Virus record (IMG/VR): IMGVR_UViG_3300035703_000005
Coordinates: 184,836 to 248,835 of that record
Reading direction: 5' to 3' (one strand)
Length of the DNA stretch: 64,000 nt
Part shown: positions 1-64,000 of the stretch, in pieces
Numbering within the stretch: the first letter of the stretch is position 1
Layout: each line of letters opens with the position of its first letter
The notes under the pieces: model-generated
What the model was told of the DNA's origin: nothing
Seen by the model: the letters and a program-made list of their open reading frames with translations, nothing else
Database searches by the model: none
Position numbers and translations under genes: made by a program

Positions 1-544
1 CTGGATCAACAGTAATGTAAGAATTTCCAATAACTCCAATAACAGGATCAGTATTATCCCCCTTTGTTACGGTCGTTCCAATACCAACAGAAGCATAGTG
101 TACAACACCCTGAACTGAAACAGGCATGTTGTTAGCTCTAGTTACATAATAACCGTAAATATCTCCAGCATCACCAGTGAACGTGAATGTCTGTTCTGGA
201 TATGTTGCAGTTGTACCAGAACCAACCTGATTAATTCTCCAACGAGATCCGTTTAGTAGAATACCGGTCTGAGAAGTATAATTCTGATCCCCTCTATTAT
301 TTACGCAATATGGATAACCGGTTGTAGGAGCGAATCCATACGCATTAGTGTTACCAATTCCATATGGCTCATAATATCTGGTATCAGAAGGAACATCCGT
401 CTCAGCTGGAGTGGTGTTACTTGTAAAAAGTTTTAAAACTAGGTTTCTGGGAGACTGGTCAGCAAGACTTGCAGTGTGGTTGTTTTGTGCAACCAAGTAT
501 CTGAGTGACTCAAGTTCTCCAATATTTGGAACTAATAGTGCCAT
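1..544 (-). CDS. virion structural protein (truncated at window edge)
   Basis: Hand-translated open frame from ATG at 544: MALLVPNIGELESLRYLVAQNN...LKLFTSNTTPAETD...VGIGTT; runs off the window; TATAAATA late promoter upstream. Confidence 0.75.
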   Translation of the reverse strand, partial: MALLVPNIGELESLRYLVAQNNHTASLADQSPRNLVLKLFTSNTTPAETDVPSDTRYYEPYGIGNTNAYGFAPTTGYPYCVNNRGDQNYTSQTGILLNGSRWRINQVGSGTTATYPEQTFTFTGDAGDIYGYYVTRANNMPVSVQGVVHYASVGIGTTVTKGDNTDPVIGVIGNSYITVDP

Positions 545-588
545 TTAAACAACTCCCCTACAGGCTATGATTGTGTAATAACTATCTT

Positions 589-596
589 TATTTATA
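589..596 (-). promoter_or_regulatory. T4-type late promoter TATAAATA
   Basis: Exact TATAAATA on minus strand about 45 nt upstream of the ATG at 544. Confidence 0.7.
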
Positions 597-1269
597 ATTT
601 TAATTTTAAAGAGATTAAAAATCTATTGATATTGTTGACGGAGATAACATCAAACGTTAATATATCTCCAGCTACTATTGATTTACTCCAACCAACCAAA
701 TTATCATCACGAACCTTTCTTGAATTTGTCATTTGTGGATATACACCACCAACAATAGAAGAAAAAGTAGGAAAAGTTGAATAATTTGACTTCTTTATAT
801 CAATAGTCAAATCGCCCTGTTGATCAGATAAAATTACTAAAGATTCAATAATTCCACTTACATCAATGGTTACAGATCCCTTATTTCCAGGTAACATTGA
901 AATTGATCCACTATCAATAATATAATTAATTGTTCTAGTTAAATCTGCGGTTGTTGCAAGAGCTATTATAAAAACATCATCACCAATGTCAGGAGCATTA
1001 GTAAAAATAATGTTATTATTGGATACTACAAAATCCTGTGTGGGTTCTAAAATGGAATTATTTAAACTTACAATTAATTGTTGTTCATTGATTGGAACAT
1101 ATGAATCACCAGAACTGTATAATCCAAAAGTATGAGCAACTCCAGTAAATTGAGAATTTATGTTATCTAGTATTAGATTACTATACTGGATAGATTTAGT
1201 TGGTATCTCGTAATCAACACCAATCCTATATGGACCGGGTTCATTTAACGTTACTAAGTAGTCGGACAT
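592..1269 (-). CDS. virion structural protein
   Basis: 225-aa beta-rich ORF in the structural operon; LNNSILEPTQDFVV..IIFTNAP repeat type typical of cyanomyovirus tail proteins. Confidence 0.65.
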   Translation of the reverse strand: MSDYLVTLNEPGPYRIGVDYEIPTKSIQYSNLILDNINSQFTGVAHTFGLYSSGDSYVPINEQQLIVSLNNSILEPTQDFVVSNNNIIFTNAPDIGDDVFIIALATTADLTRTINYIIDSGSISMLPGNKGSVTIDVSGIIESLVILSDQQGDLTIDIKKSNYSTFPTFSSIVGGVYPQMTNSRKVRDDNLVGWSKSIVAGDILTFDVISVNNINRFLISLKLKL

Positions 1270-1601
1270 TATGATACTCCCGGAGTTACCAAAACGTTTC
1301 CTTGAACAGGTCGGGTTCTGTAAGAATTAGGAGAAATAAGAATAACATCATAAACATAACGGCCGCCTTCCATCGCACTTGTATCAGTATGTCCCATAGA
1401 TACTGAAATTCTTCCATTTAATCTATCTACGAATGTAAGAGTTAACGGATATGATGTAGAAGATGTTGGATGTTTTCTGATAGAGGAAATACCACTATAA
1501 CCAGTAAGATTTAATGGTGCGTTATTAGTATTTCTGATCGTAAAGGTGGCTTGAAAATCAACCCCCTGTTCAAGAACTAGATTTACATTTCTTGCAGCCA
1601 T
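1269..1601 (-). CDS. small virion/baseplate-associated protein
   Basis: 110 aa, NLVLEQGVDFQATFTI...LNLTGY...YVYDV pattern typical of cyanomyovirus structural proteins. Confidence 0.65.
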   Translation of the reverse strand: MAARNVNLVLEQGVDFQATFTIRNTNNAPLNLTGYSGISSIRKHPTSSTSYPLTLTFVDRLNGRISVSMGHTDTSAMEGGRYVYDVILISPNSYRTRPVQGNVLVTPGVS

Positions 1602-1622
1602 TGCTGTAATTCGTCCTTTTAG

Positions 1623-1868
1623 TTATTTATTGTTAGTCTGCATTTGTGAAACAAGTTCTTTCATTAGAGACTTCAATTCCAGTAAGTCGGATTTGATAGT
1701 CTCTATTTCAGAAACTTTATTTTTCAAATTATCAATTTCTTGCATTTCTTGGATTTTCTTTTTTTTAACCTCTTGATAATTAATGTAATCAATATCTGAA
1801 CAATTCAATATTGCTCCAGATTCACTATCACGATATAAATTAGGATTTCCTTCTACTGGTATTTTCAT
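1623..1868 (-). CDS. conserved cyanophage coiled-coil protein
   Basis: 81 aa, MKIPVEGNPNLYRDSESGAILN followed by heptad-rich C-terminus; tight operon packing. Confidence 0.65.
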   Translation of the reverse strand: MKIPVEGNPNLYRDSESGAILNCSDIDYINYQEVKKKKIQEMQEIDNLKNKVSEIETIKSDLLELKSLMKELVSQMQTNNK

Positions 1869-1869
1869 T

Positions 1870-4800
1870 TTAAATTGATGCTATTACACGTAGATCTCTA
1901 ATTAATGGTGTGAATGTCGTATTAGTTCCACTCATAATAATCTTAATTTGGAATCCATTGAATAATGGTAGATTTTTAGAAGTAAATTCATAGGATTTAA
2001 ATTCACCAATAGTTGAAGAAGGTAATACAAGTCTATCAGGTCTTCCACTATTATTTGCTGCACTTATCACTTGATTATTTTCATCTAAATTATCATAACC
2101 AGGGAAAAGTTCATATAATTGTGTAGATAGATCGGTATCAGATCTGAATAATCTATACATTACTCGGATATCACTTGTTGAATGCCTGTAAGCGTCAAAA
2201 AAGACTTTTAGATTATCAGATCCTCTTTCTAACCTTACAATTTTGGTAACATAACTACAAGCACTAGGATCATCTCTTAATGAATTGACTCTAGGATCTT
2301 TGGAATAATCAGAAATTTTTGAATTTAATCGGTTTCCAACAGTAATTAAATTTACTCTATCCAAATCAATTATAGGAGAAACTTTAGAATCAGTAGTTGA
2401 TAAGTTTACTTCCATTGTGAATGATTTTTTACCTGGGAAATCTTGTAAAAACTGATTTTCATTAACTTTAGAACAAATAATTCTTGGACTTGACAAGAAA
2501 TTATTAGAAGTAAGAGATATAGTTTCAAATCCCTGATCAACAAAAGCATTTATTGAATTATTATCGGGAGATCCGCCAGAAAAAGTTCTAATCTTAGCGG
2601 ATATTCCAGTTGATTGTGGAGTTAGAGTTTGAATGTTAGGTCTTACAACATTAAAAGATATATTTTGTGTGGCTTTTGGTGTTCTATTAGAAGAAGTTAA
2701 TTGTAAAGGATCATATGATCCACAACTCTTATTCTGATTAAAATATAGTTCTGGGAATCCATTTAAATTTCCTGCAGATCTATCAGTTCCATTAGTAGAT
2801 ATACCCAGTTTTACGTAATAGTAATCTAAATCAGTTGGATACTTCGAATGATCCGTTTCAGATAAATTATGAGTTCTGTTAATTCTTCTTAAAGAAATTC
2901 CATTCAATTCATATTTAAATACCTGTTGTGATGTAGAATAAGATGCTGGAATAGTAGAATCAATTCCTCTAGTTACGCCAGTTAAACTATTTGTTGAAGT
3001 GGTTACGCCAGTGTATCTAATTATTTCATCTCCGATTAAAATGTATCCAGGATTAAGAGCAGAGACTGGTAAATTTTCAAAACTTGTAAAAATTCCAACA
3101 GCACTTAAAGTTATATTAGAAGTAGCTGAAGAATTATAACTTGAATTTAATTTTTGTGGTTTTAGGTCAGATTCCAGTCCACTAAGAGTCACATAATCAT
3201 TTAAAGAATACATGCCATGATTATTATGTTTTACTTTGAAATGTAATCCGTCACTTATATTATTATTATAAGTTACAGTAGCTCCAGATAAAACTGTAGT
3301 TCCAGAAGTTCCGACATATATTAATTGGGAAGTACTATCTTGAATAATAGATCCTTGAATATTTTCAATTAATAAAGAATTAAATGATGAAATTACCCCT
3401 ACGTTATTAGGAATGGTTAAAATTAAATTTTTACCAAATCCATCAGTTTTTGTGTAATCTATGCTAAGAGCATCTCCATAAGCATAACCAGTTCCTCCTA
3501 TAGAAACTGTTGCAGCAACTGCAACTCCACCAGAAACAGTTAGGTTAACTTTGCCACCAACACCTCTTCCAGACAATGCGACTAGATCAACATTTGAATA
3601 TGTTATTGAGGATGAGGTAAATCCAGATCCAACTGAAGTAATCGATAATGTGCTTCCTATTCCTATCGCACCAACGACACTCTTTAACTTACCACTAAAA
3701 TTATTATTTGAACTTTGGAGAATAGTTACTCCTGGAGTTAAATTACTAACTTCACTTGAGGTTAAACTCTTAGCAATTCCAACTAGTGAAGATCTGGAAA
3801 TACAATCAAGAGGATTTGGTCGTAATGAAACAATTTGATTATTTCCGATATCCAGATCTGGATTATAGAATCTTACAGTGGTTTCTCCTTGATAAAAATT
3901 CGCTCTGTATAATTTTAACTTAAGATCTTCCAATTGACTTGGATCCCAAGTAGCTCCATTTTGTGATTTAAATAGGGAACCTAACAATGGTTGTTGTGAA
4001 ACAAGAATCTTTTCCGATTCTGCAAGATTAACAGTACTTATATCTTCTTCACCCATTCTCGAAATCCATACTGTATATTGATTTGAAGCAGATAATAGAA
4101 CTACACAATATGCATTACCTGTCTCAAGATATACTGGTGATGGGAAAGTGAACGTAGTAGGTACACTTGCATCTTCGGAAAGATTTACTTCTTCTGGTTC
4201 TAATACAACTTCACCAAAAGGTAATATTGTTTGAGTTGGTAAACCAGTCTGCATTGTTCTTACCTGAAGGGTAACTGGCAATCCAGATGTATCCTTCGTT
4301 TTAAAGAAAATCTCACATTTGGTCAAGAATACTCCATTTGCATCTGGAACTTCAAATGATTGAGCCAATGGATCAACCCATCTGGTTTGGGTAGTCGTTC
4401 TATTTGAAAAAGAAGTATTAGCTTGAAGAGTCGTATTTTGTTCGGATAATGTTCTGGTATCAGTTCTAACTTCTCTGGAGATATCTGCATTTCTAATTCT
4501 TAGGGTTGCATCTTCTACATTATTCAAAGTTCCCGCAGAAGTAAATACAGTTTCCGCTGTACTATCTACAGTACCAACAATTGTAGCATTAACATCACTT
4601 GTTGTAAGAGCAAATGTTTTAGTGCCAGTTTCAAAGGATGGTGTAGAAGGAAGTCTTGAATCTGGTATAAACAATGATCCGATTAAAGTTCCGGCATTAT
4701 CGGTAATCAATCTGACATTTTGAACAGTAGCAATAGCACCACTGGTTTGACCAACCAATTGCATATTTTGAACTATATAACCGTAAAATCCAGATGCAGA

Positions 4801-7800
4801 TTGTAATTCTAAACTTGCAGTATCAACGTTTAATAGAGTTGAAGTTGTGGAATACGAAGTGGATAAGTTTTCGGATATGTTATAAGGATTTTGAACAAAA
4901 ACTTGAGTTGGATTGTTATATGGACCATACTTGTGATCAGCTTTTGCAAGTCTAAACCTCGTAGATACTGATCCAGATGTTCCCTGAACAGTTTCTCCCA
5001 TTACAAAAGTTCCGGAAACCATAGAAATCTCAATAAGTTTTGGTATGACATATTGAGACATGTTTACATTATCAAAGAATGGATAGAGTCTCGTATTTGG
5101 CTTTAATCTTCTAGAAACAAATTCAATATTTCTAGATCTCATAGTGTGGATTACATCAGTAGAAACTACCCTTGGACCAAGATTTGTTTCATCAAATCTT
5201 TCTCCAACTCTATATTGAATGCCCTGTCTACTTTGTTTTTCTGTCGTTAATGTTGTAACATTTTCAAAGTTTGTAAATTGATCTCTAAAAGTTGTAGTAG
5301 TTGTTTGTGGTATTCCTCTACCTTTTTGGAAACTACCTCTGCTAGTACTTTGAGATACTTGTTGTGTACCAACAAGTATACTTCCCATACTTTGTCTACC
5401 AATATCCTGAGTTCCCGTCCAAGTAGTTTCCCAAGCACCCCAATCGATAGGAGACAACCCAGTATTAGTATCAACTCCAAGTTGTTGAATAGCACTTTCA
5501 TAACTACCCTCAACATCCACCGTTCTCTGACTTGTTCTAGTTTCTATCCATGTATCTGTGGATGGATTTAATTCTATAGCACCAATCCAGTTGACTACAT
5601 GGAATGGATTTACATTTTCAGATCTAGTTGCAAATTTATTTTCTAAGAAAACTATGTCGGTGTAATTTAAACAAACAATATCCCCAACTTTTTTAATATT
5701 TGGAGATCCCAAATTACTGACAAACCTTAAATCTGCTTGTGGATTAGATGTATTTCCTGCACCGATAACGAATTCCGAACCAAGAAGTAGATCTATAGAT
5801 GTAGTATAATGTTGTGGCCTCAAATGTCCCTCAGCAGTATCAATACTACATTTATAAGCAGGGTCTGAAATATTTCCACTGAATAAAGATTTAAAATTAT
5901 CTACAAAAAATCCACACTTAAATCTATCCAATTGAGTCTGTTCATCTCTCAGAGTTAAATTCTTAGTATCGGATTCCAACAAAGATAAAGATGTATAATA
6001 TTCTACATTTTTTAATCTATTTTCGATATTTGAAATATCTTTCATTCTATATCTTTTATGGTTCGAAAGAACCACTCTTACATCTCTAGTATTATAAACA
6101 TAAGGAGGTAGAGTTATTGTAGCTACTTCTAATGCATTATCAATACTATTTGGTAATTTTGGAGTTATAGATGGGACTCCACTATTAATGAAAAATCTTC
6201 CATCTTTATCCAAATATAGTCTATCAATTCTACCAAGATAATATGCATATGATAAATTTATAGACTTATCTTTACCAAAATTGTGTGGAGAAGAATTATT
6301 TTCTGTAGAAAATCTTCTAGAATCAAATTCAAAAGGAGAACTTGTGGCAGTTAATGGATTATATGGTAATACTCTTGGTCTTAAATCTATTATATCACTC
6401 GCATAAAATTGATCAACTTGAGGAAGATCTGAAGAATATCTCTCTTTATCATAAGAACTTACAGTTACAAAATCTCCAGAATCTGTTGGATCTAATGTGT
6501 AATTATTATAAACTACTTTTAATCTTCTTGTTGGAGGAGTGTTATCATCCTTCCTTGTAATAAATGAATAATCAATATACTCTAATTTTTGATTTTGATT
6601 TAGAATATAATCCGATAAAATATCACGATCTCCCTGAGTAAATGTCTCAACATTTGCTCTTATTTGAGATTCTTGGAAAATAATACTCTCACCTTCAATA
6701 AAGCTATTTTCATTTGAGTAAACAAATTCAATTTGATTTGTTCCATTATTTGAAACTAGTAAACCAACAGATCCACTTTTTTCACCAATAATTGCTTCAC
6801 CCTTAATACTATTGAGTATATTTGAATTTAAATTAGTAAGAGTTAATTTTGGAAGATCTGGATCATTCTGGTCTGAAGATTCATATATTGCTAAAATATT
6901 TTGAACATCTGGGACATTCAATGAAATATTCTTATCCTGAACCCTTGTTCCATAAAAAGTATTATATGATAATCCATCGTTTATGGATGTAGATCCAATT
7001 CCGGATGAATTTAAAGAAGATCCAGATACAACTAAAGTGGAACATCTATTAAAAATTTTATTTTTAGATGTTGCATTTTGTTTTCTGAATGTTACTGTAA
7101 GGGTCGCATTTCCATTAGCACTAATATTTTGCAAAGTAACCGTTCTTCCAGAAACTGTTAGTTTTTGGGAATTGAGAGACTCTACTACACCAGTTGAAAA
7201 TGTTAGATTATAATCTTCTTCATCAAAAGGTTCTAGTGTGTAATTGGAATTAGTTTCTAAAGTAACATTTAATCCATTGGAAACTACAGTAACCGGATAA
7301 GATTTTTTAATTATGATGTCCGAATTCGTTAAATCTATACTCGAAACATGTTGGTCCGGAAGTATTGAAAATAGATAAGAATTATTGGTATTTAAAATTT
7401 GGGGAGTAACCTTAGTTATATTAGTTACACTTGTCGTGGAAACTGGCAAACTTCCGCTGGAAACTCCAGCAACAGTTGTTGTTGCTTCCAAAACCACAGA
7501 ATTGGAAGTAGTTACTACTGTTTTTACTCTATTATAAGTGGGAGTTGAGTTGCCTTGAGTATAATAAGATAAGATATCACCAGTGTTTATGCCTACAAAG
7601 AATGTAGAACTTGAAGTTATAACTGTACTTATTCCACCGGATGCGGCAGTAATGGTAAAAGTTGAACCTGCTGGAGAAAGAAGAGTACCTTGTGATAAGA
7701 TGGTATCTGCGGTAAAAGATACCCCATTAGTTCCAACTACTTGTTTTATGTCTGAAATATTATAATCACGGACTGATGTTACGATTGAGGATGAATCCAC

Positions 7801-9375
7801 TCCATTTACGGTAATTGATTCATTCAGAGAAAAAGATCCGGAAACTTGATATAAAATAATTTGATTTGAGTTTGTTACGTTGGAAGCAAGATATCCAGTA
7901 GCACCACTATTCTTACCTTGTATGAACGCTGGTTTTGATATACTTACGGGAGTATTGAGATTTATATAATTATAAGTTTGAATATCATAAAAAGATCCTT
8001 CAAACTTAGTAGATGCATTATTATATTCAGCATTCTTAAGTTTTAAGTCATAAATTCTACCTACACCAATTTGAATTCCTGAGGATGATCCAGGTGTAGA
8101 TGTTCTATTTGAATAAAAATGAACTATAGATGTTGTGCCGAATCCTACAGGAGTTGATCCATAAACATTGTTAAGTTCTATCTGTTTACCCAAACTAAAT
8201 GGGATGGATACATTATTTTTATTTTCAGTTGTTCTTGGTTTTTCAGAATCTACTGAAATGGTGTTTATTGTTTCTACTTCATATCCTCTAACATATGCCT
8301 TGCCTGGAGAAATTTGTAGAGATAATAAATTGTCTGAGGGAACATTGCCCTGTTGGGTCAATTGATTATATTCATATACTCCATTATTTCCAACCTTATT
8401 ATTCAAAGATTCTTTAACGGAAACTTTAAAAGGATTTACGTAATAATCCCCAGATTCATCGTATGTTCTCCTAGCTAATTCATCTCGAATTAAGTTAAAT
8501 TGACTTTCATTTGAAAACTTTTTAATAATTCCGTTTTCTATTCTCAGAAGTTCAATAAAATCTTCATCATTGAAGTCATCTAAACTTTTTTTAATTAAAC
8601 TCGCAGTAATTTTAAGTCTATCTGCTCCTGGAGCTGCAAAGTTAGAAAATCCTCTAGCATTATCAAATAAATCTGGATTAGCTTGAGAAGCTACAGAAAT
8701 TGATTCTTCAATGAATAGACCAATTCTGTAAGATGGTGAATTATTATATTGATCTAGAATAACTGTCTGAGATGGAACATCTACGAAAAATCCTCGTATG
8801 AAAAATACTCCTTCTTGTATTTTGGCAGCAGAACCAGATCCAACAGATTCGGATACAATAGTTGTCGCAAATGATGATCCGGATCTAATAATACTTAATG
8901 AATATTGCAAATCTTCCAATATAATTAAATTTTCACCGTCAACAAAACTGTTGATTGTGAAATCAGTTTCTCCAGAACTTTGATATTTTACATATAATGT
9001 ATAATTTCCGTTTTCCGATTCTTGGTCAGTAATATATGACTCTATTAAGGCTTTAACTCCACTAATTTCCCCTTTTACATATCTACCAACTAACTGGGAA
9101 ATGTATAATGAAACTGGAACACCCAAGTGAGTTGGATCAATTTGAACATAAAAATAATCTGGGTCATAAGCTAATTGACCCGGAATAACTACGGAACCTT
9201 CTTTAAAAAAATGTTTACCAAATTTTTCGACTTGGTTTTGTAGAATTGACTGGAGTGTTGTTAATTCTCTAGCTTGAATAGGAATTCCAGGTTTAAATAA
9301 TACTCTTTGATAATTTTTTGTTGCATCAAAATCATCAAAATATGGAGAAGCATTTAGATTGGTGTTTTGTGCCAT
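1870..9375 (-). CDS. large virion structural protein, DUF4815/VrlC-like
   Basis: 2501 aa; N-terminus NLNASPYFDDFDATKNYQRVLFKPG..QARELTTLQ and DPLAQSF motif characteristic of DUF4815 proteins. Confidence 0.85.
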   Translation of the reverse strand: MAQNTNLNASPYFDDFDATKNYQRVLFKPGIPIQARELTTLQSILQNQVEKFGKHFFKEGSVVIPGQLAYDPDYFYVQIDPTHLGVPVSLYISQLVGRYVKGEISGVKALIESYITDQESENGNYTLYVKYQSSGETDFTINSFVDGENLIILEDLQYSLSIIRSGSSFATTIVSESVGSGSAAKIQEGVFFIRGFFVDVPSQTVILDQYNNSPSYRIGLFIEESISVASQANPDLFDNARGFSNFAAPGADRLKITASLIKKSLDDFNDEDFIELLRIENGIIKKFSNESQFNLIRDELARRTYDESGDYYVNPFKVSVKESLNNKVGNNGVYEYNQLTQQGNVPSDNLLSLQISPGKAYVRGYEVETINTISVDSEKPRTTENKNNVSIPFSLGKQIELNNVYGSTPVGFGTTSIVHFYSNRTSTPGSSSGIQIGVGRIYDLKLKNAEYNNASTKFEGSFYDIQTYNYINLNTPVSISKPAFIQGKNSGATGYLASNVTNSNQIILYQVSGSFSLNESITVNGVDSSSIVTSVRDYNISDIKQVVGTNGVSFTADTILSQGTLLSPAGSTFTITAASGGISTVITSSSTFFVGINTGDILSYYTQGNSTPTYNRVKTVVTTSNSVVLEATTTVAGVSSGSLPVSTTSVTNITKVTPQILNTNNSYLFSILPDQHVSSIDLTNSDIIIKKSYPVTVVSNGLNVTLETNSNYTLEPFDEEDYNLTFSTGVVESLNSQKLTVSGRTVTLQNISANGNATLTVTFRKQNATSKNKIFNRCSTLVVSGSSLNSSGIGSTSINDGLSYNTFYGTRVQDKNISLNVPDVQNILAIYESSDQNDPDLPKLTLTNLNSNILNSIKGEAIIGEKSGSVGLLVSNNGTNQIEFVYSNENSFIEGESIIFQESQIRANVETFTQGDRDILSDYILNQNQKLEYIDYSFITRKDDNTPPTRRLKVVYNNYTLDPTDSGDFVTVSSYDKERYSSDLPQVDQFYASDIIDLRPRVLPYNPLTATSSPFEFDSRRFSTENNSSPHNFGKDKSINLSYAYYLGRIDRLYLDKDGRFFINSGVPSITPKLPNSIDNALEVATITLPPYVYNTRDVRVVLSNHKRYRMKDISNIENRLKNVEYYTSLSLLESDTKNLTLRDEQTQLDRFKCGFFVDNFKSLFSGNISDPAYKCSIDTAEGHLRPQHYTTSIDLLLGSEFVIGAGNTSNPQADLRFVSNLGSPNIKKVGDIVCLNYTDIVFLENKFATRSENVNPFHVVNWIGAIELNPSTDTWIETRTSQRTVDVEGSYESAIQQLGVDTNTGLSPIDWGAWETTWTGTQDIGRQSMGSILVGTQQVSQSTSRGSFQKGRGIPQTTTTTFRDQFTNFENVTTLTTEKQSRQGIQYRVGERFDETNLGPRVVSTDVIHTMRSRNIEFVSRRLKPNTRLYPFFDNVNMSQYVIPKLIEISMVSGTFVMGETVQGTSGSVSTRFRLAKADHKYGPYNNPTQVFVQNPYNISENLSTSYSTTSTLLNVDTASLELQSASGFYGYIVQNMQLVGQTSGAIATVQNVRLITDNAGTLIGSLFIPDSRLPSTPSFETGTKTFALTTSDVNATIVGTVDSTAETVFTSAGTLNNVEDATLRIRNADISREVRTDTRTLSEQNTTLQANTSFSNRTTTQTRWVDPLAQSFEVPDANGVFLTKCEIFFKTKDTSGLPVTLQVRTMQTGLPTQTILPFGEVVLEPEEVNLSEDASVPTTFTFPSPVYLETGNAYCVVLLSASNQYTVWISRMGEEDISTVNLAESEKILVSQQPLLGSLFKSQNGATWDPSQLEDLKLKLYRANFYQGETTVRFYNPDLDIGNNQIVSLRPNPLDCISRSSLVGIAKSLTSSEVSNLTPGVTILQSSNNNFSGKLKSVVGAIGIGSTLSITSVGSGFTSSSITYSNVDLVALSGRGVGGKVNLTVSGGVAVAATVSIGGTGYAYGDALSIDYTKTDGFGKNLILTIPNNVGVISSFNSLLIENIQGSIIQDSTSQLIYVGTSGTTVLSGATVTYNNNISDGLHFKVKHNNHGMYSLNDYVTLSGLESDLKPQKLNSSYNSSATSNITLSAVGIFTSFENLPVSALNPGYILIGDEIIRYTGVTTSTNSLTGVTRGIDSTIPASYSTSQQVFKYELNGISLRRINRTHNLSETDHSKYPTDLDYYYVKLGISTNGTDRSAGNLNGFPELYFNQNKSCGSYDPLQLTSSNRTPKATQNISFNVVRPNIQTLTPQSTGISAKIRTFSGGSPDNNSINAFVDQGFETISLTSNNFLSSPRIICSKVNENQFLQDFPGKKSFTMEVNLSTTDSKVSPIIDLDRVNLITVGNRLNSKISDYSKDPRVNSLRDDPSACSYVTKIVRLERGSDNLKVFFDAYRHSTSDIRVMYRLFRSDTDLSTQLYELFPGYDNLDENNQVISAANNSGRPDRLVLPSSTIGEFKSYEFTSKNLPLFNGFQIKIIMSGTNTTFTPLIRDLRVIASI

Positions 9376-9381
9376 TTTAAC

Positions 9382-10977
9382 TTAGAACTCCAGTACAATT
9401 TTAATATCTTCTTTTTGGCTCGCTGATCTTGGAATAGGAGCTCTATTATCTATGTAGATTATTTCTCCGGATTTTTTATTAAATTCCGCTGAGCCTATTC
9501 CAGAAACAAAATCCACGCCTAACTGATATATTCTATTATTTATTGTTGTAGTAATACCACTAAAATTAGTATCAATCGATAAAGCTGGACCAATTATAGA
9601 ACTACAATTTATTGTTGTATCATATCCAACATCTGGATTTGAAGTAAATTTTATAATTCTAAATCCTGATTCACTTGAAGCTAATCCAGTTGGTTGATAA
9701 TACTTTAAAACTCCTGTTATAGGATCCCATGAAGCTACAAATCCAATAGCAGTAGATCCTAGTCCAACAGTTTGTTTAATTATAGAATCTACAGCATAAG
9801 TTGTGTTAGTTGTCACTCCAGAAAGTTTTAAGGCATCTAATCCACTTACAAGAGAAGTATTCAAAATTTCAACATCACTATTTCGGATAGTTGGATTTTT
9901 AATTATTCCAACTCTAGCAAAGTCATTTCCCAAAATGACATCTGGATTACTATCCAAAGTTTCATATCTAGAATAAAGGAGAACTCTATATGCTCCCAAT
10001 TCTTTGTAGATATCGTATCCATGGCCACCCCTAGGAGGAATAATAACATTAAAAGAAGCTATAGAAGTAGTACCAATTCCAGTGTTAGTTAAACTACTTA
10101 ATGGTCCTCCAATGTCAGATCCTGGAGCTCCAGGATAAAATTGAATAGTTCCATAACTATATCCAGAACCACCTTCAGTTACAAACACTTCCGAAACTTT
10201 TCCGAAAGAATCTATAGTGATAGTTGCTTTTCCTCCATCACCATCTCCCAAAATTGGTACATTGGAAAAAGATGTTGAGATTGGTTGATAATTTGAACCT
10301 CTATTATTAATTAATACAATTTCTACTTTACCTTCAATCGCATTATTTTTTGTAGCTATACTTTCACCACTGTTTCCCCAGTTCTCTGGGACAGGAATAT
10401 ATTCAATTGAATCGAATTTAACTATTTCTGATGGTTTAATCGTAAATAGATATTTCCAAATATAACCATCACCACTAGTTCCTGCAGCTCTTGGTTCCAA
10501 ATCAATAAATGTTGGCTGATCAAAAGAAGGTCTTCCCTTTGGATTTTCTGGATCAGTTCCATTTTGTAGACAAATATAAACCCTTAAATCCTCATTGATT
10601 ACGTAATAATTTGATTCGTATAGGGATGGAGAATTTGTGATGGGAGATGGATTGTATATACTATAATCATGCCTATACATTTCATACGTAGATCCAGAAA
10701 TCCATGTATTTTTTCTAATCAACCTTCTTACATCTTGAGATGTAATTTGCTTCATAGAAATTATTGTTTCTTTTATTTCATTTTCTTCTTTAAATCCATC
10801 CAAAGGTGCAGGAGTGTTGGTAATCCAAGTTGGAGAACCACCTGCAGAAGTATTCAATGCATTTGGCATACCAATGAAGGTATAATACCTGTCCGAAGTG
10901 TTAGCTACGCCAACAACATTCTTTACAAAGTTTTCAGCATTTAAAATTCTAAACTGATCTGATATAATAGCAGGCAT
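9382..10977 (-). CDS. gp8: baseplate wedge subunit (T4 gp8-like)
   Basis: 531 aa; YYVINEDLRVYICLQNG, SGDGYIWKYLFTIKPSEIVKFDS, C-terminal IIYIDNRAPIPRSASQKEDIKIVLEF; synteny gp6-gp7-gp8. Confidence 0.85.
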   Translation of the reverse strand: MPAIISDQFRILNAENFVKNVVGVANTSDRYYTFIGMPNALNTSAGGSPTWITNTPAPLDGFKEENEIKETIISMKQITSQDVRRLIRKNTWISGSTYEMYRHDYSIYNPSPITNSPSLYESNYYVINEDLRVYICLQNGTDPENPKGRPSFDQPTFIDLEPRAAGTSGDGYIWKYLFTIKPSEIVKFDSIEYIPVPENWGNSGESIATKNNAIEGKVEIVLINNRGSNYQPISTSFSNVPILGDGDGGKATITIDSFGKVSEVFVTEGGSGYSYGTIQFYPGAPGSDIGGPLSSLTNTGIGTTSIASFNVIIPPRGGHGYDIYKELGAYRVLLYSRYETLDSNPDVILGNDFARVGIIKNPTIRNSDVEILNTSLVSGLDALKLSGVTTNTTYAVDSIIKQTVGLGSTAIGFVASWDPITGVLKYYQPTGLASSESGFRIIKFTSNPDVGYDTTINCSSIIGPALSIDTNFSGITTTINNRIYQLGVDFVSGIGSAEFNKKSGEIIYIDNRAPIPRSASQKEDIKIVLEF

Positions 10978-11011
10978 TTTAAATTAAAGGTTTTATTTAT
11001 TTATTTACAAT

Positions 11012-14000
11012 TTATAGATCTCTTGTTCTACTAATCATTGGTCCAGTCAACAACCCAACTAAACCATTATTTGTGTACACGTCAAATTGTTTTGGAGAAC
11101 CCAAAACTCTATTTTCATAATCAAAAATCTTGGACCAACTATATCTACCATAGAAATTATTAGTATTAATTCCCGTATTATTCTCACCTCGTTTATAAAC
11201 TTCAACATAATTACCAGTTGGTCCTTCAATTGGAGCAAAATTACAAGTTACTGTTACTATTCCTGATGCAGCATTTGTGACGTTTTCAACAATATAAACA
11301 CCATCCAAAAATTCAGTAGAAGTACCAACTCTAGAAGCTGGATAATTTGACATTCCACCTAGAGAAGTAGTAATACCAGTTAAAGCATGACCAACAGTTA
11401 CATTACTATTTGTAATTACAAAGTAGTCCCCTTTAGACAATTGACTGTAAGTAATACCAAAAGAATTCAATGATGAATATCCAATTCCAAGAGTGCTGTT
11501 ATCATAAAACTCAGATTTAAGAACGAATTCAACTTTTGGTGAAGTTGTTCCAATTCCAGGAGTTCCTGCAACAAAAGTATTAATACCAATTATCGTTCCA
11601 TAATCACCCATAACCTTAAATGATCTGACAAATTCAGTTTTTGGAGAATCTGGTTCAATAAGAACCGATGGTGCATTTGATTGGGAATATCCAAATCCAC
11701 CATTTATAATAGTAACTGAAGTAACAACTCCCGCAGTAACATTTGAAATAGCAGTAGCTCTATTATAAATTGGATCTGCATAAATTGATGTTCCAGAAGA
11801 TCCAACAAAAATGTATCTACCTTCCAATCCAATTTCATTGATAAATAAACCACTTCTTAAATTGTTAACTTGATTTGTTTCTCTTAGAACCCAATTTGAG
11901 AGATCGAAAGAATAGTATAAATTACCTAATGATGTCAATATCACATAAAAATCATTGTATGAAATGTCTATAATATCTTCGGAAATATTTGTAGTCACTA
12001 AATTAAATGTAAATGAATTTGTAGATTTAATAACTGTACCAAAATCACCAACGGCTACAAATTCACCATCAACATGAATAACTTTGTTTAAATTAGCAGT
12101 AGTTGGCGATAATAAATCTTCCCAAATTACTCCATTCACACTACTGAGTATTACAGAATCATTACCAACAGCAATAATATTTGATGGTCCGTAAGCCAAA
12201 CTATTGAGTGTTTGTAATGTTCCGGAGAATCTACTTATTAGTGTTGTCGTTCCAATACCAACTCCACTAAATATCGAACTTAATCCTACAACAACTACGG
12301 TATCTAGATATGAAGAATACGTAATATCAGATATTGGACCAGTATATCCAGCAGAAACTCTAGCAGTCACTCCGACAGTAGGAGTAACAATTTCTCTTAA
12401 AAGATTTATTGCACTCCAAGGTCCAATAGTATTACCTACAGAAACTGCAGTAGCAACAGTTCCATAAGATCCACCGACAAAATACCTATTTGTACCAACT
12501 CCAATTATAGAATTGTAACTTATAGTAATTCCGAATCCAACTGAACTGGCCTGCCAAGAACTTCCATTTAAACTGTATGCAAAGGTATCGTTATCTCCAA
12601 CGGCAACAACATATTTGCCCGTATAAGAAATGGAATTTAAATCATACAGAGATGATATTCCAGTACTTGGTTTCCAATCTTTAATTGGATCCTTTCTTGT
12701 TATTGAAGATCTAGAAATAGTAACTACAGGATTTCCTGTATAAGCATATCCAACACCACCATCAGAAATAACTATTGATGAGATTGAAGATGAAGAAGAA
12801 ACTACAGAAGTACAAATAGCATCCTCTGTTATTCTGTTTTCACCAATTACAAGATCTCTAAGATCTTCAGCTACAGAATCAACATCCGAAAATAATGGAT
12901 AAGCATTGTCGATGTATATTGACTCATCAGTTGGCACTATCTTTTTAATTACATGTGCGTTTGGTTTAACACGACTTCTAATGCTTGGTCTACTCTTAGA
13001 ATAAAGTGAACCACTTATAATTTTATCTTGAGTTTGTTTGATCCAAGTTAATGGTCTATCTTTAGTCGAATCAGTCGTTATACCTACACTATTATATGTG
13101 AATGTGTCAAATTGGTCTGATGATATTATTTTTTTAACAGTTCTATCAAATTGATCAATATCCAATAAATCATTTTTATTTTCTCTAATAATAATTACAT
13201 CACCTTCTTTTATAGTTTTAGGTGGTTCAATTTGCTCAACATCAATAGAAGAACCTCTATAGTATAAAATACTACATGTAGAATTTTCCTTTGGAGCTTC
13301 TTTAAATATTATTCTAGAACCAGAATATGTGTATGAAGATTCTGGAGTCTGTAGAACATCATTGATATAAACAAATATATTATTTGTGATGTTTAAATCA
13401 GAACCAGGTATAGTTCTCAAACTCAATATTTCTCTAACATTATTTGTGGTTACACTTAAAGTAAACTTCTTTCTAAAACCATTAAAATTTGAAGATATGT
13501 CATCAAATTTTATAAATTGACCAGGGTAAAATCCGTTAAATTTATCATTTTGGATTTCTTTTACAGTTAAAGTAAATTCTTCAAATGAAGTTGATAATCC
13601 AGGATTAGTTGTTATTCCAATTACAGATAATACATCACCAACTTTATATCCAATGCCAGGATTATCTATTTTAAATGATATGATACTTGATCCTTGACCT
13701 ACAGTTACTGATATTTTAGCGCCCTGGCCAACGCCAGAACTCCCGCCAGTGTACGCTACACCAAGATTACTATAAGATGTAGGAATACCAATAACAACCG
13801 TTGGTAGGGAGGTAGTAGTATACCCAGAACCAGCGTTTACAATAGTAAATCCAGTTACAGTACCACCAGCACCAACAGATGCAGTGATGCTAGCTCCAGA
13901 TCCAATTGTAGATGCAATACTGACATTTATATTTTGTCTGTATCCGGACCCAGCACCAGTCAAACTAATTGCAGAAATAGTTCCTGCGGCTGATACTGTT

Positions 14001-17000
14001 GCTACTGCTGATGCTGGCAACAATGGTGCATAACCAAATCCGGTTGTAATTGCAACTTTAGAAATTTTACCAGCACTAGGAGTTCCAGATAAAAATCTTA
14101 CCACATTTTCGGAATTACCATCTATATCATAATCAACTTTTGGTTCTTGGAAAACATTATTGATAATAACAAAAGGATTATTGTTGATCAATGAAGAATT
14201 GTTTACATTATTAAAAATAGTTGTGGTTGTCTGACCACCAGATTTTAAAGTAAATTCTGTTGCGGCAATTCCAGTGAAAGATAAAGAAATATCGTCAAAA
14301 ATGATATTTTTATCTACTGGTTTTGAGGGATCAAATCTTCTAGTAAATACTCTACCAGAAAAAATAGAACCAGTTTCAAGACCAACTGGGCCAATTTTTC
14401 CATATGGAGCTGTTGTAAAGTAAATAACGTCACCATCAATATAATAATCTCCATTAAATATCGTTGCAGAAGCTCCTACAGTATGAATTCCAGAAACGCT
14501 ATTAAAATAACCCCTCTCCACATTTACAAAATTTGTCGAACCTATACCTATATTTTTAACAAGTAAGTATTCGGAATTAATATTGATTACATCATTGACA
14601 GCTAATGATGAAATTCCAGAAGAAACCTCGATAACTGAAGTTGTAGCAGTGGAAATTGGAGAATTTAAGGTAATTGCCAAAGATTTTCTTCTTAATTGAG
14701 TTTGTATTATTCCATCAATGGTTATAATTGTAGAAGGAAGTGGATCTTTATATTTTAAAGAATGTATGCCAGATCCTAGTCCAACAATATCAAAAAATAT
14801 ACTAGTAGATAATCCAGAAACCCTAAAGTTATTATCATCAATTTTATTGACAAATAAAGTTCGTGGTAATTTATCTGTACCTAGTACTGAAGGCGTAAAC
14901 GAAATACTATCATCTGGAGAATTTCCGCCAATATATGTTCCAGAAATAGATACTACGGATGTAGAAGCATATCCAGATCCTCCATTTACGACTTGAATTA
15001 AAGAAACAAGTCCATCATTGTCTCGATAAACATTAAAAATAGCACCTAATCCATTAGCATCGGTAGATGGTAAATTTAAGTAACTATTATTAGCTTCAGT
15101 CTGTATTCCAGTTGGTGCAGTTGCAGTAATAGTAAAACTTAAATCATTTGCTGGCGTAGACCCCTTAAAATAAGTACCCGCTATTGAAACCACATCCCCG
15201 ACTTTAAATCCAGATCCACCAGAAACTAATGAAAGGGATGTTGATAGAGGTTGACCTGTTCCAACGTCATATGTAATAAGTGCATTAAATTTAGCATTAC
15301 TTCCACTAGTAGTACCAAATCCAATAACATTTAAAAATAGTTGGTTACTTATTCCAGCTGGAACAACTACTGTAGAAATTCCTGTTATAGGACTAGTAAC
15401 TGCTTGTGCATATCCATTTTCAAAGATTGCTGTACCATCATAGTTTCCTACTTGCATTATTACGTCCAAATCACCAACAGCATAAGATGTTGTAGCAATT
15501 CCTATAGGCGATCCAATTCCATAATCATAAATCAATTCTTGTCCAGATTGGAAATTATGATTTATTGATGTAAAAGCGTTATTGGAGATATTGACTATCG
15601 CACTATCGGATGAATCAAATTCATATTTAAATAATGGAGTTCCTTTATTTTTCAGTTTAAATGTAGTTAATCCTACTACTGATCCGCTCCTAGAAATACT
15701 TGGATATACAACATTGGGAGCAGCAGTAGTACCAATTCCAATAATGGATGTTACTATCCCAATATAATTACCAATTGCAGACCAAACATCAGAACAACAA
15801 TTTTCATTATAAGTAGGACTACAAGAAGTATCCGCCAATATCCTAGTGTCAAATTGTTGAGGTTCCGTAAATACAGGTATTTGATATGAAGTGGATATAG
15901 CTACATTATTAATAACGTATTTCGATAAGTCAATAATATACTTAAATCCAGCTATAGTTTCTTCAGACTCTCCAGCTACATATGAAGTACCCAATCCACT
16001 CCAGTAAGCCAATCCGGCCTCAACAGACTTGTTATTTGATTTGTATTTAATGTCATGTGAGATTGCATCAACAATAAATCCAACATCTCTTTTGCAAATC
16101 TCACGATCCCAATCTATATTTGTTGTTATACCAGGATAAGACGAAGTAATAAATCCAACCACTTCCTCCTGAATAAACGATCTATTCAATTCCAAAAGAT
16201 CGGATGCATCAGCATATCTTCCATCCAATTCTTGAATAGAAGTTCCATCAAATTGGTCACTAATATCATCTATTGTTATGACTTTATTTGTTTTGTTGAT
16301 AATGAAATTTCTTAAAGATATCCCACCACTCAAAAATACTCTTTCAACTGAACCATCATCTAAAAAATCTTCTTCATATACTATAGTAAAGTTATCTTTT
16401 TCATATAGTGACTTGTGAGAATCTATATTTACCAAGAATGAAGATTGTTTATCGAGAACAGATGGTTTTAAATTGGTTGTTCTACCGATTCCGTGTGTTG
16501 CTTTGGTATAAATTTCCAAATCAGAAAATTCTTTAAATCCGGATGGGTGTATAATAGATCTTACAGACTCTCTCCAAATATCATATGGAATTTCACTCTT
16601 AATTGAATATGAAAACTTCTGGTAATAAAAATTATCGGAAATTCTTTGATTAAAATCGTTTAAAATTCCAACAGAGTTATCAATAACTCCCACCTTATCT
16701 CTAAATGGACCTAAAGTAGATCTTAGATTGAAACTATCATGATACTCTACTGTGCCTGTTATTTTTGATACTTCGCCGGTAATTTTATCTCCCGTTCTCA
16801 ATTCACCAAAAGAATTATTGGTTCTTAATTGATTTAAATCATTATCCCATCCATCTTCCATGACAATGGAAGAAAACTTAGTTGAAGTTACTCTTTCTTT
16901 AGAAAAATATTTAACATCATCAGCTAAAATCATATCAAAAACTGGCATGTCTTTTTTGTTTACGACATATCCCAAAGTAACTCCATCATCATACGTACCA

Positions 17001-20000
17001 AAAAGACCGGTAGATATTCCAGTCATATCATAAGTAACAGTATTATTCTGACTACTTATTCCAACTACTTCAAAAAATCTATATTCATATGATGAAGAAT
17101 TGAAATTAGACTTCGATTTTGTATTTGGAGTAAGTCTACAACCTTCGATAAAAATTTGATCACCAATTTCAAATGGGAAGATAAAATCAGTTTTACCATA
17201 TCCTGTAGAAATTAATGGATTAGAATTTGAAGAGTTAGCGAGTTCTAATGTTACCAAATCTCCAGAAACACTAATAAAATCAATATCATACCCATTAGAA
17301 TTGTAAATCGGTATAATATCGAGAGGTTCTGATAAATTAGTTACATTTTGGACAACATCAACTTTTACTATTGAACCACCACTGAGTTGAGGCTGTAACT
17401 TAATTTCTGTATTTTCTTTTACAAATAAAGTTGGTGGAGTATTATAATTTTTACCTCCAGTGATAATACCAATGTAATCAATTCTTCTTATATCTTTAAT
17501 TCCTATAACACTTGGTACACTTAATACAGGAGATAGAGTTGGATCTGTTGGATAATCAAATCCATCTTTAATTCTTTCTAAAGACTCTACTTTTCCAATG
17601 TTGGGAGAATTTAATTTTATTACTGCATCCTTACCTCTTTCGGATATAATGTTACTGACATATGGTAATTTGTCATACTTTCTGCCAGAAAAATTAATCT
17701 TAAGACTTGATATTGGACCATAAGCAGTTTTAGAACTAGTCAGATATTCAATTGTAGAGGATGCATAAGAATTTTTTTCTAATTCGGTTGGTTTATTTTT
17801 TAAATTAAAATTAAATACTCTATCAGAAGATTTATTAATAATAAATTTGCTATTTAATATATGAGATTTCAAAACAACTTTATTATTACCAATTACATCC
17901 TTATCGGAAGTAATTTGATTTTTTCTTTCATCTATTGGACTCTTTGGTAATAAGTTATAGTAAAGTAATTTTGGAAATCCAGAGATAGAAGTATCCAAAT
18001 CTACATATGATCCAGGGAATCCTGCAGTACCATTTCTCGTAATTGCAAATCCTATTTCAGTATTTCCTATAATTTCTAATTTCTTTTGGAAATCAACGTC
18101 AGCATAAAATTCCAGATACATATCAAGAATACTTGCATCTGAAAGATCAAATCTAATTACATTCCCATCAACAAAATGGAATGGAGGGTTTATTAAATAA
18201 AATCCGTGAGATGATCCGCCAACAGAATTGATATTTACTACTACATTATTTTTTATGTCAACTCTATTTTTGCATAGTTTTACATTATCAAAATCCGTTT
18301 TTAAGATATAATATACTTCATTATTTTGCAATCCATCGGCAGGATTACTGGAAACATATACTACTTTATCACCAGTTTTTAAACTGGTATCAGTTAAGTC
18401 AATTTTATTCTCATTTATGTTAATATCTGAATTAGTAAATTCAATTCTTTCTCCAGTAATTTTCCTGATTTCTGGATTATATAATATTTTTACAGAGTCG
18501 GTTTGATTATTAAATATTTTTAGTTCTATTTCATCACCGGTTAACAAATTGTGGTCCGCAGTAGTCGTTACTATTCCAGTAAATCTTTCCAAAGTTGACG
18601 TAACTTGGAAATTTTTTGTGGTTAATGAATGTGAAGCGCCTACAGTATTTAAAATATCATCAAAATTTACAAACTCTACACAATTTAAAGTTGTTCCTAT
18701 CCCACCAACACTACTAGTAAATCCTATAGTGGATATTCCAATATAATCAACACCAAAATTTACTGCATATACTGTTTGACCTTCATCAAAAGATATAGAA
18801 GTGGCGGATCCTACATTATTATATTTGAGTGGTGTACCATTAAATCCGGAAAAATAAGTTAATGGTTGACCAGTGTAAAACTTATGGTTTGGTATATAGA
18901 TTGATTTTTGTGGAATAAATCTAGATTCTACGCTACTTGTACCAATACCAACCAAAGACCTTGTAACTCCAGCCGTACCTGTTCCAACTGACTCACTAGG
19001 ATTGAAAAATACAATTTCATTTAAAGTAATAGAGTCGGAATTTGATCGTTCAAGATCAAATGTAAACTCAGTTGGTAGTAATTTTACTACATCAATTCCG
19101 GCTGTATGAACGCCTGTATTTTGAATTCTATTAACATAAAATCCAGATCTTTCTGGGGAAACTCCCGTAATATGAAGAATTTCGGTGCCTATGCCAATGA
19201 AATCATTTGATTTAAACCCGGAAATATCTTTTACGGTTATAAAAGTAGAAAGTCCGGTCGTAACTTGATCTTGAATATCATTTAGAAGTTCAATAGTTTT
19301 GTCTAAAACACTTATTACATGACTACCTTCAATAGTCGATGACGTTATAGTCGAAACTCCAGTAAGAATAATAGTTTCATTATTAACTAATTGATGAGGT
19401 TCATCAGTTTTTCCAACTACTTTTCTTGATTTAATATCAAAGTTAACTTTTATAATTTTATTATCGACAATAGAAAACTGTAAAACATCAGACCCCTTAA
19501 CTTTTGAAACTACAATATTTGCTCCACTTCCAGAAGTATTTTTATTTTCAATTACTAATCTATCGTCAACTTGATAATCTCTACCAGCTGAGAAAATAGA
19601 AGTTGAAGTGATTCCAGAAAAATTAACTGTATCTATTCTAAATTCTTGTTTATAATCTTCAGAAACTCTATCAATCAAATCGTAATATGAATTATTAAAA
19701 TTTAAATAATATGGACCGACATTTCTAGTTATGTTAAAAGTGCCAATATCAAGATCCTGATTAAAAACTGGTAAAAAGTTTTCTTTAATTGGTTGGTCTT
19801 TAAAATATTCACCAATTACATACGGATATGATGGAACAGAATTTCCAGTTGGATCAATACTTATGGATGTAAAATACGCATAAATTCCATCTGGATATTG
19901 TGGCGTTAAACACCATCTTCCATTATATTCATCAAGATCTCCAGAGCCCGTATAAACATAATCGTTAATGAAATATCCAGGCTCAAATCCCTGTGGACGA

Positions 20001-23000
20001 ACAAGTGGATCAGTGTTTGCCCTTAATTCATAACTGGTTCTTATTTGTCTAATAGAACCTCCAGATAAAGGATCATATCCATATGGACCATAAATTGGAT
20101 TTCCATCATATGCAAATCCAAGAATAGGTGAATGAGAAAGAGTATTTAAGTTCTCAGAATTGGTATCTGTAAAGTTATCATTTAATTGGAATCTGAGTTT
20201 TTTGGGAATATAGAAATTTATAAATTCTAATCCAAAATCTGGATTTTTACTTGGGTATAGAATTCCATCGTCTTCATCAGAAATTGATGGAATTGACTTG
20301 ACAACCTGATTTATTTTCCATTCAAATACATTGCCTAAAAATTTTGCATCCGACCCTCTATTAACAACTGACATGGTTGTGTTTGAGGATGCATATCCAA
20401 CACCACCAGAAATAATATTTACTGATACAACTCTACCATCTTCTATAATTGGATCAATCTGAGCAAACTGACCATTTCCATTAATTATAATGTCAGAGTC
20501 TTTTCTATATCCTCTACCTCTGTTGATAATTTTAACATCTCTAACGGTTCCGTTAATAATGATTGGTTTTAATACACATTCAGATATTATACTGGAAAAT
20601 CCTACATTAGGTCTTCTATGGTAATTTACAATATCCGTGCATCCATAAGAAACTCCACCATCTTCCAAATAAACATCAGTTATTGAACCAAGAACTATTG
20701 GTTCTAATAATGGTTGAACAATATCGGTTGATCCAATAGCAGATAATGCTTCTACTGAAACAGTTATTGCTGGATAACCAATAGTGTGAGTTCCAAATCC
20801 CAAACTAGAAAATTCTACAAATATATTATCAATGTAATTATTCCTAGTAGATGTTGTACCAATTCCCGCTTCAGATAACTTAAATTTATTTTTGTCGATT
20901 ACTTTTACATAATACTGAATTTGAGTAGATAATCCTGCAATTGGAGTACCAGTAGTTGAGTATTCAACTAATTCACCATCAGAAAAACGATGATTTGTAG
21001 CACAAATATATGAATCAAAGGTATTAATTCCAATGTTATCTTTTAAACTTAAAATAGAAGGTACTTTTACTTTTCTGTTGGAATATCCTTTACCAGGATC
21101 TTTAACAAATACTTGAGTAATAGTATTTTTACTTTTAATAGTTTCTATAACATGGAATCCAGAACTAATTCCTACTATATCAACCTCATTTACTTTATTT
21201 ACTGCATCTTGAAAAGTGTTGAAAATTTTGATTGAATTTGAACTGGTAATTCCAACAAAATACCTAGAACCATCAACTAAACCACCAATATTACTATTTT
21301 GATTAGATCTATAAATTACTTCTTCAGCGTCATCAAAATTGTGATCATTTAAAAAAGTAATAACATTAGTCAAAGTGTTTACTGCAGACTCTGGTCTAAA
21401 TCCTACGGATATTCTGGATTTAATTAAATTGGATTCTAAAATACAACCAGATCCATTTCCACCAGATATTGTAATTTTTGGTTTTGTTTGATAACCAATT
21501 CCTGGAGTTATTACTTTAACTGATTTTACTTCACCGACTAAATTGACATGTGCTTTCGCTCTAGATCCAGTATCGTCTTTAATTTCTAAAGGAGCAACAT
21601 TAATTACATCATAATTTTTACCAGAATTTGTAACATCAATAGAAACTAATTTTCCATAGTAAATGTTTTCATCAAAAAGAGTAGGAGATAATAATTCAAC
21701 TCCATTAGCCAAAAGTCCTACGGCTCTATTATTAGTTGTCCTATCATTTTTGTCATCAAAAACATTAAAAGCTCTGTTTAATCTAAACTTTTTTAATAAT
21801 TTTTGATTCTTTATTGTTTTATTCTCATATCCAGACTTGAAAAATCTATCGGATGAGATTCCAGAATTAAAACTTATATATTTTTTGGAAAAAAGATCAG
21901 TATTACTATAAGATAATTTAATATTATTATTATTGAGTTTAGTTACAAAATAATACCCTGTAGAAATTCCAGAAAAATTGCTGGAAATTGGATCATAATA
22001 AATTGAATCACCAGTGACTAAATTATGATTTTGTGAAAATAGTGTATCTGTAATGCCTGCTCCAGAACTAGAAGCATTTTTTTCCGTATTCTCTATGAAA
22101 AGAGTATAATTAGGTAGTCCTGTAGATGTTACATAGAAATTAGAATCTTCAGAATCTACATATGTATTCTGAACTCCTGATGGAATTTTTGAAAGTCCAT
22201 CAAAAAATCCACGATTATGATTTGCTTTATAAATTATCTTTTTTACAACTTTAGAATTTAAAAGATTAAATGTTGGATTTAAAGCCTGAACTACTAATCT
22301 GTTAGAATATTTTCTAATTGTATCTCCAGGATCAAATTCTACAGAAATTATAGAAACATTGGAAGAATTGTTAATTCCATCATCTAGTTTAATAATTTCA
22401 TCTTTATAAAAAGAGACTTTATCGTAGAGAACAACTCTAAATTTATTTGCGTCTAACTGAGAAACATTTTTTATTATGTGATTTGTAGGAATATTATAAA
22501 TCCAAGAATTAAATTGGAAAGAATCACTTAAATCTTTTCCGAATCCAGAAAGAGTAACTTTATCTCCTACTTTTAAATTAGAAGTTTTGGAAAAATCTAT
22601 AGAATCTATAACATTTACAATTCGGAAGTCTACTCTCGACGTATTTCCAAATCCAATATAACTAAAAGCAAATTTTTCTTCAACAATATCTAATCCATAG
22701 TCAAGATCTCTATCAATTCCAGTAACTCCTAAGAATTGATTATTTGTTTTATCCGAATAAAACAATTCTATTGTATTATAATTTTTGGGAGTTACTAAAA
22801 TTTTACCAGATTTGGAAAATCCAATGGTAGAGTCAACAAGAATAGTATCAGAATTTTTTGGAACACTCTCTAAAATTTTAGTTTTACCAGCAACTTGAAA
22901 TGCTCCTGATAATGAGGTCGAATCCAAAGAAATTTCGTATAAATTTTTATTTCTTAGTGGTCTAAATTCTACGTTAAAAATAGAAGCACTTACAGTTCCA

Positions 23001-23800
23001 ACACCACTAACATTTTGGAATAAAAAATTACCTCTAATTTGAGTAGGATCACCACCTGAAATTTTTTCTACTAATATATTCTTTGTAGTAAAATATGAAT
23101 TTGAAGATGGGATTATAGTAAAATCTTGAGGTTTAATAATTTCAATATCTTTATTATATAAAATTTTGAAAAGAATTTTATACGAAGTATCCGTTCCTTT
23201 AGACGTATAAAAATCTTTTGCTCGAATTAAAATATTTTTTACAGAAAGTTCGTCTACAAAATTTCTTGATTCAAATCCAGGTAAAAATTCAGATTTATAC
23301 TTTTCAAAAAATTCTTTGATAAAAAGATTACTTAAATTTTCTACAACAGAACCAGATGGATGTTCTGAAGCTTCAGTAGAAGAGAATGTTAAAAATTTGG
23401 AATCATCGACAGATTTTATTTTATCTATTCCACTAAAACCTCTAACACAATCTACAAATGAATTGGAAGTTTTTTCTTTGTAAGTAATAATCTCATTATT
23501 GATTTTCAACAACCCATAGGAGTCTGGCCAACCTTCAGTAGAATCGACATGTATTACATCATCAAAACTTAAAATCTCAGAAGTAGTTTGTGCAGAGGAA
23601 TTTAAGTTTGAAAAAGTAAAATTATCAATATTTTTATAACTAGGTAAATTTATTGATAAATCAATAGCTCCAGAAAAATGTTCTAAAGAATTATAGTATT
23701 CGGAAAGAAAAGCTTTAAAAAGTGGAGATTCCTCTGTCAAAAACTCAGGAATTTGAGACTGGAGGATATTATCGATTTTTACCTTTTTAGTGTTGGACAT
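11012..23800 (-). CDS. gp7: giant baseplate wedge initiator (gp7-like) with YHYH-type domain and beta-propeller repeats
   Basis: 4262 aa between gp6 and gp8; N-term ILQSQIPEFL..FLSEYYNSLE, FYTSKGT; many GxGY repeats; HSPILGFAYDGNPIYGPYG and DLDEYNGR..TPQYPDGIYAYF. Confidence 0.75.
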   Translation of the reverse strand: MSNTKKVKIDNILQSQIPEFLTEESPLFKAFLSEYYNSLEHFSGAIDLSINLPSYKNIDNFTFSNLNSSAQTTSEILSFDDVIHVDSTEGWPDSYGLLKINNEIITYKEKTSNSFVDCVRGFSGIDKIKSVDDSKFLTFSSTEASEHPSGSVVENLSNLFIKEFFEKYKSEFLPGFESRNFVDELSVKNILIRAKDFYTSKGTDTSYKILFKILYNKDIEIIKPQDFTIIPSSNSYFTTKNILVEKISGGDPTQIRGNFLFQNVSGVGTVSASIFNVEFRPLRNKNLYEISLDSTSLSGAFQVAGKTKILESVPKNSDTILVDSTIGFSKSGKILVTPKNYNTIELFYSDKTNNQFLGVTGIDRDLDYGLDIVEEKFAFSYIGFGNTSRVDFRIVNVIDSIDFSKTSNLKVGDKVTLSGFGKDLSDSFQFNSWIYNIPTNHIIKNVSQLDANKFRVVLYDKVSFYKDEIIKLDDGINNSSNVSIISVEFDPGDTIRKYSNRLVVQALNPTFNLLNSKVVKKIIYKANHNRGFFDGLSKIPSGVQNTYVDSEDSNFYVTSTGLPNYTLFIENTEKNASSSGAGITDTLFSQNHNLVTGDSIYYDPISSNFSGISTGYYFVTKLNNNNIKLSYSNTDLFSKKYISFNSGISSDRFFKSGYENKTIKNQKLLKKFRLNRAFNVFDDKNDRTTNNRAVGLLANGVELLSPTLFDENIYYGKLVSIDVTNSGKNYDVINVAPLEIKDDTGSRAKAHVNLVGEVKSVKVITPGIGYQTKPKITISGGNGSGCILESNLIKSRISVGFRPESAVNTLTNVITFLNDHNFDDAEEVIYRSNQNSNIGGLVDGSRYFVGITSSNSIKIFNTFQDAVNKVNEVDIVGISSGFHVIETIKSKNTITQVFVKDPGKGYSNRKVKVPSILSLKDNIGINTFDSYICATNHRFSDGELVEYSTTGTPIAGLSTQIQYYVKVIDKNKFKLSEAGIGTTSTRNNYIDNIFVEFSSLGFGTHTIGYPAITVSVEALSAIGSTDIVQPLLEPIVLGSITDVYLEDGGVSYGCTDIVNYHRRPNVGFSSIISECVLKPIIINGTVRDVKIINRGRGYRKDSDIIINGNGQFAQIDPIIEDGRVVSVNIISGGVGYASSNTTMSVVNRGSDAKFLGNVFEWKINQVVKSIPSISDEDDGILYPSKNPDFGLEFINFYIPKKLRFQLNDNFTDTNSENLNTLSHSPILGFAYDGNPIYGPYGYDPLSGGSIRQIRTSYELRANTDPLVRPQGFEPGYFINDYVYTGSGDLDEYNGRWCLTPQYPDGIYAYFTSISIDPTGNSVPSYPYVIGEYFKDQPIKENFLPVFNQDLDIGTFNITRNVGPYYLNFNNSYYDLIDRVSEDYKQEFRIDTVNFSGITSTSIFSAGRDYQVDDRLVIENKNTSGSGANIVVSKVKGSDVLQFSIVDNKIIKVNFDIKSRKVVGKTDEPHQLVNNETIILTGVSTITSSTIEGSHVISVLDKTIELLNDIQDQVTTGLSTFITVKDISGFKSNDFIGIGTEILHITGVSPERSGFYVNRIQNTGVHTAGIDVVKLLPTEFTFDLERSNSDSITLNEIVFFNPSESVGTGTAGVTRSLVGIGTSSVESRFIPQKSIYIPNHKFYTGQPLTYFSGFNGTPLKYNNVGSATSISFDEGQTVYAVNFGVDYIGISTIGFTSSVGGIGTTLNCVEFVNFDDILNTVGASHSLTTKNFQVTSTLERFTGIVTTTADHNLLTGDEIELKIFNNQTDSVKILYNPEIRKITGERIEFTNSDININENKIDLTDTSLKTGDKVVYVSSNPADGLQNNEVYYILKTDFDNVKLCKNRVDIKNNVVVNINSVGGSSHGFYLINPPFHFVDGNVIRFDLSDASILDMYLEFYADVDFQKKLEIIGNTEIGFAITRNGTAGFPGSYVDLDTSISGFPKLLYYNLLPKSPIDERKNQITSDKDVIGNNKVVLKSHILNSKFIINKSSDRVFNFNLKNKPTELEKNSYASSTIEYLTSSKTAYGPISSLKINFSGRKYDKLPYVSNIISERGKDAVIKLNSPNIGKVESLERIKDGFDYPTDPTLSPVLSVPSVIGIKDIRRIDYIGIITGGKNYNTPPTLFVKENTEIKLQPQLSGGSIVKVDVVQNVTNLSEPLDIIPIYNSNGYDIDFISVSGDLVTLELANSSNSNPLISTGYGKTDFIFPFEIGDQIFIEGCRLTPNTKSKSNFNSSSYEYRFFEVVGISSQNNTVTYDMTGISTGLFGTYDDGVTLGYVVNKKDMPVFDMILADDVKYFSKERVTSTKFSSIVMEDGWDNDLNQLRTNNSFGELRTGDKITGEVSKITGTVEYHDSFNLRSTLGPFRDKVGVIDNSVGILNDFNQRISDNFYYQKFSYSIKSEIPYDIWRESVRSIIHPSGFKEFSDLEIYTKATHGIGRTTNLKPSVLDKQSSFLVNIDSHKSLYEKDNFTIVYEEDFLDDGSVERVFLSGGISLRNFIINKTNKVITIDDISDQFDGTSIQELDGRYADASDLLELNRSFIQEEVVGFITSSYPGITTNIDWDREICKRDVGFIVDAISHDIKYKSNNKSVEAGLAYWSGLGTSYVAGESEETIAGFKYIIDLSKYVINNVAISTSYQIPVFTEPQQFDTRILADTSCSPTYNENCCSDVWSAIGNYIGIVTSIIGIGTTAAPNVVYPSISRSGSVVGLTTFKLKNKGTPLFKYEFDSSDSAIVNISNNAFTSINHNFQSGQELIYDYGIGSPIGIATTSYAVGDLDVIMQVGNYDGTAIFENGYAQAVTSPITGISTVVVPAGISNQLFLNVIGFGTTSGSNAKFNALITYDVGTGQPLSTSLSLVSGGSGFKVGDVVSIAGTYFKGSTPANDLSFTITATAPTGIQTEANNSYLNLPSTDANGLGAIFNVYRDNDGLVSLIQVVNGGSGYASTSVVSISGTYIGGNSPDDSISFTPSVLGTDKLPRTLFVNKIDDNNFRVSGLSTSIFFDIVGLGSGIHSLKYKDPLPSTIITIDGIIQTQLRRKSLAITLNSPISTATTSVIEVSSGISSLAVNDVININSEYLLVKNIGIGSTNFVNVERGYFNSVSGIHTVGASATIFNGDYYIDGDVIYFTTAPYGKIGPVGLETGSIFSGRVFTRRFDPSKPVDKNIIFDDISLSFTGIAATEFTLKSGGQTTTTIFNNVNNSSLINNNPFVIINNVFQEPKVDYDIDGNSENVVRFLSGTPSAGKISKVAITTGFGYAPLLPASAVATVSAAGTISAISLTGAGSGYRQNINVSIASTIGSGASITASVGAGGTVTGFTIVNAGSGYTTTSLPTVVIGIPTSYSNLGVAYTGGSSGVGQGAKISVTVGQGSSIISFKIDNPGIGYKVGDVLSVIGITTNPGLSTSFEEFTLTVKEIQNDKFNGFYPGQFIKFDDISSNFNGFRKKFTLSVTTNNVREILSLRTIPGSDLNITNNIFVYINDVLQTPESSYTYSGSRIIFKEAPKENSTCSILYYRGSSIDVEQIEPPKTIKEGDVIIIRENKNDLLDIDQFDRTVKKIISSDQFDTFTYNSVGITTDSTKDRPLTWIKQTQDKIISGSLYSKSRPSIRSRVKPNAHVIKKIVPTDESIYIDNAYPLFSDVDSVAEDLRDLVIGENRITEDAICTSVVSSSSSISSIVISDGGVGYAYTGNPVVTISRSSITRKDPIKDWKPSTGISSLYDLNSISYTGKYVVAVGDNDTFAYSLNGSSWQASSVGFGITISYNSIIGVGTNRYFVGGSYGTVATAVSVGNTIGPWSAINLLREIVTPTVGVTARVSAGYTGPISDITYSSYLDTVVVVGLSSIFSGVGIGTTTLISRFSGTLQTLNSLAYGPSNIIAVGNDSVILSSVNGVIWEDLLSPTTANLNKVIHVDGEFVAVGDFGTVIKSTNSFTFNLVTTNISEDIIDISYNDFYVILTSLGNLYYSFDLSNWVLRETNQVNNLRSGLFINEIGLEGRYIFVGSSGTSIYADPIYNRATAISNVTAGVVTSVTIINGGFGYSQSNAPSVLIEPDSPKTEFVRSFKVMGDYGTIIGINTFVAGTPGIGTTSPKVEFVLKSEFYDNSTLGIGYSSLNSFGITYSQLSKGDYFVITNSNVTVGHALTGITTSLGGMSNYPASRVGTSTEFLDGVYIVENVTNAASGIVTVTCNFAPIEGPTGNYVEVYKRGENNTGINTNNFYGRYSWSKIFDYENRVLGSPKQFDVYTNNGLVGLLTGPMISRTRDL

Positions 23801-23801
23801 G

Positions 23802-25670
23802 TTATCTTGTATATTTTCCGTTTAAGTAACTTGAAGTTGGGGTAAATAATGTTGCAGAAATGTTCTCACCTGAGGTAATAATATCTTCAATAATATTTAC
23901 CGTAGAATTTTGAACATCTACTTGTAAATATAGATCTTTTAATCCAACAACATCATTAGATTCTGGAATCGCTTGGACCTCTATCAATCCATTATTTAAA
24001 GAAGCTCCACTAATATTTACAACATCTAGAAGAACTTCTCCACGTTTGTAATCTACAGTACCAGCATTATTTTTAACGATAACAGGTTCATTATTTTCCA
24101 ATTTAAAGAAAAATATTTTACCAAAATTGGAATCTAATTGTGTATCAGCCATATAAACAACGTCACTTACACCATTAATAAAAAATCCAGTAGATTTTAT
24201 GGAATAACCATTCTTCTTGACATGAATCTCATTACCAAAACATAATTCATATGTTGCATTACTATTTAACTCAGGAATTAAATCTCTTCTCATCCTGACT
24301 TTAGTAATGTTTGACGTAATTGATTGATCAGTATCATCTATAAGAGCATTAACTTTACTGAATTTAAATCTTCCACCAAAACTATTGACATCGGAAGAAG
24401 ATGCATATGATATTAATGAATTTAAAACTTTAGTTCTAACTAACTCGGGATTAGTTGCTCTATTTACATTATAATAAATTGTGGTATCTAATTCAACATA
24501 AAGATATGAAAGATCTATAATTTCCGGTTGAATACCAGCGATAGAATATTGTTTTAAAGTTCTTAATATATCTTGTTTAGTAATTTGTGAAAGAAAATTA
24601 CCATTTCTAGGTTTTATAGAAATGAAAACTTTTCCATATTCAGGTGGATCAAGTTCTTCACCACCATAAGATGTGACCGAATCGACATTTGGATAAATGA
24701 ATGGTATTAATCCCTTATAATCGTTGGCGGTAACTGCACGATACTGAGAAGCATATACACGAGGAGCAAGATACTTTATCTTATCAATAGATTCTATATC
24801 ATCTCCATTTTCTGAAGCACTTAAAGTATTAACTAACGAGATTCCACTTGTAATATTTTGTAAGTTATTATCTTTTAAAATTCCAGAAAAAGTAAAATTA
24901 GAAGCCCCATTTCCAAGTCTTCCATTTGTTACAATATATGTGACATTAATTACACTTCCATTAGCTGGTTTTTTTCCAACAATGTTGTCTCCAAATATAA
25001 TTTCGTATTTTTGGTCCTCTATTTCTTGAATCAGGAAAATTCTCGAATTTCCATCAATATTTAAGATATTTGAATATGAACTATAAACTTCCGATACTTG
25101 ATTCCTAGCGGTAACTCTAATTGTTGTGGTATCTATGTTAGCGTTAGGTAAAATAAATCTTTGATTTGGTTGAGAATCATCTACAACGAATGTACTTGTT
25201 AGGTAAACACCTTCATATATCTCAATATTATTGAAAGTTGCAATACCATTATTGTCAACCGGTGTTGTAATATCATCCGGAATTGAAAAAATATAATTTC
25301 CATCTCTTACCGCTCCTAAAGCAACTTGTCCTGCAACAATTTTAACTGTTCTAGAGTCGGTTTGACTCATGTCTACAGTAAAATTAATCTTAGCTTTAGA
25401 AGACCTTTTAGATCTTGGAACATATCCTATATTTCTTGCAAGAGAAACTACATTTTCTCTAAGAGTAGCGCTGTCAAGAAATACTTCATTGACCGCCATG
25501 TTAGTGTTGAAGGCGGTAATGTAACTATTATATGCAAGTAAATCTATTAAAGTCGAGAAGTTAGATCCTTCAAAATCAAAATCAGTAAAATCACTGTTTG
25601 ATCTCAGGTAATCTTTAATTTGTGTTCTTAGATCCTGAAAATCTAAGTTGGTGAATTGATTGAAGGACAT
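23802..25670 (-). CDS. gp6: baseplate wedge subunit gp6
   Basis: 622 aa; LDFQDLRTQIKDYL..FTDFDFEGS..LIDLLAYNSY, SATLRENVVSLARNIGYVPRS, RAVTANDY. Confidence 0.95.
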   Translation of the reverse strand: MSFNQFTNLDFQDLRTQIKDYLRSNSDFTDFDFEGSNFSTLIDLLAYNSYITAFNTNMAVNEVFLDSATLRENVVSLARNIGYVPRSKRSSKAKINFTVDMSQTDSRTVKIVAGQVALGAVRDGNYIFSIPDDITTPVDNNGIATFNNIEIYEGVYLTSTFVVDDSQPNQRFILPNANIDTTTIRVTARNQVSEVYSSYSNILNIDGNSRIFLIQEIEDQKYEIIFGDNIVGKKPANGSVINVTYIVTNGRLGNGASNFTFSGILKDNNLQNITSGISLVNTLSASENGDDIESIDKIKYLAPRVYASQYRAVTANDYKGLIPFIYPNVDSVTSYGGEELDPPEYGKVFISIKPRNGNFLSQITKQDILRTLKQYSIAGIQPEIIDLSYLYVELDTTIYYNVNRATNPELVRTKVLNSLISYASSSDVNSFGGRFKFSKVNALIDDTDQSITSNITKVRMRRDLIPELNSNATYELCFGNEIHVKKNGYSIKSTGFFINGVSDVVYMADTQLDSNFGKIFFFKLENNEPVIVKNNAGTVDYKRGEVLLDVVNISGASLNNGLIEVQAIPESNDVVGLKDLYLQVDVQNSTVNIIEDIITSGENISATLFTPTSSYLNGKYTR

Positions 25671-26068
25671 TAGACTCTAGTTGGTTGTAAAATAAATTCT
25701 ATAATTTGAGGAGGAACTGACAAACCAACAATATCATAGGATATTCGTACATTCAAATCATTAGAATCTTCTGGATATGAAACAACTACAGAACTTTTTT
25801 TAATTCTAGGTTCAAAGTTTTTAAGTAATGTTTCAATTTCAAGTTGCAAAGAATATGCAACAGTTGGTGATTGCAATTCAAAAACAGAATCTTCAATCTT
25901 TGTTCCGAGAATGTAGTTATAAAATCGTTCACCCAGCCTTGTTCTGACCAAATTTATAACAGATTTTTTAATGGCATCCTCATTCGTAATTGAAAGAATG
26001 TCATTAGTCACAGGATTTCTCGCAAATGAGAGACTAATATCTTTAAATTTGCGAGAAATCCTAGTCAT
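25670..26068 (-). CDS. gp25: baseplate wedge subunit gp25
   Basis: 132 aa; FKDISLSF..NP, AIKKSVINLVRTRLGERFY, FEPRI; adjacent to gp6. Confidence 0.92.
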   Translation of the reverse strand: MTRISRKFKDISLSFARNPVTNDILSITNEDAIKKSVINLVRTRLGERFYNYILGTKIEDSVFELQSPTVAYSLQLEIETLLKNFEPRIKKSSVVVSYPEDSNDLNVRISYDIVGLSVPPQIIEFILQPTRV

Positions 26069-26108
26069 TACTCAAACTAAGGGTATTTATTATATGTATA
26101 ACACCTTT

Positions 26109-26366
26109 TTACCACTTTTTTCCGTAAATTGGTTCAGTACCATACTCCCAATCATCATAATCCTCATCATTACGAATTTTTTCATGAAGATCTGTTTGTT
26201 TCAATAAATCATGTTTTGGTGCTTTATCGTACATAACCTCGGAAATAACTTTTTTTTCGTTATTTTTTGAGTTTTGGATCATAGAATCATAGTCAGTGAT
26301 TAATTTTGTGGTTCCCCACATCTCTCTCATGTAATTTTTGTCTCTGTCTACGGGTAAATTTGACAT
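26109..26366 (-). CDS. conserved cyanophage hypothetical protein
   Basis: 85 aa, MREMWGTTKLITDY...DDWEYGTEP; precedes gp25. Confidence 0.65.
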   Translation of the reverse strand: MSNLPVDRDKNYMREMWGTTKLITDYDSMIQNSKNNEKKVISEVMYDKAPKHDLLKQTDLHEKIRNDEDYDDWEYGTEPIYGKKW

Positions 26367-26408
26367 TTTTAGCTCCTGATTAAAAAATCAGAACTTTTTA
26401 CGGGGTTG

Positions 26409-26876
26409 CTATCCCGAAATGTCTGTATTTTCTACAATTTTTAAGTCTTCTCCAAGAATTTCTGTCAGGTACTCCTTTGACCAAAAGCTATAATAGTCAG
26501 TTTCAGACAATTTTTTGCGAATTCCATTCAATTTTTTCTTAGATTGACATAAAATCAGATTAAATTTTTGATTATTAGTCTGGACTCCACCAATAAATGT
26601 CGGACTAGAGGATAAATCTTCAAAAAACTTATAATAAGAGAATTTTTCATTGTAAAATTGGACCCATTTCTTAATTTGATCAGGTCTCCAAAAATCTTCA
26701 ACAATAAAAACGATGACATCGTACCCAGATTCCGGTTCAATGTCATCGATGGGAGTCTCTACGATTAAAGTTTTTGATGAAGAAGCATATGGACAAATAG
26801 CAAATCCACCCAACTCAGGTCTTTGTTTAGATACTTCACGTATCCATTCATGAATGTATGCTTCTTTATCTGTCAT
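26409..26876 (-). CDS. hypothetical protein (DUF1415-like CPYA motif)
   Basis: 155 aa; WIREVSKQRPELGGFAICPYA. Confidence 0.55.
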   Translation of the reverse strand: MTDKEAYIHEWIREVSKQRPELGGFAICPYASSSKTLIVETPIDDIEPESGYDVIVFIVEDFWRPDQIKKWVQFYNEKFSYYKFFEDLSSSPTFIGGVQTNNQKFNLILCQSKKKLNGIRKKLSETDYYSFWSKEYLTEILGEDLKIVENTDISG

Positions 26877-26877
26877 A

Positions 26878-27036
26878 TTATCCTGCTGCTAGAGGAGACA
26901 TAGGATTTGGTTTTGGTGGAGCAACTGTTCTTGCATTTGATGCAACATCATATCCAAAAACCTTTGCTTCTTCTGGGGGTTGTTCCGGAGAATCCGCGGC
27001 AGTTGGTCCAACTTTTGGTGTTTGTTCTTCTGTCAT
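26878..27036 (-). CDS. small hypothetical protein
   Basis: Hand-translated 52 aa MTEEQTPKVGPTAADSPEQPPEEAKVFGYDV...; below ORF-track cutoff, tiles the operon. Confidence 0.55.
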   Translation of the reverse strand: MTEEQTPKVGPTAADSPEQPPEEAKVFGYDVASNARTVAPPKPNPMSPLAAG

Positions 27037-27083
27037 TTTTTTATAAATTTTATTTAAAATTATTTAGACTTTTTCCTCTTGAA

Positions 27084-27227
27084 TTATTTACCTTGACCTC
27101 GGTATGGTTTCCGAGCTTTGTTACGACTTGTAGCTGCATACTTAGTATGTTTTCCAAGTCCTTGAAGAGTTTTCTTAGGAGTGGATTCAATTACAGCTTT
27201 TCCACCAGATGATTTTTTTACAGCCAT
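27084..27227 (-). CDS. small basic conserved cyanophage protein
   Basis: Hand-translated 47 aa MAVKKSSGGKAVIESTPKKTLQGLGKHTKYAATSRNKARKPYRGQGK; GAGG SD upstream. Confidence 0.7.
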   Translation of the reverse strand: MAVKKSSGGKAVIESTPKKTLQGLGKHTKYAATSRNKARKPYRGQGK

Positions 27228-27293
27228 TTTAATACCTCACAATTGGTTTTTTACGCGCCGATTTAAACGCGCCGAACATAAAAATTAAAGAAT

Positions 27294-27319
27294 TCTAGGG
27301 GTTTCAAAGAACCCCTAGA
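27294..27319 (-). terminator. intrinsic terminator hairpin
   Basis: 10-bp perfect stem TCTAGGGGTT/AACCCCTAGA right after the stop at 27323, T-rich tail on minus strand. Confidence 0.75.
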
Positions 27320-27322
27320 GTA

Positions 27323-28075
27323 TCAGATAATACGAGTCTTCTCGTGACCCACACGAATCTTAGGATCGCACCAGATCTCAAATCCCGCTGCCTTTGCATC
27401 CAGACAGAAGGATACGTCTTCACCGCACATATCTTGAACTTCTCCAGAGTCAAACACTTGCATCTTCGGAGCGAACCAAGGATACTCTAGAGACTCAAAA
27501 ACACCATTCTTAATCAACACCCAACCGAAACCAGTATAGTCCACGGTAAAGGGCTTACGACGCTTCGTCATCGTTTCACCAGTCTCATGGTTCATGACTC
27601 CGCCATTGTTCTTAAAGTCATCTTCTTCAAGCCAATGAGCAACAGAAGTCGTATGACCATCTTCAGTCATATACCAACCAGCTGCAATGTCCTTATCCAT
27701 TGCAACGAGACGATAGAATTTTTCCGTATCGAAAACAATATCATTATCAATCCAGAGTTGGTAATCATACTTCAGTTTACCATCCCAAGGAATCTGTTTT
27801 GGACCACGAAGAACGTTTGCACCAAGAACCTTGCAACGTGCAAAGTTAACCATGGAAGAGTAGTCCTGTGAAATTTGAATACTTGCACCATTCTGGACAA
27901 GATCAAAACAAAGTTGAACAAAATTCTTTAGAAAAATATAAGAACATCCACGACCTGGAAGACAGAAAACAATCGATTTGCCACGAATCATATCTTTTGC
28001 TTCTTGCAAATCAAATTCGTCTTCGTTCTTTTTTGGAGTTGGAACTGTTGCTTTAATTGTGAATCCTTTTGACAT
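27323..28075 (-). CDS. conserved cyanomyovirus glycosyltransferase-like protein
   Basis: 250 aa; IVFCLPGRG, MVNFARCKVLG, WIDNDIVF (DxD), DMCGEDVSFC, IRVGHEK: GT-A-like motifs. Confidence 0.7.
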   Translation of the reverse strand: MSKGFTIKATVPTPKKNEDEFDLQEAKDMIRGKSIVFCLPGRGCSYIFLKNFVQLCFDLVQNGASIQISQDYSSMVNFARCKVLGANVLRGPKQIPWDGKLKYDYQLWIDNDIVFDTEKFYRLVAMDKDIAAGWYMTEDGHTTSVAHWLEEDDFKNNGGVMNHETGETMTKRRKPFTVDYTGFGWVLIKNGVFESLEYPWFAPKMQVFDSGEVQDMCGEDVSFCLDAKAAGFEIWCDPKIRVGHEKTRII

Positions 28076-28119
28076 AAAAATAGAATTGCGACGTTATTAT
28101 TCTACCACTACAAATCAAT

Positions 28120-28284
28120 TCATGCAATGGTTTCTGTGTTATTTATGGGTTTGTATGTAACCTTTGAAAAACGATGTTCTGGAAGTAAATTACAATATGC
28201 ACGGATCATTTCAATCTTATGCTGAAGATCGCACTTCAATACATTCTCTGCAATAACTTCATGATCTACAAAAATATTATACAC
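28120..28284 (-). CDS. small hypothetical protein
   Basis: Hand-translated 54 aa from GTG, overlapping the upstream stop. Confidence 0.45.
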   Translation of the reverse strand: MYNIFVDHEVIAENVLKCDLQHKIEMIRAYCNLLPEHRFSKVTYKPINNTETIA

Positions 28285-28426
28285 AATCTTCTTCAATTTT
28301 CATTAGAAGATCTTCAATTTCATTTCTCAATGAATCATTAATAACCAAAAGTTTATCTGTATCCAAACGGTGTTGAATGCAATCTACAAGTAAATCTTTT
28401 TCGTAATGATCTAATTTAAGTTCCAT
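28277..28426 (-). CDS. small hypothetical protein
   Basis: Hand-translated 49 aa MELKLDHYEKDLLVDCIQHRLD... Confidence 0.5.
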   Translation of the reverse strand: MELKLDHYEKDLLVDCIQHRLDTDKLLVINDSLRNEIEDLLMKIEEDCV

Positions 28427-28463
28427 ACTTTCTTTGAGCTTATTTCAAAACTTATATATGTTT

Positions 28464-28730
28464 CTACACTTTTGCAATTGCAATATATTCGAGATTATTT
28501 TGAATATATCCCTCATTTTTTGCTGATACAACTAAATCAGATTTATTTGTAAATCCAATGCGTTTTCCTTCTTCCAATTTATCACGCACATAAGAATACA
28601 TAATCATATCAATTTGTTTAGTTGTAATATTATCAATTATTTTTTGAACCGCTTCTTGAATATCGGAGTTTCTACTAAAAACTTCTAAGGCTATTACTTG
28701 TGCTTCGGTTAAAGTAACAATGCATTCCAT
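28464..28730 (-). CDS. hypothetical protein
   Basis: 88-aa ORF with ATAAATA late-type motif upstream. Confidence 0.55.
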   Translation of the reverse strand: MECIVTLTEAQVIALEVFSRNSDIQEAVQKIIDNITTKQIDMIMYSYVRDKLEEGKRIGFTNKSDLVVSAKNEGYIQNNLEYIAIAKV

Positions 28731-28860
28731 GAATAATACTTTTATATTTCAAAATATTTATTTTTAATTTACTTTGATGGGGGTAAAAAATTACCAAAAA
28801 AATTTTTGAATCGAAAGAGGCTTTATGAGCGCTTTTTGGGGTCGTTATAGATTAGGGTAG

Positions 28861-28901
28861 TTAGCGTTTTTTCAAACGGGGGCCACCGCGCCCCGCGCTA
28901 A
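28861..28901 (-). terminator. GC-rich hairpin at the early/late boundary, probable terminator
   Basis: CGGGG/CCCCG stem nested in TTAGCG/CGCTAA; followed by TTTG on minus strand. Confidence 0.45.
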
Positions 28902-29027
28902 CACAAACGCCCCGCCACATAACTGCTCAAACTGCTCATAAGCTCACGAACACCGCTGCTCGTTCTCCGATGTATTCGTGTCCCCTCCAAGTGCTCATAA
29001 GCCTCAGAGGGGACGCTACATAAACTC

Positions 29028-29252
29028 TCACACAGCCTTAGAGCACTTGTTGTTCTTGGTGACTGCAGCTGCATCACTGATAGCACCATGCAGGAATGCC
29101 CCTTTAGGAGCAGCATTCGCCCAAGCCCTCTGACCCGTGAGTGCTTTCACACCGCGACGGGAGGGCTTAAGCACAGTGTACTTAATCTGCCCCTGAACAT
29201 CAGCGACCAGCAGTTCGAGTTTGGTAGCAGTTGCGATGTTGATGGTGCTCAT
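29028..29252 (-). CDS. small early protein
   Basis: MSTINIATATKLELLVADVQGQIKYTVLKPSRRG...; start reassigned to the ATG at 29252. Confidence 0.6.
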   Translation of the reverse strand: MSTINIATATKLELLVADVQGQIKYTVLKPSRRGVKALTGQRAWANAAPKGAFLHGAISDAAAVTKNNKCSKAV

Positions 29253-29312
29253 GATGTTGTTAGCGAAGTGTGTGTGGTGAGTGTAGACGAATGTGAAGAG
29301 CTTATGTAACAA

Positions 29313-29573
29313 TCAATCACGAAGCTCTTGGATCATTTCATCCAGCTCAATGTGGTTCAGCTCAGGGTCATTCCAGAGTACACCATCAGGGGTGCAGCTC
29401 TTACCGAAATCATCAATCATAAGCTCTTGGAACTCGGCATAATCATCACACTGCAGAGCAATGCTGTAGAAACCATAATCATTGCCAATCCACAGAGCAA
29501 CATTCCAGGTCTCATAATTGCTCCAACCGTTGTAGGTCTCTTGTGCAAGCTTGGGCTGGAAGGTGGTGGTCAT
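29313..29573 (-). CDS. conserved cyanophage early protein (YNGWSNYETWNVALWI family)
   Basis: Recognisable motif; GAGGA SD in the repeat leader supports the start at 29573. Confidence 0.7.
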   Translation of the reverse strand: MTTTFQPKLAQETYNGWSNYETWNVALWIGNDYGFYSIALQCDDYAEFQELMIDDFGKSCTPDGVLWNDPELNHIELDEMIQELRD

Positions 29574-29580
29574 GTGTGTT

Positions 29581-29654
29581 CCTCTCAACATGGCTAAGAT
29601 ACCCCATCTGGCTACCCCATGGCATCATCTGTGGCCAGTTATTAAGCTGTCCAC
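29581..29654 (-). promoter_or_regulatory. early promoter cassette (TATCTT -10, AGCCATGTTGAGAG leader, two-box operator)
   Basis: + strand CCTCTCAACATGGCTAAGATAC ... GTGGCCAG-N8-CTGTCCAC. Confidence 0.75.
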
Positions 29655-29771
29655 TATTCACTCAGTTGTCAAGGTTCTATGGTAGGCTCATGATCCTTTG
29701 TGGCTTGAGCTTTACTTAAGCTTTCTTAAGCGGCTTAAGCACTCAGCCCCTTTATGCACTCCCACAGAGTT

Positions 29772-29801
29772 ATTATAAGCCATTCAGAGGGCTTATGTCA
29801 A
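29772..29801 (-). promoter_or_regulatory. consensus sigma70 promoter (leftward)
   Basis: TTGACA (29801-29796), 18 nt, TATAAT (29777-29772). Confidence 0.75.
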
Positions 29802-29837
29802 GCATGAGGATTAGAGCCCTTAGAGTGCTCATAAGGC

Positions 29838-29879
29838 TGTGGAAAACTTATAGACTTTTTCCACAAGTGTTGTGGAAAA
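29838..29879. promoter_or_regulatory. DnaA-box triplet 1
   Basis: TTTTCCACA at 29838-29846 (-), 29857-29865 (+), 29871-29879 (-). Confidence 0.8.
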
Positions 29880-29947
29880 CTTATAAGAACTGTGAGACCT
29901 TATGTGTAGCAAACTGTGTGGGTTCTGAGATTTATGTCCGGGTGCCA

Positions 29948-29976
29948 TTGACATTTTAGCGGTCGTGTGATAGCCT
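29948..29976 (+). promoter_or_regulatory. sigma70 promoter (rightward, antisense to all genes)
   Basis: TTGACA (29948-29953), 17 nt, TAGCCT (29971-29976) with an extended -10 TG. Confidence 0.7.
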
Positions 29977-29983
29977 GCCCGCT

Positions 29984-30111
29984 AAGATCACAAGGTCTCA
30001 GAGGCTTTTCAAGGGTGCTAACACAAGGTCTCAGAGGGCTTTAAGACTCTAGAAGCACCCTAAACTCACATGGCTTTGCGAAAGAAAGCTTTAACAAAGC
30101 CATGTTTTTTT
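29984..30111 (+). ncRNA. putative ~128-nt small RNA
   Basis: Downstream of the + promoter; AGGGTGCT/AGCACCCT stem; 16-nt direct repeat; ends in an 11-bp hairpin ACATGGCTTTG/CAAAGCCATGT plus T7; no convincing ORF. Confidence 0.6.
30068..30111 (+). terminator. intrinsic terminator
   Basis: 11-bp stem 30068-30078/30095-30105 followed by a run of T to 30111. Confidence 0.75.
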
Positions 30112-30131
30112 AGCCATTTATTTTAAGCCCT

Positions 30132-30165
30132 TTTTCCACAGCTTTTTCCACAGCGTTGTGGAAAA
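30132..30165. promoter_or_regulatory. DnaA-box triplet 2
   Basis: TTTTCCACA at 30132-30140 (+), 30144-30152 (+), 30157-30165 (-). Confidence 0.8.
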
Positions 30166-30250
30166 GCTATCATAACTCATTGTTAGCAACTCTCGGAGCA
30201 CTAGTAGTATGTAACTCCACTCCTCTCTAGGTGTTGTTTCCGTTGAGAGC

Positions 30251-30403
30251 TTAGGGGTCATAACTCTCTAACTCTACAGCCCCTTGAGCATAATCATCAT
30301 AGAACAGCTCATCCTCTGTGTGATTAGCATAGTGATCCATGATCTCTTGCTCAAAGTCAAAGAAGCTTTCTTCCCCGATAGGGTGAGCGTTAGCGATGTT
30401 CAT
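30251..30403 (-). CDS. small acidic early protein
   Basis: Hand-translated 50 aa MNIANAHPIGEESFFDFEQEIMDHY...; ATGA overlap with the upstream gene. Confidence 0.55.
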   Translation of the reverse strand: MNIANAHPIGEESFFDFEQEIMDHYANHTEDELFYDDYAQGAVELESYDP

Positions 30404-30585
30404 TTATTCCTCCTGGTGTTGTATTCTCCGAGATTCTCTACATAAACCTCGTTGACACTTTCGTTACCTTTGAGTTCCAGAAGCTCACGCCAATTCCATT
30501 CCTTTGGACTGACACAATTTGTAGCATCAACTGTGAAGTCAAGAGTAACTCTGTAGCGCGTAACTTTGTCGTTGATTGTTTGCAT
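30400..30585 (-). CDS. small early protein
   Basis: 61 aa, RYRVTLDFTVD...PKEWNWRELL. Confidence 0.6.
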   Translation of the reverse strand: MQTINDKVTRYRVTLDFTVDATNCVSPKEWNWRELLELKGNESVNEVYVENLGEYNTRRNK

Positions 30586-30905
30586 TGTGCGATGTCCTTT
30601 GAGTGTAACAAACTACGTAGCTATTTTATACTGTTTGAGGGTTTAAGTCAACAAAATTGTCATACTTTGACAACACTTCATTGATGACTTGATCTGTGAA
30701 ATAATCCACGATTTCATCATACATGAAGCTAATAGTTTCAGGTGAATAATTGTTCACCCAATTCGCTGAGATAAATGTTACTTCGGCTGATGGCATGATT
30801 CTTGAAAGTATTGTGCATAGCTTGGATTGAAACAACTGTCCCGCCATGTGGCGAAGATCAGTAGAGTCGTGGGAACGATTGCGATAGCAAATAGATGGCG
30901 TTTTT

Positions 30906-31106
30906 TCATGAGTTGTTAATCAGATCTTGTTCAATCTGTTGGAGCATGTTTTCTGTCCAAGCTTGAGGATCTGCGACACCATTGTTTGCGTAGAGTTGAC
31001 TATACCGTAGACCATAAAGATCTGGGTTTAGGTGTTGCAACTCTTCAAGAGTTTGAGCAATCCGAACCTGTAGAATGTAGTCGTCAATCATGATGCAAAA
31101 TGTCAA
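30906..31106 (-). CDS. small early protein
   Basis: 66-aa minus-strand ORF tiling the cassette. Confidence 0.55.
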   Translation of the reverse strand: MTFCIMIDDYILQVRIAQTLEELQHLNPDLYGLRYSQLYANNGVADPQAWTENMLQQIEQDLINNS

Positions 31107-31402
31107 TCATTTTTTGATGGTAAGCATCAGCGAGTTGCACAACATTATGAGATTGAGTAGGATCTTCAATCTCGTATTGTGTCATCTCAAGAGCAAAAAT
31201 GACGGTGGAGAGTAACTCTTGCAACTGTTCAAGCTTTTGAGTTTCAGTCATCATTTGGATTCACCTCTTTGAGAACTTGAGTGAACAATTCAATCGCAGC
31301 TTCGTTGCAGTTGTCTTTCTTCATTCGGTAAATGTAGAACTCCAATGCTTCAGTGATAGCTTCTTGTTTGAGTTCTTCCCAGGTTGGCTTTGTCATGATA
31401 AT

Positions 31403-31606
31403 TCAAGCCAAGATTGCGGACTTCATTTCAACATTGCGGATTTCCATCCGAGCATAATCATACCCCTCAACTTCCGTCAGTTGTTGATAGTATGCTTCAG
31501 CCGTAGAACGACAATCAAACAAGCAGAGAGAATCAAAGCTTTCGCCTTCATAATTCCAACCACCGATCACAGCATAAACTTGCACGAGGTTTGCTCCGTT
31601 GTTCAT
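31403..31606 (-). CDS. small early protein (leaderless)
   Basis: MNNGANLVQVYAVIGGWNYEGESFDSL...; ATG 7 nt after the TATCTT -10. Confidence 0.65.
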   Translation of the reverse strand: MNNGANLVQVYAVIGGWNYEGESFDSLCLFDCRSTAEAYYQQLTEVEGYDYARMEIRNVEMKSAILA

Positions 31607-31671
31607 GTGGCTAAGATACCAGGCCCAGAGTCCCCTCGGCGTGATCAGTGGACAGCCAGTGAACTGGCACA
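31607..31671 (-). promoter_or_regulatory. class A early promoter cassette
   Basis: -10 TATCTT 31618-31613; CGCCGA at -35; GTGGACAG-N8-CTGGCACA 31648-31671. Confidence 0.8.
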
Positions 31672-31680
31672 TTGCTACTC

Positions 31681-31701
31681 AAAAGGGGGCGAAGTGCCCC
31701 C
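31681..31701 (-). terminator. intrinsic terminator between cassettes
   Basis: GGGGGC/GCCCCC stem, TTTT on minus strand, directly upstream of the operator. Confidence 0.65.
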
Positions 31702-31713
31702 TAGTGTGCTCAA

Positions 31714-31881
31714 TCAGAACTCAATCGGTTCAAGAGTTGCTACACCGAGAACGCTCTCAATCATCGGGGATTCGGCATAAGTGTGCCCGACAGAATCAGC
31801 GGCCAGAGTGTCAAGCACTTGCAGCATTTGATTGCCGTTTTGAGCAACGCGAAGCATACCGATTGCGGTTTCTTTGGTCAT
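31714..31881 (-). CDS. small early protein
   Basis: MTKETAIGMLRVAQNGNQMLQVLD... Confidence 0.6.
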   Translation of the reverse strand: MTKETAIGMLRVAQNGNQMLQVLDTLAADSVGHTYAESPMIESVLGVATLEPIEF

Positions 31882-31963
31882 GATAAAAGGAAAAAAGTGT
31901 AGGGCAATTTGAGTGTCTTTAGAGCGCATCTCATTCTCATTCGCTATTCGCAAATGGCGAATG

Positions 31964-32173
31964 TTACTGAACTTCCTCTAGCAAATTGTTCAGGTATTCT
32001 TCATCATAAAGCTCTGCAATCTCTGTTTTAATTTCATCCTCACTCATGCCATCTAGATTGTCACAAATGGTGTCAACAGCAAACTGACACAAATCGCGGA
32101 CATCCATGCCATCAACAACATCAGTGGCATAAAGTTCAATCAGTTTGGAAAGCTGTTCTTTGGAAAGTGTCAT
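31964..32173 (-). CDS. small acidic early protein
   Basis: 69 aa, LIELYATDVVDGMDVRDLCQFA. Confidence 0.65.
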   Translation of the reverse strand: MTLSKEQLSKLIELYATDVVDGMDVRDLCQFAVDTICDNLDGMSEDEIKTEIAELYDEEYLNNLLEEVQ

Positions 32174-32176
32174 GAT

Positions 32177-32347
32177 TCAGATGGTAGCTGGGGACAGGGA
32201 AACTTCAACTCGCTTCAGATTCAATCCAGCAAGTTGCTCATTCACACGCTTGCAGATTGCATCAGTCGGGTTCTTTAGCTTGGACTTCTCATACCAAATG
32301 GTACGGCAGCCGTCGTTGGTTTCTACTTGGATTCGGATGGTTTGCAT
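32177..32347 (-). CDS. small early protein
   Basis: Hand-translated 56 aa MQTIRIQVETNDGCRTIWYEKSK... Confidence 0.55.
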   Translation of the reverse strand: MQTIRIQVETNDGCRTIWYEKSKLKNPTDAICKRVNEQLAGLNLKRVEVSLSPATI

Positions 32348-32371
32348 CACTTTGCGTTGCAGTAGTTAGGA

Positions 32372-32539
32372 TCAGTCAAAAACAACAGGCTTGAAGTCAT
32401 CCGCATAACAATTAGCAAAAGCTGATGCGATGGTGACACAATCAAAGACACCAAGTTGCTCACCGTTGCGAACAGCAACCCACATAGGCTTGCGGGTCTC
32501 AAGATCAGCGCAGGGAAGAAAGTTGGTTGCGTTGGTCAT
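32372..32539 (-). CDS. small early protein
   Basis: First gene after a class A promoter; MTNATNFLPCAD... Confidence 0.6.
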   Translation of the reverse strand: MTNATNFLPCADLETRKPMWVAVRNGEQLGVFDCVTIASAFANCYADDFKPVVFD

Positions 32540-32548
32540 TTGCGTTTG

Positions 32549-32619
32549 TCTCAACATGGCTAAGATACCAGAACTGGCTGGTCGTGGCGCGATCAGTGGA
32601 CAGCCGCTCAACTGTCACA
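32549..32619 (-). promoter_or_regulatory. class A early promoter cassette
   Basis: TCTCAACATGGCTAAGATACC ... GTGGACAG-CCGCTCAA-CTGTCACA. Confidence 0.8.
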
Positions 32620-32800
32620 CTCATAATCATAAGGCACAAGCTCTCTCGGTACGATTAACTGATTGTTGATCGAAAACTCATCCAAAAGATAATCAACTGT
32701 CATCTCCATTTGAGCAGCGTACCACTCAAACATCAGGTAAGTTTCCAATGGAATCTCGTAGCCTTCAGTTTCAACAATGGTGGGTTCTTTAGCCATGATT

Positions 32801-32961
32801 TTACCAGTTAATGAGAGTAGCTGTGTTACCAAGTTTGTTCTGCTCATCCACGATTTCCATAGCATGAACATAAGTTTTGACAGTGACATAACGGGCTTTG
32901 CCTTTAGTCTCAGGGAACAAGCCGAGTCGGTCAATGATGCGAACAGTATTAGAATGTTTCA
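32801..32961 (-). CDS. small early protein
   Basis: MKHSNTVRIIDRLGLFPETKGKARYVTVKTY...; start approximate. Confidence 0.55.
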
Positions 32962-33239
32962 TCTTTGTTTTCCTCAAGAGTGAAATCAGACTCGATACAA
33001 TCATACCAAGTCACCAAATCATAGTCTGGTTCCTGCATCCATTCTTCAGCTTCTTCCTTTGTGTTGAATGTCACAGTAGCAACGTTAGTCTCTTTGATGT
33101 GAACAGTGTAAGACATAATCAGTCAGCTGTGGATTGAATGAAGTTAGCAGTGGAGTGCAGAATGCTCCCCGTAGTGTAGCGAACCTGAGGAAAGATCAGG
33201 AACGCTACAATGAAGATCAGGCCGATTGTTTTCATCGTA

Positions 33240-33566
33240 TCAGTTCAGCCGCATCCCAGAGAAGAAAGGAACAGTCACCGAATTGTTGCGATAATCGGAG
33301 AAAGTTACGAACCATTCGCCTTTCTTTTGAAACACATAGTCACCGTTACCATGCTCTTTGAGAATAGCATTCAGACGGGACTTAGTGGTAGCGGTGCGCC
33401 AGCCACCATCAAACAGTTCAATCCAAGTCTCACCGATACGAGCAATCAAGTTACCGTGCAGGTAGACATCAGCAACATTGGTGCAGCTGACAACCTCAGT
33501 GTTGTCCAGCTTGAAGTCCACACCGTTGGTGATGGCTTTGTTCATTTGCTGTTCGATCTTACGCAT
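33240..33566 (-). CDS. conserved phage early protein
   Basis: 108 aa; VYLHGNLIARI..LFDGGWRTATTKSRLNAIL..VFQKKGEWFV, a motif common in phage early regions. Confidence 0.7.
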   Translation of the reverse strand: MRKIEQQMNKAITNGVDFKLDNTEVVSCTNVADVYLHGNLIARIGETWIELFDGGWRTATTKSRLNAILKEHGNGDYVFQKKGEWFVTFSDYRNNSVTVPFFSGMRLN

Positions 33567-33610
33567 GGTTTGTGAAGCGATTGTTTGGTGGGGGGTCTCG
33601 TTTCCCCCCG

Positions 33611-33677
33611 ATGTGGCTAAGATACCAGGCCCAGAGGCCCCTCGGCGGGATTGGTGGACAGCCCGCAGATTGGCACA
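33611..33677 (-). promoter_or_regulatory. class A early promoter cassette
   Basis: Near-identical to the 31607-31671 copy (ATGTGGCTAAGATACCAGGCCCAGAG..CCCTCGGCG..GTGGACAG). Confidence 0.8.
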
Positions 33678-33848
33678 CAGGCCCCGATTCGGCAGGATCC
33701 GACCCATACCCTGGCTGTCGCAAGTCGGAAGCGGTGAGACTCATTGCAGGCACTAGGGCAGAAACCGGAAAAAGCGTTGATTCTGGCCGCCAGGTAGGTT
33801 GGATCATCCCATGCAGCCAGAATCAGCGGGATCTGAGTTTGTGTTAGT

Positions 33849-34043
33849 TTAGAGTCCAGCTGGTTCGATGCAGTAATAGACTCGATCACCATTTGTGCTC
33901 AGTCCATGCACCCATTGGCCGCCATGTTCGATACAACTTTGGTGGTCAACTTGAATGCTGTGAACATAAAGAATGATGACACCAATGACCAACAAAATGA
34001 TCATCAAGAGTTGAAAGCCTGACACCCAATCATCATTAGTCAT
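33849..34043 (-). CDS. small membrane protein, pilin-like C-x3-GG-x-W family
   Basis: 64 aa; SGFQLLMIILL hydrophobic helix then CIEHGGQWVHG..YYC. Confidence 0.6.
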   Translation of the reverse strand: MTNDDWVSGFQLLMIILLVIGVIILYVHSIQVDHQSCIEHGGQWVHGLSTNGDRVYYCIEPAGL

Positions 34044-34046
34044 GAC

Positions 34047-34250
34047 TCAAGCCTCCTCGTATTCGTAATCATAAACCCGCATCACATCATCCTCAAGAAG
34101 CTTAAGCGTCCGTTCGGTAATCATGTGCGGTTTGATGTCACCTTGCTTGTTGAACAGCTGAGTAACCCAATAGGAGGCAATTTGCTCATCCCGTTCAGCA
34201 ATCTGTTCAAAGCAATCAGCAATCAGAAGCTCAAGATCGTTGTTGTTCAT
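34047..34250 (-). CDS. small early protein
   Basis: 67-aa ORF tiling the cassette. Confidence 0.55.
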   Translation of the reverse strand: MNNNDLELLIADCFEQIAERDEQIASYWVTQLFNKQGDIKPHMITERTLKLLEDDVMRVYDYEYEEA

Positions 34251-34293
34251 TGTAGGAAAAACGGAGGTTTTGATGTAGTAAATGTGGAGCTAA

Positions 34294-34461
34294 TCAGTCG
34301 GAGAAACCATAAAGATCCCAACCAGGCTCTTCCTCTTCAGTTTCATTCCAATACTGATCATACTCACATTCGCTCATAGCGAAGACCTTAGCCATTTCCT
34401 CGCGGTCAGCATCGGAGATCTCAAAGATTTCAGCGGGAAGGTCAACGATTTCGTTGAACAT
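34294..34461 (-). CDS. small acidic early protein
   Basis: MFNEIVDLPAEIFEISD...; GAGGA SD in the repeat leader. Confidence 0.6.
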   Translation of the reverse strand: MFNEIVDLPAEIFEISDADREEMAKVFAMSECEYDQYWNETEEEEPGWDLYGFSD

Positions 34462-34470
34462 TGGTTTGAT

Positions 34471-34544
34471 TCCTCTCAACATGGCTAAGATACAGGGCCC
34501 CAGCCCCCTTTGGCGGGTTTGGTGGACAGCCGCCCAACTGGCCT
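34471..34544 (-). promoter_or_regulatory. class A early promoter cassette
   Basis: TCCTCTCAACATGGCTAAGATAC ... TTGGCG ... GTGGACAG-N8-CTGGCCT. Confidence 0.8.
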
Positions 34545-34705
34545 ACCAACCGCGATTTGATTGCTCAAACAGCTTACGATCTAGGGCCTCTTCATACTCA
34601 TCGGGAGAGAGATAATCCTCCCAGCAACCTCTATCATCATAGCTGCGGTTGGAGTATTCCCAAGAGTAGGATTGGCCTTCATAAAAGTGCAGAACCATGA
34701 TCGTT

Positions 34706-34906
34706 TCAGAGAGTTTGGAAAGGTTGAGCTTCTTTGATGTCGCTGTTGTAATACTTACGGAAGATTGAGTTAATCGTATCGTACCATGGCTCATTGCCAC
34801 TCGGATACCCGCAATCTGCAGCCTGTTGAAGAAACTTAAGGATGCAAGTTTCCTCGTCTTGAGTGAACTTAACTCGGTTCAATGTGTAGCCGGTAGTCAT
34901 AATCAA
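34706..34906 (-). CDS. small early protein
   Basis: 66 aa, YTLNRVKFTQDEETCIL. Confidence 0.55.
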   Translation of the reverse strand: MIMTTGYTLNRVKFTQDEETCILKFLQQAADCGYPSGNEPWYDTINSIFRKYYNSDIKEAQPFQTL

Positions 34907-35181
34907 ACCAGTTGAAGTTGGGGTGCAGGTTGAACACTAAAAGTACCAAGCCGATCGCAAGAGATGCTCACTGCGTTTGCAGGTGCTCCCAGTTCATCAA
35001 CAACATCCCAGAAATCTTCTCCTTCTTCAATGACAACATAACCGAACACACCGGCGATGGGCATAGATTGAATGCCCCATCGTTCGGCTGAGCGTTGGGT
35101 ATCCCACCAAGTACGCTCATTCCAGAACATGTTAGGCTCATCATTGCGAGGGCCAAAAGTGATGCAGATAAACTTGCTCAT
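34903..35181 (-). CDS. small early protein
   Basis: MSKFICITFGPRNDEPNMFWNERTWWD...; first gene of the cassette. Confidence 0.6.
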   Translation of the reverse strand: MSKFICITFGPRNDEPNMFWNERTWWDTQRSAERWGIQSMPIAGVFGYVVIEEGEDFWDVVDELGAPANAVSISCDRLGTFSVQPAPQLQLV

Positions 35182-35190
35182 GGGTGTTTG

Positions 35191-35261
35191 TCTCAACATG
35201 GCTAAGATACAGGATCTGGCTGGGTTTGGCGGGATCAGTGGACAGCCCACCAACTGGCACA
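35191..35261 (-). promoter_or_regulatory. class A early promoter cassette
   Basis: TCTCAACATGGCTAAGATAC ... GTGGACAG-CCCACCAA-CTGGCACA. Confidence 0.8.
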
Positions 35262-35264
35262 TTG

Positions 35265-35654
35265 CTACACCATTGTCAGGCCATAATCGTTAAGCATAAT
35301 GTCACGAACATGCTCACGATCAAAGCTGTCACCAGTAAAGTCAGCTCCAGAGCTGATGTATTTCTGTGTAGCTTCCATCACCATGTCTCGGGTAGCTCCG
35401 ATCTTGTAGATACCATCATCCCCATAAAATGCGAGAACATAATCATAAAACTCTTCCATAGGCTTCTGAAGTTGTTTTACAATACGATTCAGATCATCAA
35501 TAGCACCATTCATTGCAGCTCGTGAGTAACCAGTAGCAAATGGGTAGGTCTTTTCATGATCATCTGAGCTTTCATCCACACCATAACAAACATTCACAGC
35601 TTCGGTGAGATTGTTAATCACTCGGAGCAAAGTGTCATCAATGTTGTAAGTCAT
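35265..35654 (-). CDS. early protein
   Basis: 129 aa; YPFATGYSRAAM and DFTGDSFDREHVRD segments; may be a fusion of two small modules. Confidence 0.65.
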   Translation of the reverse strand: MTYNIDDTLLRVINNLTEAVNVCYGVDESSDDHEKTYPFATGYSRAAMNGAIDDLNRIVKQLQKPMEEFYDYVLAFYGDDGIYKIGATRDMVMEATQKYISSGADFTGDSFDREHVRDIMLNDYGLTMV

Positions 35655-35857
35655 CAGATCACACCTTCAGCGATTTGATTCATCACATCCTGAGCATACT
35701 TCATGAACCGATAAGCTGTAACCTCATCATAAGTAACACCATCAAGCACATCTGAGCCCATGTAAGTATCAACAATCAACTTACATGCGTCGTAGAGAGC
35801 AGCGGTGTGTTCGTACTTTGAGTGAAATTGCATAGCGTTGTAAGTAGGCATTGTCAT
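35654..35857 (-). CDS. small early protein
   Basis: 67 aa, overlapping stop/start. Confidence 0.6.
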   Translation of the reverse strand: MTMPTYNAMQFHSKYEHTAALYDACKLIVDTYMGSDVLDGVTYDEVTAYRFMKYAQDVMNQIAEGVI

Positions 35858-36096
35858 CAGAAGTGTGCCTCAGAGTAGTCAAGTTGTGCAGAGTATTCTG
35901 CAATTTTGTTGTAGCACTTCTCACGAGTTTGTTCATCAGCACCCTCCATGAATGAGAAACAATACTTCATCCGTTGCTCAGGATGTGAGAGCACACGAGC
36001 AATCTCAGCTTGACGCTTCTGGTATGCAGCATTGTATGCGAACATCTCGCGGTCTTCAATGCTCATTGTGTGATACTTGCGTTGCATTGGATTCAT
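35857..36096 (-). CDS. small early protein
   Basis: 79 aa, first gene of the cassette. Confidence 0.6.
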   Translation of the reverse strand: MNPMQRKYHTMSIEDREMFAYNAAYQKRQAEIARVLSHPEQRMKYCFSFMEGADEQTREKCYNKIAEYSAQLDYSEAHF

Positions 36097-36169
36097 CTCT
36101 CAACATGGCCAAGATACCACCGCCAAGGCCCTCTCGGCGGATTTGGTGTGCAGCCCACCGATTGTCACA
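36097..36169 (-). promoter_or_regulatory. class A early promoter cassette
   Basis: CTCTCAACATGGCCAAGATACC ... TCGGCG ... GTGTGCAG-N8-TTGTCACA. Confidence 0.8.
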
Positions 36170-36333
36170 CCAGTTCCTTTAATTGCTCTTTGGAACAGAA
36201 CTTATAGGTATAACCTGGATAGAACTTGTTGACGAGATGGGGAACACCATAACGACCCAATTGGCCGTTTCCGTTATAGTTGACCCACACAACTTTGGTG
36301 GACTCTTCTACAAAATGTTCGTAGGGAAATGCT

Positions 36334-36891
36334 TTAGTCATCGGAAGAATAGTGAAATGCTCTGTTTTGTTTGTGTTTTGTTTGAGTTTGTTTAGAACTT
36401 GGCTTCTTACCGGATCTTACCTTACCTGCGGTAGTTTGTCCAATAGATTGATCTGGATTGTTACCGGCTTTGGCTTTACCGATCTTGAAAGAATCTCCTT
36501 TTTCTGATGTAGGATGAAGTTCAGCTTCTTGACCTTTTCTTTGAGTGATGACACTATGTTGTGCTTCACCAGAAGGGCCTTTTTTCTTACCAATGTTTCT
36601 CACCATTCTCTCAAAGCCTTTCCTAGATTGTTTCTTCGGATTCCTTGAGAGTTGGTATGCAACTTCGGTCTCGGGCTTTCCTTCACCTTTCTCGTCATAA
36701 GATCCAACGACTTTGCTGAATCCAACACCTTTTCTTCTGAGTTTCTTTTCAAGCGATTTTCTCTCACTACGATTCTCTTTTTCTGACTGAGATCCACGAT
36801 CACGAGATACCATTGCGGTGTCTCTTTCTCTCGTGTTTCTAATCATTTTATTGAGAGTAGCTTCATGCAAAAATTGCTTGAAAGTTTTCAT
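36334..36891 (-). CDS. putative internal head protein (capsid-targeting N-terminus), basic
   Basis: 185 aa; MKTFKQFLHE-A resembles the T4 internal-protein targeting sequence MKTYQEFIAE; CTAAATA late-type promoter at 36918-36912. Confidence 0.6.
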   Translation of the reverse strand: MKTFKQFLHEATLNKMIRNTRERDTAMVSRDRGSQSEKENRSERKSLEKKLRRKGVGFSKVVGSYDEKGEGKPETEVAYQLSRNPKKQSRKGFERMVRNIGKKKGPSGEAQHSVITQRKGQEAELHPTSEKGDSFKIGKAKAGNNPDQSIGQTTAGKVRSGKKPSSKQTQTKHKQNRAFHYSSDD

Positions 36892-37067
36892 GTCTAATCT
36901 AATTTTTTAAGTATTTAGATTAGTGTCGGTTTAGGTTGGAAAGCTGTCGTTCAATCTCTATCTTCATGGGCATCAGATGTGATACCATGAAGTGTTCATA
37001 CTCATTCTCTTTCATCAGGTTGCTGATGTTTTCAATCTGCAACAATGCGAGAATGAACTTAGTTTTC

Positions 37068-37274
37068 TCATCCATAGCTTCGGTCAAATCGGTGTTTGCA
37101 ATCAGGACACATAAAGTAAGCAGTTCGGTCTAGATCACGATCATAACATGCAATCACCCGACTGTAAAAGTATGGGGGAGAATAATTCTCCCACCGATCT
37201 TCTGGGATCAATGAATCAACCCAGTTTGCATCACATTCTGGGCAATTTTCTAGTTTGGTTACATCAGGTTTCAT
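37068..37274 (-). CDS. small Zn-ribbon protein
   Basis: 68 aa with CPEC ... CPDC. Confidence 0.6.
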   Translation of the reverse strand: MKPDVTKLENCPECDANWVDSLIPEDRWENYSPPYFYSRVIACYDRDLDRTAYFMCPDCKHRFDRSYG

Positions 37275-37669
37275 CGTTGATACAGATAACTACCGAAAGG
37301 ATCACACTTACTATAACACAATTCCCGAGAATTATCATCCAGAAGATTGTACCTCACACCCTTAGCTGGAGACTTCCAGGATGCAGACTTGTAGACATCG
37401 CCAGTGGATTTATCAATGAAACAATGCACCGAGCGACTGATACCATCCTTCTGAATCAGTTTGTAATACTTACGGCCTTCCTCCAGATAATACTCATGAT
37501 TCACACCTTTTTCTTTAATCTCTTCAATTTTGTTGATGTGATAATCTACATTCTCACCCCTAGCTGCTGCAGATTCATGCAGTCGCAGAAACCAAGCTTT
37601 CATGGACAGGTAGAGTGCGTCACACAACATGACACTATAATGTTGAACTTTAGAGTCGTTCATTTTCAC
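37271..37669 (-). CDS. conserved T4-like phage early protein
   Basis: 132 aa; GRKYYKLIQ..SRSVHCFIDKSTGDVYKSASWKSPAKGVRYNL. Confidence 0.7.
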   Translation of the reverse strand: MKMNDSKVQHYSVMLCDALYLSMKAWFLRLHESAAARGENVDYHINKIEEIKEKGVNHEYYLEEGRKYYKLIQKDGISRSVHCFIDKSTGDVYKSASWKSPAKGVRYNLLDDNSRELCYSKCDPFGSYLYQR

Positions 37670-37944
37670 AGAAGATGATAAATTAGTGGTTCAAGTGCAT
37701 CAACAGGTTGACCTGTTCTCTTCAACATGTAGTAACCTTGTAACATTTTAAGGTCACTACCTTTCTTGGGTATTTTACCCTTTGGTGGTGGAAGTGGATC
37801 ACCAAACTTTCTGGGTTTCCCAGGCTTTCTCTTCCACCACTTTTTTTCTTCCTCTAATTCACGAGGAAGTGTAACTGACCAACTCCGAACTTTATGCGTG
37901 AAGTTCATAATTTCAGTTGATGATTGTGTCAGTTTCAGGATCAA
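37666..37944 (-). CDS. small basic early protein
   Basis: WWKRKPGKPRKFG..GYYMLK; start uncertain. Confidence 0.5.
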   Translation of the reverse strand: MILKLTQSSTEIMNFTHKVRSWSVTLPRELEEEKKWWKRKPGKPRKFGDPLPPPKGKIPKKGSDLKMLQGYYMLKRTGQPVDALEPLIYHLL

Positions 37945-38125
37945 ATGTTACCTCAGTGATAACATCAAACTCATCAGTCATTTTCACATAATTCCATTCA
38001 CCTTCATCCTCACCTTCTTGGTAACAATGAATGAAACCTTCTGCGTCTTGTTTGACAAAACAACCATCATAGTTGTCTTCATCAAACACATAACCAGATG
38101 CAATCAATGCGTCAACGAAAGTCAT
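37913..38125 (-). CDS. small acidic early protein
   Basis: 70 aa, first gene after the promoter at 38141. Confidence 0.65.
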   Translation of the reverse strand: MTFVDALIASGYVFDEDNYDGCFVKQDAEGFIHCYQEGEDEGEWNYVKMTDEFDVITEVTFDPETDTIIN

Positions 38126-38140
38126 GGGAGTTGTGTGTTT

Positions 38141-38213
38141 CTCTCAACATAGCTAAGATACATCGTATCAGCGCCCAGTGGGGGGATTAGTGTGCGGTTC
38201 GCGGATTGGCACA
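38141..38213 (-). promoter_or_regulatory. class A early promoter cassette
   Basis: CTCTCAACATAGCTAAGATAC ... GTGTGCGG-N8-TTGGCACA. Confidence 0.75.
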
Positions 38214-38850
38214 AGGGGGCTGGGTTTGGGGGCGATCATACCAACCCCCAGTGAGTCCCGATCCCGTCTCAGTGAGATCCCTGTTGTGGCAATGGGTTTG
38301 AGTTTGAGCAAACTTTGATTTTTCTGCAATTTTACCCCAGTAGGGGATTGGTTCATCCATTGCAATCAGATTCATCAAAAATGAATTGTTGTAACTAATT
38401 GACTCAATCTTTCTTCTGCATCTCTTCAATGTCCTTCAACATTTCATCCAGACGCTTAGCACTTCGGGCATTCATAATGATGTCTGCAACACAATAGCCA
38501 AACGAGAAAAAGGCAGCAAATGCAAGAATAGCTGAAAACATAATTAACCTCCTACGGATTGAATAGTAATAACATCTAAAGTTTCCTGAGTTAGATTAAC
38601 TTCCTCAGGTTCATTTGTCTCCTCTAGATAAGCACTGAGAAGATCATAAATCAAACTCATTTGCTCATTGGTGAACAGGTATTGTTGTTCAGGGTGAAGA
38701 ATAGAAACATTCATATCAGTGCATTTTGTCCGATGACATGTTGAACCTTTCTCACTGCCATACGAAAGTTTGTAAAGTCCATTGTTTCGTCTTCTTCACA
38801 GAAATCTTCAAAGATCTTTTTAATTTGTTCTTCTGTAATTTGTGGGTCAA

Positions 38851-39081
38851 TCATTTCAGAACATGCACAAAGTCAAGGGAAAATACACACCAACCAGTGA
38901 GATCTGTCACATGTTCAACTAGACATTGTGCGATGGATTCGTCATCATCGTCGTCATCAACTTCCACTTCATAAGTGTTGCCAACGACAGAATCAATGAC
39001 GGATTGTTGTTCTTCTAGAGTGAAATCTTCATCATCAAAATCAAATGAAGCTTCAGTGACGTGGAGTAAAAGAGTTTTCAT
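38851..39081 (-). CDS. small acidic early protein
   Basis: 76 aa, VTEASFDFDD..LVEHVTDLTGWCV. Confidence 0.65.
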   Translation of the reverse strand: MKTLLLHVTEASFDFDDEDFTLEEQQSVIDSVVGNTYEVEVDDDDDDESIAQCLVEHVTDLTGWCVFSLDFVHVLK

Positions 39082-39244
39082 CAGACTTCATCCCTCATTT
39101 CAGAAAGTTTTTCATAAAGATCACGACATTGACCAACATCAAGACCAGTGATGTTACACATTTCACCCCAGTTTTCATTGAACTGATGTTCAACGATTGC
39201 CAGAATGGCATCCAATTCTTCAAATGTGAGAGTAGTTTGTGTCA

Positions 39245-39409
39245 TCAGTAGTTAGAAACAGTGGTGAAGATGATACCAGTTTCGTTGTAGCGAAGGTCAA
39301 CATCACACTGGTATTCCTCGCTCAAATTGTATGCGAGGTCATAAGCTTTGTCCATGTCAGTGGTAGTGTTCTCCCAAGGAGCTCCGTAACACTTAACATC
39401 AATTCGCAT
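39245..39409 (-). CDS. small early protein
   Basis: MRIDVKCYGAPWENTTTDMDKAYDLAYNLSEEY. Confidence 0.65.
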   Translation of the reverse strand: MRIDVKCYGAPWENTTTDMDKAYDLAYNLSEEYQCDVDLRYNETGIIFTTVSNY

Positions 39410-39420
39410 GGGGTGGATTC

Positions 39421-39493
39421 CTCTCAACATGGCCAAGATACCCGATCTGAGCCCCCAGTGGCGGGTCTGGTGTCCAGCCCGCCAACTGGCACA
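39421..39493 (-). promoter_or_regulatory. class A early promoter cassette
   Basis: CTCTCAACATGGCCAAGATACC ... GTGGCG ... GTGTCCAG-N8-CTGGCACA. Confidence 0.8.
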
Positions 39494-39498
39494 CTAGA

Positions 39499-39714
39499 TC
39501 ATTTGCTGCTCCGAGAACCACCGAATAACATGCCAATGAGCAACACAATCACAACATTCTGCCAGAATGCCAGACTAACTCCAAACCAACCCAGAACAAC
39601 ACCAAGCAACCAAGCTTGGAATGAAATAATACCACCAACTAGAAGAATGATAAGAGCAACAAGAGCAAGCAACTGCACTGCAGTCAGATCAAACTTTGTG
39701 TACCTTTTAGCCAT
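39499..39714 (-). CDS. small membrane protein (paralog of 50077-50265)
   Basis: AWLLGVVLGWFGVSLAFWQN, hydrophobic. Confidence 0.65.
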   Translation of the reverse strand: MAKRYTKFDLTAVQLLALVALIILLVGGIISFQAWLLGVVLGWFGVSLAFWQNVVIVLLIGMLFGGSRSSK

Positions 39715-39763
39715 GATAAAATGCCTCGTGAGAAAAAAGAATAGTAAGAGTATAGGTTATTAT

Positions 39764-39997
39764 TTAGCCTCCGAACAATTCATCAAACAGATTATCCATT
39801 TCCATCATTTCGTTCTGACGATCAATCTGATTACGCATCTCAACATAATACTGTTGTTCCATCTTGAGCTTCAGCAACTGATCACCAATCTCGTGCAGTT
39901 TGTTGTTAATTTCAATCCGATCCATTCCGTTCACCGTAGTAACGGTGATTGGCATACCTTGTGACATCGTGGTGCGTTCGGAGATTGTGTGAGTCAT
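39764..39997 (-). CDS. small coiled-coil early protein
   Basis: MTHTISERTTMSQGMP..DRIEINNKLHEIGDQLLKLK. Confidence 0.6.
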   Translation of the reverse strand: MTHTISERTTMSQGMPITVTTVNGMDRIEINNKLHEIGDQLLKLKMEQQYYVEMRNQIDRQNEMMEMDNLFDELFGG

Positions 39998-40004
39998 GGG
40001 GAAA

Positions 40005-40077
40005 CCTCTCAACATGGCTAGAATACATTGCCTGGCGTCCTCTGGCGAGTCACTAGGCCGGTTCCGGAACTGTCACA
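40005..40077 (-). promoter_or_regulatory. class A early promoter cassette
   Basis: CCTCTCAACATGGCTAGAATAC ... CTGGCG ... CCGGTTCCGGAACTGTCACA. Confidence 0.75.
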
Positions 40078-40330
40078 CTGTCTCCAATTCGGCGGCGATG
40101 GCGATGAGCTTGTGGCGGATGTTTTGCTTTGCGTTCCAACTCGGCCACGGATCGTTAACAGAGGCAAACGGCAACTCAGGTGGCTCTGGTTCAACCGGCA
40201 CTACCTGATCAGCAACAGCACGGATAGCAGCGCCAGCAAATCCTCGCGCCACTAGACGAAAAGGAGAGTCTGTATCAGGGCAACCACAGGCGGCAAGTAT
40301 TGCCTGAGCGGCAGGAGAAAGATCAGTCAT
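40073..40330 (-). CDS. small early protein
   Basis: 85 aa, MTDLSPAAQAIL..AAIRAVADQVVP..LIAIAAELE. Confidence 0.65.
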   Translation of the reverse strand: MTDLSPAAQAILAACGCPDTDSPFRLVARGFAGAAIRAVADQVVPVEPEPPELPFASVNDPWPSWNAKQNIRHKLIAIAAELETV

Positions 40331-40333
40331 CGG

Positions 40334-40543
40334 TCAGGGTGTCACAGTCTCTTTAAGTTGCTCTGCAGGATAGTTAAAAAGTTTATTAATCCTTTCAACT
40401 TCACTCTCAAAAAACTCCATTGCTTCCAAAGGTTCAATGTCATAAGTGTCAGCAAGTTCATCAAGTTTCCACCGCAGATCATCCATCTCCCAAAGTTGAG
40501 TGAGAATGAATAAACGAACTTCGTGCTTTTGTGTGTTTTTCAT
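40334..40543 (-). CDS. small early protein
   Basis: 69 aa, overlapping start/stop. Confidence 0.55.
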   Translation of the reverse strand: MKNTQKHEVRLFILTQLWEMDDLRWKLDELADTYDIEPLEAMEFFESEVERINKLFNYPAEQLKETVTP

Positions 40544-40755
40544 TTCAAATGGGGTGCAATTTGCGTTTGAAGTTTCAGTTGTTGAAGCAAAATACGGGCA
40601 AACTCTACTTCACCATAATCGGCACCATCGTCAAAGGCATCATCATAAGATCCATTGTCACTTGGAGAGTAATAATCACCATCCTCACAATGCTTACGAT
40701 CTGCAGTTTCTTGGAGTTTGGAGAGAAGGAATTGCAGTTTTTCGGTGTCAGTCAT
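40540..40755 (-). CDS. small early protein (paralog of 56207-56434)
   Basis: GSYDDAFDDGADYGEVEFAR. Confidence 0.65.
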   Translation of the reverse strand: MTDTEKLQFLLSKLQETADRKHCEDGDYYSPSDNGSYDDAFDDGADYGEVEFARILLQQLKLQTQIAPHLK

Positions 40756-40774
40756 CGGCGGTGTCCTTTGTTGT

Positions 40775-40841
40775 TGAAACTACTATAAGGGGTCACGGTC
40801 GGGTCTGTGGAGGATTTTGTACCAGTTCCGGAACTGTCACA
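40775..40841 (-). promoter_or_regulatory. early promoter cassette
   Basis: -10 TATAGT 40787-40782; box GTACCAGTTCCGGAACTGTCACA 40819-40841. Confidence 0.7.
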
Positions 40842-40844
40842 GTA

Positions 40845-41744
40845 TCACTTGACCCATTCTTTTTTCATGGTGAAGTTTGCATAACTGAACTGAAGACGAT
40901 TTACAAGTTTGAAAGTACCAAACCTGTTGGTCATTACATAACCTTCATGATCGCACTTTTCATCACCAAGATAACAAGATACTTCCTCAACGGAAGTGAT
41001 ACCTTCCATCAGAAGCTCTTTGATCTCAATGATGAGTTTGTAGAGAATCATCAGGTTGTTATCCATACCCGATTCTGCAATGTCGCGTTGTTCGCGGATG
41101 CACTTGTTCACAGCTACTTTGAGTTCTTGTCCTTCTTTTTGCGAAGGGAACTTAACAAAATTGATAGCCACACTTGCAAGACCAAGAAGCAAATCAATTC
41201 TACGACGACGGGAGGTAAAGTGTGCATCAGTTTTCAGGAACTTAACATTAGGAGATTGCAGTTCCTCATCAACACCGAACGATGCAACTGCGTCTTTCAG
41301 ATGAGTAGAACTGGTGTAGGAAGTGTGTGCAGCAATGATCACATTCTCATTCACAATGCGATCAAAGATGTATTCAATGGTGTTGGGCTTGTAGAAGTCG
41401 TTACCACCGAAACCGATGAAATCACCCTGCACAATACCTTTGATGCGAGGGAGATTGTCGAAACAAACATGCAGAATCGACGCAACATTTCCGTCATGAT
41501 TGACAGAAATGTCATAGTGAGAATAATTGATCTTGATTTTCTTCTTGTTGAATACACTTTTCGTACCAACAAAAAACCTACCCGTAAAAGGACAAGTGCC
41601 CCACACAACAGCTGGAGCCCCATCATACTTGACGGAGAGTTCGCTGTTGCGTTCCCGCAGGAATCGCAGGACATTCTTTGCACCATCCCGACCATCGTTC
41701 AGGATCGCGTCCTCTGGGTGTTCTAGGTGAAGATTCTTTTTCAT
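40845..41744 (-). CDS. ATP-dependent ligase/nucleotidyltransferase-like protein (leaderless)
   Basis: HLEHPED N-terminus, SVKYDGAP (KxDG motif I), VQGDF, HEGYV, FKLV; start at the ATG 7 nt after TATGAT. Confidence 0.6.
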   Translation of the reverse strand: MKKNLHLEHPEDAILNDGRDGAKNVLRFLRERNSELSVKYDGAPAVVWGTCPFTGRFFVGTKSVFNKKKIKINYSHYDISVNHDGNVASILHVCFDNLPRIKGIVQGDFIGFGGNDFYKPNTIEYIFDRIVNENVIIAAHTSYTSSTHLKDAVASFGVDEELQSPNVKFLKTDAHFTSRRRRIDLLLGLASVAINFVKFPSQKEGQELKVAVNKCIREQRDIAESGMDNNLMILYKLIIEIKELLMEGITSVEEVSCYLGDEKCDHEGYVMTNRFGTFKLVNRLQFSYANFTMKKEWVK

Positions 41745-41809
41745 GAGGCCATCATACATGAAAAAAGGGCCCTGTAAAGGGCCCCCGAACCAGTTCGCAA
41801 ACTGTCACA
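41745..41809 (-). promoter_or_regulatory. early promoter cassette with stem-loop
   Basis: -10 TATGAT 41756-41751; GGGCCC-N6-GGGCCC hairpin; box ACCAGTTCGCAAACTGTCACA. Confidence 0.7.
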
Positions 41810-41919
41810 CGAACTCAGCGATGTAGTAACCAATCGTTACATTGTATTGTTGTGCCTTTTGTTCCCATTCTTGCCATTCTTCATCATCAGCAAGACACTC
41901 AAGCAAAAGCAGTTGATCT

Positions 41920-42102
41920 TCAGTCATTCTCAGTCACATTTGTGTTAGGTTTATCAAGATAATCAATAACTTTTTTCAATTCATCAACCTTAGTTCCGGA
42001 TGGATTGTCAATGATTTCGCTCATAAGAACTTTCATTGCTTCCATCTTTTGTTGATGTAAACGTTGTAATTGTTCTGGATCGTGAAAGTTTGGGTCAATC
42101 AT
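41920..42102 (-). CDS. small early protein
   Basis: 60-aa ORF. Confidence 0.5.
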   Translation of the reverse strand: MIDPNFHDPEQLQRLHQQKMEAMKVLMSEIIDNPSGTKVDELKKVIDYLDKPNTNVTEND

Positions 42103-42294
42103 TGTAACGATAAACTCTAAATTATGTATCAGGTCTAAATCCTGGTTCTAATCCATTTACCATCGAATAAGGATAAAGTTTTCTTAGGATTGTATCACAT
42201 TTCCAGTATTCTTTACTGTCAATGACGGTTTTATTGATTTGATAATGTTTTACAGCTTGATAGAGTGTTGTACACTCATCCCCATTAAAGTCCA

Positions 42295-42528
42295 TCAAGT
42301 TGTAAAACTATCAACAACACGAGAAGGCTCTTCATCTACAAGAGCAAACTTATGTGCATTTACTACACGTTCCATGATGCGAGAATCATGAGCATTTTCA
42401 TACTCATCACGCCATTCTAGAAGAACATCGTGGCACTCATTATCATTCTCTGCGATGACACTTACGACGCCACCATACTCAGAGGAAGGAAACGGAACCC
42501 AATAATCAACAAGATAAAGATACTTCAT
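42295..42528 (-). CDS. conserved cyanophage small protein
   Basis: 77 aa, YLYLVDYWVPFPSSEYGGVVSVIAEND. Confidence 0.7.
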   Translation of the reverse strand: MKYLYLVDYWVPFPSSEYGGVVSVIAENDNECHDVLLEWRDEYENAHDSRIMERVVNAHKFALVDEEPSRVVDSFTT

Positions 42529-42583
42529 TTTCAGTGTTAAACTACTCCTTTAGTGTAAATGTTTTGTTTGGATTTGTCAAGAG

Positions 42584-42979
42584 TCAGAGACAATACTTTT
42601 TGAGGACGCGAAGAACCTCTCTAGGATTGTCTTGAATCGCAAAGGCTTCTTTCTCAATGTCTTTTCTGAATCCAAGAGGTCTGATATGACCATCACCAGA
42701 TTTGCAAATCTGTGCTACATGAACTGACTCGTGTGCAAAAGTTCGGTTAATTTCACTTTGCCAGTCTTCATAGATGTTTTTGGTGGTATCAGTACACATA
42801 GCTAAGATTGTTTTTCCCAGATCATTTTTTCGATCTTTGATTGTGATAGTCCAACCATCCCACTGATTTTTACTTCCACAAATTTTGTGATGTTCAATAA
42901 CAGCTACATTTGCTTGATTAAGAACCTCCAGGATCTCTTGATGTGTTGGCGTAAGATATTGGACAAACTCCATCACCAA
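42584..42979 (-). CDS. HExxH zincin-like protein
   Basis: 131 aa; TFAHESVHVAQ with downstream EKEA. Confidence 0.6.
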   Translation of the reverse strand: MVMEFVQYLTPTHQEILEVLNQANVAVIEHHKICGSKNQWDGWTITIKDRKNDLGKTILAMCTDTTKNIYEDWQSEINRTFAHESVHVAQICKSGDGHIRPLGFRKDIEKEAFAIQDNPREVLRVLKKYCL

Positions 42980-43371
42980 CCCCTGTCACTTAAGAAGCAA
43001 GCCAATTTCCAACCGAACCAACCAATAGCTCCACCAACCAACATTGCACCAATTCCAGAAGGAAGAGTGAACAATCCAAAGAGAATTGCAATAGCAGCAA
43101 TAAAGAAAGCCCCAGCACCAATCATGGTGCTGAAACTATCACCATCTCCACCACTACTAGAATCATTGTTCGATGAACCAGAACTATACGATTCTTGAGG
43201 TTCAGAGTATTCTTTTTTCTCAAAAACAGGGCTAACACAGAACGCATTGAAGCCTTCAATGTGTGCATACATTGATTCAACTTGTTCTTTGGCTTGCATA
43301 GGGCCAAGAGCATCAACTGTAGTTGATCGAATACCTTGACGAGGAGAAGTCCAGTCTACTTTGTATTTCAT
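42973..43371 (-). CDS. membrane-anchored early protein
   Basis: 132 aa; soluble N-terminus, Ser/Gly linker, C-terminal hydrophobic hairpin. Confidence 0.65.
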   Translation of the reverse strand: MKYKVDWTSPRQGIRSTTVDALGPMQAKEQVESMYAHIEGFNAFCVSPVFEKKEYSEPQESYSSGSSNNDSSSGGDGDSFSTMIGAGAFFIAAIAILFGLFTLPSGIGAMLVGGAIGWFGWKLACFLSDRGW

Positions 43372-43553
43372 GGGTTGAAGTAAATACGGTGATGTGAAAT
43401 AAACAGATAATCTTCAGGATCTTTTTCATCTACCACGATTTCGTGATAGATTGACATTGCATCTTTTTCCCGACCATCAGATGCAAGATCAGAACACCTT
43501 GATTCATGATAATTCTCAAGGTTTCTAATAAGTTGTTTGTATTTTTTACTCAT
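43368..43553 (-). CDS. small early protein
   Basis: 61 aa, overlapping start/stop. Confidence 0.55.
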   Translation of the reverse strand: MSKKYKQLIRNLENYHESRCSDLASDGREKDAMSIYHEIVVDEKDPEDYLFISHHRIYFNP

Positions 43554-43834
43554 CCAAATGCAGCCTCAAGTGGGTTAATTTTAAGTGGCATAGCCGTATA
43601 GGGAGTTGTATTATTCAATTCTACTACACTTCCCACTGTCTTACTATTGATTGGGGCATAAAATTGCCTTGTCTTTGTATTGTAAAAGCCCCAGATGGTT
43701 TTAACTGGTTTCCCAAGGTTGTAATCATACTGTTTGTGATGACGCAACCAGATAGCAGTAACATTACGCTTAAAATCCTTTTCTTGTTCGTAAGAATAAC
43801 CATCGGGAGCTTTGTGGAATAGTTCAACCGTCAC
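43550..43834 (-). CDS. conserved cyanophage early protein
   Basis: 94 aa, HKAPDGYSYE..FKRNVTAIWL..TIWGFYN..PINSKTVG. Confidence 0.7.
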   Translation of the reverse strand: MTVELFHKAPDGYSYEQEKDFKRNVTAIWLRHHKQYDYNLGKPVKTIWGFYNTKTRQFYAPINSKTVGSVVELNNTTPYTAMPLKINPLEAAFG

Positions 43835-44043
43835 TTCTCAATCTTCCAGTGTTCGTTACCTTTTTTCGGAACCCAAAAACAGTACATTCCATTCATAGAA
43901 ACCAGAAAAAGATGATCAACACCATCAATCACTTTTTCTTGTTCTACAGTACACATGTGGAACTGATCCATAATGTTATGGAATCGGTTCTTAGCTTTAC
44001 TGGACAGAGGAACAACGGAAACCCGTTTTGTTTTAGTAGTCAT
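43831..44043 (-). CDS. small early protein
   Basis: VVPLSSKAKNRFHNIMDQFHMCTVEQ..YCFWVP; start approximate. Confidence 0.65.
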   Translation of the reverse strand: MTTKTKRVSVVPLSSKAKNRFHNIMDQFHMCTVEQEKVIDGVDHLFLVSMNGMYCFWVPKKGNEHWKIEK

Positions 44044-44052
44044 AGTCTTTAC

Positions 44053-44121
44053 CAACATGGCTAACTTAATGCGTCAAGCAGTGGATTTGTGGATTTGGTG
44101 GACGGTTTGGGCTTTGTCACA
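44053..44121 (-). promoter_or_regulatory. class A early promoter cassette (variant)
   Basis: AACATGGCTAACTTA ... GTGGACGG-N8-TTGTCACA. Confidence 0.7.
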
Positions 44122-44450
44122 CCCTTGGATTTTGGTTTTGCGGGGGAACCCTTGGTGGCCTTGGGTTTTGATCCCTGAGAACCCTTGCGGCCACTAGACG
44201 GTTTCGCCTTTTTTTGCGATTTTTGGCTCACAGGGGTCTTACTACCCGTCTTGCGAACCCGATGCGAGTTTTTTAATTGTTCAAGCCGAATCTCTGCAAG
44301 CTGCCGAGTATCAACTACTTCAAGCTGTTGACCATCTGCAATAATCATGTATTGATTACCAAAGGGTACAGCAGCAAACTGAAAGTCTGGTGTGGTGAAT
44401 CCAGTGGGGCCATTGTCTGGATCCAAAATACTTGTGTTTGGAAAGTTCAT
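44061..44450 (-). CDS. early protein with Lys/Pro/Ser-rich tail
   Basis: 129 aa; GFTTPDFQFAAVPFGNQYMII then a low-complexity basic tail that runs through the next promoter. Confidence 0.6.
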   Translation of the reverse strand: MNFPNTSILDPDNGPTGFTTPDFQFAAVPFGNQYMIIADGQQLEVVDTRQLAEIRLEQLKNSHRVRKTGSKTPVSQKSQKKAKPSSGRKGSQGSKPKATKGSPAKPKSKGVTKPKPSTKSTNPLLDALS

Positions 44451-45553
44451 CGTTTGACAACAGAGATTGCAGGTTGGCCTTGTTGGAAGATTGTATCCAC
44501 CACAGCTTGGATCTTCTGGTGAGTAGAGATCCCAACTTTATTGAAGACGGGAACAACAACCAGACCAAAAGATTTGGTGTAGTTGTCAACATCACCAGGA
44601 ACCAGTTCACCACTACGGATGCGAGCTGCATCATCATGGTGCATCCGAATCACACGGCCAATGGTCTGGGAGATACCAATGTAGTCCATAGATCGCATGA
44701 AGATGACACCTTCCAAACCACTCACATTGATGCCCTCAGAGAGGATAGAATGGTGTAGCACAACAAACTTCTTAGAGTCATCCTTGCCCCATGCACTTAG
44801 GGTCTCAAAGAATACCTCACGATTCACCTTCTGACCGTTGATAATTGCACCAGTCTTTGCGGTGATGTAGAGATACGAGAACCCACGATCTTGCAACTGT
44901 TGAATGAAATCAGTCTCAGACATCAGTGCAGAGATCTGTTTGGTAGCTTTCGCACAGATTAACACTTTGTCCTTACCACATTCATCCAGAGTCTCAATCA
45001 GATTCTCACAATCTCGGTGTGCAGGAATCTTACCAGACTTCACCATCGGAAGTTGTTTCGCAAGAACTTTCGGAGGAAGGATGTAACCGCCTTGCACAAG
45101 TTCAGGTGCAGGAACATTACAAATGACCTGACCATAAACCTCAGGATCATTCATCCCAGGCTTACCGACTGCGAGAGAATGTTTGGGAGTCGCAGTGAAG
45201 AAGTAACAACGGTCAGCTTCGTGACTGAAGTATTCAGTTGCAGGGAAGAAGTTGCGTTTGACTGAGTTGTGAGCTTCGTCAAAGTAGATGGTATCAACTT
45301 TGATGCGAGATTGCTGCAGTCGTTCCAGAGAATTGTAAGTGGTGAAGATCAGTTTGTGACCGCGAGTGTTCACCCACCAGTCCACAATCTCTTGAGGTTT
45401 GGTAGTAGAATAGTGATGAGTTTCACCCGAGTGAACATGCAGAACACTTGCGTTGGTGATAAACTCTAGAAACTCAGAACACAACTGGTTGGCCAGAAGG
45501 ATGCGCGGAGCACAAACTACAATAGTCTTTTCAGTTTGCATTTGCGTTTGCAT
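44447..45553 (-). CDS. SF2 (DEAH) helicase, main portion lacking Walker A
   Basis: Motifs Ia APRILLANQ, II DEAH, III TAT, V LSEGIN, VI QTIGRVIR; Walker A lies in the upstream overlapping frame. Confidence 0.85.
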   Translation of the reverse strand: MQTQMQTEKTIVVCAPRILLANQLCSEFLEFITNASVLHVHSGETHHYSTTKPQEIVDWWVNTRGHKLIFTTYNSLERLQQSRIKVDTIYFDEAHNSVKRNFFPATEYFSHEADRCYFFTATPKHSLAVGKPGMNDPEVYGQVICNVPAPELVQGGYILPPKVLAKQLPMVKSGKIPAHRDCENLIETLDECGKDKVLICAKATKQISALMSETDFIQQLQDRGFSYLYITAKTGAIINGQKVNREVFFETLSAWGKDDSKKFVVLHHSILSEGINVSGLEGVIFMRSMDYIGISQTIGRVIRMHHDDAARIRSGELVPGDVDNYTKSFGLVVVPVFNKVGISTHQKIQAVVDTIFQQGQPAISVVKR

Positions 45554-45692
45554 CGTTTTGTTGGAATTGAATCATTGCATCTTTGATCATTTTCATCGTT
45601 TTCCCGCCACCAGTCGGGACGATTATCTGACCTTTGTTATGCAGTTGCATTAGATCAACTGCGCGTTGTTGGTGTGGTCGGAGATTCATCAT
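45531..45692 (-). CDS. N-terminal 53-aa fragment of the SF2 helicase (Q motif and Walker A), frameshifted
   Basis: Hand-translated MMNLRPHQQRAVDLMQLHNKGQIIVPTGGGKTMKMIKDAMIQFQQNDANANAN*. Confidence 0.8.
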   Translation of the reverse strand: MMNLRPHQQRAVDLMQLHNKGQIIVPTGGGKTMKMIKDAMIQFQQNDANANAN

Positions 45693-45696
45693 TGCG

Positions 45697-45766
45697 TTTC
45701 AACATAGCTAGAATACCCCTTACCCGTGGCCAGGGCAAGGGGCTGAACGATCAGAGATCCTTATGA
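45697..45766 (-). promoter_or_regulatory. sigma70 promoter with GATC-rich upstream element
   Basis: TTGCCC-17-TATTCT; upstream + strand CTGAACGATCAGAGATCCTTATGA. Confidence 0.7.
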
Positions 45767-46249
45767 GAAAAAGGTCGATCTATTAAGTTCTACAACGTAG
45801 TCAAAGACCTTTTTGAGTTTTTCTTCAGTCAGATCAAAACAAGATCCATAAAGATCGAAAGGAAGTTTGAAAGTTTGTTCTGCAGTCTTCTGCGGATTTG
45901 TTGACATAAATCTGTCAATTTTAGGACAAGAATTGATCTTGTTGAACATTTTTGGAAACTTGGAAGAAAACTCAGAAACATATTTGTATTTTGTGTCCGA
46001 GAATCTCCGAGAAATATCTTTAACAACTACATCATACTCACATTCACTGATGAAGTTCCAACGTTTTTTACAAATACTTTTAAGTCCCCTGAGATATAAT
46101 TCTCCAGGATTCAGTTGTTCAAGAGCTTCTCTGATAATCAAGTCTTTGATAGATGTAGTCCAACTCAAGGAAAACTCTGAATACTTTTCTTTCAGATTTG
46201 TGATTGTGGGTTTGTCGGTGATTGGGCAGTTCATAGTGGTTTGAATCAC
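45761..46249 (-). CDS. hypothetical protein
   Basis: 162 aa; preceded by TTGACT-17-TATTCT (46284-46256). Confidence 0.6.
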   Translation of the reverse strand: MIQTTMNCPITDKPTITNLKEKYSEFSLSWTTSIKDLIIREALEQLNPGELYLRGLKSICKKRWNFISECEYDVVVKDISRRFSDTKYKYVSEFSSKFPKMFNKINSCPKIDRFMSTNPQKTAEQTFKLPFDLYGSCFDLTEEKLKKVFDYVVELNRSTFFS

Positions 46250-46295
46250 AGGCCAAGAATAACGACAAGATTTTGAAAAGTCAAGAGGTTTTGGA

Positions 46296-46784
46296 TTAGG
46301 AAACCTTATCAGTGGTATAAGTATAATCTATGTTACATGCGTAGAGAACTTTCATCATTAAGTTCAGCGATCTCTGGTGCGGTCGTTGTTTCCACCCATA
46401 CCACTGAGTTCTTTTGCCTTTGTCGTATGGGGGATTCTGACCAACAGACCAGTATTGTTCAGCGGTTACATCATAGATTGTTTCGCCATCTTGCAACCAC
46501 CAATGAGTATCATTTCGGTAGTCAATTCCACTCATAGGAACTAACTTATCTGTGTTCATTAGATAGAACAAAGCCTGGGTGGAATGATAACAATGTCCGT
46601 ACATTGGATTTGTTACATTTTCTTCTCGGTATTTCTTGGTGAGAAGATCAGGACTCAATTGATTTTGAATCACTTTCATGACTGATTCAGTAATCTCATG
46701 AGTATAGTAAAAGGGGAGAAATCCCAGAGTGCGAGTCTCTGAGATCTCTCCATCTTTGTAAGAATGTCTTACAACTTGTTTCAT
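46296..46784 (-). CDS. Cys-His-Asp (transglutaminase/papain-like) putative hydrolase
   Basis: 162 aa; YGHCYHS, THWWL, IYDVT in catalytic-triad order and spacing. Confidence 0.5.
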   Translation of the reverse strand: MKQVVRHSYKDGEISETRTLGFLPFYYTHEITESVMKVIQNQLSPDLLTKKYREENVTNPMYGHCYHSTQALFYLMNTDKLVPMSGIDYRNDTHWWLQDGETIYDVTAEQYWSVGQNPPYDKGKRTQWYGWKQRPHQRSLNLMMKVLYACNIDYTYTTDKVS

Positions 46785-47308
46785 TCAGATAGATAATCCT
46801 TTTCGTATTCGATCAGTTCTCTAGGAACAAGATCCTCAAAAACATCAGAGACAGCACCCTTTTCTGGGTGGAAAAGAATAATGTTCAGGTACTCATATTT
46901 CTTGTGAGTAGGAACATGAATCACGAACTCGCCATCTCTATTTTCAGTAAGTTTACTGAGTTTGTTATTTTCTTCTGGTGTGATTTCGATAGTTTGACAA
47001 CACATGTAAAAAAGTGTTTTGAACTTTTCGTAATCGGTCAACCAGACATCTGCGTTGTCATAAACCATTCGTGCAACGAATTGTGGTGAAAGACAATGAT
47101 CTTTAGTTGTCTTGTTTCCTTTTCGTTTTGCAGACATTGCTGCAGAACTGATGTATCCTGTCTTATTTGGTTCTCCTGCACAAAATACTTGATCGTACAG
47201 GAGACGAGTCATTGAACGCTGTTTATATTGATTTGCAGTTTTCCAGAAAGGAAGAACTCCTTTCATTGCATAAAAACAAATCTCAGCAAAATCTTCCCAC
47301 TTATTCAC
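46781..47308 (-). CDS. hypothetical protein, weak HNH-like motif
   Basis: 175 aa; TKDHCLSPQ ... ITPEENNKL. Confidence 0.45.
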   Translation of the reverse strand: MNKWEDFAEICFYAMKGVLPFWKTANQYKQRSMTRLLYDQVFCAGEPNKTGYISSAAMSAKRKGNKTTKDHCLSPQFVARMVYDNADVWLTDYEKFKTLFYMCCQTIEITPEENNKLSKLTENRDGEFVIHVPTHKKYEYLNIILFHPEKGAVSDVFEDLVPRELIEYEKDYLSE

Positions 47309-48333
47309 AGCCAGTCCTCCTGATTGTCGGATTCAATTTGCGGAAGAAACTTAAACTCAACATCCTTCACGGGATCGTATTTTCCTGCACGATAATCATC
47401 AACAATTTGGATGCAACGATTCAACATATCCTGCATCATTTGGGACTTTTTGTATTCACGGATCTTCTGAATCTTATCAGAAGTCGCATTGTTCACAGAA
47501 CAAATGTTGACGACCTTATCAACTTTACCACTTTGAAGAAGATAACAATCATCAAAGAAACAACGAGGATCGTAGTCAAGATCCTTGACACCACCAGATC
47601 CAGAACCACCCTTAAAAGTCTTGGAAATGTATGCAACACCGTCAAGAGGAACGATGTTACTACGAGAAGAAAACTCTAGTCCAGATTTGAACTCATCACA
47701 CCACACGCGACGAGTAGTATCGTCGTAAGATTTTACTGGAGTAATGATACCATATTTGGCACGGAGTTTCTCGCGGAGAGCAGGAAACTCATTAGTTTTC
47801 TGATTAAGTCGAATCAGACGAACATTGATTGACTTATCATCATCAATGTCAATAATACCCTTGTCAACCATATTTGCAAGGGTAAGGATAACATCGTTTT
47901 GAGTGCGAGGTGCCTTCACATACTCATCATCTTCGTCATTTTCGTTAGACTGGAAGATCATTTCATCTTCAAGACTATCGAAAGAAACAACTGCAACAAA
48001 GATAGTTTTCCGACCAGCAAGATAGTGAGCTTGAAGTCGGTGTTCACCACAAATAAGCTCAAAAGTACCGTTACCAAGATCCTTTACCGTTGGTTGTTCA
48101 TAACTGAACAAATAACGACCTTCTTCGATACGAGACACAAATGAAGCTACAACATCTCGATCAAGACCTTCAGCACGCACCTTGTTGGTATATTTGTTAC
48201 CAGTTCGTTGAACAACTTTACCAAGTTCAACTTCAAGGAAATAATCAAAGTTTACTCCTTCTCCACGAGGAATGTGGTTGGAGTTAGTAACCAGTTCGAC
48301 TTTTTTATCGAACGGGAGATCTAATGGGTTCAT
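47305..48333 (-). CDS. ParB/Sulfiredoxin-like N-terminal domain protein
   Basis: 342 aa; QPTVKDLGNGTFELICGEHRLQA. Confidence 0.6.
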   Translation of the reverse strand: MNPLDLPFDKKVELVTNSNHIPRGEGVNFDYFLEVELGKVVQRTGNKYTNKVRAEGLDRDVVASFVSRIEEGRYLFSYEQPTVKDLGNGTFELICGEHRLQAHYLAGRKTIFVAVVSFDSLEDEMIFQSNENDEDDEYVKAPRTQNDVILTLANMVDKGIIDIDDDKSINVRLIRLNQKTNEFPALREKLRAKYGIITPVKSYDDTTRRVWCDEFKSGLEFSSRSNIVPLDGVAYISKTFKGGSGSGGVKDLDYDPRCFFDDCYLLQSGKVDKVVNICSVNNATSDKIQKIREYKKSQMMQDMLNRCIQIVDDYRAGKYDPVKDVEFKFLPQIESDNQEDWL

Positions 48334-48437
48334 AGTTAAAATGTTTGCGAGGTTTGCATTATGCTTGACTTTGCCCTCTATTGAGGTCGTTGTCGTCGCG
48401 TGAGAGGTTAGTTTAGAGACTTAACTCTCATCGGTCT

Positions 48438-48466
48438 ATTATATTAAAAAGATTTCAGAAGGGCAA
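48438..48466 (-). promoter_or_regulatory. sigma70 promoter
   Basis: TTGCCC-17-TATAAT with a ~100-nt leader to the ATG at 48333. Confidence 0.7.
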
Positions 48467-48613
48467 GCGTTTCGGGATCAAATTGTTCCTGAACACCACC
48501 AATCGGAAGCCAATCTTCAGGATCAGTTTCCATCATGGATTGATACAAATCGTTCTCATCCATGTAATCGTAGTTGAAATCGTCGTTCATGGGTGAATCA
48601 GTTGAACAAGGCC

Positions 48614-48690
48614 AAAATAATGTGGATTAGGGGAGAAGTCAAGGGGCTGACCGATCAGAGATCTTTATGATTGATCTCCGATCTCATAAG
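48614..48690 (-). promoter_or_regulatory. sigma70 promoter with GATC-rich upstream element
   Basis: TTGACT-17-TATTTT; upstream CTGACCGATCAGAGATCTTTATGA, a copy of the 45740s element. Confidence 0.7.
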
Positions 48691-48857
48691 TTTTTACTTT
48701 TCTATTCTAAGATTGTCACGACAATAAACAAATCGTCTCCATTCTTCATCCGTAAAATTATCAGATGCGTATGGAATACCTACAACGTAGGCACAGAACT
48801 TGTTAATATCTTCAGAATAATTGTTGGAAGCAATAATAGAACTAGCGAGAAGTTCAA

Positions 48858-49262
48858 TCATTTGTTCATTTGAAGAGTAGGAACGGGCATACCACCTTCG
48901 GTAGGCACATAGATGGTCACATTACCTTTGTTAGCACCTTCTTCCAGACCAGTAATATACAGATACTGCAGATACTCACGATTGTCTTTCAGCGAGTTAC
49001 CGATGATCTGGTTTGCTTTCGCAACACCTTGAGCACGAATCACTTCAGCATCTGCAAGTTGTTGTGCAGAATCTTTCTTTGCTTGTGCTTCAAGAACTGC
49101 AACTTGACGGGTATATTCTGCTTTTTGTAGTTCTGCTTTACCTGCAAGGGATTGTGCCCATACATTATAGAGCGGACCAATAACAGCATTGATAATCACC
49201 AAAGAAACAAGGAAAGAGACGCCAATGATACTAGCGTTGCGAAGAGTGTTGTCTTGATTCAT
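48858..49262 (-). CDS. membrane protein with band-7/SPFH-like coiled-coil tail
   Basis: 134 aa; N-terminal TM helix; AELQKAEYTRQVAVLEAQA..AEVIRAQGVAKANQIIGNSL. Confidence 0.65.
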   Translation of the reverse strand: MNQDNTLRNASIIGVSFLVSLVIINAVIGPLYNVWAQSLAGKAELQKAEYTRQVAVLEAQAKKDSAQQLADAEVIRAQGVAKANQIIGNSLKDNREYLQYLYITGLEEGANKGNVTIYVPTEGGMPVPTLQMNK

Positions 49263-49281
49263 AATTTACCTCAAATAAAGT

Positions 49282-49620
49282 TTAGGGAGTAATCCAATCG
49301 TAACCATCAGGTTCTTTAACAGTCTCATACCCATCATACTCATCAATACGATAAGGACCAGAGACTTCTTCAACAGCAAGTTTAGCACACATTCCGTCTG
49401 CTTTCTCACCCAGTTCTTCTACAACTTGAACAAGAATGGGATTATGACGAGGAATATCATAATCACCCCAGTATTTGCAACTGTTGAACATACTCTTGGA
49501 GTTTGGATTATATTCTGGATTAGGTTGCAATCCTTCATAACCCAGTTCAACCATTCGGTCCATTGCTTCATTGGATAGACCGAACCCACCGTAGCAGGCA
49601 TTATATACTACTTTAGTCAC
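49282..49620 (-). CDS. conserved phage protein
   Basis: 112 aa; KVVYNACYGGFGLS..PRHNPILVQVVEELG..YRIDEYDG. Confidence 0.7.
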   Translation of the reverse strand: MTKVVYNACYGGFGLSNEAMDRMVELGYEGLQPNPEYNPNSKSMFNSCKYWGDYDIPRHNPILVQVVEELGEKADGMCAKLAVEEVSGPYRIDEYDGYETVKEPDGYDWITP

Positions 49621-49883
49621 AGGGCAGCAACCTCATTCAGGAGTTTTTCAACATCAGACTCGGTAAGATGACCGATAACATCGTCAGTGATGGGAGTATC
49701 ATAGCACAGATGCCATTCATCTTCAACTCCTTTCAGCACGGCAAGTTCATACAGTCCAAGACCACCACCATAGGAGTTGGAAGATTTAATCACACTCACA
49801 CCATAACCATTGTCAAAGAAGTGTTTTGCTTGAACACCATCCCAGCTAGGGTGATCGTCAAAGTTAAGTTCAGTGAAGTTCAT
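49617..49883 (-). CDS. conserved phage protein
   Basis: 88 aa; FDNGYGVSVI..SYGG..GLYELAVL. Confidence 0.7.
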   Translation of the reverse strand: MNFTELNFDDHPSWDGVQAKHFFDNGYGVSVIKSSNSYGGGLGLYELAVLKGVEDEWHLCYDTPITDDVIGHLTESDVEKLLNEVAAL

Positions 49884-49885
49884 AA

Positions 49886-50080
49886 TCAGTTATAGGTACA
49901 GAGTTGAGTGATACGACCGTATTGAATGCCTTCAGACCATTTGCCACCAGCATCAAGACACGCTTGTTTGTTGGGAATAAATGATCGGTCTCCGTTAATA
50001 AAAAGATTGATAAACATTCCTCCAATAACAACAAGAATCAGAACAATCATCAGTTCAACAAGAGTGAATCCGTTTTTCAT
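49886..50080 (-). CDS. type IV pilin-like mini-protein
   Basis: 64 aa; MKNG|FTLVELMIVL class III prepilin cleavage/N-methylation motif; C-terminal C..GGKW..C. Confidence 0.75.
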   Translation of the reverse strand: MKNGFTLVELMIVLILVVIGGMFINLFINGDRSFIPNKQACLDAGGKWSEGIQYGRITQLCTYN

Positions 50081-50265
50081 TTGGAAGAAACGTTAGTTTT
50101 GAAGATAGCGTTAGCGAGAAAGATAATGGCAAAGTTCTGCCAGAAGGACAAGGATACACCAAACCAAGACAGAATCAGTCCAAGCAACCACGCCTCAAAG
50201 AAGAGACCAGCAACAGCAAGGACAATTACACCAAAAGCAACGCCAAGAGCAGTAGAAGTTTTCAT
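50077..50265 (-). CDS. small membrane protein (paralog of 39499-39714)
   Basis: EAWLLGLILSWFGVSLSFWQN. Confidence 0.65.
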   Translation of the reverse strand: MKTSTALGVAFGVIVLAVAGLFFEAWLLGLILSWFGVSLSFWQNFAIIFLANAIFKTNVSSK

Positions 50266-50403
50266 TTAGTTTCTCCAACATAAACATAATCGGGATGTTT
50301 GGCTTTAAAAGCCTCTACCTGCTCTTCAGTTTTAAGAAATACCGAAAGAGTAGTGTTCGGATGTTCCTTAAAGTAATACTTCACTTGAATGAGGTTTTTC
50401 ATA

Positions 50404-50787
50404 TCACGCAGGGATCACTAGTTCATTACCTTTAGGAGTATAACACTTCCACTCACCATCGGCAAAGATGTAAGCGTAGTCACCCCAAGAATCATTTACG
50501 GATTTGATAAAAGTATTGAAAGATTCGTGGAGTTTGGGATCTACGTTTTCTTCACCACGCTCAGCATAATAGAGAGGGCGGGGTTCCATTTCTTTCTGTT
50601 CCCAATCTTTATTAGTCCACAGAGAGCTGATGTCACCACCATCAATCAACTCTGCAGCTTGTTCGTAAGAGTCGAAGTGTTCTTTGAGTTTCCTACCATT
50701 CCACTCGGGATAATTATCCCAATGTGAATACACAGAGAGAACAGATCCATCCTTGAGTTGGATGCCGATTCGTCCGCGAGTTGCCAT
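50404..50787 (-). CDS. conserved phage early protein
   Basis: 127 aa; MATRGRIG..SVYSHWDNYPEWNG..LIDGGDISSL. Confidence 0.7.
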   Translation of the reverse strand: MATRGRIGIQLKDGSVLSVYSHWDNYPEWNGRKLKEHFDSYEQAAELIDGGDISSLWTNKDWEQKEMEPRPLYYAERGEENVDPKLHESFNTFIKSVNDSWGDYAYIFADGEWKCYTPKGNELVIPA

Positions 50788-50805
50788 GTGTCTTGATTGA
50801 TTACT

Positions 50806-50868
50806 TGGCTAGTATGATGCACCAGAGGGGTCTGTGGCGTCCTCAGTGGACAGTTCAGAAAGTGTCCA
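50806..50868 (-). promoter_or_regulatory. early promoter cassette, class B box orientation
   Basis: -10 CATACT; GTGGCG at -35; + strand GTGGACAGTTCAGAAAGTGTCCA. Confidence 0.7.
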
Positions 50869-51006
50869 AAGCGTCCTCTCACACTCTTGTCTAATGCAAT
50901 CAATAAAGTCCTGTTCTGTCCAGGTGTTCAAGATACTTTCAGTGGGATCATTTTCATCCCATGAAATAGTAAACGAACCATCTTGTTCTTCTGTTACTTC
51001 AATCAT
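50809..51006 (-). CDS. small acidic protein
   Basis: MIEVTEEQDGSFTISWDENDP. Confidence 0.6.
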   Translation of the reverse strand: MIEVTEEQDGSFTISWDENDPTESILNTWTEQDFIDCIRQECERTLWTLSELSTEDATDPSGASY

Positions 51007-51174
51007 TGTTGATTCTCCTTCACAACGCAAGATGCAGTGCATTTGAGATCACCAGAAACACCAACTACAGTGGATGTGTGTTGTGGTGTTTTTTCTGGCA
51101 TTAGATTATACGATACTATTGCAGAAATAAAAAATGCAAGTGATGGAATTGCAACATATTGCAAATAAGTTTTA

Positions 51175-51525
51175 CTATTCATGATCCTCATCCCAAGGCG
51201 CTTTACGATTTAGTATCTCTTTGAATCTTTCCATTATAACAGGATCCGGCGGTTGATTCAAGCGTTCAACAAGGGCATCAAAGTCTTTTGCAGGCAACAC
51301 AACTTTTTCAGGTTTTGCTCCCTTACCCCAAAACTTCTCAAACTCCCACTTATAATTCATATCGTGCCATCCTCCGCTAAGAGAATGCCAAAACTCTCCC
51401 CAAATGTGATAATCATCAAAGCGAAATCCATAATGAGACATCAATCTATACCACCACCAGAATGGCGTATACTTAATCGGATTTAATCCGATTATCCACT
51501 TATTTAAGAACACGGGAAAGTCCAT
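51175..51525 (-). CDS. hypothetical protein
   Basis: 116 aa; Trp-rich, C-terminal LPAKDFDALVERLNQPP. Confidence 0.6.
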   Translation of the reverse strand: MDFPVFLNKWIIGLNPIKYTPFWWWYRLMSHYGFRFDDYHIWGEFWHSLSGGWHDMNYKWEFEKFWGKGAKPEKVVLPAKDFDALVERLNQPPDPVIMERFKEILNRKAPWDEDHE

Positions 51526-52021
51526 TACTTTTTACTCATCACATAAGAATAATAAGAATCTCTGCCACTCAAATTATAAGGATCAAATCCTGGTTGATTC
51601 ATCGCATATTCATCGTTCATTTCAATCCACCCCGCAGATAATTCTTCAAAAAATGCACATCTATCTATGTTATCTTCTAGGGTTAAACGAAAATAGATTG
51701 CATTAGAGATTGCTCCAAATCCCCATGCAATCATTTCCCATTTACATGTTATGAATGTCATACATTTCATCTTCATCAAAGATACTCTCAAGGTATGTAT
51801 CAAAATCAAGTGCGGGTTCTGACATTACAAAGTGACCAAAACCCTCCTGTCCTTCAACATGATTACTCACATAATCTTGAAGAGCAAGAAAGATCTTCGC
51901 AGCTCTTTCCCTATCATGTTTCACGATAGCTGTATGAGGATGTGCAACAATGTTGGTAATTACATCAAAGAGTTCTTCAACTTTCATAGAGAAAGCTTTT
52001 TGATCCACATTGACTTTGAGT

Positions 52022-52921
52022 TTATCCACAATCAGGCATCCATAATGTAGAGAGTTTGTTTTTCTTTGCGGTGATGTTGAAGTGGTCAATCTGCCCATTC
52101 TTATGATAGATTCCACACCAGAGGAATCCATCATCCATCATCTCAAAGTGTATCATATCTATGTCCTTGACGACAATCTCATCAGGGTTCTTTTCATCGT
52201 TCATTTTTCAAGTTCGTCAGCAAGTTCATAAAGCACACGAGCATCAACTACCATATCCTCACCATTACCAAAGTGATAGTATTGAAACTCATTCACAATC
52301 TTACGAACAACAGTCGCAAGAGCTTCTCGCATATCATCTGTGGGTTCTACAATTAGTTCTCCACAAAATGCGTTCCAGATTGTTTGTGCTCTTGTGTTCA
52401 TTGATAAGGATTCTTGAGGTTGTCTAGAATTGCATTAAAAAACGCAACACGATCTTTGTCGTATTCTACATCAACTGAATGAGAATTGCAAAAATCTACA
52501 ATGGTTTTCTCAAGACGATCTGGATAGGAATGATTGAATCTTGCATAGGTAATGTGATTCTCAAACTGTTCACGCATCATCTCAAAAAGTTGGAAAAGTT
52601 CTTTTTGTGAGAGTTCTACTTCTCGTTCAGTTTCTTGATGTGATTGAAATTTGATGTTCATTTCAGTTCTCCATAAAGTTCAAGAATACGACGAGCAACA
52701 ACAATCGCAAGTTGTTTGTTGCCGATAGACATATCTTCGGTGATGTTTTTAGAACCTTCTTCGTGTCCCTTTTCACCCGATTTAATGTAAACTCCACCAT
52801 TATCTGCTTGGAGTTCTACACGATAAGTCATTCCTTCTGCTTCATCACAAAGTTCATAAACATCAGTGATGCTATGAAGAATATCCGTTCCAATAATGTT
52901 GTTGTAGAAATTGTGAGTCAT
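52022..52921 (-). other. run of four tightly overlapping small early genes (52022-52204, 52201-52401, 52398-52661, 52658-52921)
   Basis: Minus-strand ORFs with ATGA overlaps; TATAAT at 52950-52945 upstream. Confidence 0.65.
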
Positions 52922-52950
52922 TGTAATTAGGTGTTTATGAGAGTATTATA

Positions 52951-53229
52951 TCAAATAGAATGAGGATAACTTACTTTAGTCCAAGGAAGAGTTTTCAGTT
53001 CTTCATCAGTAAATTGAATACCATCATCATAACTTGCTTCATTCTTATAAAGATAAAACTGCTTGAAATTAACAACAGTTCCTCGTAAATCTCCATGTTC
53101 ATCTACTTGATAGACAAGCACATCACAATACTTATTCCTATCATAAGTCAGGATTTTTGCCTTACGAATAGGTGCTCCCTCAGCATCACCATAGGATTCA
53201 ATAGGATAATCAGTAAAGGCATCAAGCAT
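52951..53229 (-). CDS. conserved phage small protein
   Basis: MLDAFTDYPIESYGD..YDRNKYC; start after the class B promoter leader. Confidence 0.65.
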   Translation of the reverse strand: MLDAFTDYPIESYGDAEGAPIRKAKILTYDRNKYCDVLVYQVDEHGDLRGTVVNFKQFYLYKNEASYDDGIQFTDEELKTLPWTKVSYPHSI

Positions 53230-53250
53230 TTGGAGTTCCTTTGTGTATAA

Positions 53251-53312
53251 GAGTATTATAGGGTAAAAAGGGCACCAATGGAGATGCCCTTGTGCCAGTT
53301 CTTCAAGTGTCC
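53251..53312 (-). promoter_or_regulatory. class B early promoter cassette with stem-loop
   Basis: TATAAT; AAGGGCA/TGCCCTT hairpin; + strand GTGCCAGTTCTTCAAGTGTCC. Confidence 0.8.
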
Positions 53313-53605
53313 TAACTCCAATTAAAGTGTAAATGAGTTTGCCAGATACCAAAAGATTTCTCTCTCAACATATGAGCAATCACATCAGGAAGAAATCGTG
53401 TGTATTTGTCAAGAAACTCCCGTTCTTCAAGTTCTTCTGTTCCTTGTAGATAAAAGTCAATATCTACAAACTTCTCCCATCGTTTTTGGAAATAATCTTC
53501 TGGATATTGTGGAGAGTTATTGCGGGAGATTTGTAGGAAGATAGTTCTGCCTTCACCAGTCCCATAATAATCAATCACATAATACTTGTAGAATGGTTCA
53601 GTCAT
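53312..53605 (-). CDS. small early protein
   Basis: 97 aa, YYVIDYYGTGEGRTIFL. Confidence 0.65.
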   Translation of the reverse strand: MTEPFYKYYVIDYYGTGEGRTIFLQISRNNSPQYPEDYFQKRWEKFVDIDFYLQGTEELEEREFLDKYTRFLPDVIAHMLREKSFGIWQTHLHFNWS

Positions 53606-53761
53606 TATCCTATAAAAAGATTTGTAGAAATGTCGTAAAAGTATTGAGGTGGTTCGTCTGGTTTCTTTTCTGGTTCTGGTTGATAAGAACTTTGTGGTTT
53701 TTGTTGAGTTTTGAGATACTCTTTGACTTCTTCCACACTCATTTCGTAGAGTTTTGGTTGT

Positions 53762-54307
53762 TCAGTCATTTTTCAGTTTTCTCACTCGTTCAAGAAACTC
53801 ATTACCTTGTTGATACAATCGTGCAATCAAATCTTTGATGTCATCAATCGCAATCACATTATACTCTACATTCAGGTTTTCGCACATAAGAGCATCAACA
53901 GCACAGTCCAGTGCCATTGCCTGCATATGTTCTGGGGTAATTGGTGTGCCGTGAGGCATACCAGAACATTCTTCATTGTAAAAATGATTATATCGTGAGA
54001 GAACTGTTCTACTTCTTTCCTCTCGTTCCCATTGATCCTTCTCAATTTCAGCAAGACGAAGCATAGCATCCCCGTGTTTCTCATAGAGTTCATCAAGGGC
54101 ATCAAGTGCCTTGCGTTCTGCTTCACGGCGCTCAGCTTCCTCAAACATTGCATCAGGATAAGGTTCTTGATTTCTCATAAGTCGTTTCAGTTGTTCTTTG
54201 CCGTATTCAGTCAGTTCGTGTTTTTTATTGCGGAGTTCTTCAATCTCTTTTTGCGAAAGATTGACCCATACCATATCATCAGGATCTGGAAGGTTGTATT
54301 CAGTCAT
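53762..54307 (-). CDS. early protein (modular)
   Basis: 181 aa; acidic helical segments; ECSGMPHGTPITPEH. Confidence 0.65.
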   Translation of the reverse strand: MTEYNLPDPDDMVWVNLSQKEIEELRNKKHELTEYGKEQLKRLMRNQEPYPDAMFEEAERREAERKALDALDELYEKHGDAMLRLAEIEKDQWEREERSRTVLSRYNHFYNEECSGMPHGTPITPEHMQAMALDCAVDALMCENLNVEYNVIAIDDIKDLIARLYQQGNEFLERVRKLKND

Positions 54308-54510
54308 AATCCAATATTCCTCACATATTCGTGTGTGCGAACAACTTCTTGAACATCTTTGAGTTGTGTTTCAAGTTCTCTAATTTTAAGATAGAGTTCC
54401 TCCAAGTGTGATGTGAGTTGATAAATGTTTACCCTATCAATCTCATAACACCCACTACTATCTGTGAGGTCTCCAAAGATAGTTCTCCAATCGTCGGTTC
54501 TGTCAGTCAT
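54304..54510 (-). CDS. small coiled-coil protein
   Basis: 68-aa ORF, overlapping junctions. Confidence 0.55.
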   Translation of the reverse strand: MTDRTDDWRTIFGDLTDSSGCYEIDRVNIYQLTSHLEELYLKIRELETQLKDVQEVVRTHEYVRNIGL

Positions 54511-55244
54511 CGTAGCATCTCCTTGATTTTACGCAAACAATCATTAAATCCATCCACAAGCAATTCAGTATTTACATTCTGACTTCCTTCTGCTGATTGT
54601 TCTTTCGGCAACCATCTCTCCACCAAATCTACAAACTCATCACAACAATTAAAAGAATATCCAAGTTCATCTCTTACCATATTGTAGAGTTTTTGAGATT
54701 TATATTTCTCCACCAATCTATTCACAACCTCATCGGTAATGTATGAAGCAGGATTATCTTTCTCATCCCACTCTACTTCATCATAATGTTCTGGTTCATC
54801 AGGACAATATGATTCATCATACTTTCCTTTCTTCACATCATTAAACCACACACCTTCAAGCAAACGATGAGTTTCACCATCAATAATCTGTTTTAGAAGA
54901 ATTACATCATTATCATCCCTTTTGCTAATATACCAATAAACTTCATCAGGCAGGTCAAGACGATAATAAGTTTCATTATTATAAGAAACAATCTCAACTT
55001 TTCCTTCATTCACATATACCATTATTGGTTGAGATTTATGTGTTTCAATCTCTTTGAGGAGGTCAAGTTTCTTTTGAAGCACTTTGATTTCTGCTTCTGT
55101 TTTTTGAATATCGTTGGTAAAAGTCATTTGTTTCAGGTAAGGAGTAGCATCCATCACACCATCTTTGATTGCTTGTCTAAAAGCATTACGGAGACCATCA
55201 GCAACTTGTTCTGGTGTTTGGGGAGTTGGTTGAAATTCAGTCAT
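54507..55244 (-). CDS. early protein, WLP-x-E...G[FYW]N family
   Basis: 245 aa; C-terminal VERWLPKEQSAEG..DGFNDCLRKIK. Confidence 0.65.
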   Translation of the reverse strand: MTEFQPTPQTPEQVADGLRNAFRQAIKDGVMDATPYLKQMTFTNDIQKTEAEIKVLQKKLDLLKEIETHKSQPIMVYVNEGKVEIVSYNNETYYRLDLPDEVYWYISKRDDNDVILLKQIIDGETHRLLEGVWFNDVKKGKYDESYCPDEPEHYDEVEWDEKDNPASYITDEVVNRLVEKYKSQKLYNMVRDELGYSFNCCDEFVDLVERWLPKEQSAEGSQNVNTELLVDGFNDCLRKIKEMLR

Positions 55245-55522
55245 CAGAACTTTCCTCTTACATCTTTGAGTGCGTTGTTGTATCCTGCAAGAACATCAGA
55301 GTGATACTTATTCTCAATAGATTCTGGAATATTATCTTTGATCAAATCCATAACCCTATCAGTCAGTTTATCACAATCAATACCATATCCCACTTTCTTC
55401 CCAAGTTCTTCCCAAAGTTTATCATAAAAACTTTTAGGTTCTACTACTTTTTGATACTTTTCTCCGTGATAGTAAATATGATTATCATATTTGAGAATAA
55501 GAGAGGGGTCAATTTCAGTCAT
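55244..55522 (-). CDS. small protein, same family as 54507 and 62488
   Basis: GEKYQKVVEPK..AGYNNALKDV. Confidence 0.6.
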   Translation of the reverse strand: MTEIDPSLILKYDNHIYYHGEKYQKVVEPKSFYDKLWEELGKKVGYGIDCDKLTDRVMDLIKDNIPESIENKYHSDVLAGYNNALKDVRGKF

Positions 55523-56754
55523 TTGTGTAAAATACGAAGAGCGTTATAAAGGACTTTACCTTCTGGTGAGTATGCAGAAACATACTTATCCAGTTCATTT
55601 ACAAGTTCTTTGCACAGAGAACGATAGTCAACCTCATCATAATTCAGAGCATTGAGTGTTCGTTGCACAGTGATTTGTTCAAAACATTGCCCCAAGTCTA
55701 ACTCATTACCCTCAAAGTAGTCAATACCATCAGGACCATCCCACATCTTCCAATCATAAGTATTGGAAGTTAGATTATGATTGATTTCAATCTTCATTGT
55801 TTGTGAGTCCTACTTCAAGACCTTCAAATCTACCCATATTATAACCCATAACAAATGCGGAATGAACCCACTTATACATCAAATCCTTACGAGTATTCAC
55901 ATCTTCTACTTCACAATCACCGAAAAAATATTCACTACGAAGTGCAAAACCACCATTAAGGTCATTAAACCATTCCTGAAATGCTTCTTCAATTGTATCA
56001 TCAAAGTCCCAATCGTTTGCTGGATGTTTCATAGATCTAATGGTTGTTGATTGTTTTTCTTCCATTGTTCCTTCCAAGTGATCCATTTTTCTACACCTGT
56101 TTCTTGTTGCCCAGTCCAATGTTGCCCGTTTTCATCAATCGCATCAAGATAATGAACACCAGTCTTCGGGCAGATGACTCTGGATACTTGTGCGAATTTT
56201 ACTCTTTCAGTCATTTTCTTTCATACAAGGGTATTCAAACTTTTCACCAATACATTCTAACATAGTGCGGGCAAAGGTAATCTCACCATAAGCACAACCA
56301 TCTTCAAAGGCATCATCATAATTACCAGCACTTGGAGTATAATCATCTCCAAATAGACCTTCATAGCAGTGTTTTACCTCTGCGTATTCTTTGAGAACCT
56401 TGAGAAGAAGTGTGAGTTTTTCTTCGGTAGTCATTTCAATTCTCCATAAGAAAGTGTTTTGATTTCTTCTACAGTCAAGGTTTTGACATAACCACGAGGA
56501 TACTCATTATCATAAGCATTAAAGACAAAAACAGGAATGTTTCGTTCTTTACAGATTTGTTTGAACTTGTCTTCATTCAGTTCAAACTTACCAACATACT
56601 CAACATATGGATACATATCCCAAGATGCTACAAGTCCTCCTGTATAATAACCCCACTCAAACTCATCAAGTTCTTGAATGATGTTTTCTACCTCTTGAAT
56701 GTTCTCTGGATTAGTGTAGATGCGTCCGTATCCTTTGTATGTGAAGGCAGTCAT
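55519..56754 (-). other. run of small early genes (55519-55797, 55787-~56074, 56029-56214, 56207-56434, 56431-56754)
   Basis: Tiling minus-strand ORFs, most starting ATGAC. Confidence 0.65.
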
Positions 56755-56937
56755 TCCAAAATACCAAAAGCATAAAGTTGTCGTTCAATCCTTTGACTTG
56801 GTGTTCCAGTAAAGGCACCAACAAGTTCAGGATTTAGAGTATCAAGTTTAACAGCAAGTTCCCAACACTTCTCAAGTTCTTCTTGATAATCTTTGAGAAG
56901 TTCTTCTTGTTCAGTCATCAGGTTTCTGTGTGTATGA

Positions 56938-56998
56938 GAGTATTATAAGGCATCCACAGGGTTTATGGAGTGTCCTTGTGCCAGTTCTTCAAGTGTCC
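56938..56998 (-). promoter_or_regulatory. class B early promoter cassette
   Basis: GAGTATTATA ... GTGCCAGTTCTTCAAGTGTCC. Confidence 0.8.
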
Positions 56999-57921
56999 TT
57001 CAGTCCAATCAGTTTAGCAAATTCAGGAGTAATAGTGAGGTTTTGTTCTCTTACAAGATTACGAACTTCTTTACGAAGATTTATCCACTTGTTGTAGTAA
57101 TCTTGTGATGCTTTTTGTGCTCTGTTTTTAGCATCAAAGTCGCACTGGTGTTCGTAGGTTCTACTTTCGTAGTATCTCATTTAAGTTGCTCCAGAACACC
57201 AATAAAAGTATCAATACAATCTTTGGGAATGTGAAAAGGTTCCCCTGTTTTAGTTTCTTCAACTCCGTGAGTTGTGTATTGATTAATCTCTATAAGACCT
57301 TCACCATCATCAGTAAATTGGTAGAACCAACCATCTTCGTGGTGAATACGGATTTCTTGTGTGATTTGGTAAGTCATTTCAGTTCCTCAAAATTGGTGTT
57401 TAATTTCTTCTTCTGTTGCTATCTCCACAATAGGATAACTCATATCTTCATAATCATACAAGTCAAAATCCTTAATTAGGTTTGCGACAACATTATCGCA
57501 CAGATAATCAGCAAAAATTCCTGGGTCAAGTTCTCCATCATCTGTAAGCATCTCATCATCCCTATGCTTTTCAGGGTCAAACCTCACATAAAAAGTTACT
57601 TTATAACCTTTTAGATTTTCCAAAGCATCCTTTACCTTCTGTTGTTCCTTATGCTTTTGGATTTGAAGTTCAAGTTCGTTGAGTTGGTCTTCGGTCAGTT
57701 GTGTAAGGTCAATCATTTCAGTTCTTAAAGAGTTTGTAGATGGCATCAGCAATAGCAAGTGCTTCTTCTTTTTCCATAGTAATGTGAGTATGTCGTTTTC
57801 CATCTTGCCAATAAGAAATAGTGCAACCATCATCACTGGTGACAATATTTGAGTCTTCAACTGTGTAATACCATTCCTCATCAGGAAGAATGTTGATGCA
57901 GGTGCTGGTGTCAATTGCCAT
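56989..57921 (-). other. run of small early genes (56989-57180, 57177-57377, 57387-57716, 57718-57921)
   Basis: Tiling minus-strand ORFs between two class B promoters. Confidence 0.65.
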
Positions 57922-57942
57922 TTGGAGTTCCTTTGTCTATGA

Positions 57943-58003
57943 GAGTATTATAAGGCAAAAAGGGGTCTTGTGGAGACCCCCTGTGCCAGTTCTTCAAGTG
58001 TCA
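57943..58003 (-). promoter_or_regulatory. class B early promoter cassette with stem-loop
   Basis: TATAAT; GGGGTCT/AGACCCC hairpin; TGTGCCAGTTCTTCAAGTGTCA. Confidence 0.8.
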
Positions 58004-58188
58004 TTCAGGTTCTCCAAAGCATCAATAAAATATTCTACACAATCTTTAGGAATACGAAATTCTGTTGTTTTTGAAAGTAGTTGTTCAAAATAAACAATCT
58101 TTACAAAATCTACCTCTTCCCAAAATTGAAAACTCCAACCTTCTTCTTCATTTTGAATGATTTGTTGTTTTTTGATGTTGTATTTCAT
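57994..58188 (-). CDS. small protein (paralog of 57177-57377)
   Basis: EGWSFQF..FRIPKDCVEYFIDALE vs DGWFYQF..FHIPKDCIDTFIGVLE. Confidence 0.65.
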   Translation of the reverse strand: MKYNIKKQQIIQNEEEGWSFQFWEEVDFVKIVYFEQLLSKTTEFRIPKDCVEYFIDALENLNDT

Positions 58189-58315
58189 TTAGTTTTTACA
58201 CCTCTTCTTCTATCGTGTTCGGCAACTCTTGCCTTATCAACATTTCTACCCCAAATATCATATCTTTGTGTTTGAATGAACTTTTTGTTCCTTTCATCTT
58301 TCTTTTCAAATCTGT

Positions 58316-58507
58316 TCATTTCAATTCCTCAATAAGTTCATCACGCATTTGTTTGAGATTGTCTCCTGCCCAAATGTCAAGAGTTTTGTCGGCAAGTTTA
58401 ACTGCTTCCCAAAGTTTAGGATAGTTCCTCCAATCTACTACATCCTCATCAAGAGCAATCAGCAACTCAAGAATACAGAGTTTATGAAGTTTAAGAAAAT
58501 CAGTCAT
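58316..58507 (-). CDS. small early protein
   Basis: MTDFLKLHKLCILELL; first gene after the promoter. Confidence 0.6.
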   Translation of the reverse strand: MTDFLKLHKLCILELLIALDEDVVDWRNYPKLWEAVKLADKTLDIWAGDNLKQMRDELIEELK

Positions 58508-58524
58508 CGGTTTGATGTGTATGA

Positions 58525-58585
58525 GAGTATCATACCACTCCCAGAACCCCACAGAGCATCCCCTGTGCCAGTTTAGAAAGTGTCC
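58525..58585 (-). promoter_or_regulatory. class B early promoter cassette
   Basis: TATGAT; TGTGCCAGTTTAGAAAGTGTCC. Confidence 0.75.
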
Positions 58586-60007
58586 TCACCGAAGTTCCTA
58601 TAAATCACATCCATCCATATCTTATCAAAATATTTCCTGTCTTCATCAGTAATCATATTTGCTCTCATATACTCTTCAAGGGTGATTTTATTATCATCCA
58701 AGTATTTTTGGAGTTCTTCAATTGTTAACATAAACCTCAAAAAATATTTTTGTTCCACCCATAAGCATAACATCGTGTTCTATACTCACACTTCCTACCT
58801 TTGCTTTTCCTTGTTTGATTTTATCTGCGACTTGTAGAAAAGTTTTCTCCGTATCGTGAATATCGTGAGTTAGAAAATTTGATGCCTTTGTAATACCTGT
58901 GGTTGATGTTGCTACTGATGGACTTGTAAGATTGGATGCGACTGATGTGTTTGAACTCCATTTTTTGAATGCTTCATCAACTTCTGATACTGTTCGTTCA
59001 AACTCATCTGCTTTTATGACTTTTGGTTTTTCTTTCTTTCCGTAGAGTTCTTCATATTTTTGTATTAGTGGATTGGAACTACTCATAATTATCACACTCC
59101 AAAATAATATCACAACCTTCGTTTCGTAAGTTCAACGACCATACAGATTTTACCACATTGGATAGATTATTACCAACACTCATCCACACCTCACAATCCT
59201 CACCATACTCATTTGTATCAGGAAGAACACTCAAGATTTCTTTGAGTTGCCGAATGGTGAGTGCGTCAGTTGTGAATGGTTGGTTTCTTATATCAGTCAT
59301 TTCTTACACCGATGTAATGGAACACGAAGAAACTGAAAAAACCTTCCAATATATCCTATCTGTGCTCCACATTTTTGACAACAATACGATGGGTAGGTCA
59401 TCCTTCAACATCTCCACTCACTACAATAGGTTCTACATCACCACAGACAACTTCTGCTTTCATTTGTTCCATAATAATAGACACCTTATCCATAACTCTT
59501 TCTCTGGTTTCTTGTGTCCAAATACTATTTCCCACAACATTTAAACTTTTATAGAGAGTGTTATGAATTACCATAAGGTCTGCTGCTGATAGTTTAGTCA
59601 TTTTTCTACCTTTCGTGGGTCTTTACCTTTATGCCAAATAGTATGAAGTTCATCAACACGATTTTCCCAAATCATAGTATCTACAATGTATTCATATGGG
59701 TTTTCATAAGTATCTTCATACACTTCTCTAATGAAGATAGATTTATTTACCGATTGGGGGTATTTCATTTCTCATATTCCCCTAATTTATAAAATGCTCT
59801 AAAACCTTTAGCAAGAGCACCTTCTGGTAAGTCCCGATAATCTGGGTCATAATATTGAACCATTCCCAAAATTGCGGTTGCTGTTTCTACTGGGTCTGGG
59901 ATTTCTCCACTCCATTTTACAAGAGACCCACCATCTCCACCAATATGTTCTAAAAGATGAACCATTACTTTTTCCCAAGAATTATTAGGCAAATCACTGA
60001 ACTTCAT
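58573..60007 (-). other. run of small early genes (58573-~58731, 58718-59086, 59079-59300, 59398-59601, 59765-60007)
   Basis: Tiling minus-strand ORFs. Confidence 0.6.
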
Positions 60008-60026
60008 AGGGTTTCTTTGTATATAA

Positions 60027-60088
60027 GAGTATTATACACCAAAGGGCACCAGATTTCAAGTGCCCGTGTTCCAGTTTGGTAAGTGCCC
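60027..60088 (-). promoter_or_regulatory. class B early promoter cassette with stem-loop
   Basis: TATAAT 60036-60031; GGGCAC/GTGCCC hairpin; GTTCCAGTTTGGTAAGTGCCC. Confidence 0.75.
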
Positions 60089-60867
60089 TATGCTATTCTG
60101 CGTCTATTACTCTTGGATGTATCTATTCCTTTTCCTTTTTGATAAGAAACTACACCAGCAGCAGTTGATACATAACCAGTTATACAACATTCCCATCTTT
60201 GTGCGTTTATAATCTTTGAAGAAATAGCACCACCTTTTTTAGCATTTTCTACCAACTGCTCTGTTGTTAGTGCGAATATACCGACCTTATTTTCTTTATT
60301 TTTAGCAGAAACCTTCTTTCCATTTTCACTTCTTTGTTCGGCAGACAATCCAAAAAGTCCAGTTCCATTTTTCCTATTTACTTCTGCTGCCTTTTTACCA
60401 TTTTCTCTTCTTTCTTCTGTTGTTTGTGCGAATATAGCAGTTTTATTTTTCATATTATTGTGTGCTATTTTCTTACCATTTTCACTCATTTGTTCTTTTG
60501 TTAGAGTGAATATTCCTAAACCAAGTTCTCTATTTCTTTTACCAATTCTCTTACCAGTTTTCCTTCTAATAGAAAGAGAAACTTTTCCCCCACAACTTTC
60601 ATTCAAGCACCATTTATCAGTATTATAAACAGGTCTAATCAATCTTGTTTCAACTTCTTGTGCTTCTATCCAACCTTCATCACTAAACTGAAAGAGTTGA
60701 AGTATCTGCTTCTTTGGAGTATAAAGTTCCCAACACCATTTATGAGTTACTGGAGAACCACAATAATCTTCGTTGAAGTATTTTTCCTTATGAACCCCAT
60801 AGTAGTAATAGGGCACTTCTTCAAAGGTAATTTTATACAAGTATATTCTTGGACTTTGTGAAGTCAT
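60088..60867 (-). mobile_element. free-standing GIY-YIG (Seg-like) homing endonuclease gene
   Basis: IYLYKITF..YYYGVH..YCGS N-terminal nuclease pattern; four ~25-aa repeats (e.g. GIFTLTKEQMSENGKK); own late promoter. Confidence 0.8.
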
Positions 60868-60883
60868 AGTTCTGCTTCTAAAT

Positions 60884-60956
60884 TGTGTTCGCAATACTAT
60901 TTATACAAGAAAAGGTGCCCGAAGACACCTTTTCCACTCTTATGGATGCGAACACA
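60884..60956 (-). promoter_or_regulatory. late promoter TATAAATA embedded in a double hairpin
   Basis: TATAAATA 60905-60898; outer arms 60884-60893/60947-60956; inner arms 60910-60917/60926-60933. Confidence 0.75.
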
Positions 60957-60967
60957 TTAGAGCATTA

Positions 60968-61495
60968 TTATTTATCATCAATCCACTTGAACCCTAAAAG
61001 TTTATCAGCACAAAATCTAATCAAAAAATTCGGTTTATAAGGCATATAAAACCTCAAATAACCATTACCGATTGTATAATAACCTTTGTGTTTATTTCCT
61101 TGTTTAATTATAAAACCGGAAGTAAAATTATTTGTTCCAAGAGAAGTGCTATAAGTTAGTATAGATTTTTGTGGAAATTGTCCGTTCTTCTTCGCATACT
61201 CAAAGTCCTCAATAATTCTATCAAACTTTCGATTGTAATAATACTCTTGATGACATTTGAGTTGTGCGAACTTGTATTCTACATCCTCAATTAGTTTATC
61301 AATCTTCTCATCAAACTCTTGTGAGATTTCTTCTAATGACTTGGGTGGTTCTGGAATATCAAGATAAGGTTTGATTACATCAAAATACTCATAATTTTCT
61401 GTGTAATAAAAAGCACCACAAACATAAGGAAGAATACTTTGAGGTGCTTTTTTGAGTTTCTTTGGGTTGAGTTTGTATCCTATTTTTTCAGTCAT
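60968..61495 (-). CDS. hypothetical early protein
   Basis: 175 aa; MTEKIGYKLNPKKL...KPNFLIRFCADKLLGFKWID. Confidence 0.6.
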   Translation of the reverse strand: MTEKIGYKLNPKKLKKAPQSILPYVCGAFYYTENYEYFDVIKPYLDIPEPPKSLEEISQEFDEKIDKLIEDVEYKFAQLKCHQEYYYNRKFDRIIEDFEYAKKNGQFPQKSILTYSTSLGTNNFTSGFIIKQGNKHKGYYTIGNGYLRFYMPYKPNFLIRFCADKLLGFKWIDDK

Positions 61496-62354
61496 TTGTA
61501 ATCTTCAATATAATTTTGATAGTCAAAATCTGCCTTATCAAACTTCAAAGGTTCTGGAACATAAGGAATAGTAAAATACTTTTTGAGAAGTTCATACTGT
61601 TCGTTAGTTTCACTCGAATTAGCAACCAAGTTCATACACTCAAAGACATTTCGCACATCTTCAAGAGTTTGAATTTTACTTACATCAAGTTTGTGATTTA
61701 ATCTTTCAGTCATTTTTTTCTATCCATAAGGTATTCAAGTAGTCCCAAAAACATAGAACCTCCCATATAAACAAGCATAACAATCATAAGAAACTCAATC
61801 ATCTTTCAAATACTCCTCATCAATCAGAATAATAGTATCAAAAGGTTGTTCGCATCCCAATACACAATAAGAACCAAACTTATTCATCAAGTCCCACATT
61901 ACAAACTCACAGTATCCATTTTCATCTTCCTTTGGTGGAGTATAAGGAAACTTATCCAATTTACCGTGAGAGTTCCAAAAATCTTCCCAGAGTTTCTTAT
62001 GAAGTTCTTTACCGAACTTTGTAAGTTTGACTTTGACTGGGTAGTTGATGTTAAAGGATTTCATTACCACTCCAACTCCACATAAATGCACCACCCCAAA
62101 TAATCGGGAAGATTATCTTTCAGGTATTCTACCATATATTCCTGCAATTCGTAAACAGTTGGAGAGCATTCATCAATCGTAATACCATACAACAAATCCT
62201 CATCGTGAATACTATACTTCACCCATACATCAGAAACTCTCACACTGGCATAATTTACACCAGCAAATCTTTCTGTGGAGTTCTTGTGAAGTTCAAGTGC
62301 TTTTGTGGCAACCTCTTGAATTTGGAATAGATTATCTTTGATGGTGTCGTTCAT
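61492..62354 (-). other. small early genes (61492-61713, 61795-62064, 62064-62354)
   Basis: Tiling minus-strand ORFs; TAGAAT -10 at 62394-62389. Confidence 0.6.
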
Positions 62355-62487
62355 TTGTGATGATAATCCCAAATCTGTTGTTCCACCAATTCTAACACAT
62401 CAGGGGGCACATAGGAAGTATCTGTGGTTTTTGGAAGTTTTGCGACTTCCTCACAGATAAGTTCCAGTTCCATTAGGGTATAGTCAA

Positions 62488-62844
62488 TCATTTGAGGTTC
62501 TCTTTTAGATATTGAAGACAATCATTCCATCCTTGATTATATCCCATCTCATCTTCTTCATATTCTAACTCATCAGGCAACCATTTGGCAAAAATATTAC
62601 AGATGCCTTCAGCACCAACAATACCAAAAGAATTGAAATACTCAAGAAGTGTCTGTGGTTTTGGTTCTTCTACTCGTTGATACTTTACACCACCGATTTC
62701 AATAATGTCAGGGAGTTGTTGATTAGTCATTTGTGATTTCCTATAAAGACAATATTCTGGTTCAAAACATCCACCTTGAGTTGCGTTGGTTTCTACATCT
62801 ACTGGTGCATAACAGAACCCACAATCCCAGTATTTACATTTCAT
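62488..62844 (-). CDS. early protein, N-terminal Cys motif plus WLP-x-E family domain
   Basis: CKYWDCGFCY..CFEPEYC; GGVKYQRVEEPK..KWLPDE..GWNDCLQYLK. Confidence 0.65.
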   Translation of the reverse strand: MKCKYWDCGFCYAPVDVETNATQGGCFEPEYCLYRKSQMTNQQLPDIIEIGGVKYQRVEEPKPQTLLEYFNSFGIVGAEGICNIFAKWLPDELEYEEDEMGYNQGWNDCLQYLKENLK

Positions 62845-63283
62845 TTTGTCCCATCACAATAGATATGAGGATAACTGTCAGGATAACTTGCAGGTGGTTT
62901 TGAGATTACGGGAGAAACACAAGGAATTGTTTGAGAAGGAGTGAGGGGAGTATAAGGAGAACCAATATACATGCTATATGGAGATTTACTCAAATACTCT
63001 TCAATAATATTACAAGACCATCCATCCTCATAGAATTGCTTACCATAGAAAACAGCATCTTCCTTATTTGGAAAGGAAGCAACATAAGTGTCGTTGTGAT
63101 AGAGTGAATAAACTTTCATAATCAATCAGTAGTTTTAGAAGAACTAAAAGTCGTGTGAAGCAAAACGGCAAGAAATAAAAACCATCCCCAACCAGCAATT
63201 CCGTGAAAAGCAAGAATAATTGCTCCAATCACACAGGCAATAGAAGACAGATTAGCAAGAAGTAGAATAAGTGCGTGGTTCAT
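62841..63283 (-). other. two small genes (62841-63125; 63122-63283 membrane peptide)
   Basis: Tiling ORFs; the second is hydrophobic with GWGWFLF. Confidence 0.6.
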
Positions 63284-63300
63284 CGGTTTTATGTTTGTAA

Positions 63301-63362
63301 GGTTATTATACGACAAAGGGCACCTGATTTCAAGTTCCCTTGTGACGGTTCTTCAAGTGTCC
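63301..63362 (-). promoter_or_regulatory. class B early promoter cassette with stem-loop
   Basis: TATAAT; AAGGGCAC/GTTCCCTT; GTGACGGTTCTTCAAGTGTCC. Confidence 0.8.
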
Positions 63363-63646
63363 TTACCAAACTCCTTTTTGAGTTGTTCATATTGTTTACG
63401 ACGATTTTCTTTTTGTTGCTCTTCTTGTTTCACTCTCTTTTCATACTCTTCATCATTTTCAAGACGGGTTTTGTAGACATAGTAGTCTTTTCCTCCATTC
63501 CCATAATCATAATCATAATCAATACCTTCCCAACCCTCTTTTTTGCACCTTTGGAGTGTGGAAATGATTTTGTCTATTGAACCATAAAACTCACCATAGT
63601 AACAAAAATCTTTGCTTTCTTTGATTGTAATGCGTTCAGCAGTCAT
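63353..63646 (-). CDS. small early protein
   Basis: 97 aa; RLENDEEYEKRVKQEE..RRKQYEQLKKEFG. Confidence 0.65.
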   Translation of the reverse strand: MTAERITIKESKDFCYYGEFYGSIDKIISTLQRCKKEGWEGIDYDYDYGNGGKDYYVYKTRLENDEEYEKRVKQEEQQKENRRKQYEQLKKEFGKDT

Positions 63647-63666
63647 CAGTCCTCTGTGTGTATAGA

Positions 63667-63727
63667 AGTATTATACGACAAAAGGCACCTGATTTCAAGT
63701 GCCCTTGTGCCAATTTAGTAAGTGTCC
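63667..63727 (-). promoter_or_regulatory. class B early promoter cassette with stem-loop
   Basis: Near-identical to the 63301 and 60027 copies (GGCACCTGATTTCAAGTGCCC; GTGCCAATTTAGTAAGTGTCC). Confidence 0.8.
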
Positions 63728-63925
63728 TTATTGTCCAAACTTATTGTAAAGAAACACTCTTCCACCTCCCGCAGGAACAGTAACCGCAATATCATATCCC
63801 AGTTTAATAATAATATTTGCCAGATTGCTTCCGTGACTTTTAGCACTAAGAAAAGTATGAGGATAATGGTCAATAAACTCCACACTCTTACCAGGATTTT
63901 CAAGTGCTTCTGTGATTGCTTTCAT
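63728..63925 (-). CDS. small early protein
   Basis: 65-aa ORF ending at the cassette boundary. Confidence 0.5.
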   Translation of the reverse strand: MKAITEALENPGKSVEFIDHYPHTFLSAKSHGSNLANIIIKLGYDIAVTVPAGGGRVFLYNKFGQ

Positions 63926-64000
63926 ATAGAGAGCAGTGGTTCGTCCAGTTCCTCTGGTTGTTGCGTATTCGTATTTTGAGATAACATCATCTATTTCTGG

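What the first reader, a model, noticed from the sequence alone, without database searches (positions are those of the whole stretch)
49886..50080. Phage-encoded type IV pilin mimic, with a degenerate paralog at 33849-34043
Seen: the 64-aa protein starts MKNG|FTLVELMIVL (class III signal peptide with E5) followed by only ~35 aa containing C-x3-GG-x-W-x2-G-x8-C. The 33849-34043 product has the same C-x3-GG-x-W-x2-G-x8-C tail and SGFQLLMIILL lacking E5. Established: cyanobacteria have PilD-processed type IV pili that serve for motility, DNA uptake and as phage receptors. Inference: a truncated pilin poisons pilus assembly or titrates PilD, giving superinfection exclusion or changing host surface and buoyancy.
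Basis: partly seen in the sequence, partly recalled or inferred. Interest (0 to 1): 0.6.

Follow-up and report, generated by a model that had tools for sequence, protein, structure and literature searches.

The report
Freshwater cyanophage mini-pilin with conserved loop
A large freshwater cyanophage carries a 64-residue protein with a genuine type IV pilin start and a tiny, almost invariant disulfide loop; it belongs to an undescribed phage-only family that probably tampers with the host's pili.

Summary
ORF 49886-50080 (-) encodes 64 aa with a class III signal peptide (MKNG|FTLVE) that passes the curated cut-offs of Pfam N_methyl and TIGR02532. The window is the end of a complete 249-kb psbA/psbD-bearing cyanomyovirus from fresh water.

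The gene is one of more than 140 distinct sequences, all 60-79 aa and all from metagenomes. Gly-1, Phe/Tyr+1, Thr+2 and Glu+5 are kept while the rest of the helix drifts. The last 24 residues are nearly invariant despite free synonymous change.

A profile search of 1.84 billion proteins shows a wider set of small proteins with the same C-x3-GG-x-W loop. Every context sampled looks like a phage. Nothing matched in cultured phages, in 185,579 prokaryote species, or beyond the N-terminus in 201 genomes of the likely host family.

The likely hosts (freshwater Cyanobium) encode PilD, a secretin, PilB/PilT-type ATPases and pilins.

The gene at 33849-34043 is a real but distant relative. It is a well-conserved family that lacks Glu+5, not a decaying copy.

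Best reading: a PilD-processed mini-pilin that enters the host type IV pilus pathway during infection. Processing, incorporation and the effect on pili are untested. The invariant loop argues for a specific periplasmic target, which a simple "truncated pilin poison" does not explain.

The parts
49886..50080 (-). Mini-pilin gene, 64 aa. It has a 4-residue leader (MKNG), a predicted PilD site G4|F5, a hydrophobic alpha1N-like helix (residues 5-29), a linker and a Cys41-Cys61 loop.
   Evidence: ORF. PF07963 and TIGR02532 pass their cut-offs. 114 homologous clusters. AF2 model with mean pLDDT 79.6: helix 7-28, helix 38-43, hairpin 46-53/56-63.
50069..50080 (-). Leader peptide codons (M-K-N-G). The scissile bond is predicted after Gly4.
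   Evidence: Gly at -1 in 130 of 135 family members. Leaders are 3-9 residues (4-6 in 129 of 135), net charge +1 in 118. Cleavage itself is inferred, not shown.
49898..49960 (-). Cys41-Cys61 loop (C-x3-GG-K-W-S-E-G-I-Q-Y-G-R-x-T-Q-L-C), the most conserved part of the protein.
   Evidence: Invariant columns. Across 26 distinct nucleotide versions most invariant residues use 2-4 synonymous codons (Trp8, Ser9 and Gln19 do not vary). Amino-acid changes are almost all at loop positions 2, 3 and 17. Pairwise codon differences: 1851 synonymous, 725 non-synonymous.
50077..50265 (-). Upstream 62-aa protein with two predicted transmembrane segments. Its stop overlaps the mini-pilin start (ATGA). It is a frequent but not obligatory neighbour.
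   Evidence: phrog_4743, E 1.1e-6. The same overlapping arrangement occurs in 16 related loci. Phage S-SRM01 has this gene without the pilin. A contig variant in run X2 lacks it.
33849..34043 (-). Distant paralogue, 64 aa. It has a transmembrane anchor with a conserved G-F but Met at +5 and an acidic leader, and the same C-x3-GG-x-W-x2-G loop closed by a second Cys.
   Evidence: No N_methyl hit.
48858..49262 (-). 134-aa membrane protein two genes downstream of the mini-pilin. It is related to the C-terminal part of phage SPFH/Band_7-type proteins and is a recurrent neighbour of mini-pilin genes.
   Evidence: phrog_11227 'protease', E 8e-50, and phrog_200 positions 264-360, E 4.8e-11. It lies immediately downstream of the pilin gene in 9 related loci and within about 1.5 kb in 11 more. 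Band_7 proteins that hit phrog_200 sit beside other mini-pilins (L001, L171).
50437..50465 (-). Candidate sigma-70-like promoter (TTGCCG-17-TATACT with an extended TG) upstream of the block of small genes that includes the pair.
   Evidence: Consensus scan only. The region gave 20 sites against 12.7 expected, so this is weak evidence.

Best explanation
The gene encodes a phage 'mini-pilin'. The host prepilin peptidase PilD is expected to cut the 4-residue leader after Gly4 and methylate Phe1. That leaves a mature protein of about 60 residues: a canonical pilin alpha1N helix carrying a roughly 25-residue head, made of a short helix and a beta-hairpin and probably stapled by a Cys41-Cys61 disulfide.

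The gene sits in a block of small, tightly packed genes typical of T4-like early regions. The mature protein would collect in the inner membrane with the host pilins and be picked up by the type IV pilus assembly platform through the Glu5-dependent contacts that normal pilins use. Its invariant loop would then engage a conserved periplasmic or pilus component.

The result would be pili that are capped, blocked or changed on their surface. An infected cell would stop reeling in further cyanophages, and progeny would not be lost on pili of doomed cells. That is superinfection exclusion at the pilus.

Shown here: the pilin signature, its selective maintenance, phage-only distribution, and PilD plus pilus genes in the probable hosts.

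Inferred: early expression, cleavage, incorporation, the target of the loop, and the benefit to the phage.
For: - The class III signal peptide passes curated thresholds.
- Gly-1, F/Y+1, T+2 and E+5 are kept across more than 130 sequences while neighbouring helix positions vary. Many members match canonical type IVa pilins through about residue 19, including Gly14.
- The best PDB sequence matches are truncated Geobacter pilins and PilA/PilE N-termini.
- Protein-level purifying selection is shown by synonymous variation.
- The phage has no peptidase of its own, so processing must rely on the host.
- The phage psbA is 94% identical to that of freshwater Cyanobium MAGs. Those genomes carry PilD, a secretin, PilB/PilT-type ATPases and 5-7 N_methyl proteins each. 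PilD was found in 66 of 81 genomes of that family.
- Both other complete carrier genomes also encode psbA.
- Literature: T4-like cyanophages attach to Synechococcus type IV pili and piliated cells are hit more often (bioRxiv 10.1101/2025.09.20.677514). Prophage FimU-like pilins are built into pili and block adsorption, and 60-residue PilA-like genes occur in lytic Pseudomonas phages (PMC12952977).
Against: - No experiment or structure shows cleavage, assembly or any effect on pili.
- The strongest constraint lies on the C-terminal loop, not on the helix that would poison assembly.
- Relatives with the same loop but no pilin signature exist (the paralogue family; P0222, P0226, P0234). The loop can therefore work from a plain membrane anchor.
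- Four family members have Arg and one has Gln at -1, which should prevent cleavage.
- The closest cultured phage, S-SRM01, lacks the gene, so it is dispensable.
- The phage leader (4-6 aa) differs from host pilin leaders (up to about 35 aa).
- In the cited preprint, pili were not needed for infection in monoculture.
- Host assignment rests on psbA similarity only.
Confidence: 0.42

Rival explanations
1. It is a periplasmic effector on a membrane anchor. The functional unit is the disulfide-stapled loop, and the N-terminal helix only tethers it to the inner membrane, whether or not PilD trims it. The loop would bind a conserved envelope target that need not belong to the pilus, such as peptidoglycan, a secretin, or the tail lysozyme or needle of a superinfecting phage. 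That would resemble T4 Sp, a small N-terminally anchored periplasmic protein that blocks superinfection.
For: - The loop is the invariant part.
- The same loop occurs on plain transmembrane anchors, and four times in tandem in a protein with a lipoprotein-type signal (P0173).
- The paralogue in this genome lacks Glu+5 yet is well conserved.
- The neighbours are small membrane proteins, a lipoprotein in some loci, and SPFH-type proteins.
Against: - It does not explain why Gly-1, F/Y+1 and above all Glu+5 are held invariant in this branch. A buried acidic residue is costly in a plain anchor.
- No homology to T4 Sp or Imm was detected.
- No target has been identified.
Confidence: 0.3
2. It is part of the lysis or lysis-timing apparatus: a holin, antiholin or spanin-like small membrane protein working with the neighbouring small transmembrane proteins and the SPFH-like protein.
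For: - It sits among small membrane-protein genes.
- In some loci a predicted lipoprotein gene lies directly upstream.
- As far as I know, lysis genes of T4-like cyanophages are poorly defined.
Against: - There is no endolysin next to it in the window.
- The neighbours vary between loci.
- The pilin signature has no role in known holins or spanins.
- S-SRM01 keeps the neighbours but lacks the gene.
Confidence: 0.1
3. It is a pilus-displayed or pilus-machinery-secreted factor that changes host behaviour rather than blocking phages. It could alter aggregation, sinking or grazing exposure of infected cells, or block DNA uptake.
For: Pili of marine picocyanobacteria control suspension and grazing escape (PMC7994388, abstract). 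The protein carries the export and assembly signal of pilins.
Against: A lytic infection is short, and a benefit from changed buoyancy is speculative. Nothing in the sequence points to it.
Confidence: 0.08
4. It is a chance ORF or a decaying fragment of a captured host pilin, with no function.
For: It is very short, lacks a normal pilin head, and is missing from S-SRM01. Natural deletion and fusion variants exist (P0114, P0292).
Against: More than 140 distinct intact sequences exist, with strong protein-level constraint and free synonymous change. The loop is absent from host genomes.
Confidence: 0.02

Closest known systems
Prophage FimU-like minor pilins (P-FimU) and phage PilA-like proteins, including 60-residue truncated PilA in lytic Pseudomonas phages (Sztanko et al., Cell Rep 2026, PMC12952977)
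   Same: They are phage-encoded proteins with a type IV pilin N-terminus. P-FimU is built into the host pilus and blocks adsorption of pilus-binding phages. The authors note short N-terminal-only PilA genes in virulent phages and propose incorporation or assembly block.
   Different: P-FimU and P-PilA are full-size homologues of host pilins. The cyanophage protein has no host counterpart for its head, carries an invariant Cys loop, and occurs in cyanomyoviruses. Only the first 20-30 residues are similar (TIGR01708 GspH, E 4e-4, residues 3-24). The truncated Pseudomonas-phage PilA genes have not been characterised.
Geobacter PilA-N ('geopilin domain 1'), a naturally truncated type IVa pilin of about 61 residues (PDB 2M7G, 7TGG, 9EGP)
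   Same: It gives the best sequence matches among solved structures (E 3e-5 to 5e-3). It is about the same size and has the same canonical N-terminus.
   Different: It is a cellular protein. Its head is supplied by a separate PilA-C protein (my knowledge, not tested here). It has no Cys loop, and the match covers only residues 2-26.
Cytoplasmic phage inhibitors of type IV pili (Tip, Aqs1, Zip, PlzR; reviewed in PMC11436027, PMC11461919)
   Same: They are small phage proteins that shut down host pili and give superinfection exclusion.
   Different: They act on PilB or PilZ in the cytoplasm and are not pilin-like. There is no sequence relation.
T4 superinfection exclusion proteins Imm and Sp
   Same: They are small early membrane proteins of a T4-type phage that protect an infected cell from further infection. 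Sp is N-terminally anchored and acts in the periplasm (my knowledge).
   Different: No detectable homology. They have no pilin signature. This is a functional analogy only.
PHROG small pilin-like families (phrog_11263, 10597, 13280, 12086; phrog_3433 'pilin')
   Same: They are short phage proteins whose N-termini resemble prepilins. They give weak hits to residues 2-30.
   Different: None of them covers the Cys loop, and all but phrog_3433 have unknown function. The family found here is not represented in PHROGs v4 or in the 50,697 phage records searched.

Membership tests
Type IV (pre)pilin / class III signal peptide proteins (Pfam PF07963, TIGR02532) | HMM match above the curated cut-off | tested here: met
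   PF07963: 23.5 bits against 21.2. TIGR02532: 27.1 bits against 16.3. Most homologues carry a precomputed PF07963 hit.
Type IV (pre)pilin / class III signal peptide proteins (Pfam PF07963, TIGR02532) | Short basic leader ending in Gly(-1), then Phe/Tyr/Met(+1) | tested here: met
   The window protein has MKNG|F. Across the family, G at -1 in 130 of 135; F in 94 and Y in 39 at +1; leaders 3-9 aa (4-6 in 129 of 135), net charge +1 in 118.
Type IV (pre)pilin / class III signal peptide proteins (Pfam PF07963, TIGR02532) | Glu at +5 followed by a hydrophobic alpha1N helix of about 20 residues | tested here: met
   E9 (+5) is invariant in 41 aligned sequences. The model has a helix at 7-28 with pLDDT 96 in residues 11-20.
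Type IV (pre)pilin / class III signal peptide proteins (Pfam PF07963, TIGR02532) | Globular alpha-beta head (multi-stranded sheet) with a C-terminal disulfide-bounded region | tested here: not met
   Only about 35 residues follow the helix. The model shows one short helix and a two-stranded hairpin with two Cys. Fold searches found no pilin head. It is therefore a 'mini' pilin, not a standard one.
Type IV (pre)pilin / class III signal peptide proteins (Pfam PF07963, TIGR02532) | Cleavage and N-methylation by PilD, and assembly into a filament | not testable with these tools
   The complex prediction with a candidate host PilD gave no verdict. Biochemistry is needed.
Type IV (pre)pilin / class III signal peptide proteins (Pfam PF07963, TIGR02532) | Encoded with, or dependent on, a type IV pilus or type II secretion machine | tested here: inconclusive
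   The phage has no Peptidase_A24. The genomes nearest by psbA have PilD, a secretin, PilB/PilT-type ATPases and pilins. The host link rests on psbA similarity only.
Phage FimU-like / PilA-like pilus-replacement proteins (PMC12952977) | Full-length homology to a host pilin (FimU/GspH or PilA) | tested here: not met
   Matches to GspH, ComGC, ComGD and PilA models cover only residues 2-29 and fall far below their cut-offs. Profile hits in 201 host-family genomes never extend past position 46.
   hhalign probability 88.9%, E 2.4e-6. In the joint alignment C, GG, W, G, G and C are invariant and the Gly before F is nearly so. The second gene fails the pilin signature (Met at +5, acidic leader, no HMM hit).
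T4 Imm / Sp superinfection exclusion proteins | Sequence homology to Imm or Sp families | tested here: not met
   No Pfam, NCBIfam or PHROG hit of that kind for the mini-pilin or the upstream 62-aa protein at E up to 10 or 1.

The most novel reading that the evidence does not exclude
The gene is the best-conserved member of a phage-restricted superfamily of 'mini-pilins'. In this family a class III signal peptide hands a roughly 25-residue disulfide-stapled helix-hairpin (C-x3-GG-x-W...C) to the host's type IV pilus or type II secretion machine. The family is spread over unrelated aquatic phages and often sits beside phage SPFH/Band_7 membrane proteins. It would then be a general, so far unrecognised phage device for capping or re-surfacing host type IV filaments. 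The non-pilin relatives, including the paralogue here, would be a membrane-tethered version of the same effector.
Probability: 0.3. Interest if true: 0.75.

Novelty: new variant of a known kind. Interest (0 to 1): 0.6.

Why it matters
Type IV pili of picocyanobacteria have recently been shown to keep cells suspended, to deter grazers and to raise the rate at which cyanophages meet their hosts. A phage gene that enters this pathway would be the first known cyanophage counter-move at the pilus. It would affect superinfection, competition between phages and possibly the sinking of infected cells.

The family also offers a minimal, highly constrained pilin of about 60 residues for studying what PilD and the assembly platform need. 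Its small conserved loop has an unknown target that could point to a conserved weak spot of the pilus machine.

All members come from metagenomes, and the nearest cultured phage lacks the gene. The family has therefore gone unnoticed.

Tried and rejected
- **tblastn against 50,697 phage records.** No relative was found for the mini-pilin or for two distant relatives, P0178 and P0164. The paralogue gave only two chance-level hits, E 0.3, to a haloarchaeal virus. The low-complexity filter may mask the helix, but the invariant 24-residue tail should have scored. I read this as real absence from cultured phages (inference).
- **Pattern scan of 185,579 prokaryote genomes.** No relative was found. 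The scan is limited to near-exact loop peptides.
- **Fold searches.** Foldseek against PDB gave nothing at E <= 0.001. VIA-align wide gave Z <= 3.0, with long-helix matches only. The model is too small for fold searches to say anything.
- **Complex prediction with a candidate host PilD.** No verdict, score 0.00. This is neither for nor against binding.
- **Nucleotide-level conservation of the tail** (for example an overlapping RNA). Rejected, because most invariant residues use several synonymous codons.
- **The upstream 62-aa protein as an obligate partner.** Rejected. S-SRM01 has it without the pilin. Many loci have the pilin without it. A natural contig variant replaces it.
- **A captured host pilin fragment.** Rejected. 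Hits in the host family cover the N-terminus only, and leader lengths differ.
- **Co-occurrence of the two paralogous families.** Not found. Two complete carrier genomes lack the second family, and the weak hits in two fragments appear to be the first family cross-matching.
- **BLASTP of the 134-aa neighbour against Band_7 proteins.** Nothing was found. The link appeared only through phrog_200.
- **tRNA and Rfam searches around the paralogue.** Nothing was found. RNAalifold gave no convincing structure for the repeats there.
- **Evidence of transcription.** None. No listed run is on record as RNA. One run guessed to be RNA holds a 324-nt contig over 49899-50199, which proves nothing.

Full report
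**What is there**

The minus strand of the window carries a 64-codon ORF at 49886-50080 whose product begins MKNG|FTLVELMIVL. It passes the curated thresholds of both general prepilin models: Pfam N_methyl at 23.5 bits against 21.2, and TIGR02532 at 27.1 bits against 16.3, E 2.5e-6. It is the only such match in the genome.

After a hydrophobic stretch of about 25 residues come 35 residues containing C41-x3-GG-K-W-S-E-G-x9-C61. The true spacings are x9 here and x10 in the second gene. The second ORF, at 33849-34043, is also 64 aa. It has G-F-Q-L-L-M (Met at +5), an acidic leader, and C37-x3-GG-Q-W-V-H-G-x10-C58. It gets no prepilin hit.

**The genome**

The window is bases 184836-248835 of a 248,835-bp IMG/VR virus record rated 100% complete. 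The record encodes psbA and psbD. Its DNA touches Synechococcus phage S-PM2 only briefly: 81% identity over 332 bp.

The closest cultured relative found for this locus is Synechococcus phage S-SRM01, a member of the Kyanoviridae from a freshwater reservoir. Public runs that hold the locus are labelled freshwater, lake water, aquatic or subsurface metagenomes and come from nine studies. The phage psbA is 94% identical to that of freshwater Cyanobium MAGs. This is a large freshwater T4-like cyanophage.

**The family**

A word-indexed search of 5.8 billion proteins found 114 clusters, nearly all 60-79 aa. With cluster members this makes 142 distinct sequences. An IMG/VR scan found 42 loci. The ESM Atlas cluster has 80 members, all viral.

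In 41 aligned members T+2, E+5, C41, G45, G46, W48-R56, T58, Q59 and C61 are invariant. Gly-1 is kept in more than 90%. The interior of the helix varies freely. Of 135 sequences that keep the N-terminus, 130 have Gly at -1 (four have Arg, one has Gln), 94 have Phe and 39 have Tyr at +1. Leaders are 3-9 residues, 4-6 in 129 of the 135, usually with net charge +1.

In the 21-codon Cys loop most invariant residues are written with two to four synonymous codons across 26 distinct nucleotide versions. Amino-acid changes are almost confined to loop positions 2, 3 and 17. The constraint therefore acts on the protein, not on the DNA.

The AlphaFold2 model has a mean pLDDT of 79.6. It gives a helix at 7-28, a short helix at 38-43 and a hairpin at 46-53/56-63, with one Cys in the short helix and the other in the second strand. 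Fold searches were uninformative for so small a model. By sequence, the best solved relatives are the truncated Geobacter pilin PilA-N and the N-termini of PilA and PilE.

**Distribution**

No relative was found in 50,697 phage records or in one genome each of 185,579 prokaryote species (pattern-limited). In 201 genomes of the likely host family the family profile matched only pilin N-termini, never past position 46.

S-SRM01 keeps the upstream gene and the downstream block but has an unrelated 28-codon ORF where the pilin gene would be. Both other complete carrier genomes (224 and 258 kb) also encode psbA.

**A wider family**

A profile built from both families was run against 1.84 billion representatives and gave 620 hits at E <= 1e-3. 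Of the best 150, 32 carry C-x3-GG-x-[W/Y/F]:
- 22 of these have a clear prepilin N-terminus (60-160 aa).
- The rest have a plain transmembrane anchor, for example P0222, P0226, P0234 and the paralogue family.
- One (P0173) has four tandem loop modules behind a lipoprotein-type signal.

Eight contexts I sampled look like phage DNA: dense co-directional small ORFs with domains such as Phage_T4_Y07C, RlaP, NinG, Dam, MT-A70, UvrD-helicase with HNH, and Kyano_Gp96. A ninth, P0173, lies on an 812-bp contig that tells nothing. No sampled member lay in a bacterial pilus operon. Nine is a small sample.

**The 'paralog'**

Kinship is supported by three results:
- BLASTP gives E 4e-5 over the loop.
- Profile-profile comparison gives probability 88.9%, E 2.4e-6.
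- The A1 profile hits the second gene in its own genome at E 1.2e-4.

The joint alignment puts the G-F and the C, GG, W, G, G and C in register. The second gene is not degenerate. It belongs to its own family of 13 clusters with 25 invariant columns. That family is widespread in T4-like phage contigs and absent from two complete genomes that carry the first family. It is a diverged relative that lacks the pilin signature.

**Surroundings**

The stop codon of an upstream 62-aa protein with two predicted transmembrane segments (phrog_4743) overlaps the pilin start (ATGA). The same arrangement occurs in 16 related loci. Other loci have a different small membrane protein, a predicted lipoprotein or an unrelated gene there. 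One natural contig variant lacks the 62-aa gene. It is therefore a frequent neighbour, not an obligate partner.

The 134-aa membrane protein at 48858-49262 hits phrog_11227 ('protease') and the C-terminal third of phrog_200. That is the same PHROG matched by the full-length Band_7 proteins that sit one gene away from the mini-pilin in L001 and directly beside the distant relative P0190 in L171. A Band_7 gene also lies 4 kb from P0178. The link between mini-pilins and SPFH-type proteins recurs in several lineages. However, S-PM2 and S-SRM01 have the 134-aa gene without a pilin.

**Hosts**

The three genomes nearest by psbA each encode a Peptidase_A24 (PilD), a secretin, PilB/PilT-type ATPases and five to seven N_methyl proteins. 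PilD was found in 66 of 81 genomes sampled from that family. The phage has no peptidase of its own. The host pilins found have leaders of up to about 35 residues but the same mature start, FTL(I/V)ELM.

**Mechanism**

The following comes from established pilin biology, not from tests here. Gly-1 is required for PilD cleavage. Glu+5 is required for assembly rather than for cleavage or membrane insertion.

A buried Glu held invariant in a helix that otherwise drifts is hard to explain for a mere anchor. I therefore favour a PilD-processed mini-pilin that is taken up by the host pilus machine (confidence 0.42). T4-like cyanophages bind Synechococcus pili, and piliated cells are hit more often (bioRxiv 10.1101/2025.09.20.677514). 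Phage pilins built into pili block adsorption, and the same paper notes 60-residue PilA-like genes in virulent phages (PMC12952977). The likeliest pay-off is therefore exclusion of further phages, or protection of progeny from pili of infected cells.

The invariant loop, and its occurrence on non-pilin anchors, shows that the head is not dispensable filler. It must recognise something conserved. This keeps alive the rival that the loop is a periplasmic effector and the pilin signal only one way of placing it (0.3). Lysis-related (0.1) and behaviour-modifying (0.08) roles are less likely. A functionless remnant is excluded by the conservation.

Early expression is only suggested by the gene packing and by a weak promoter-like site. 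No RNA evidence was found. A complex prediction with a candidate host PilD gave no verdict.

**Novelty**

Phage-encoded pilins and small phage inhibitors of pili are known. A literature search for cyanophage together with prepilin or pilin found no report of a cyanophage pilin gene. I found no description of this family, its invariant loop, its wider phage-only relatives or the link to SPFH proteins. PHROGs v4 has no model covering the loop. I rate it a new variant of a known kind, with interest 0.6.

Noticed in passing
window 29583-40026, minus strand; copies at about 29583, 32532-32619, 33602-33689, 34470-34557, 35174-35261, 36094-36181, 38142, 39422, 40007: A GC-rich repeat of about 90 nt occurs at least nine times, always on the coding strand. 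Each copy ends about 15-25 nt before the likely true ATG of a small gene. A 20-nt core recurs 8 times against 0 expected by chance. Two copies flank the paralogue gene. The repeat explains the GC bump at 32-36 kb and makes mechanical ORF calls run too far upstream. It has no Rfam match and no convincing conserved fold. It may be a phage promoter or 5' leader, or a mobile intergenic repeat.
   Followed up: partly
window 48858-49262 (-); L001 5390-6202; L171 4142-4999; L055 1970-2806: Mini-pilin genes in several unrelated phage lineages lie next to or near SPFH/Band_7-type membrane proteins (phrog_200). The window's 134-aa 'protease' homologue matches only the C-terminal third of that PHROG. This suggests a functional link between phage SPFH proteins and these small envelope proteins.
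   Followed up: partly
window 1870-9375 (-) and 11012-23800 (-): Two giant ORFs of 2501 and 4262 aa lie in a low-GC stretch (0.29-0.33) beside the small-gene region (GC 0.40-0.46). I did not analyse them. Presumably they are large structural or fibre proteins.
   Followed up: no
L030 2510-2995, L032, L038, L039 (upstream of the mini-pilin in those loci): In one clade a 161-166-aa predicted lipoprotein (signal peptide ending in a Cys lipobox; phrog_24725, unknown function) sits directly upstream of the mini-pilin in place of the 62-aa membrane protein.
   Followed up: no
P0114, P0292, P0159, P0160 (metagenomic relatives); run X2 contig joining window 50074 to 50270: Natural deletion and fusion variants join the start of the upstream membrane protein, or the end of the lipoprotein, to the C-terminal loop of the mini-pilin. 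Another variant replaces the upstream gene. The locus is a hot spot of rearrangement.
   Followed up: partly
L053 2501-2692 (Synechococcus phage S-SRM01, record 72351-72542): The homologue of the 62-aa membrane protein (81% identical) is intact in S-SRM01 but not annotated in the RefSeq record.
   Followed up: yes
window 50077-50265 (-): The 62-aa membrane protein gives sub-threshold hits to PetG (cytochrome b6f subunit 5): Pfam E 0.011 and NCBIfam E 0.034, over residues 7-27. This is probably only a similar transmembrane helix, but it is curious in a cyanophage.
   Followed up: no
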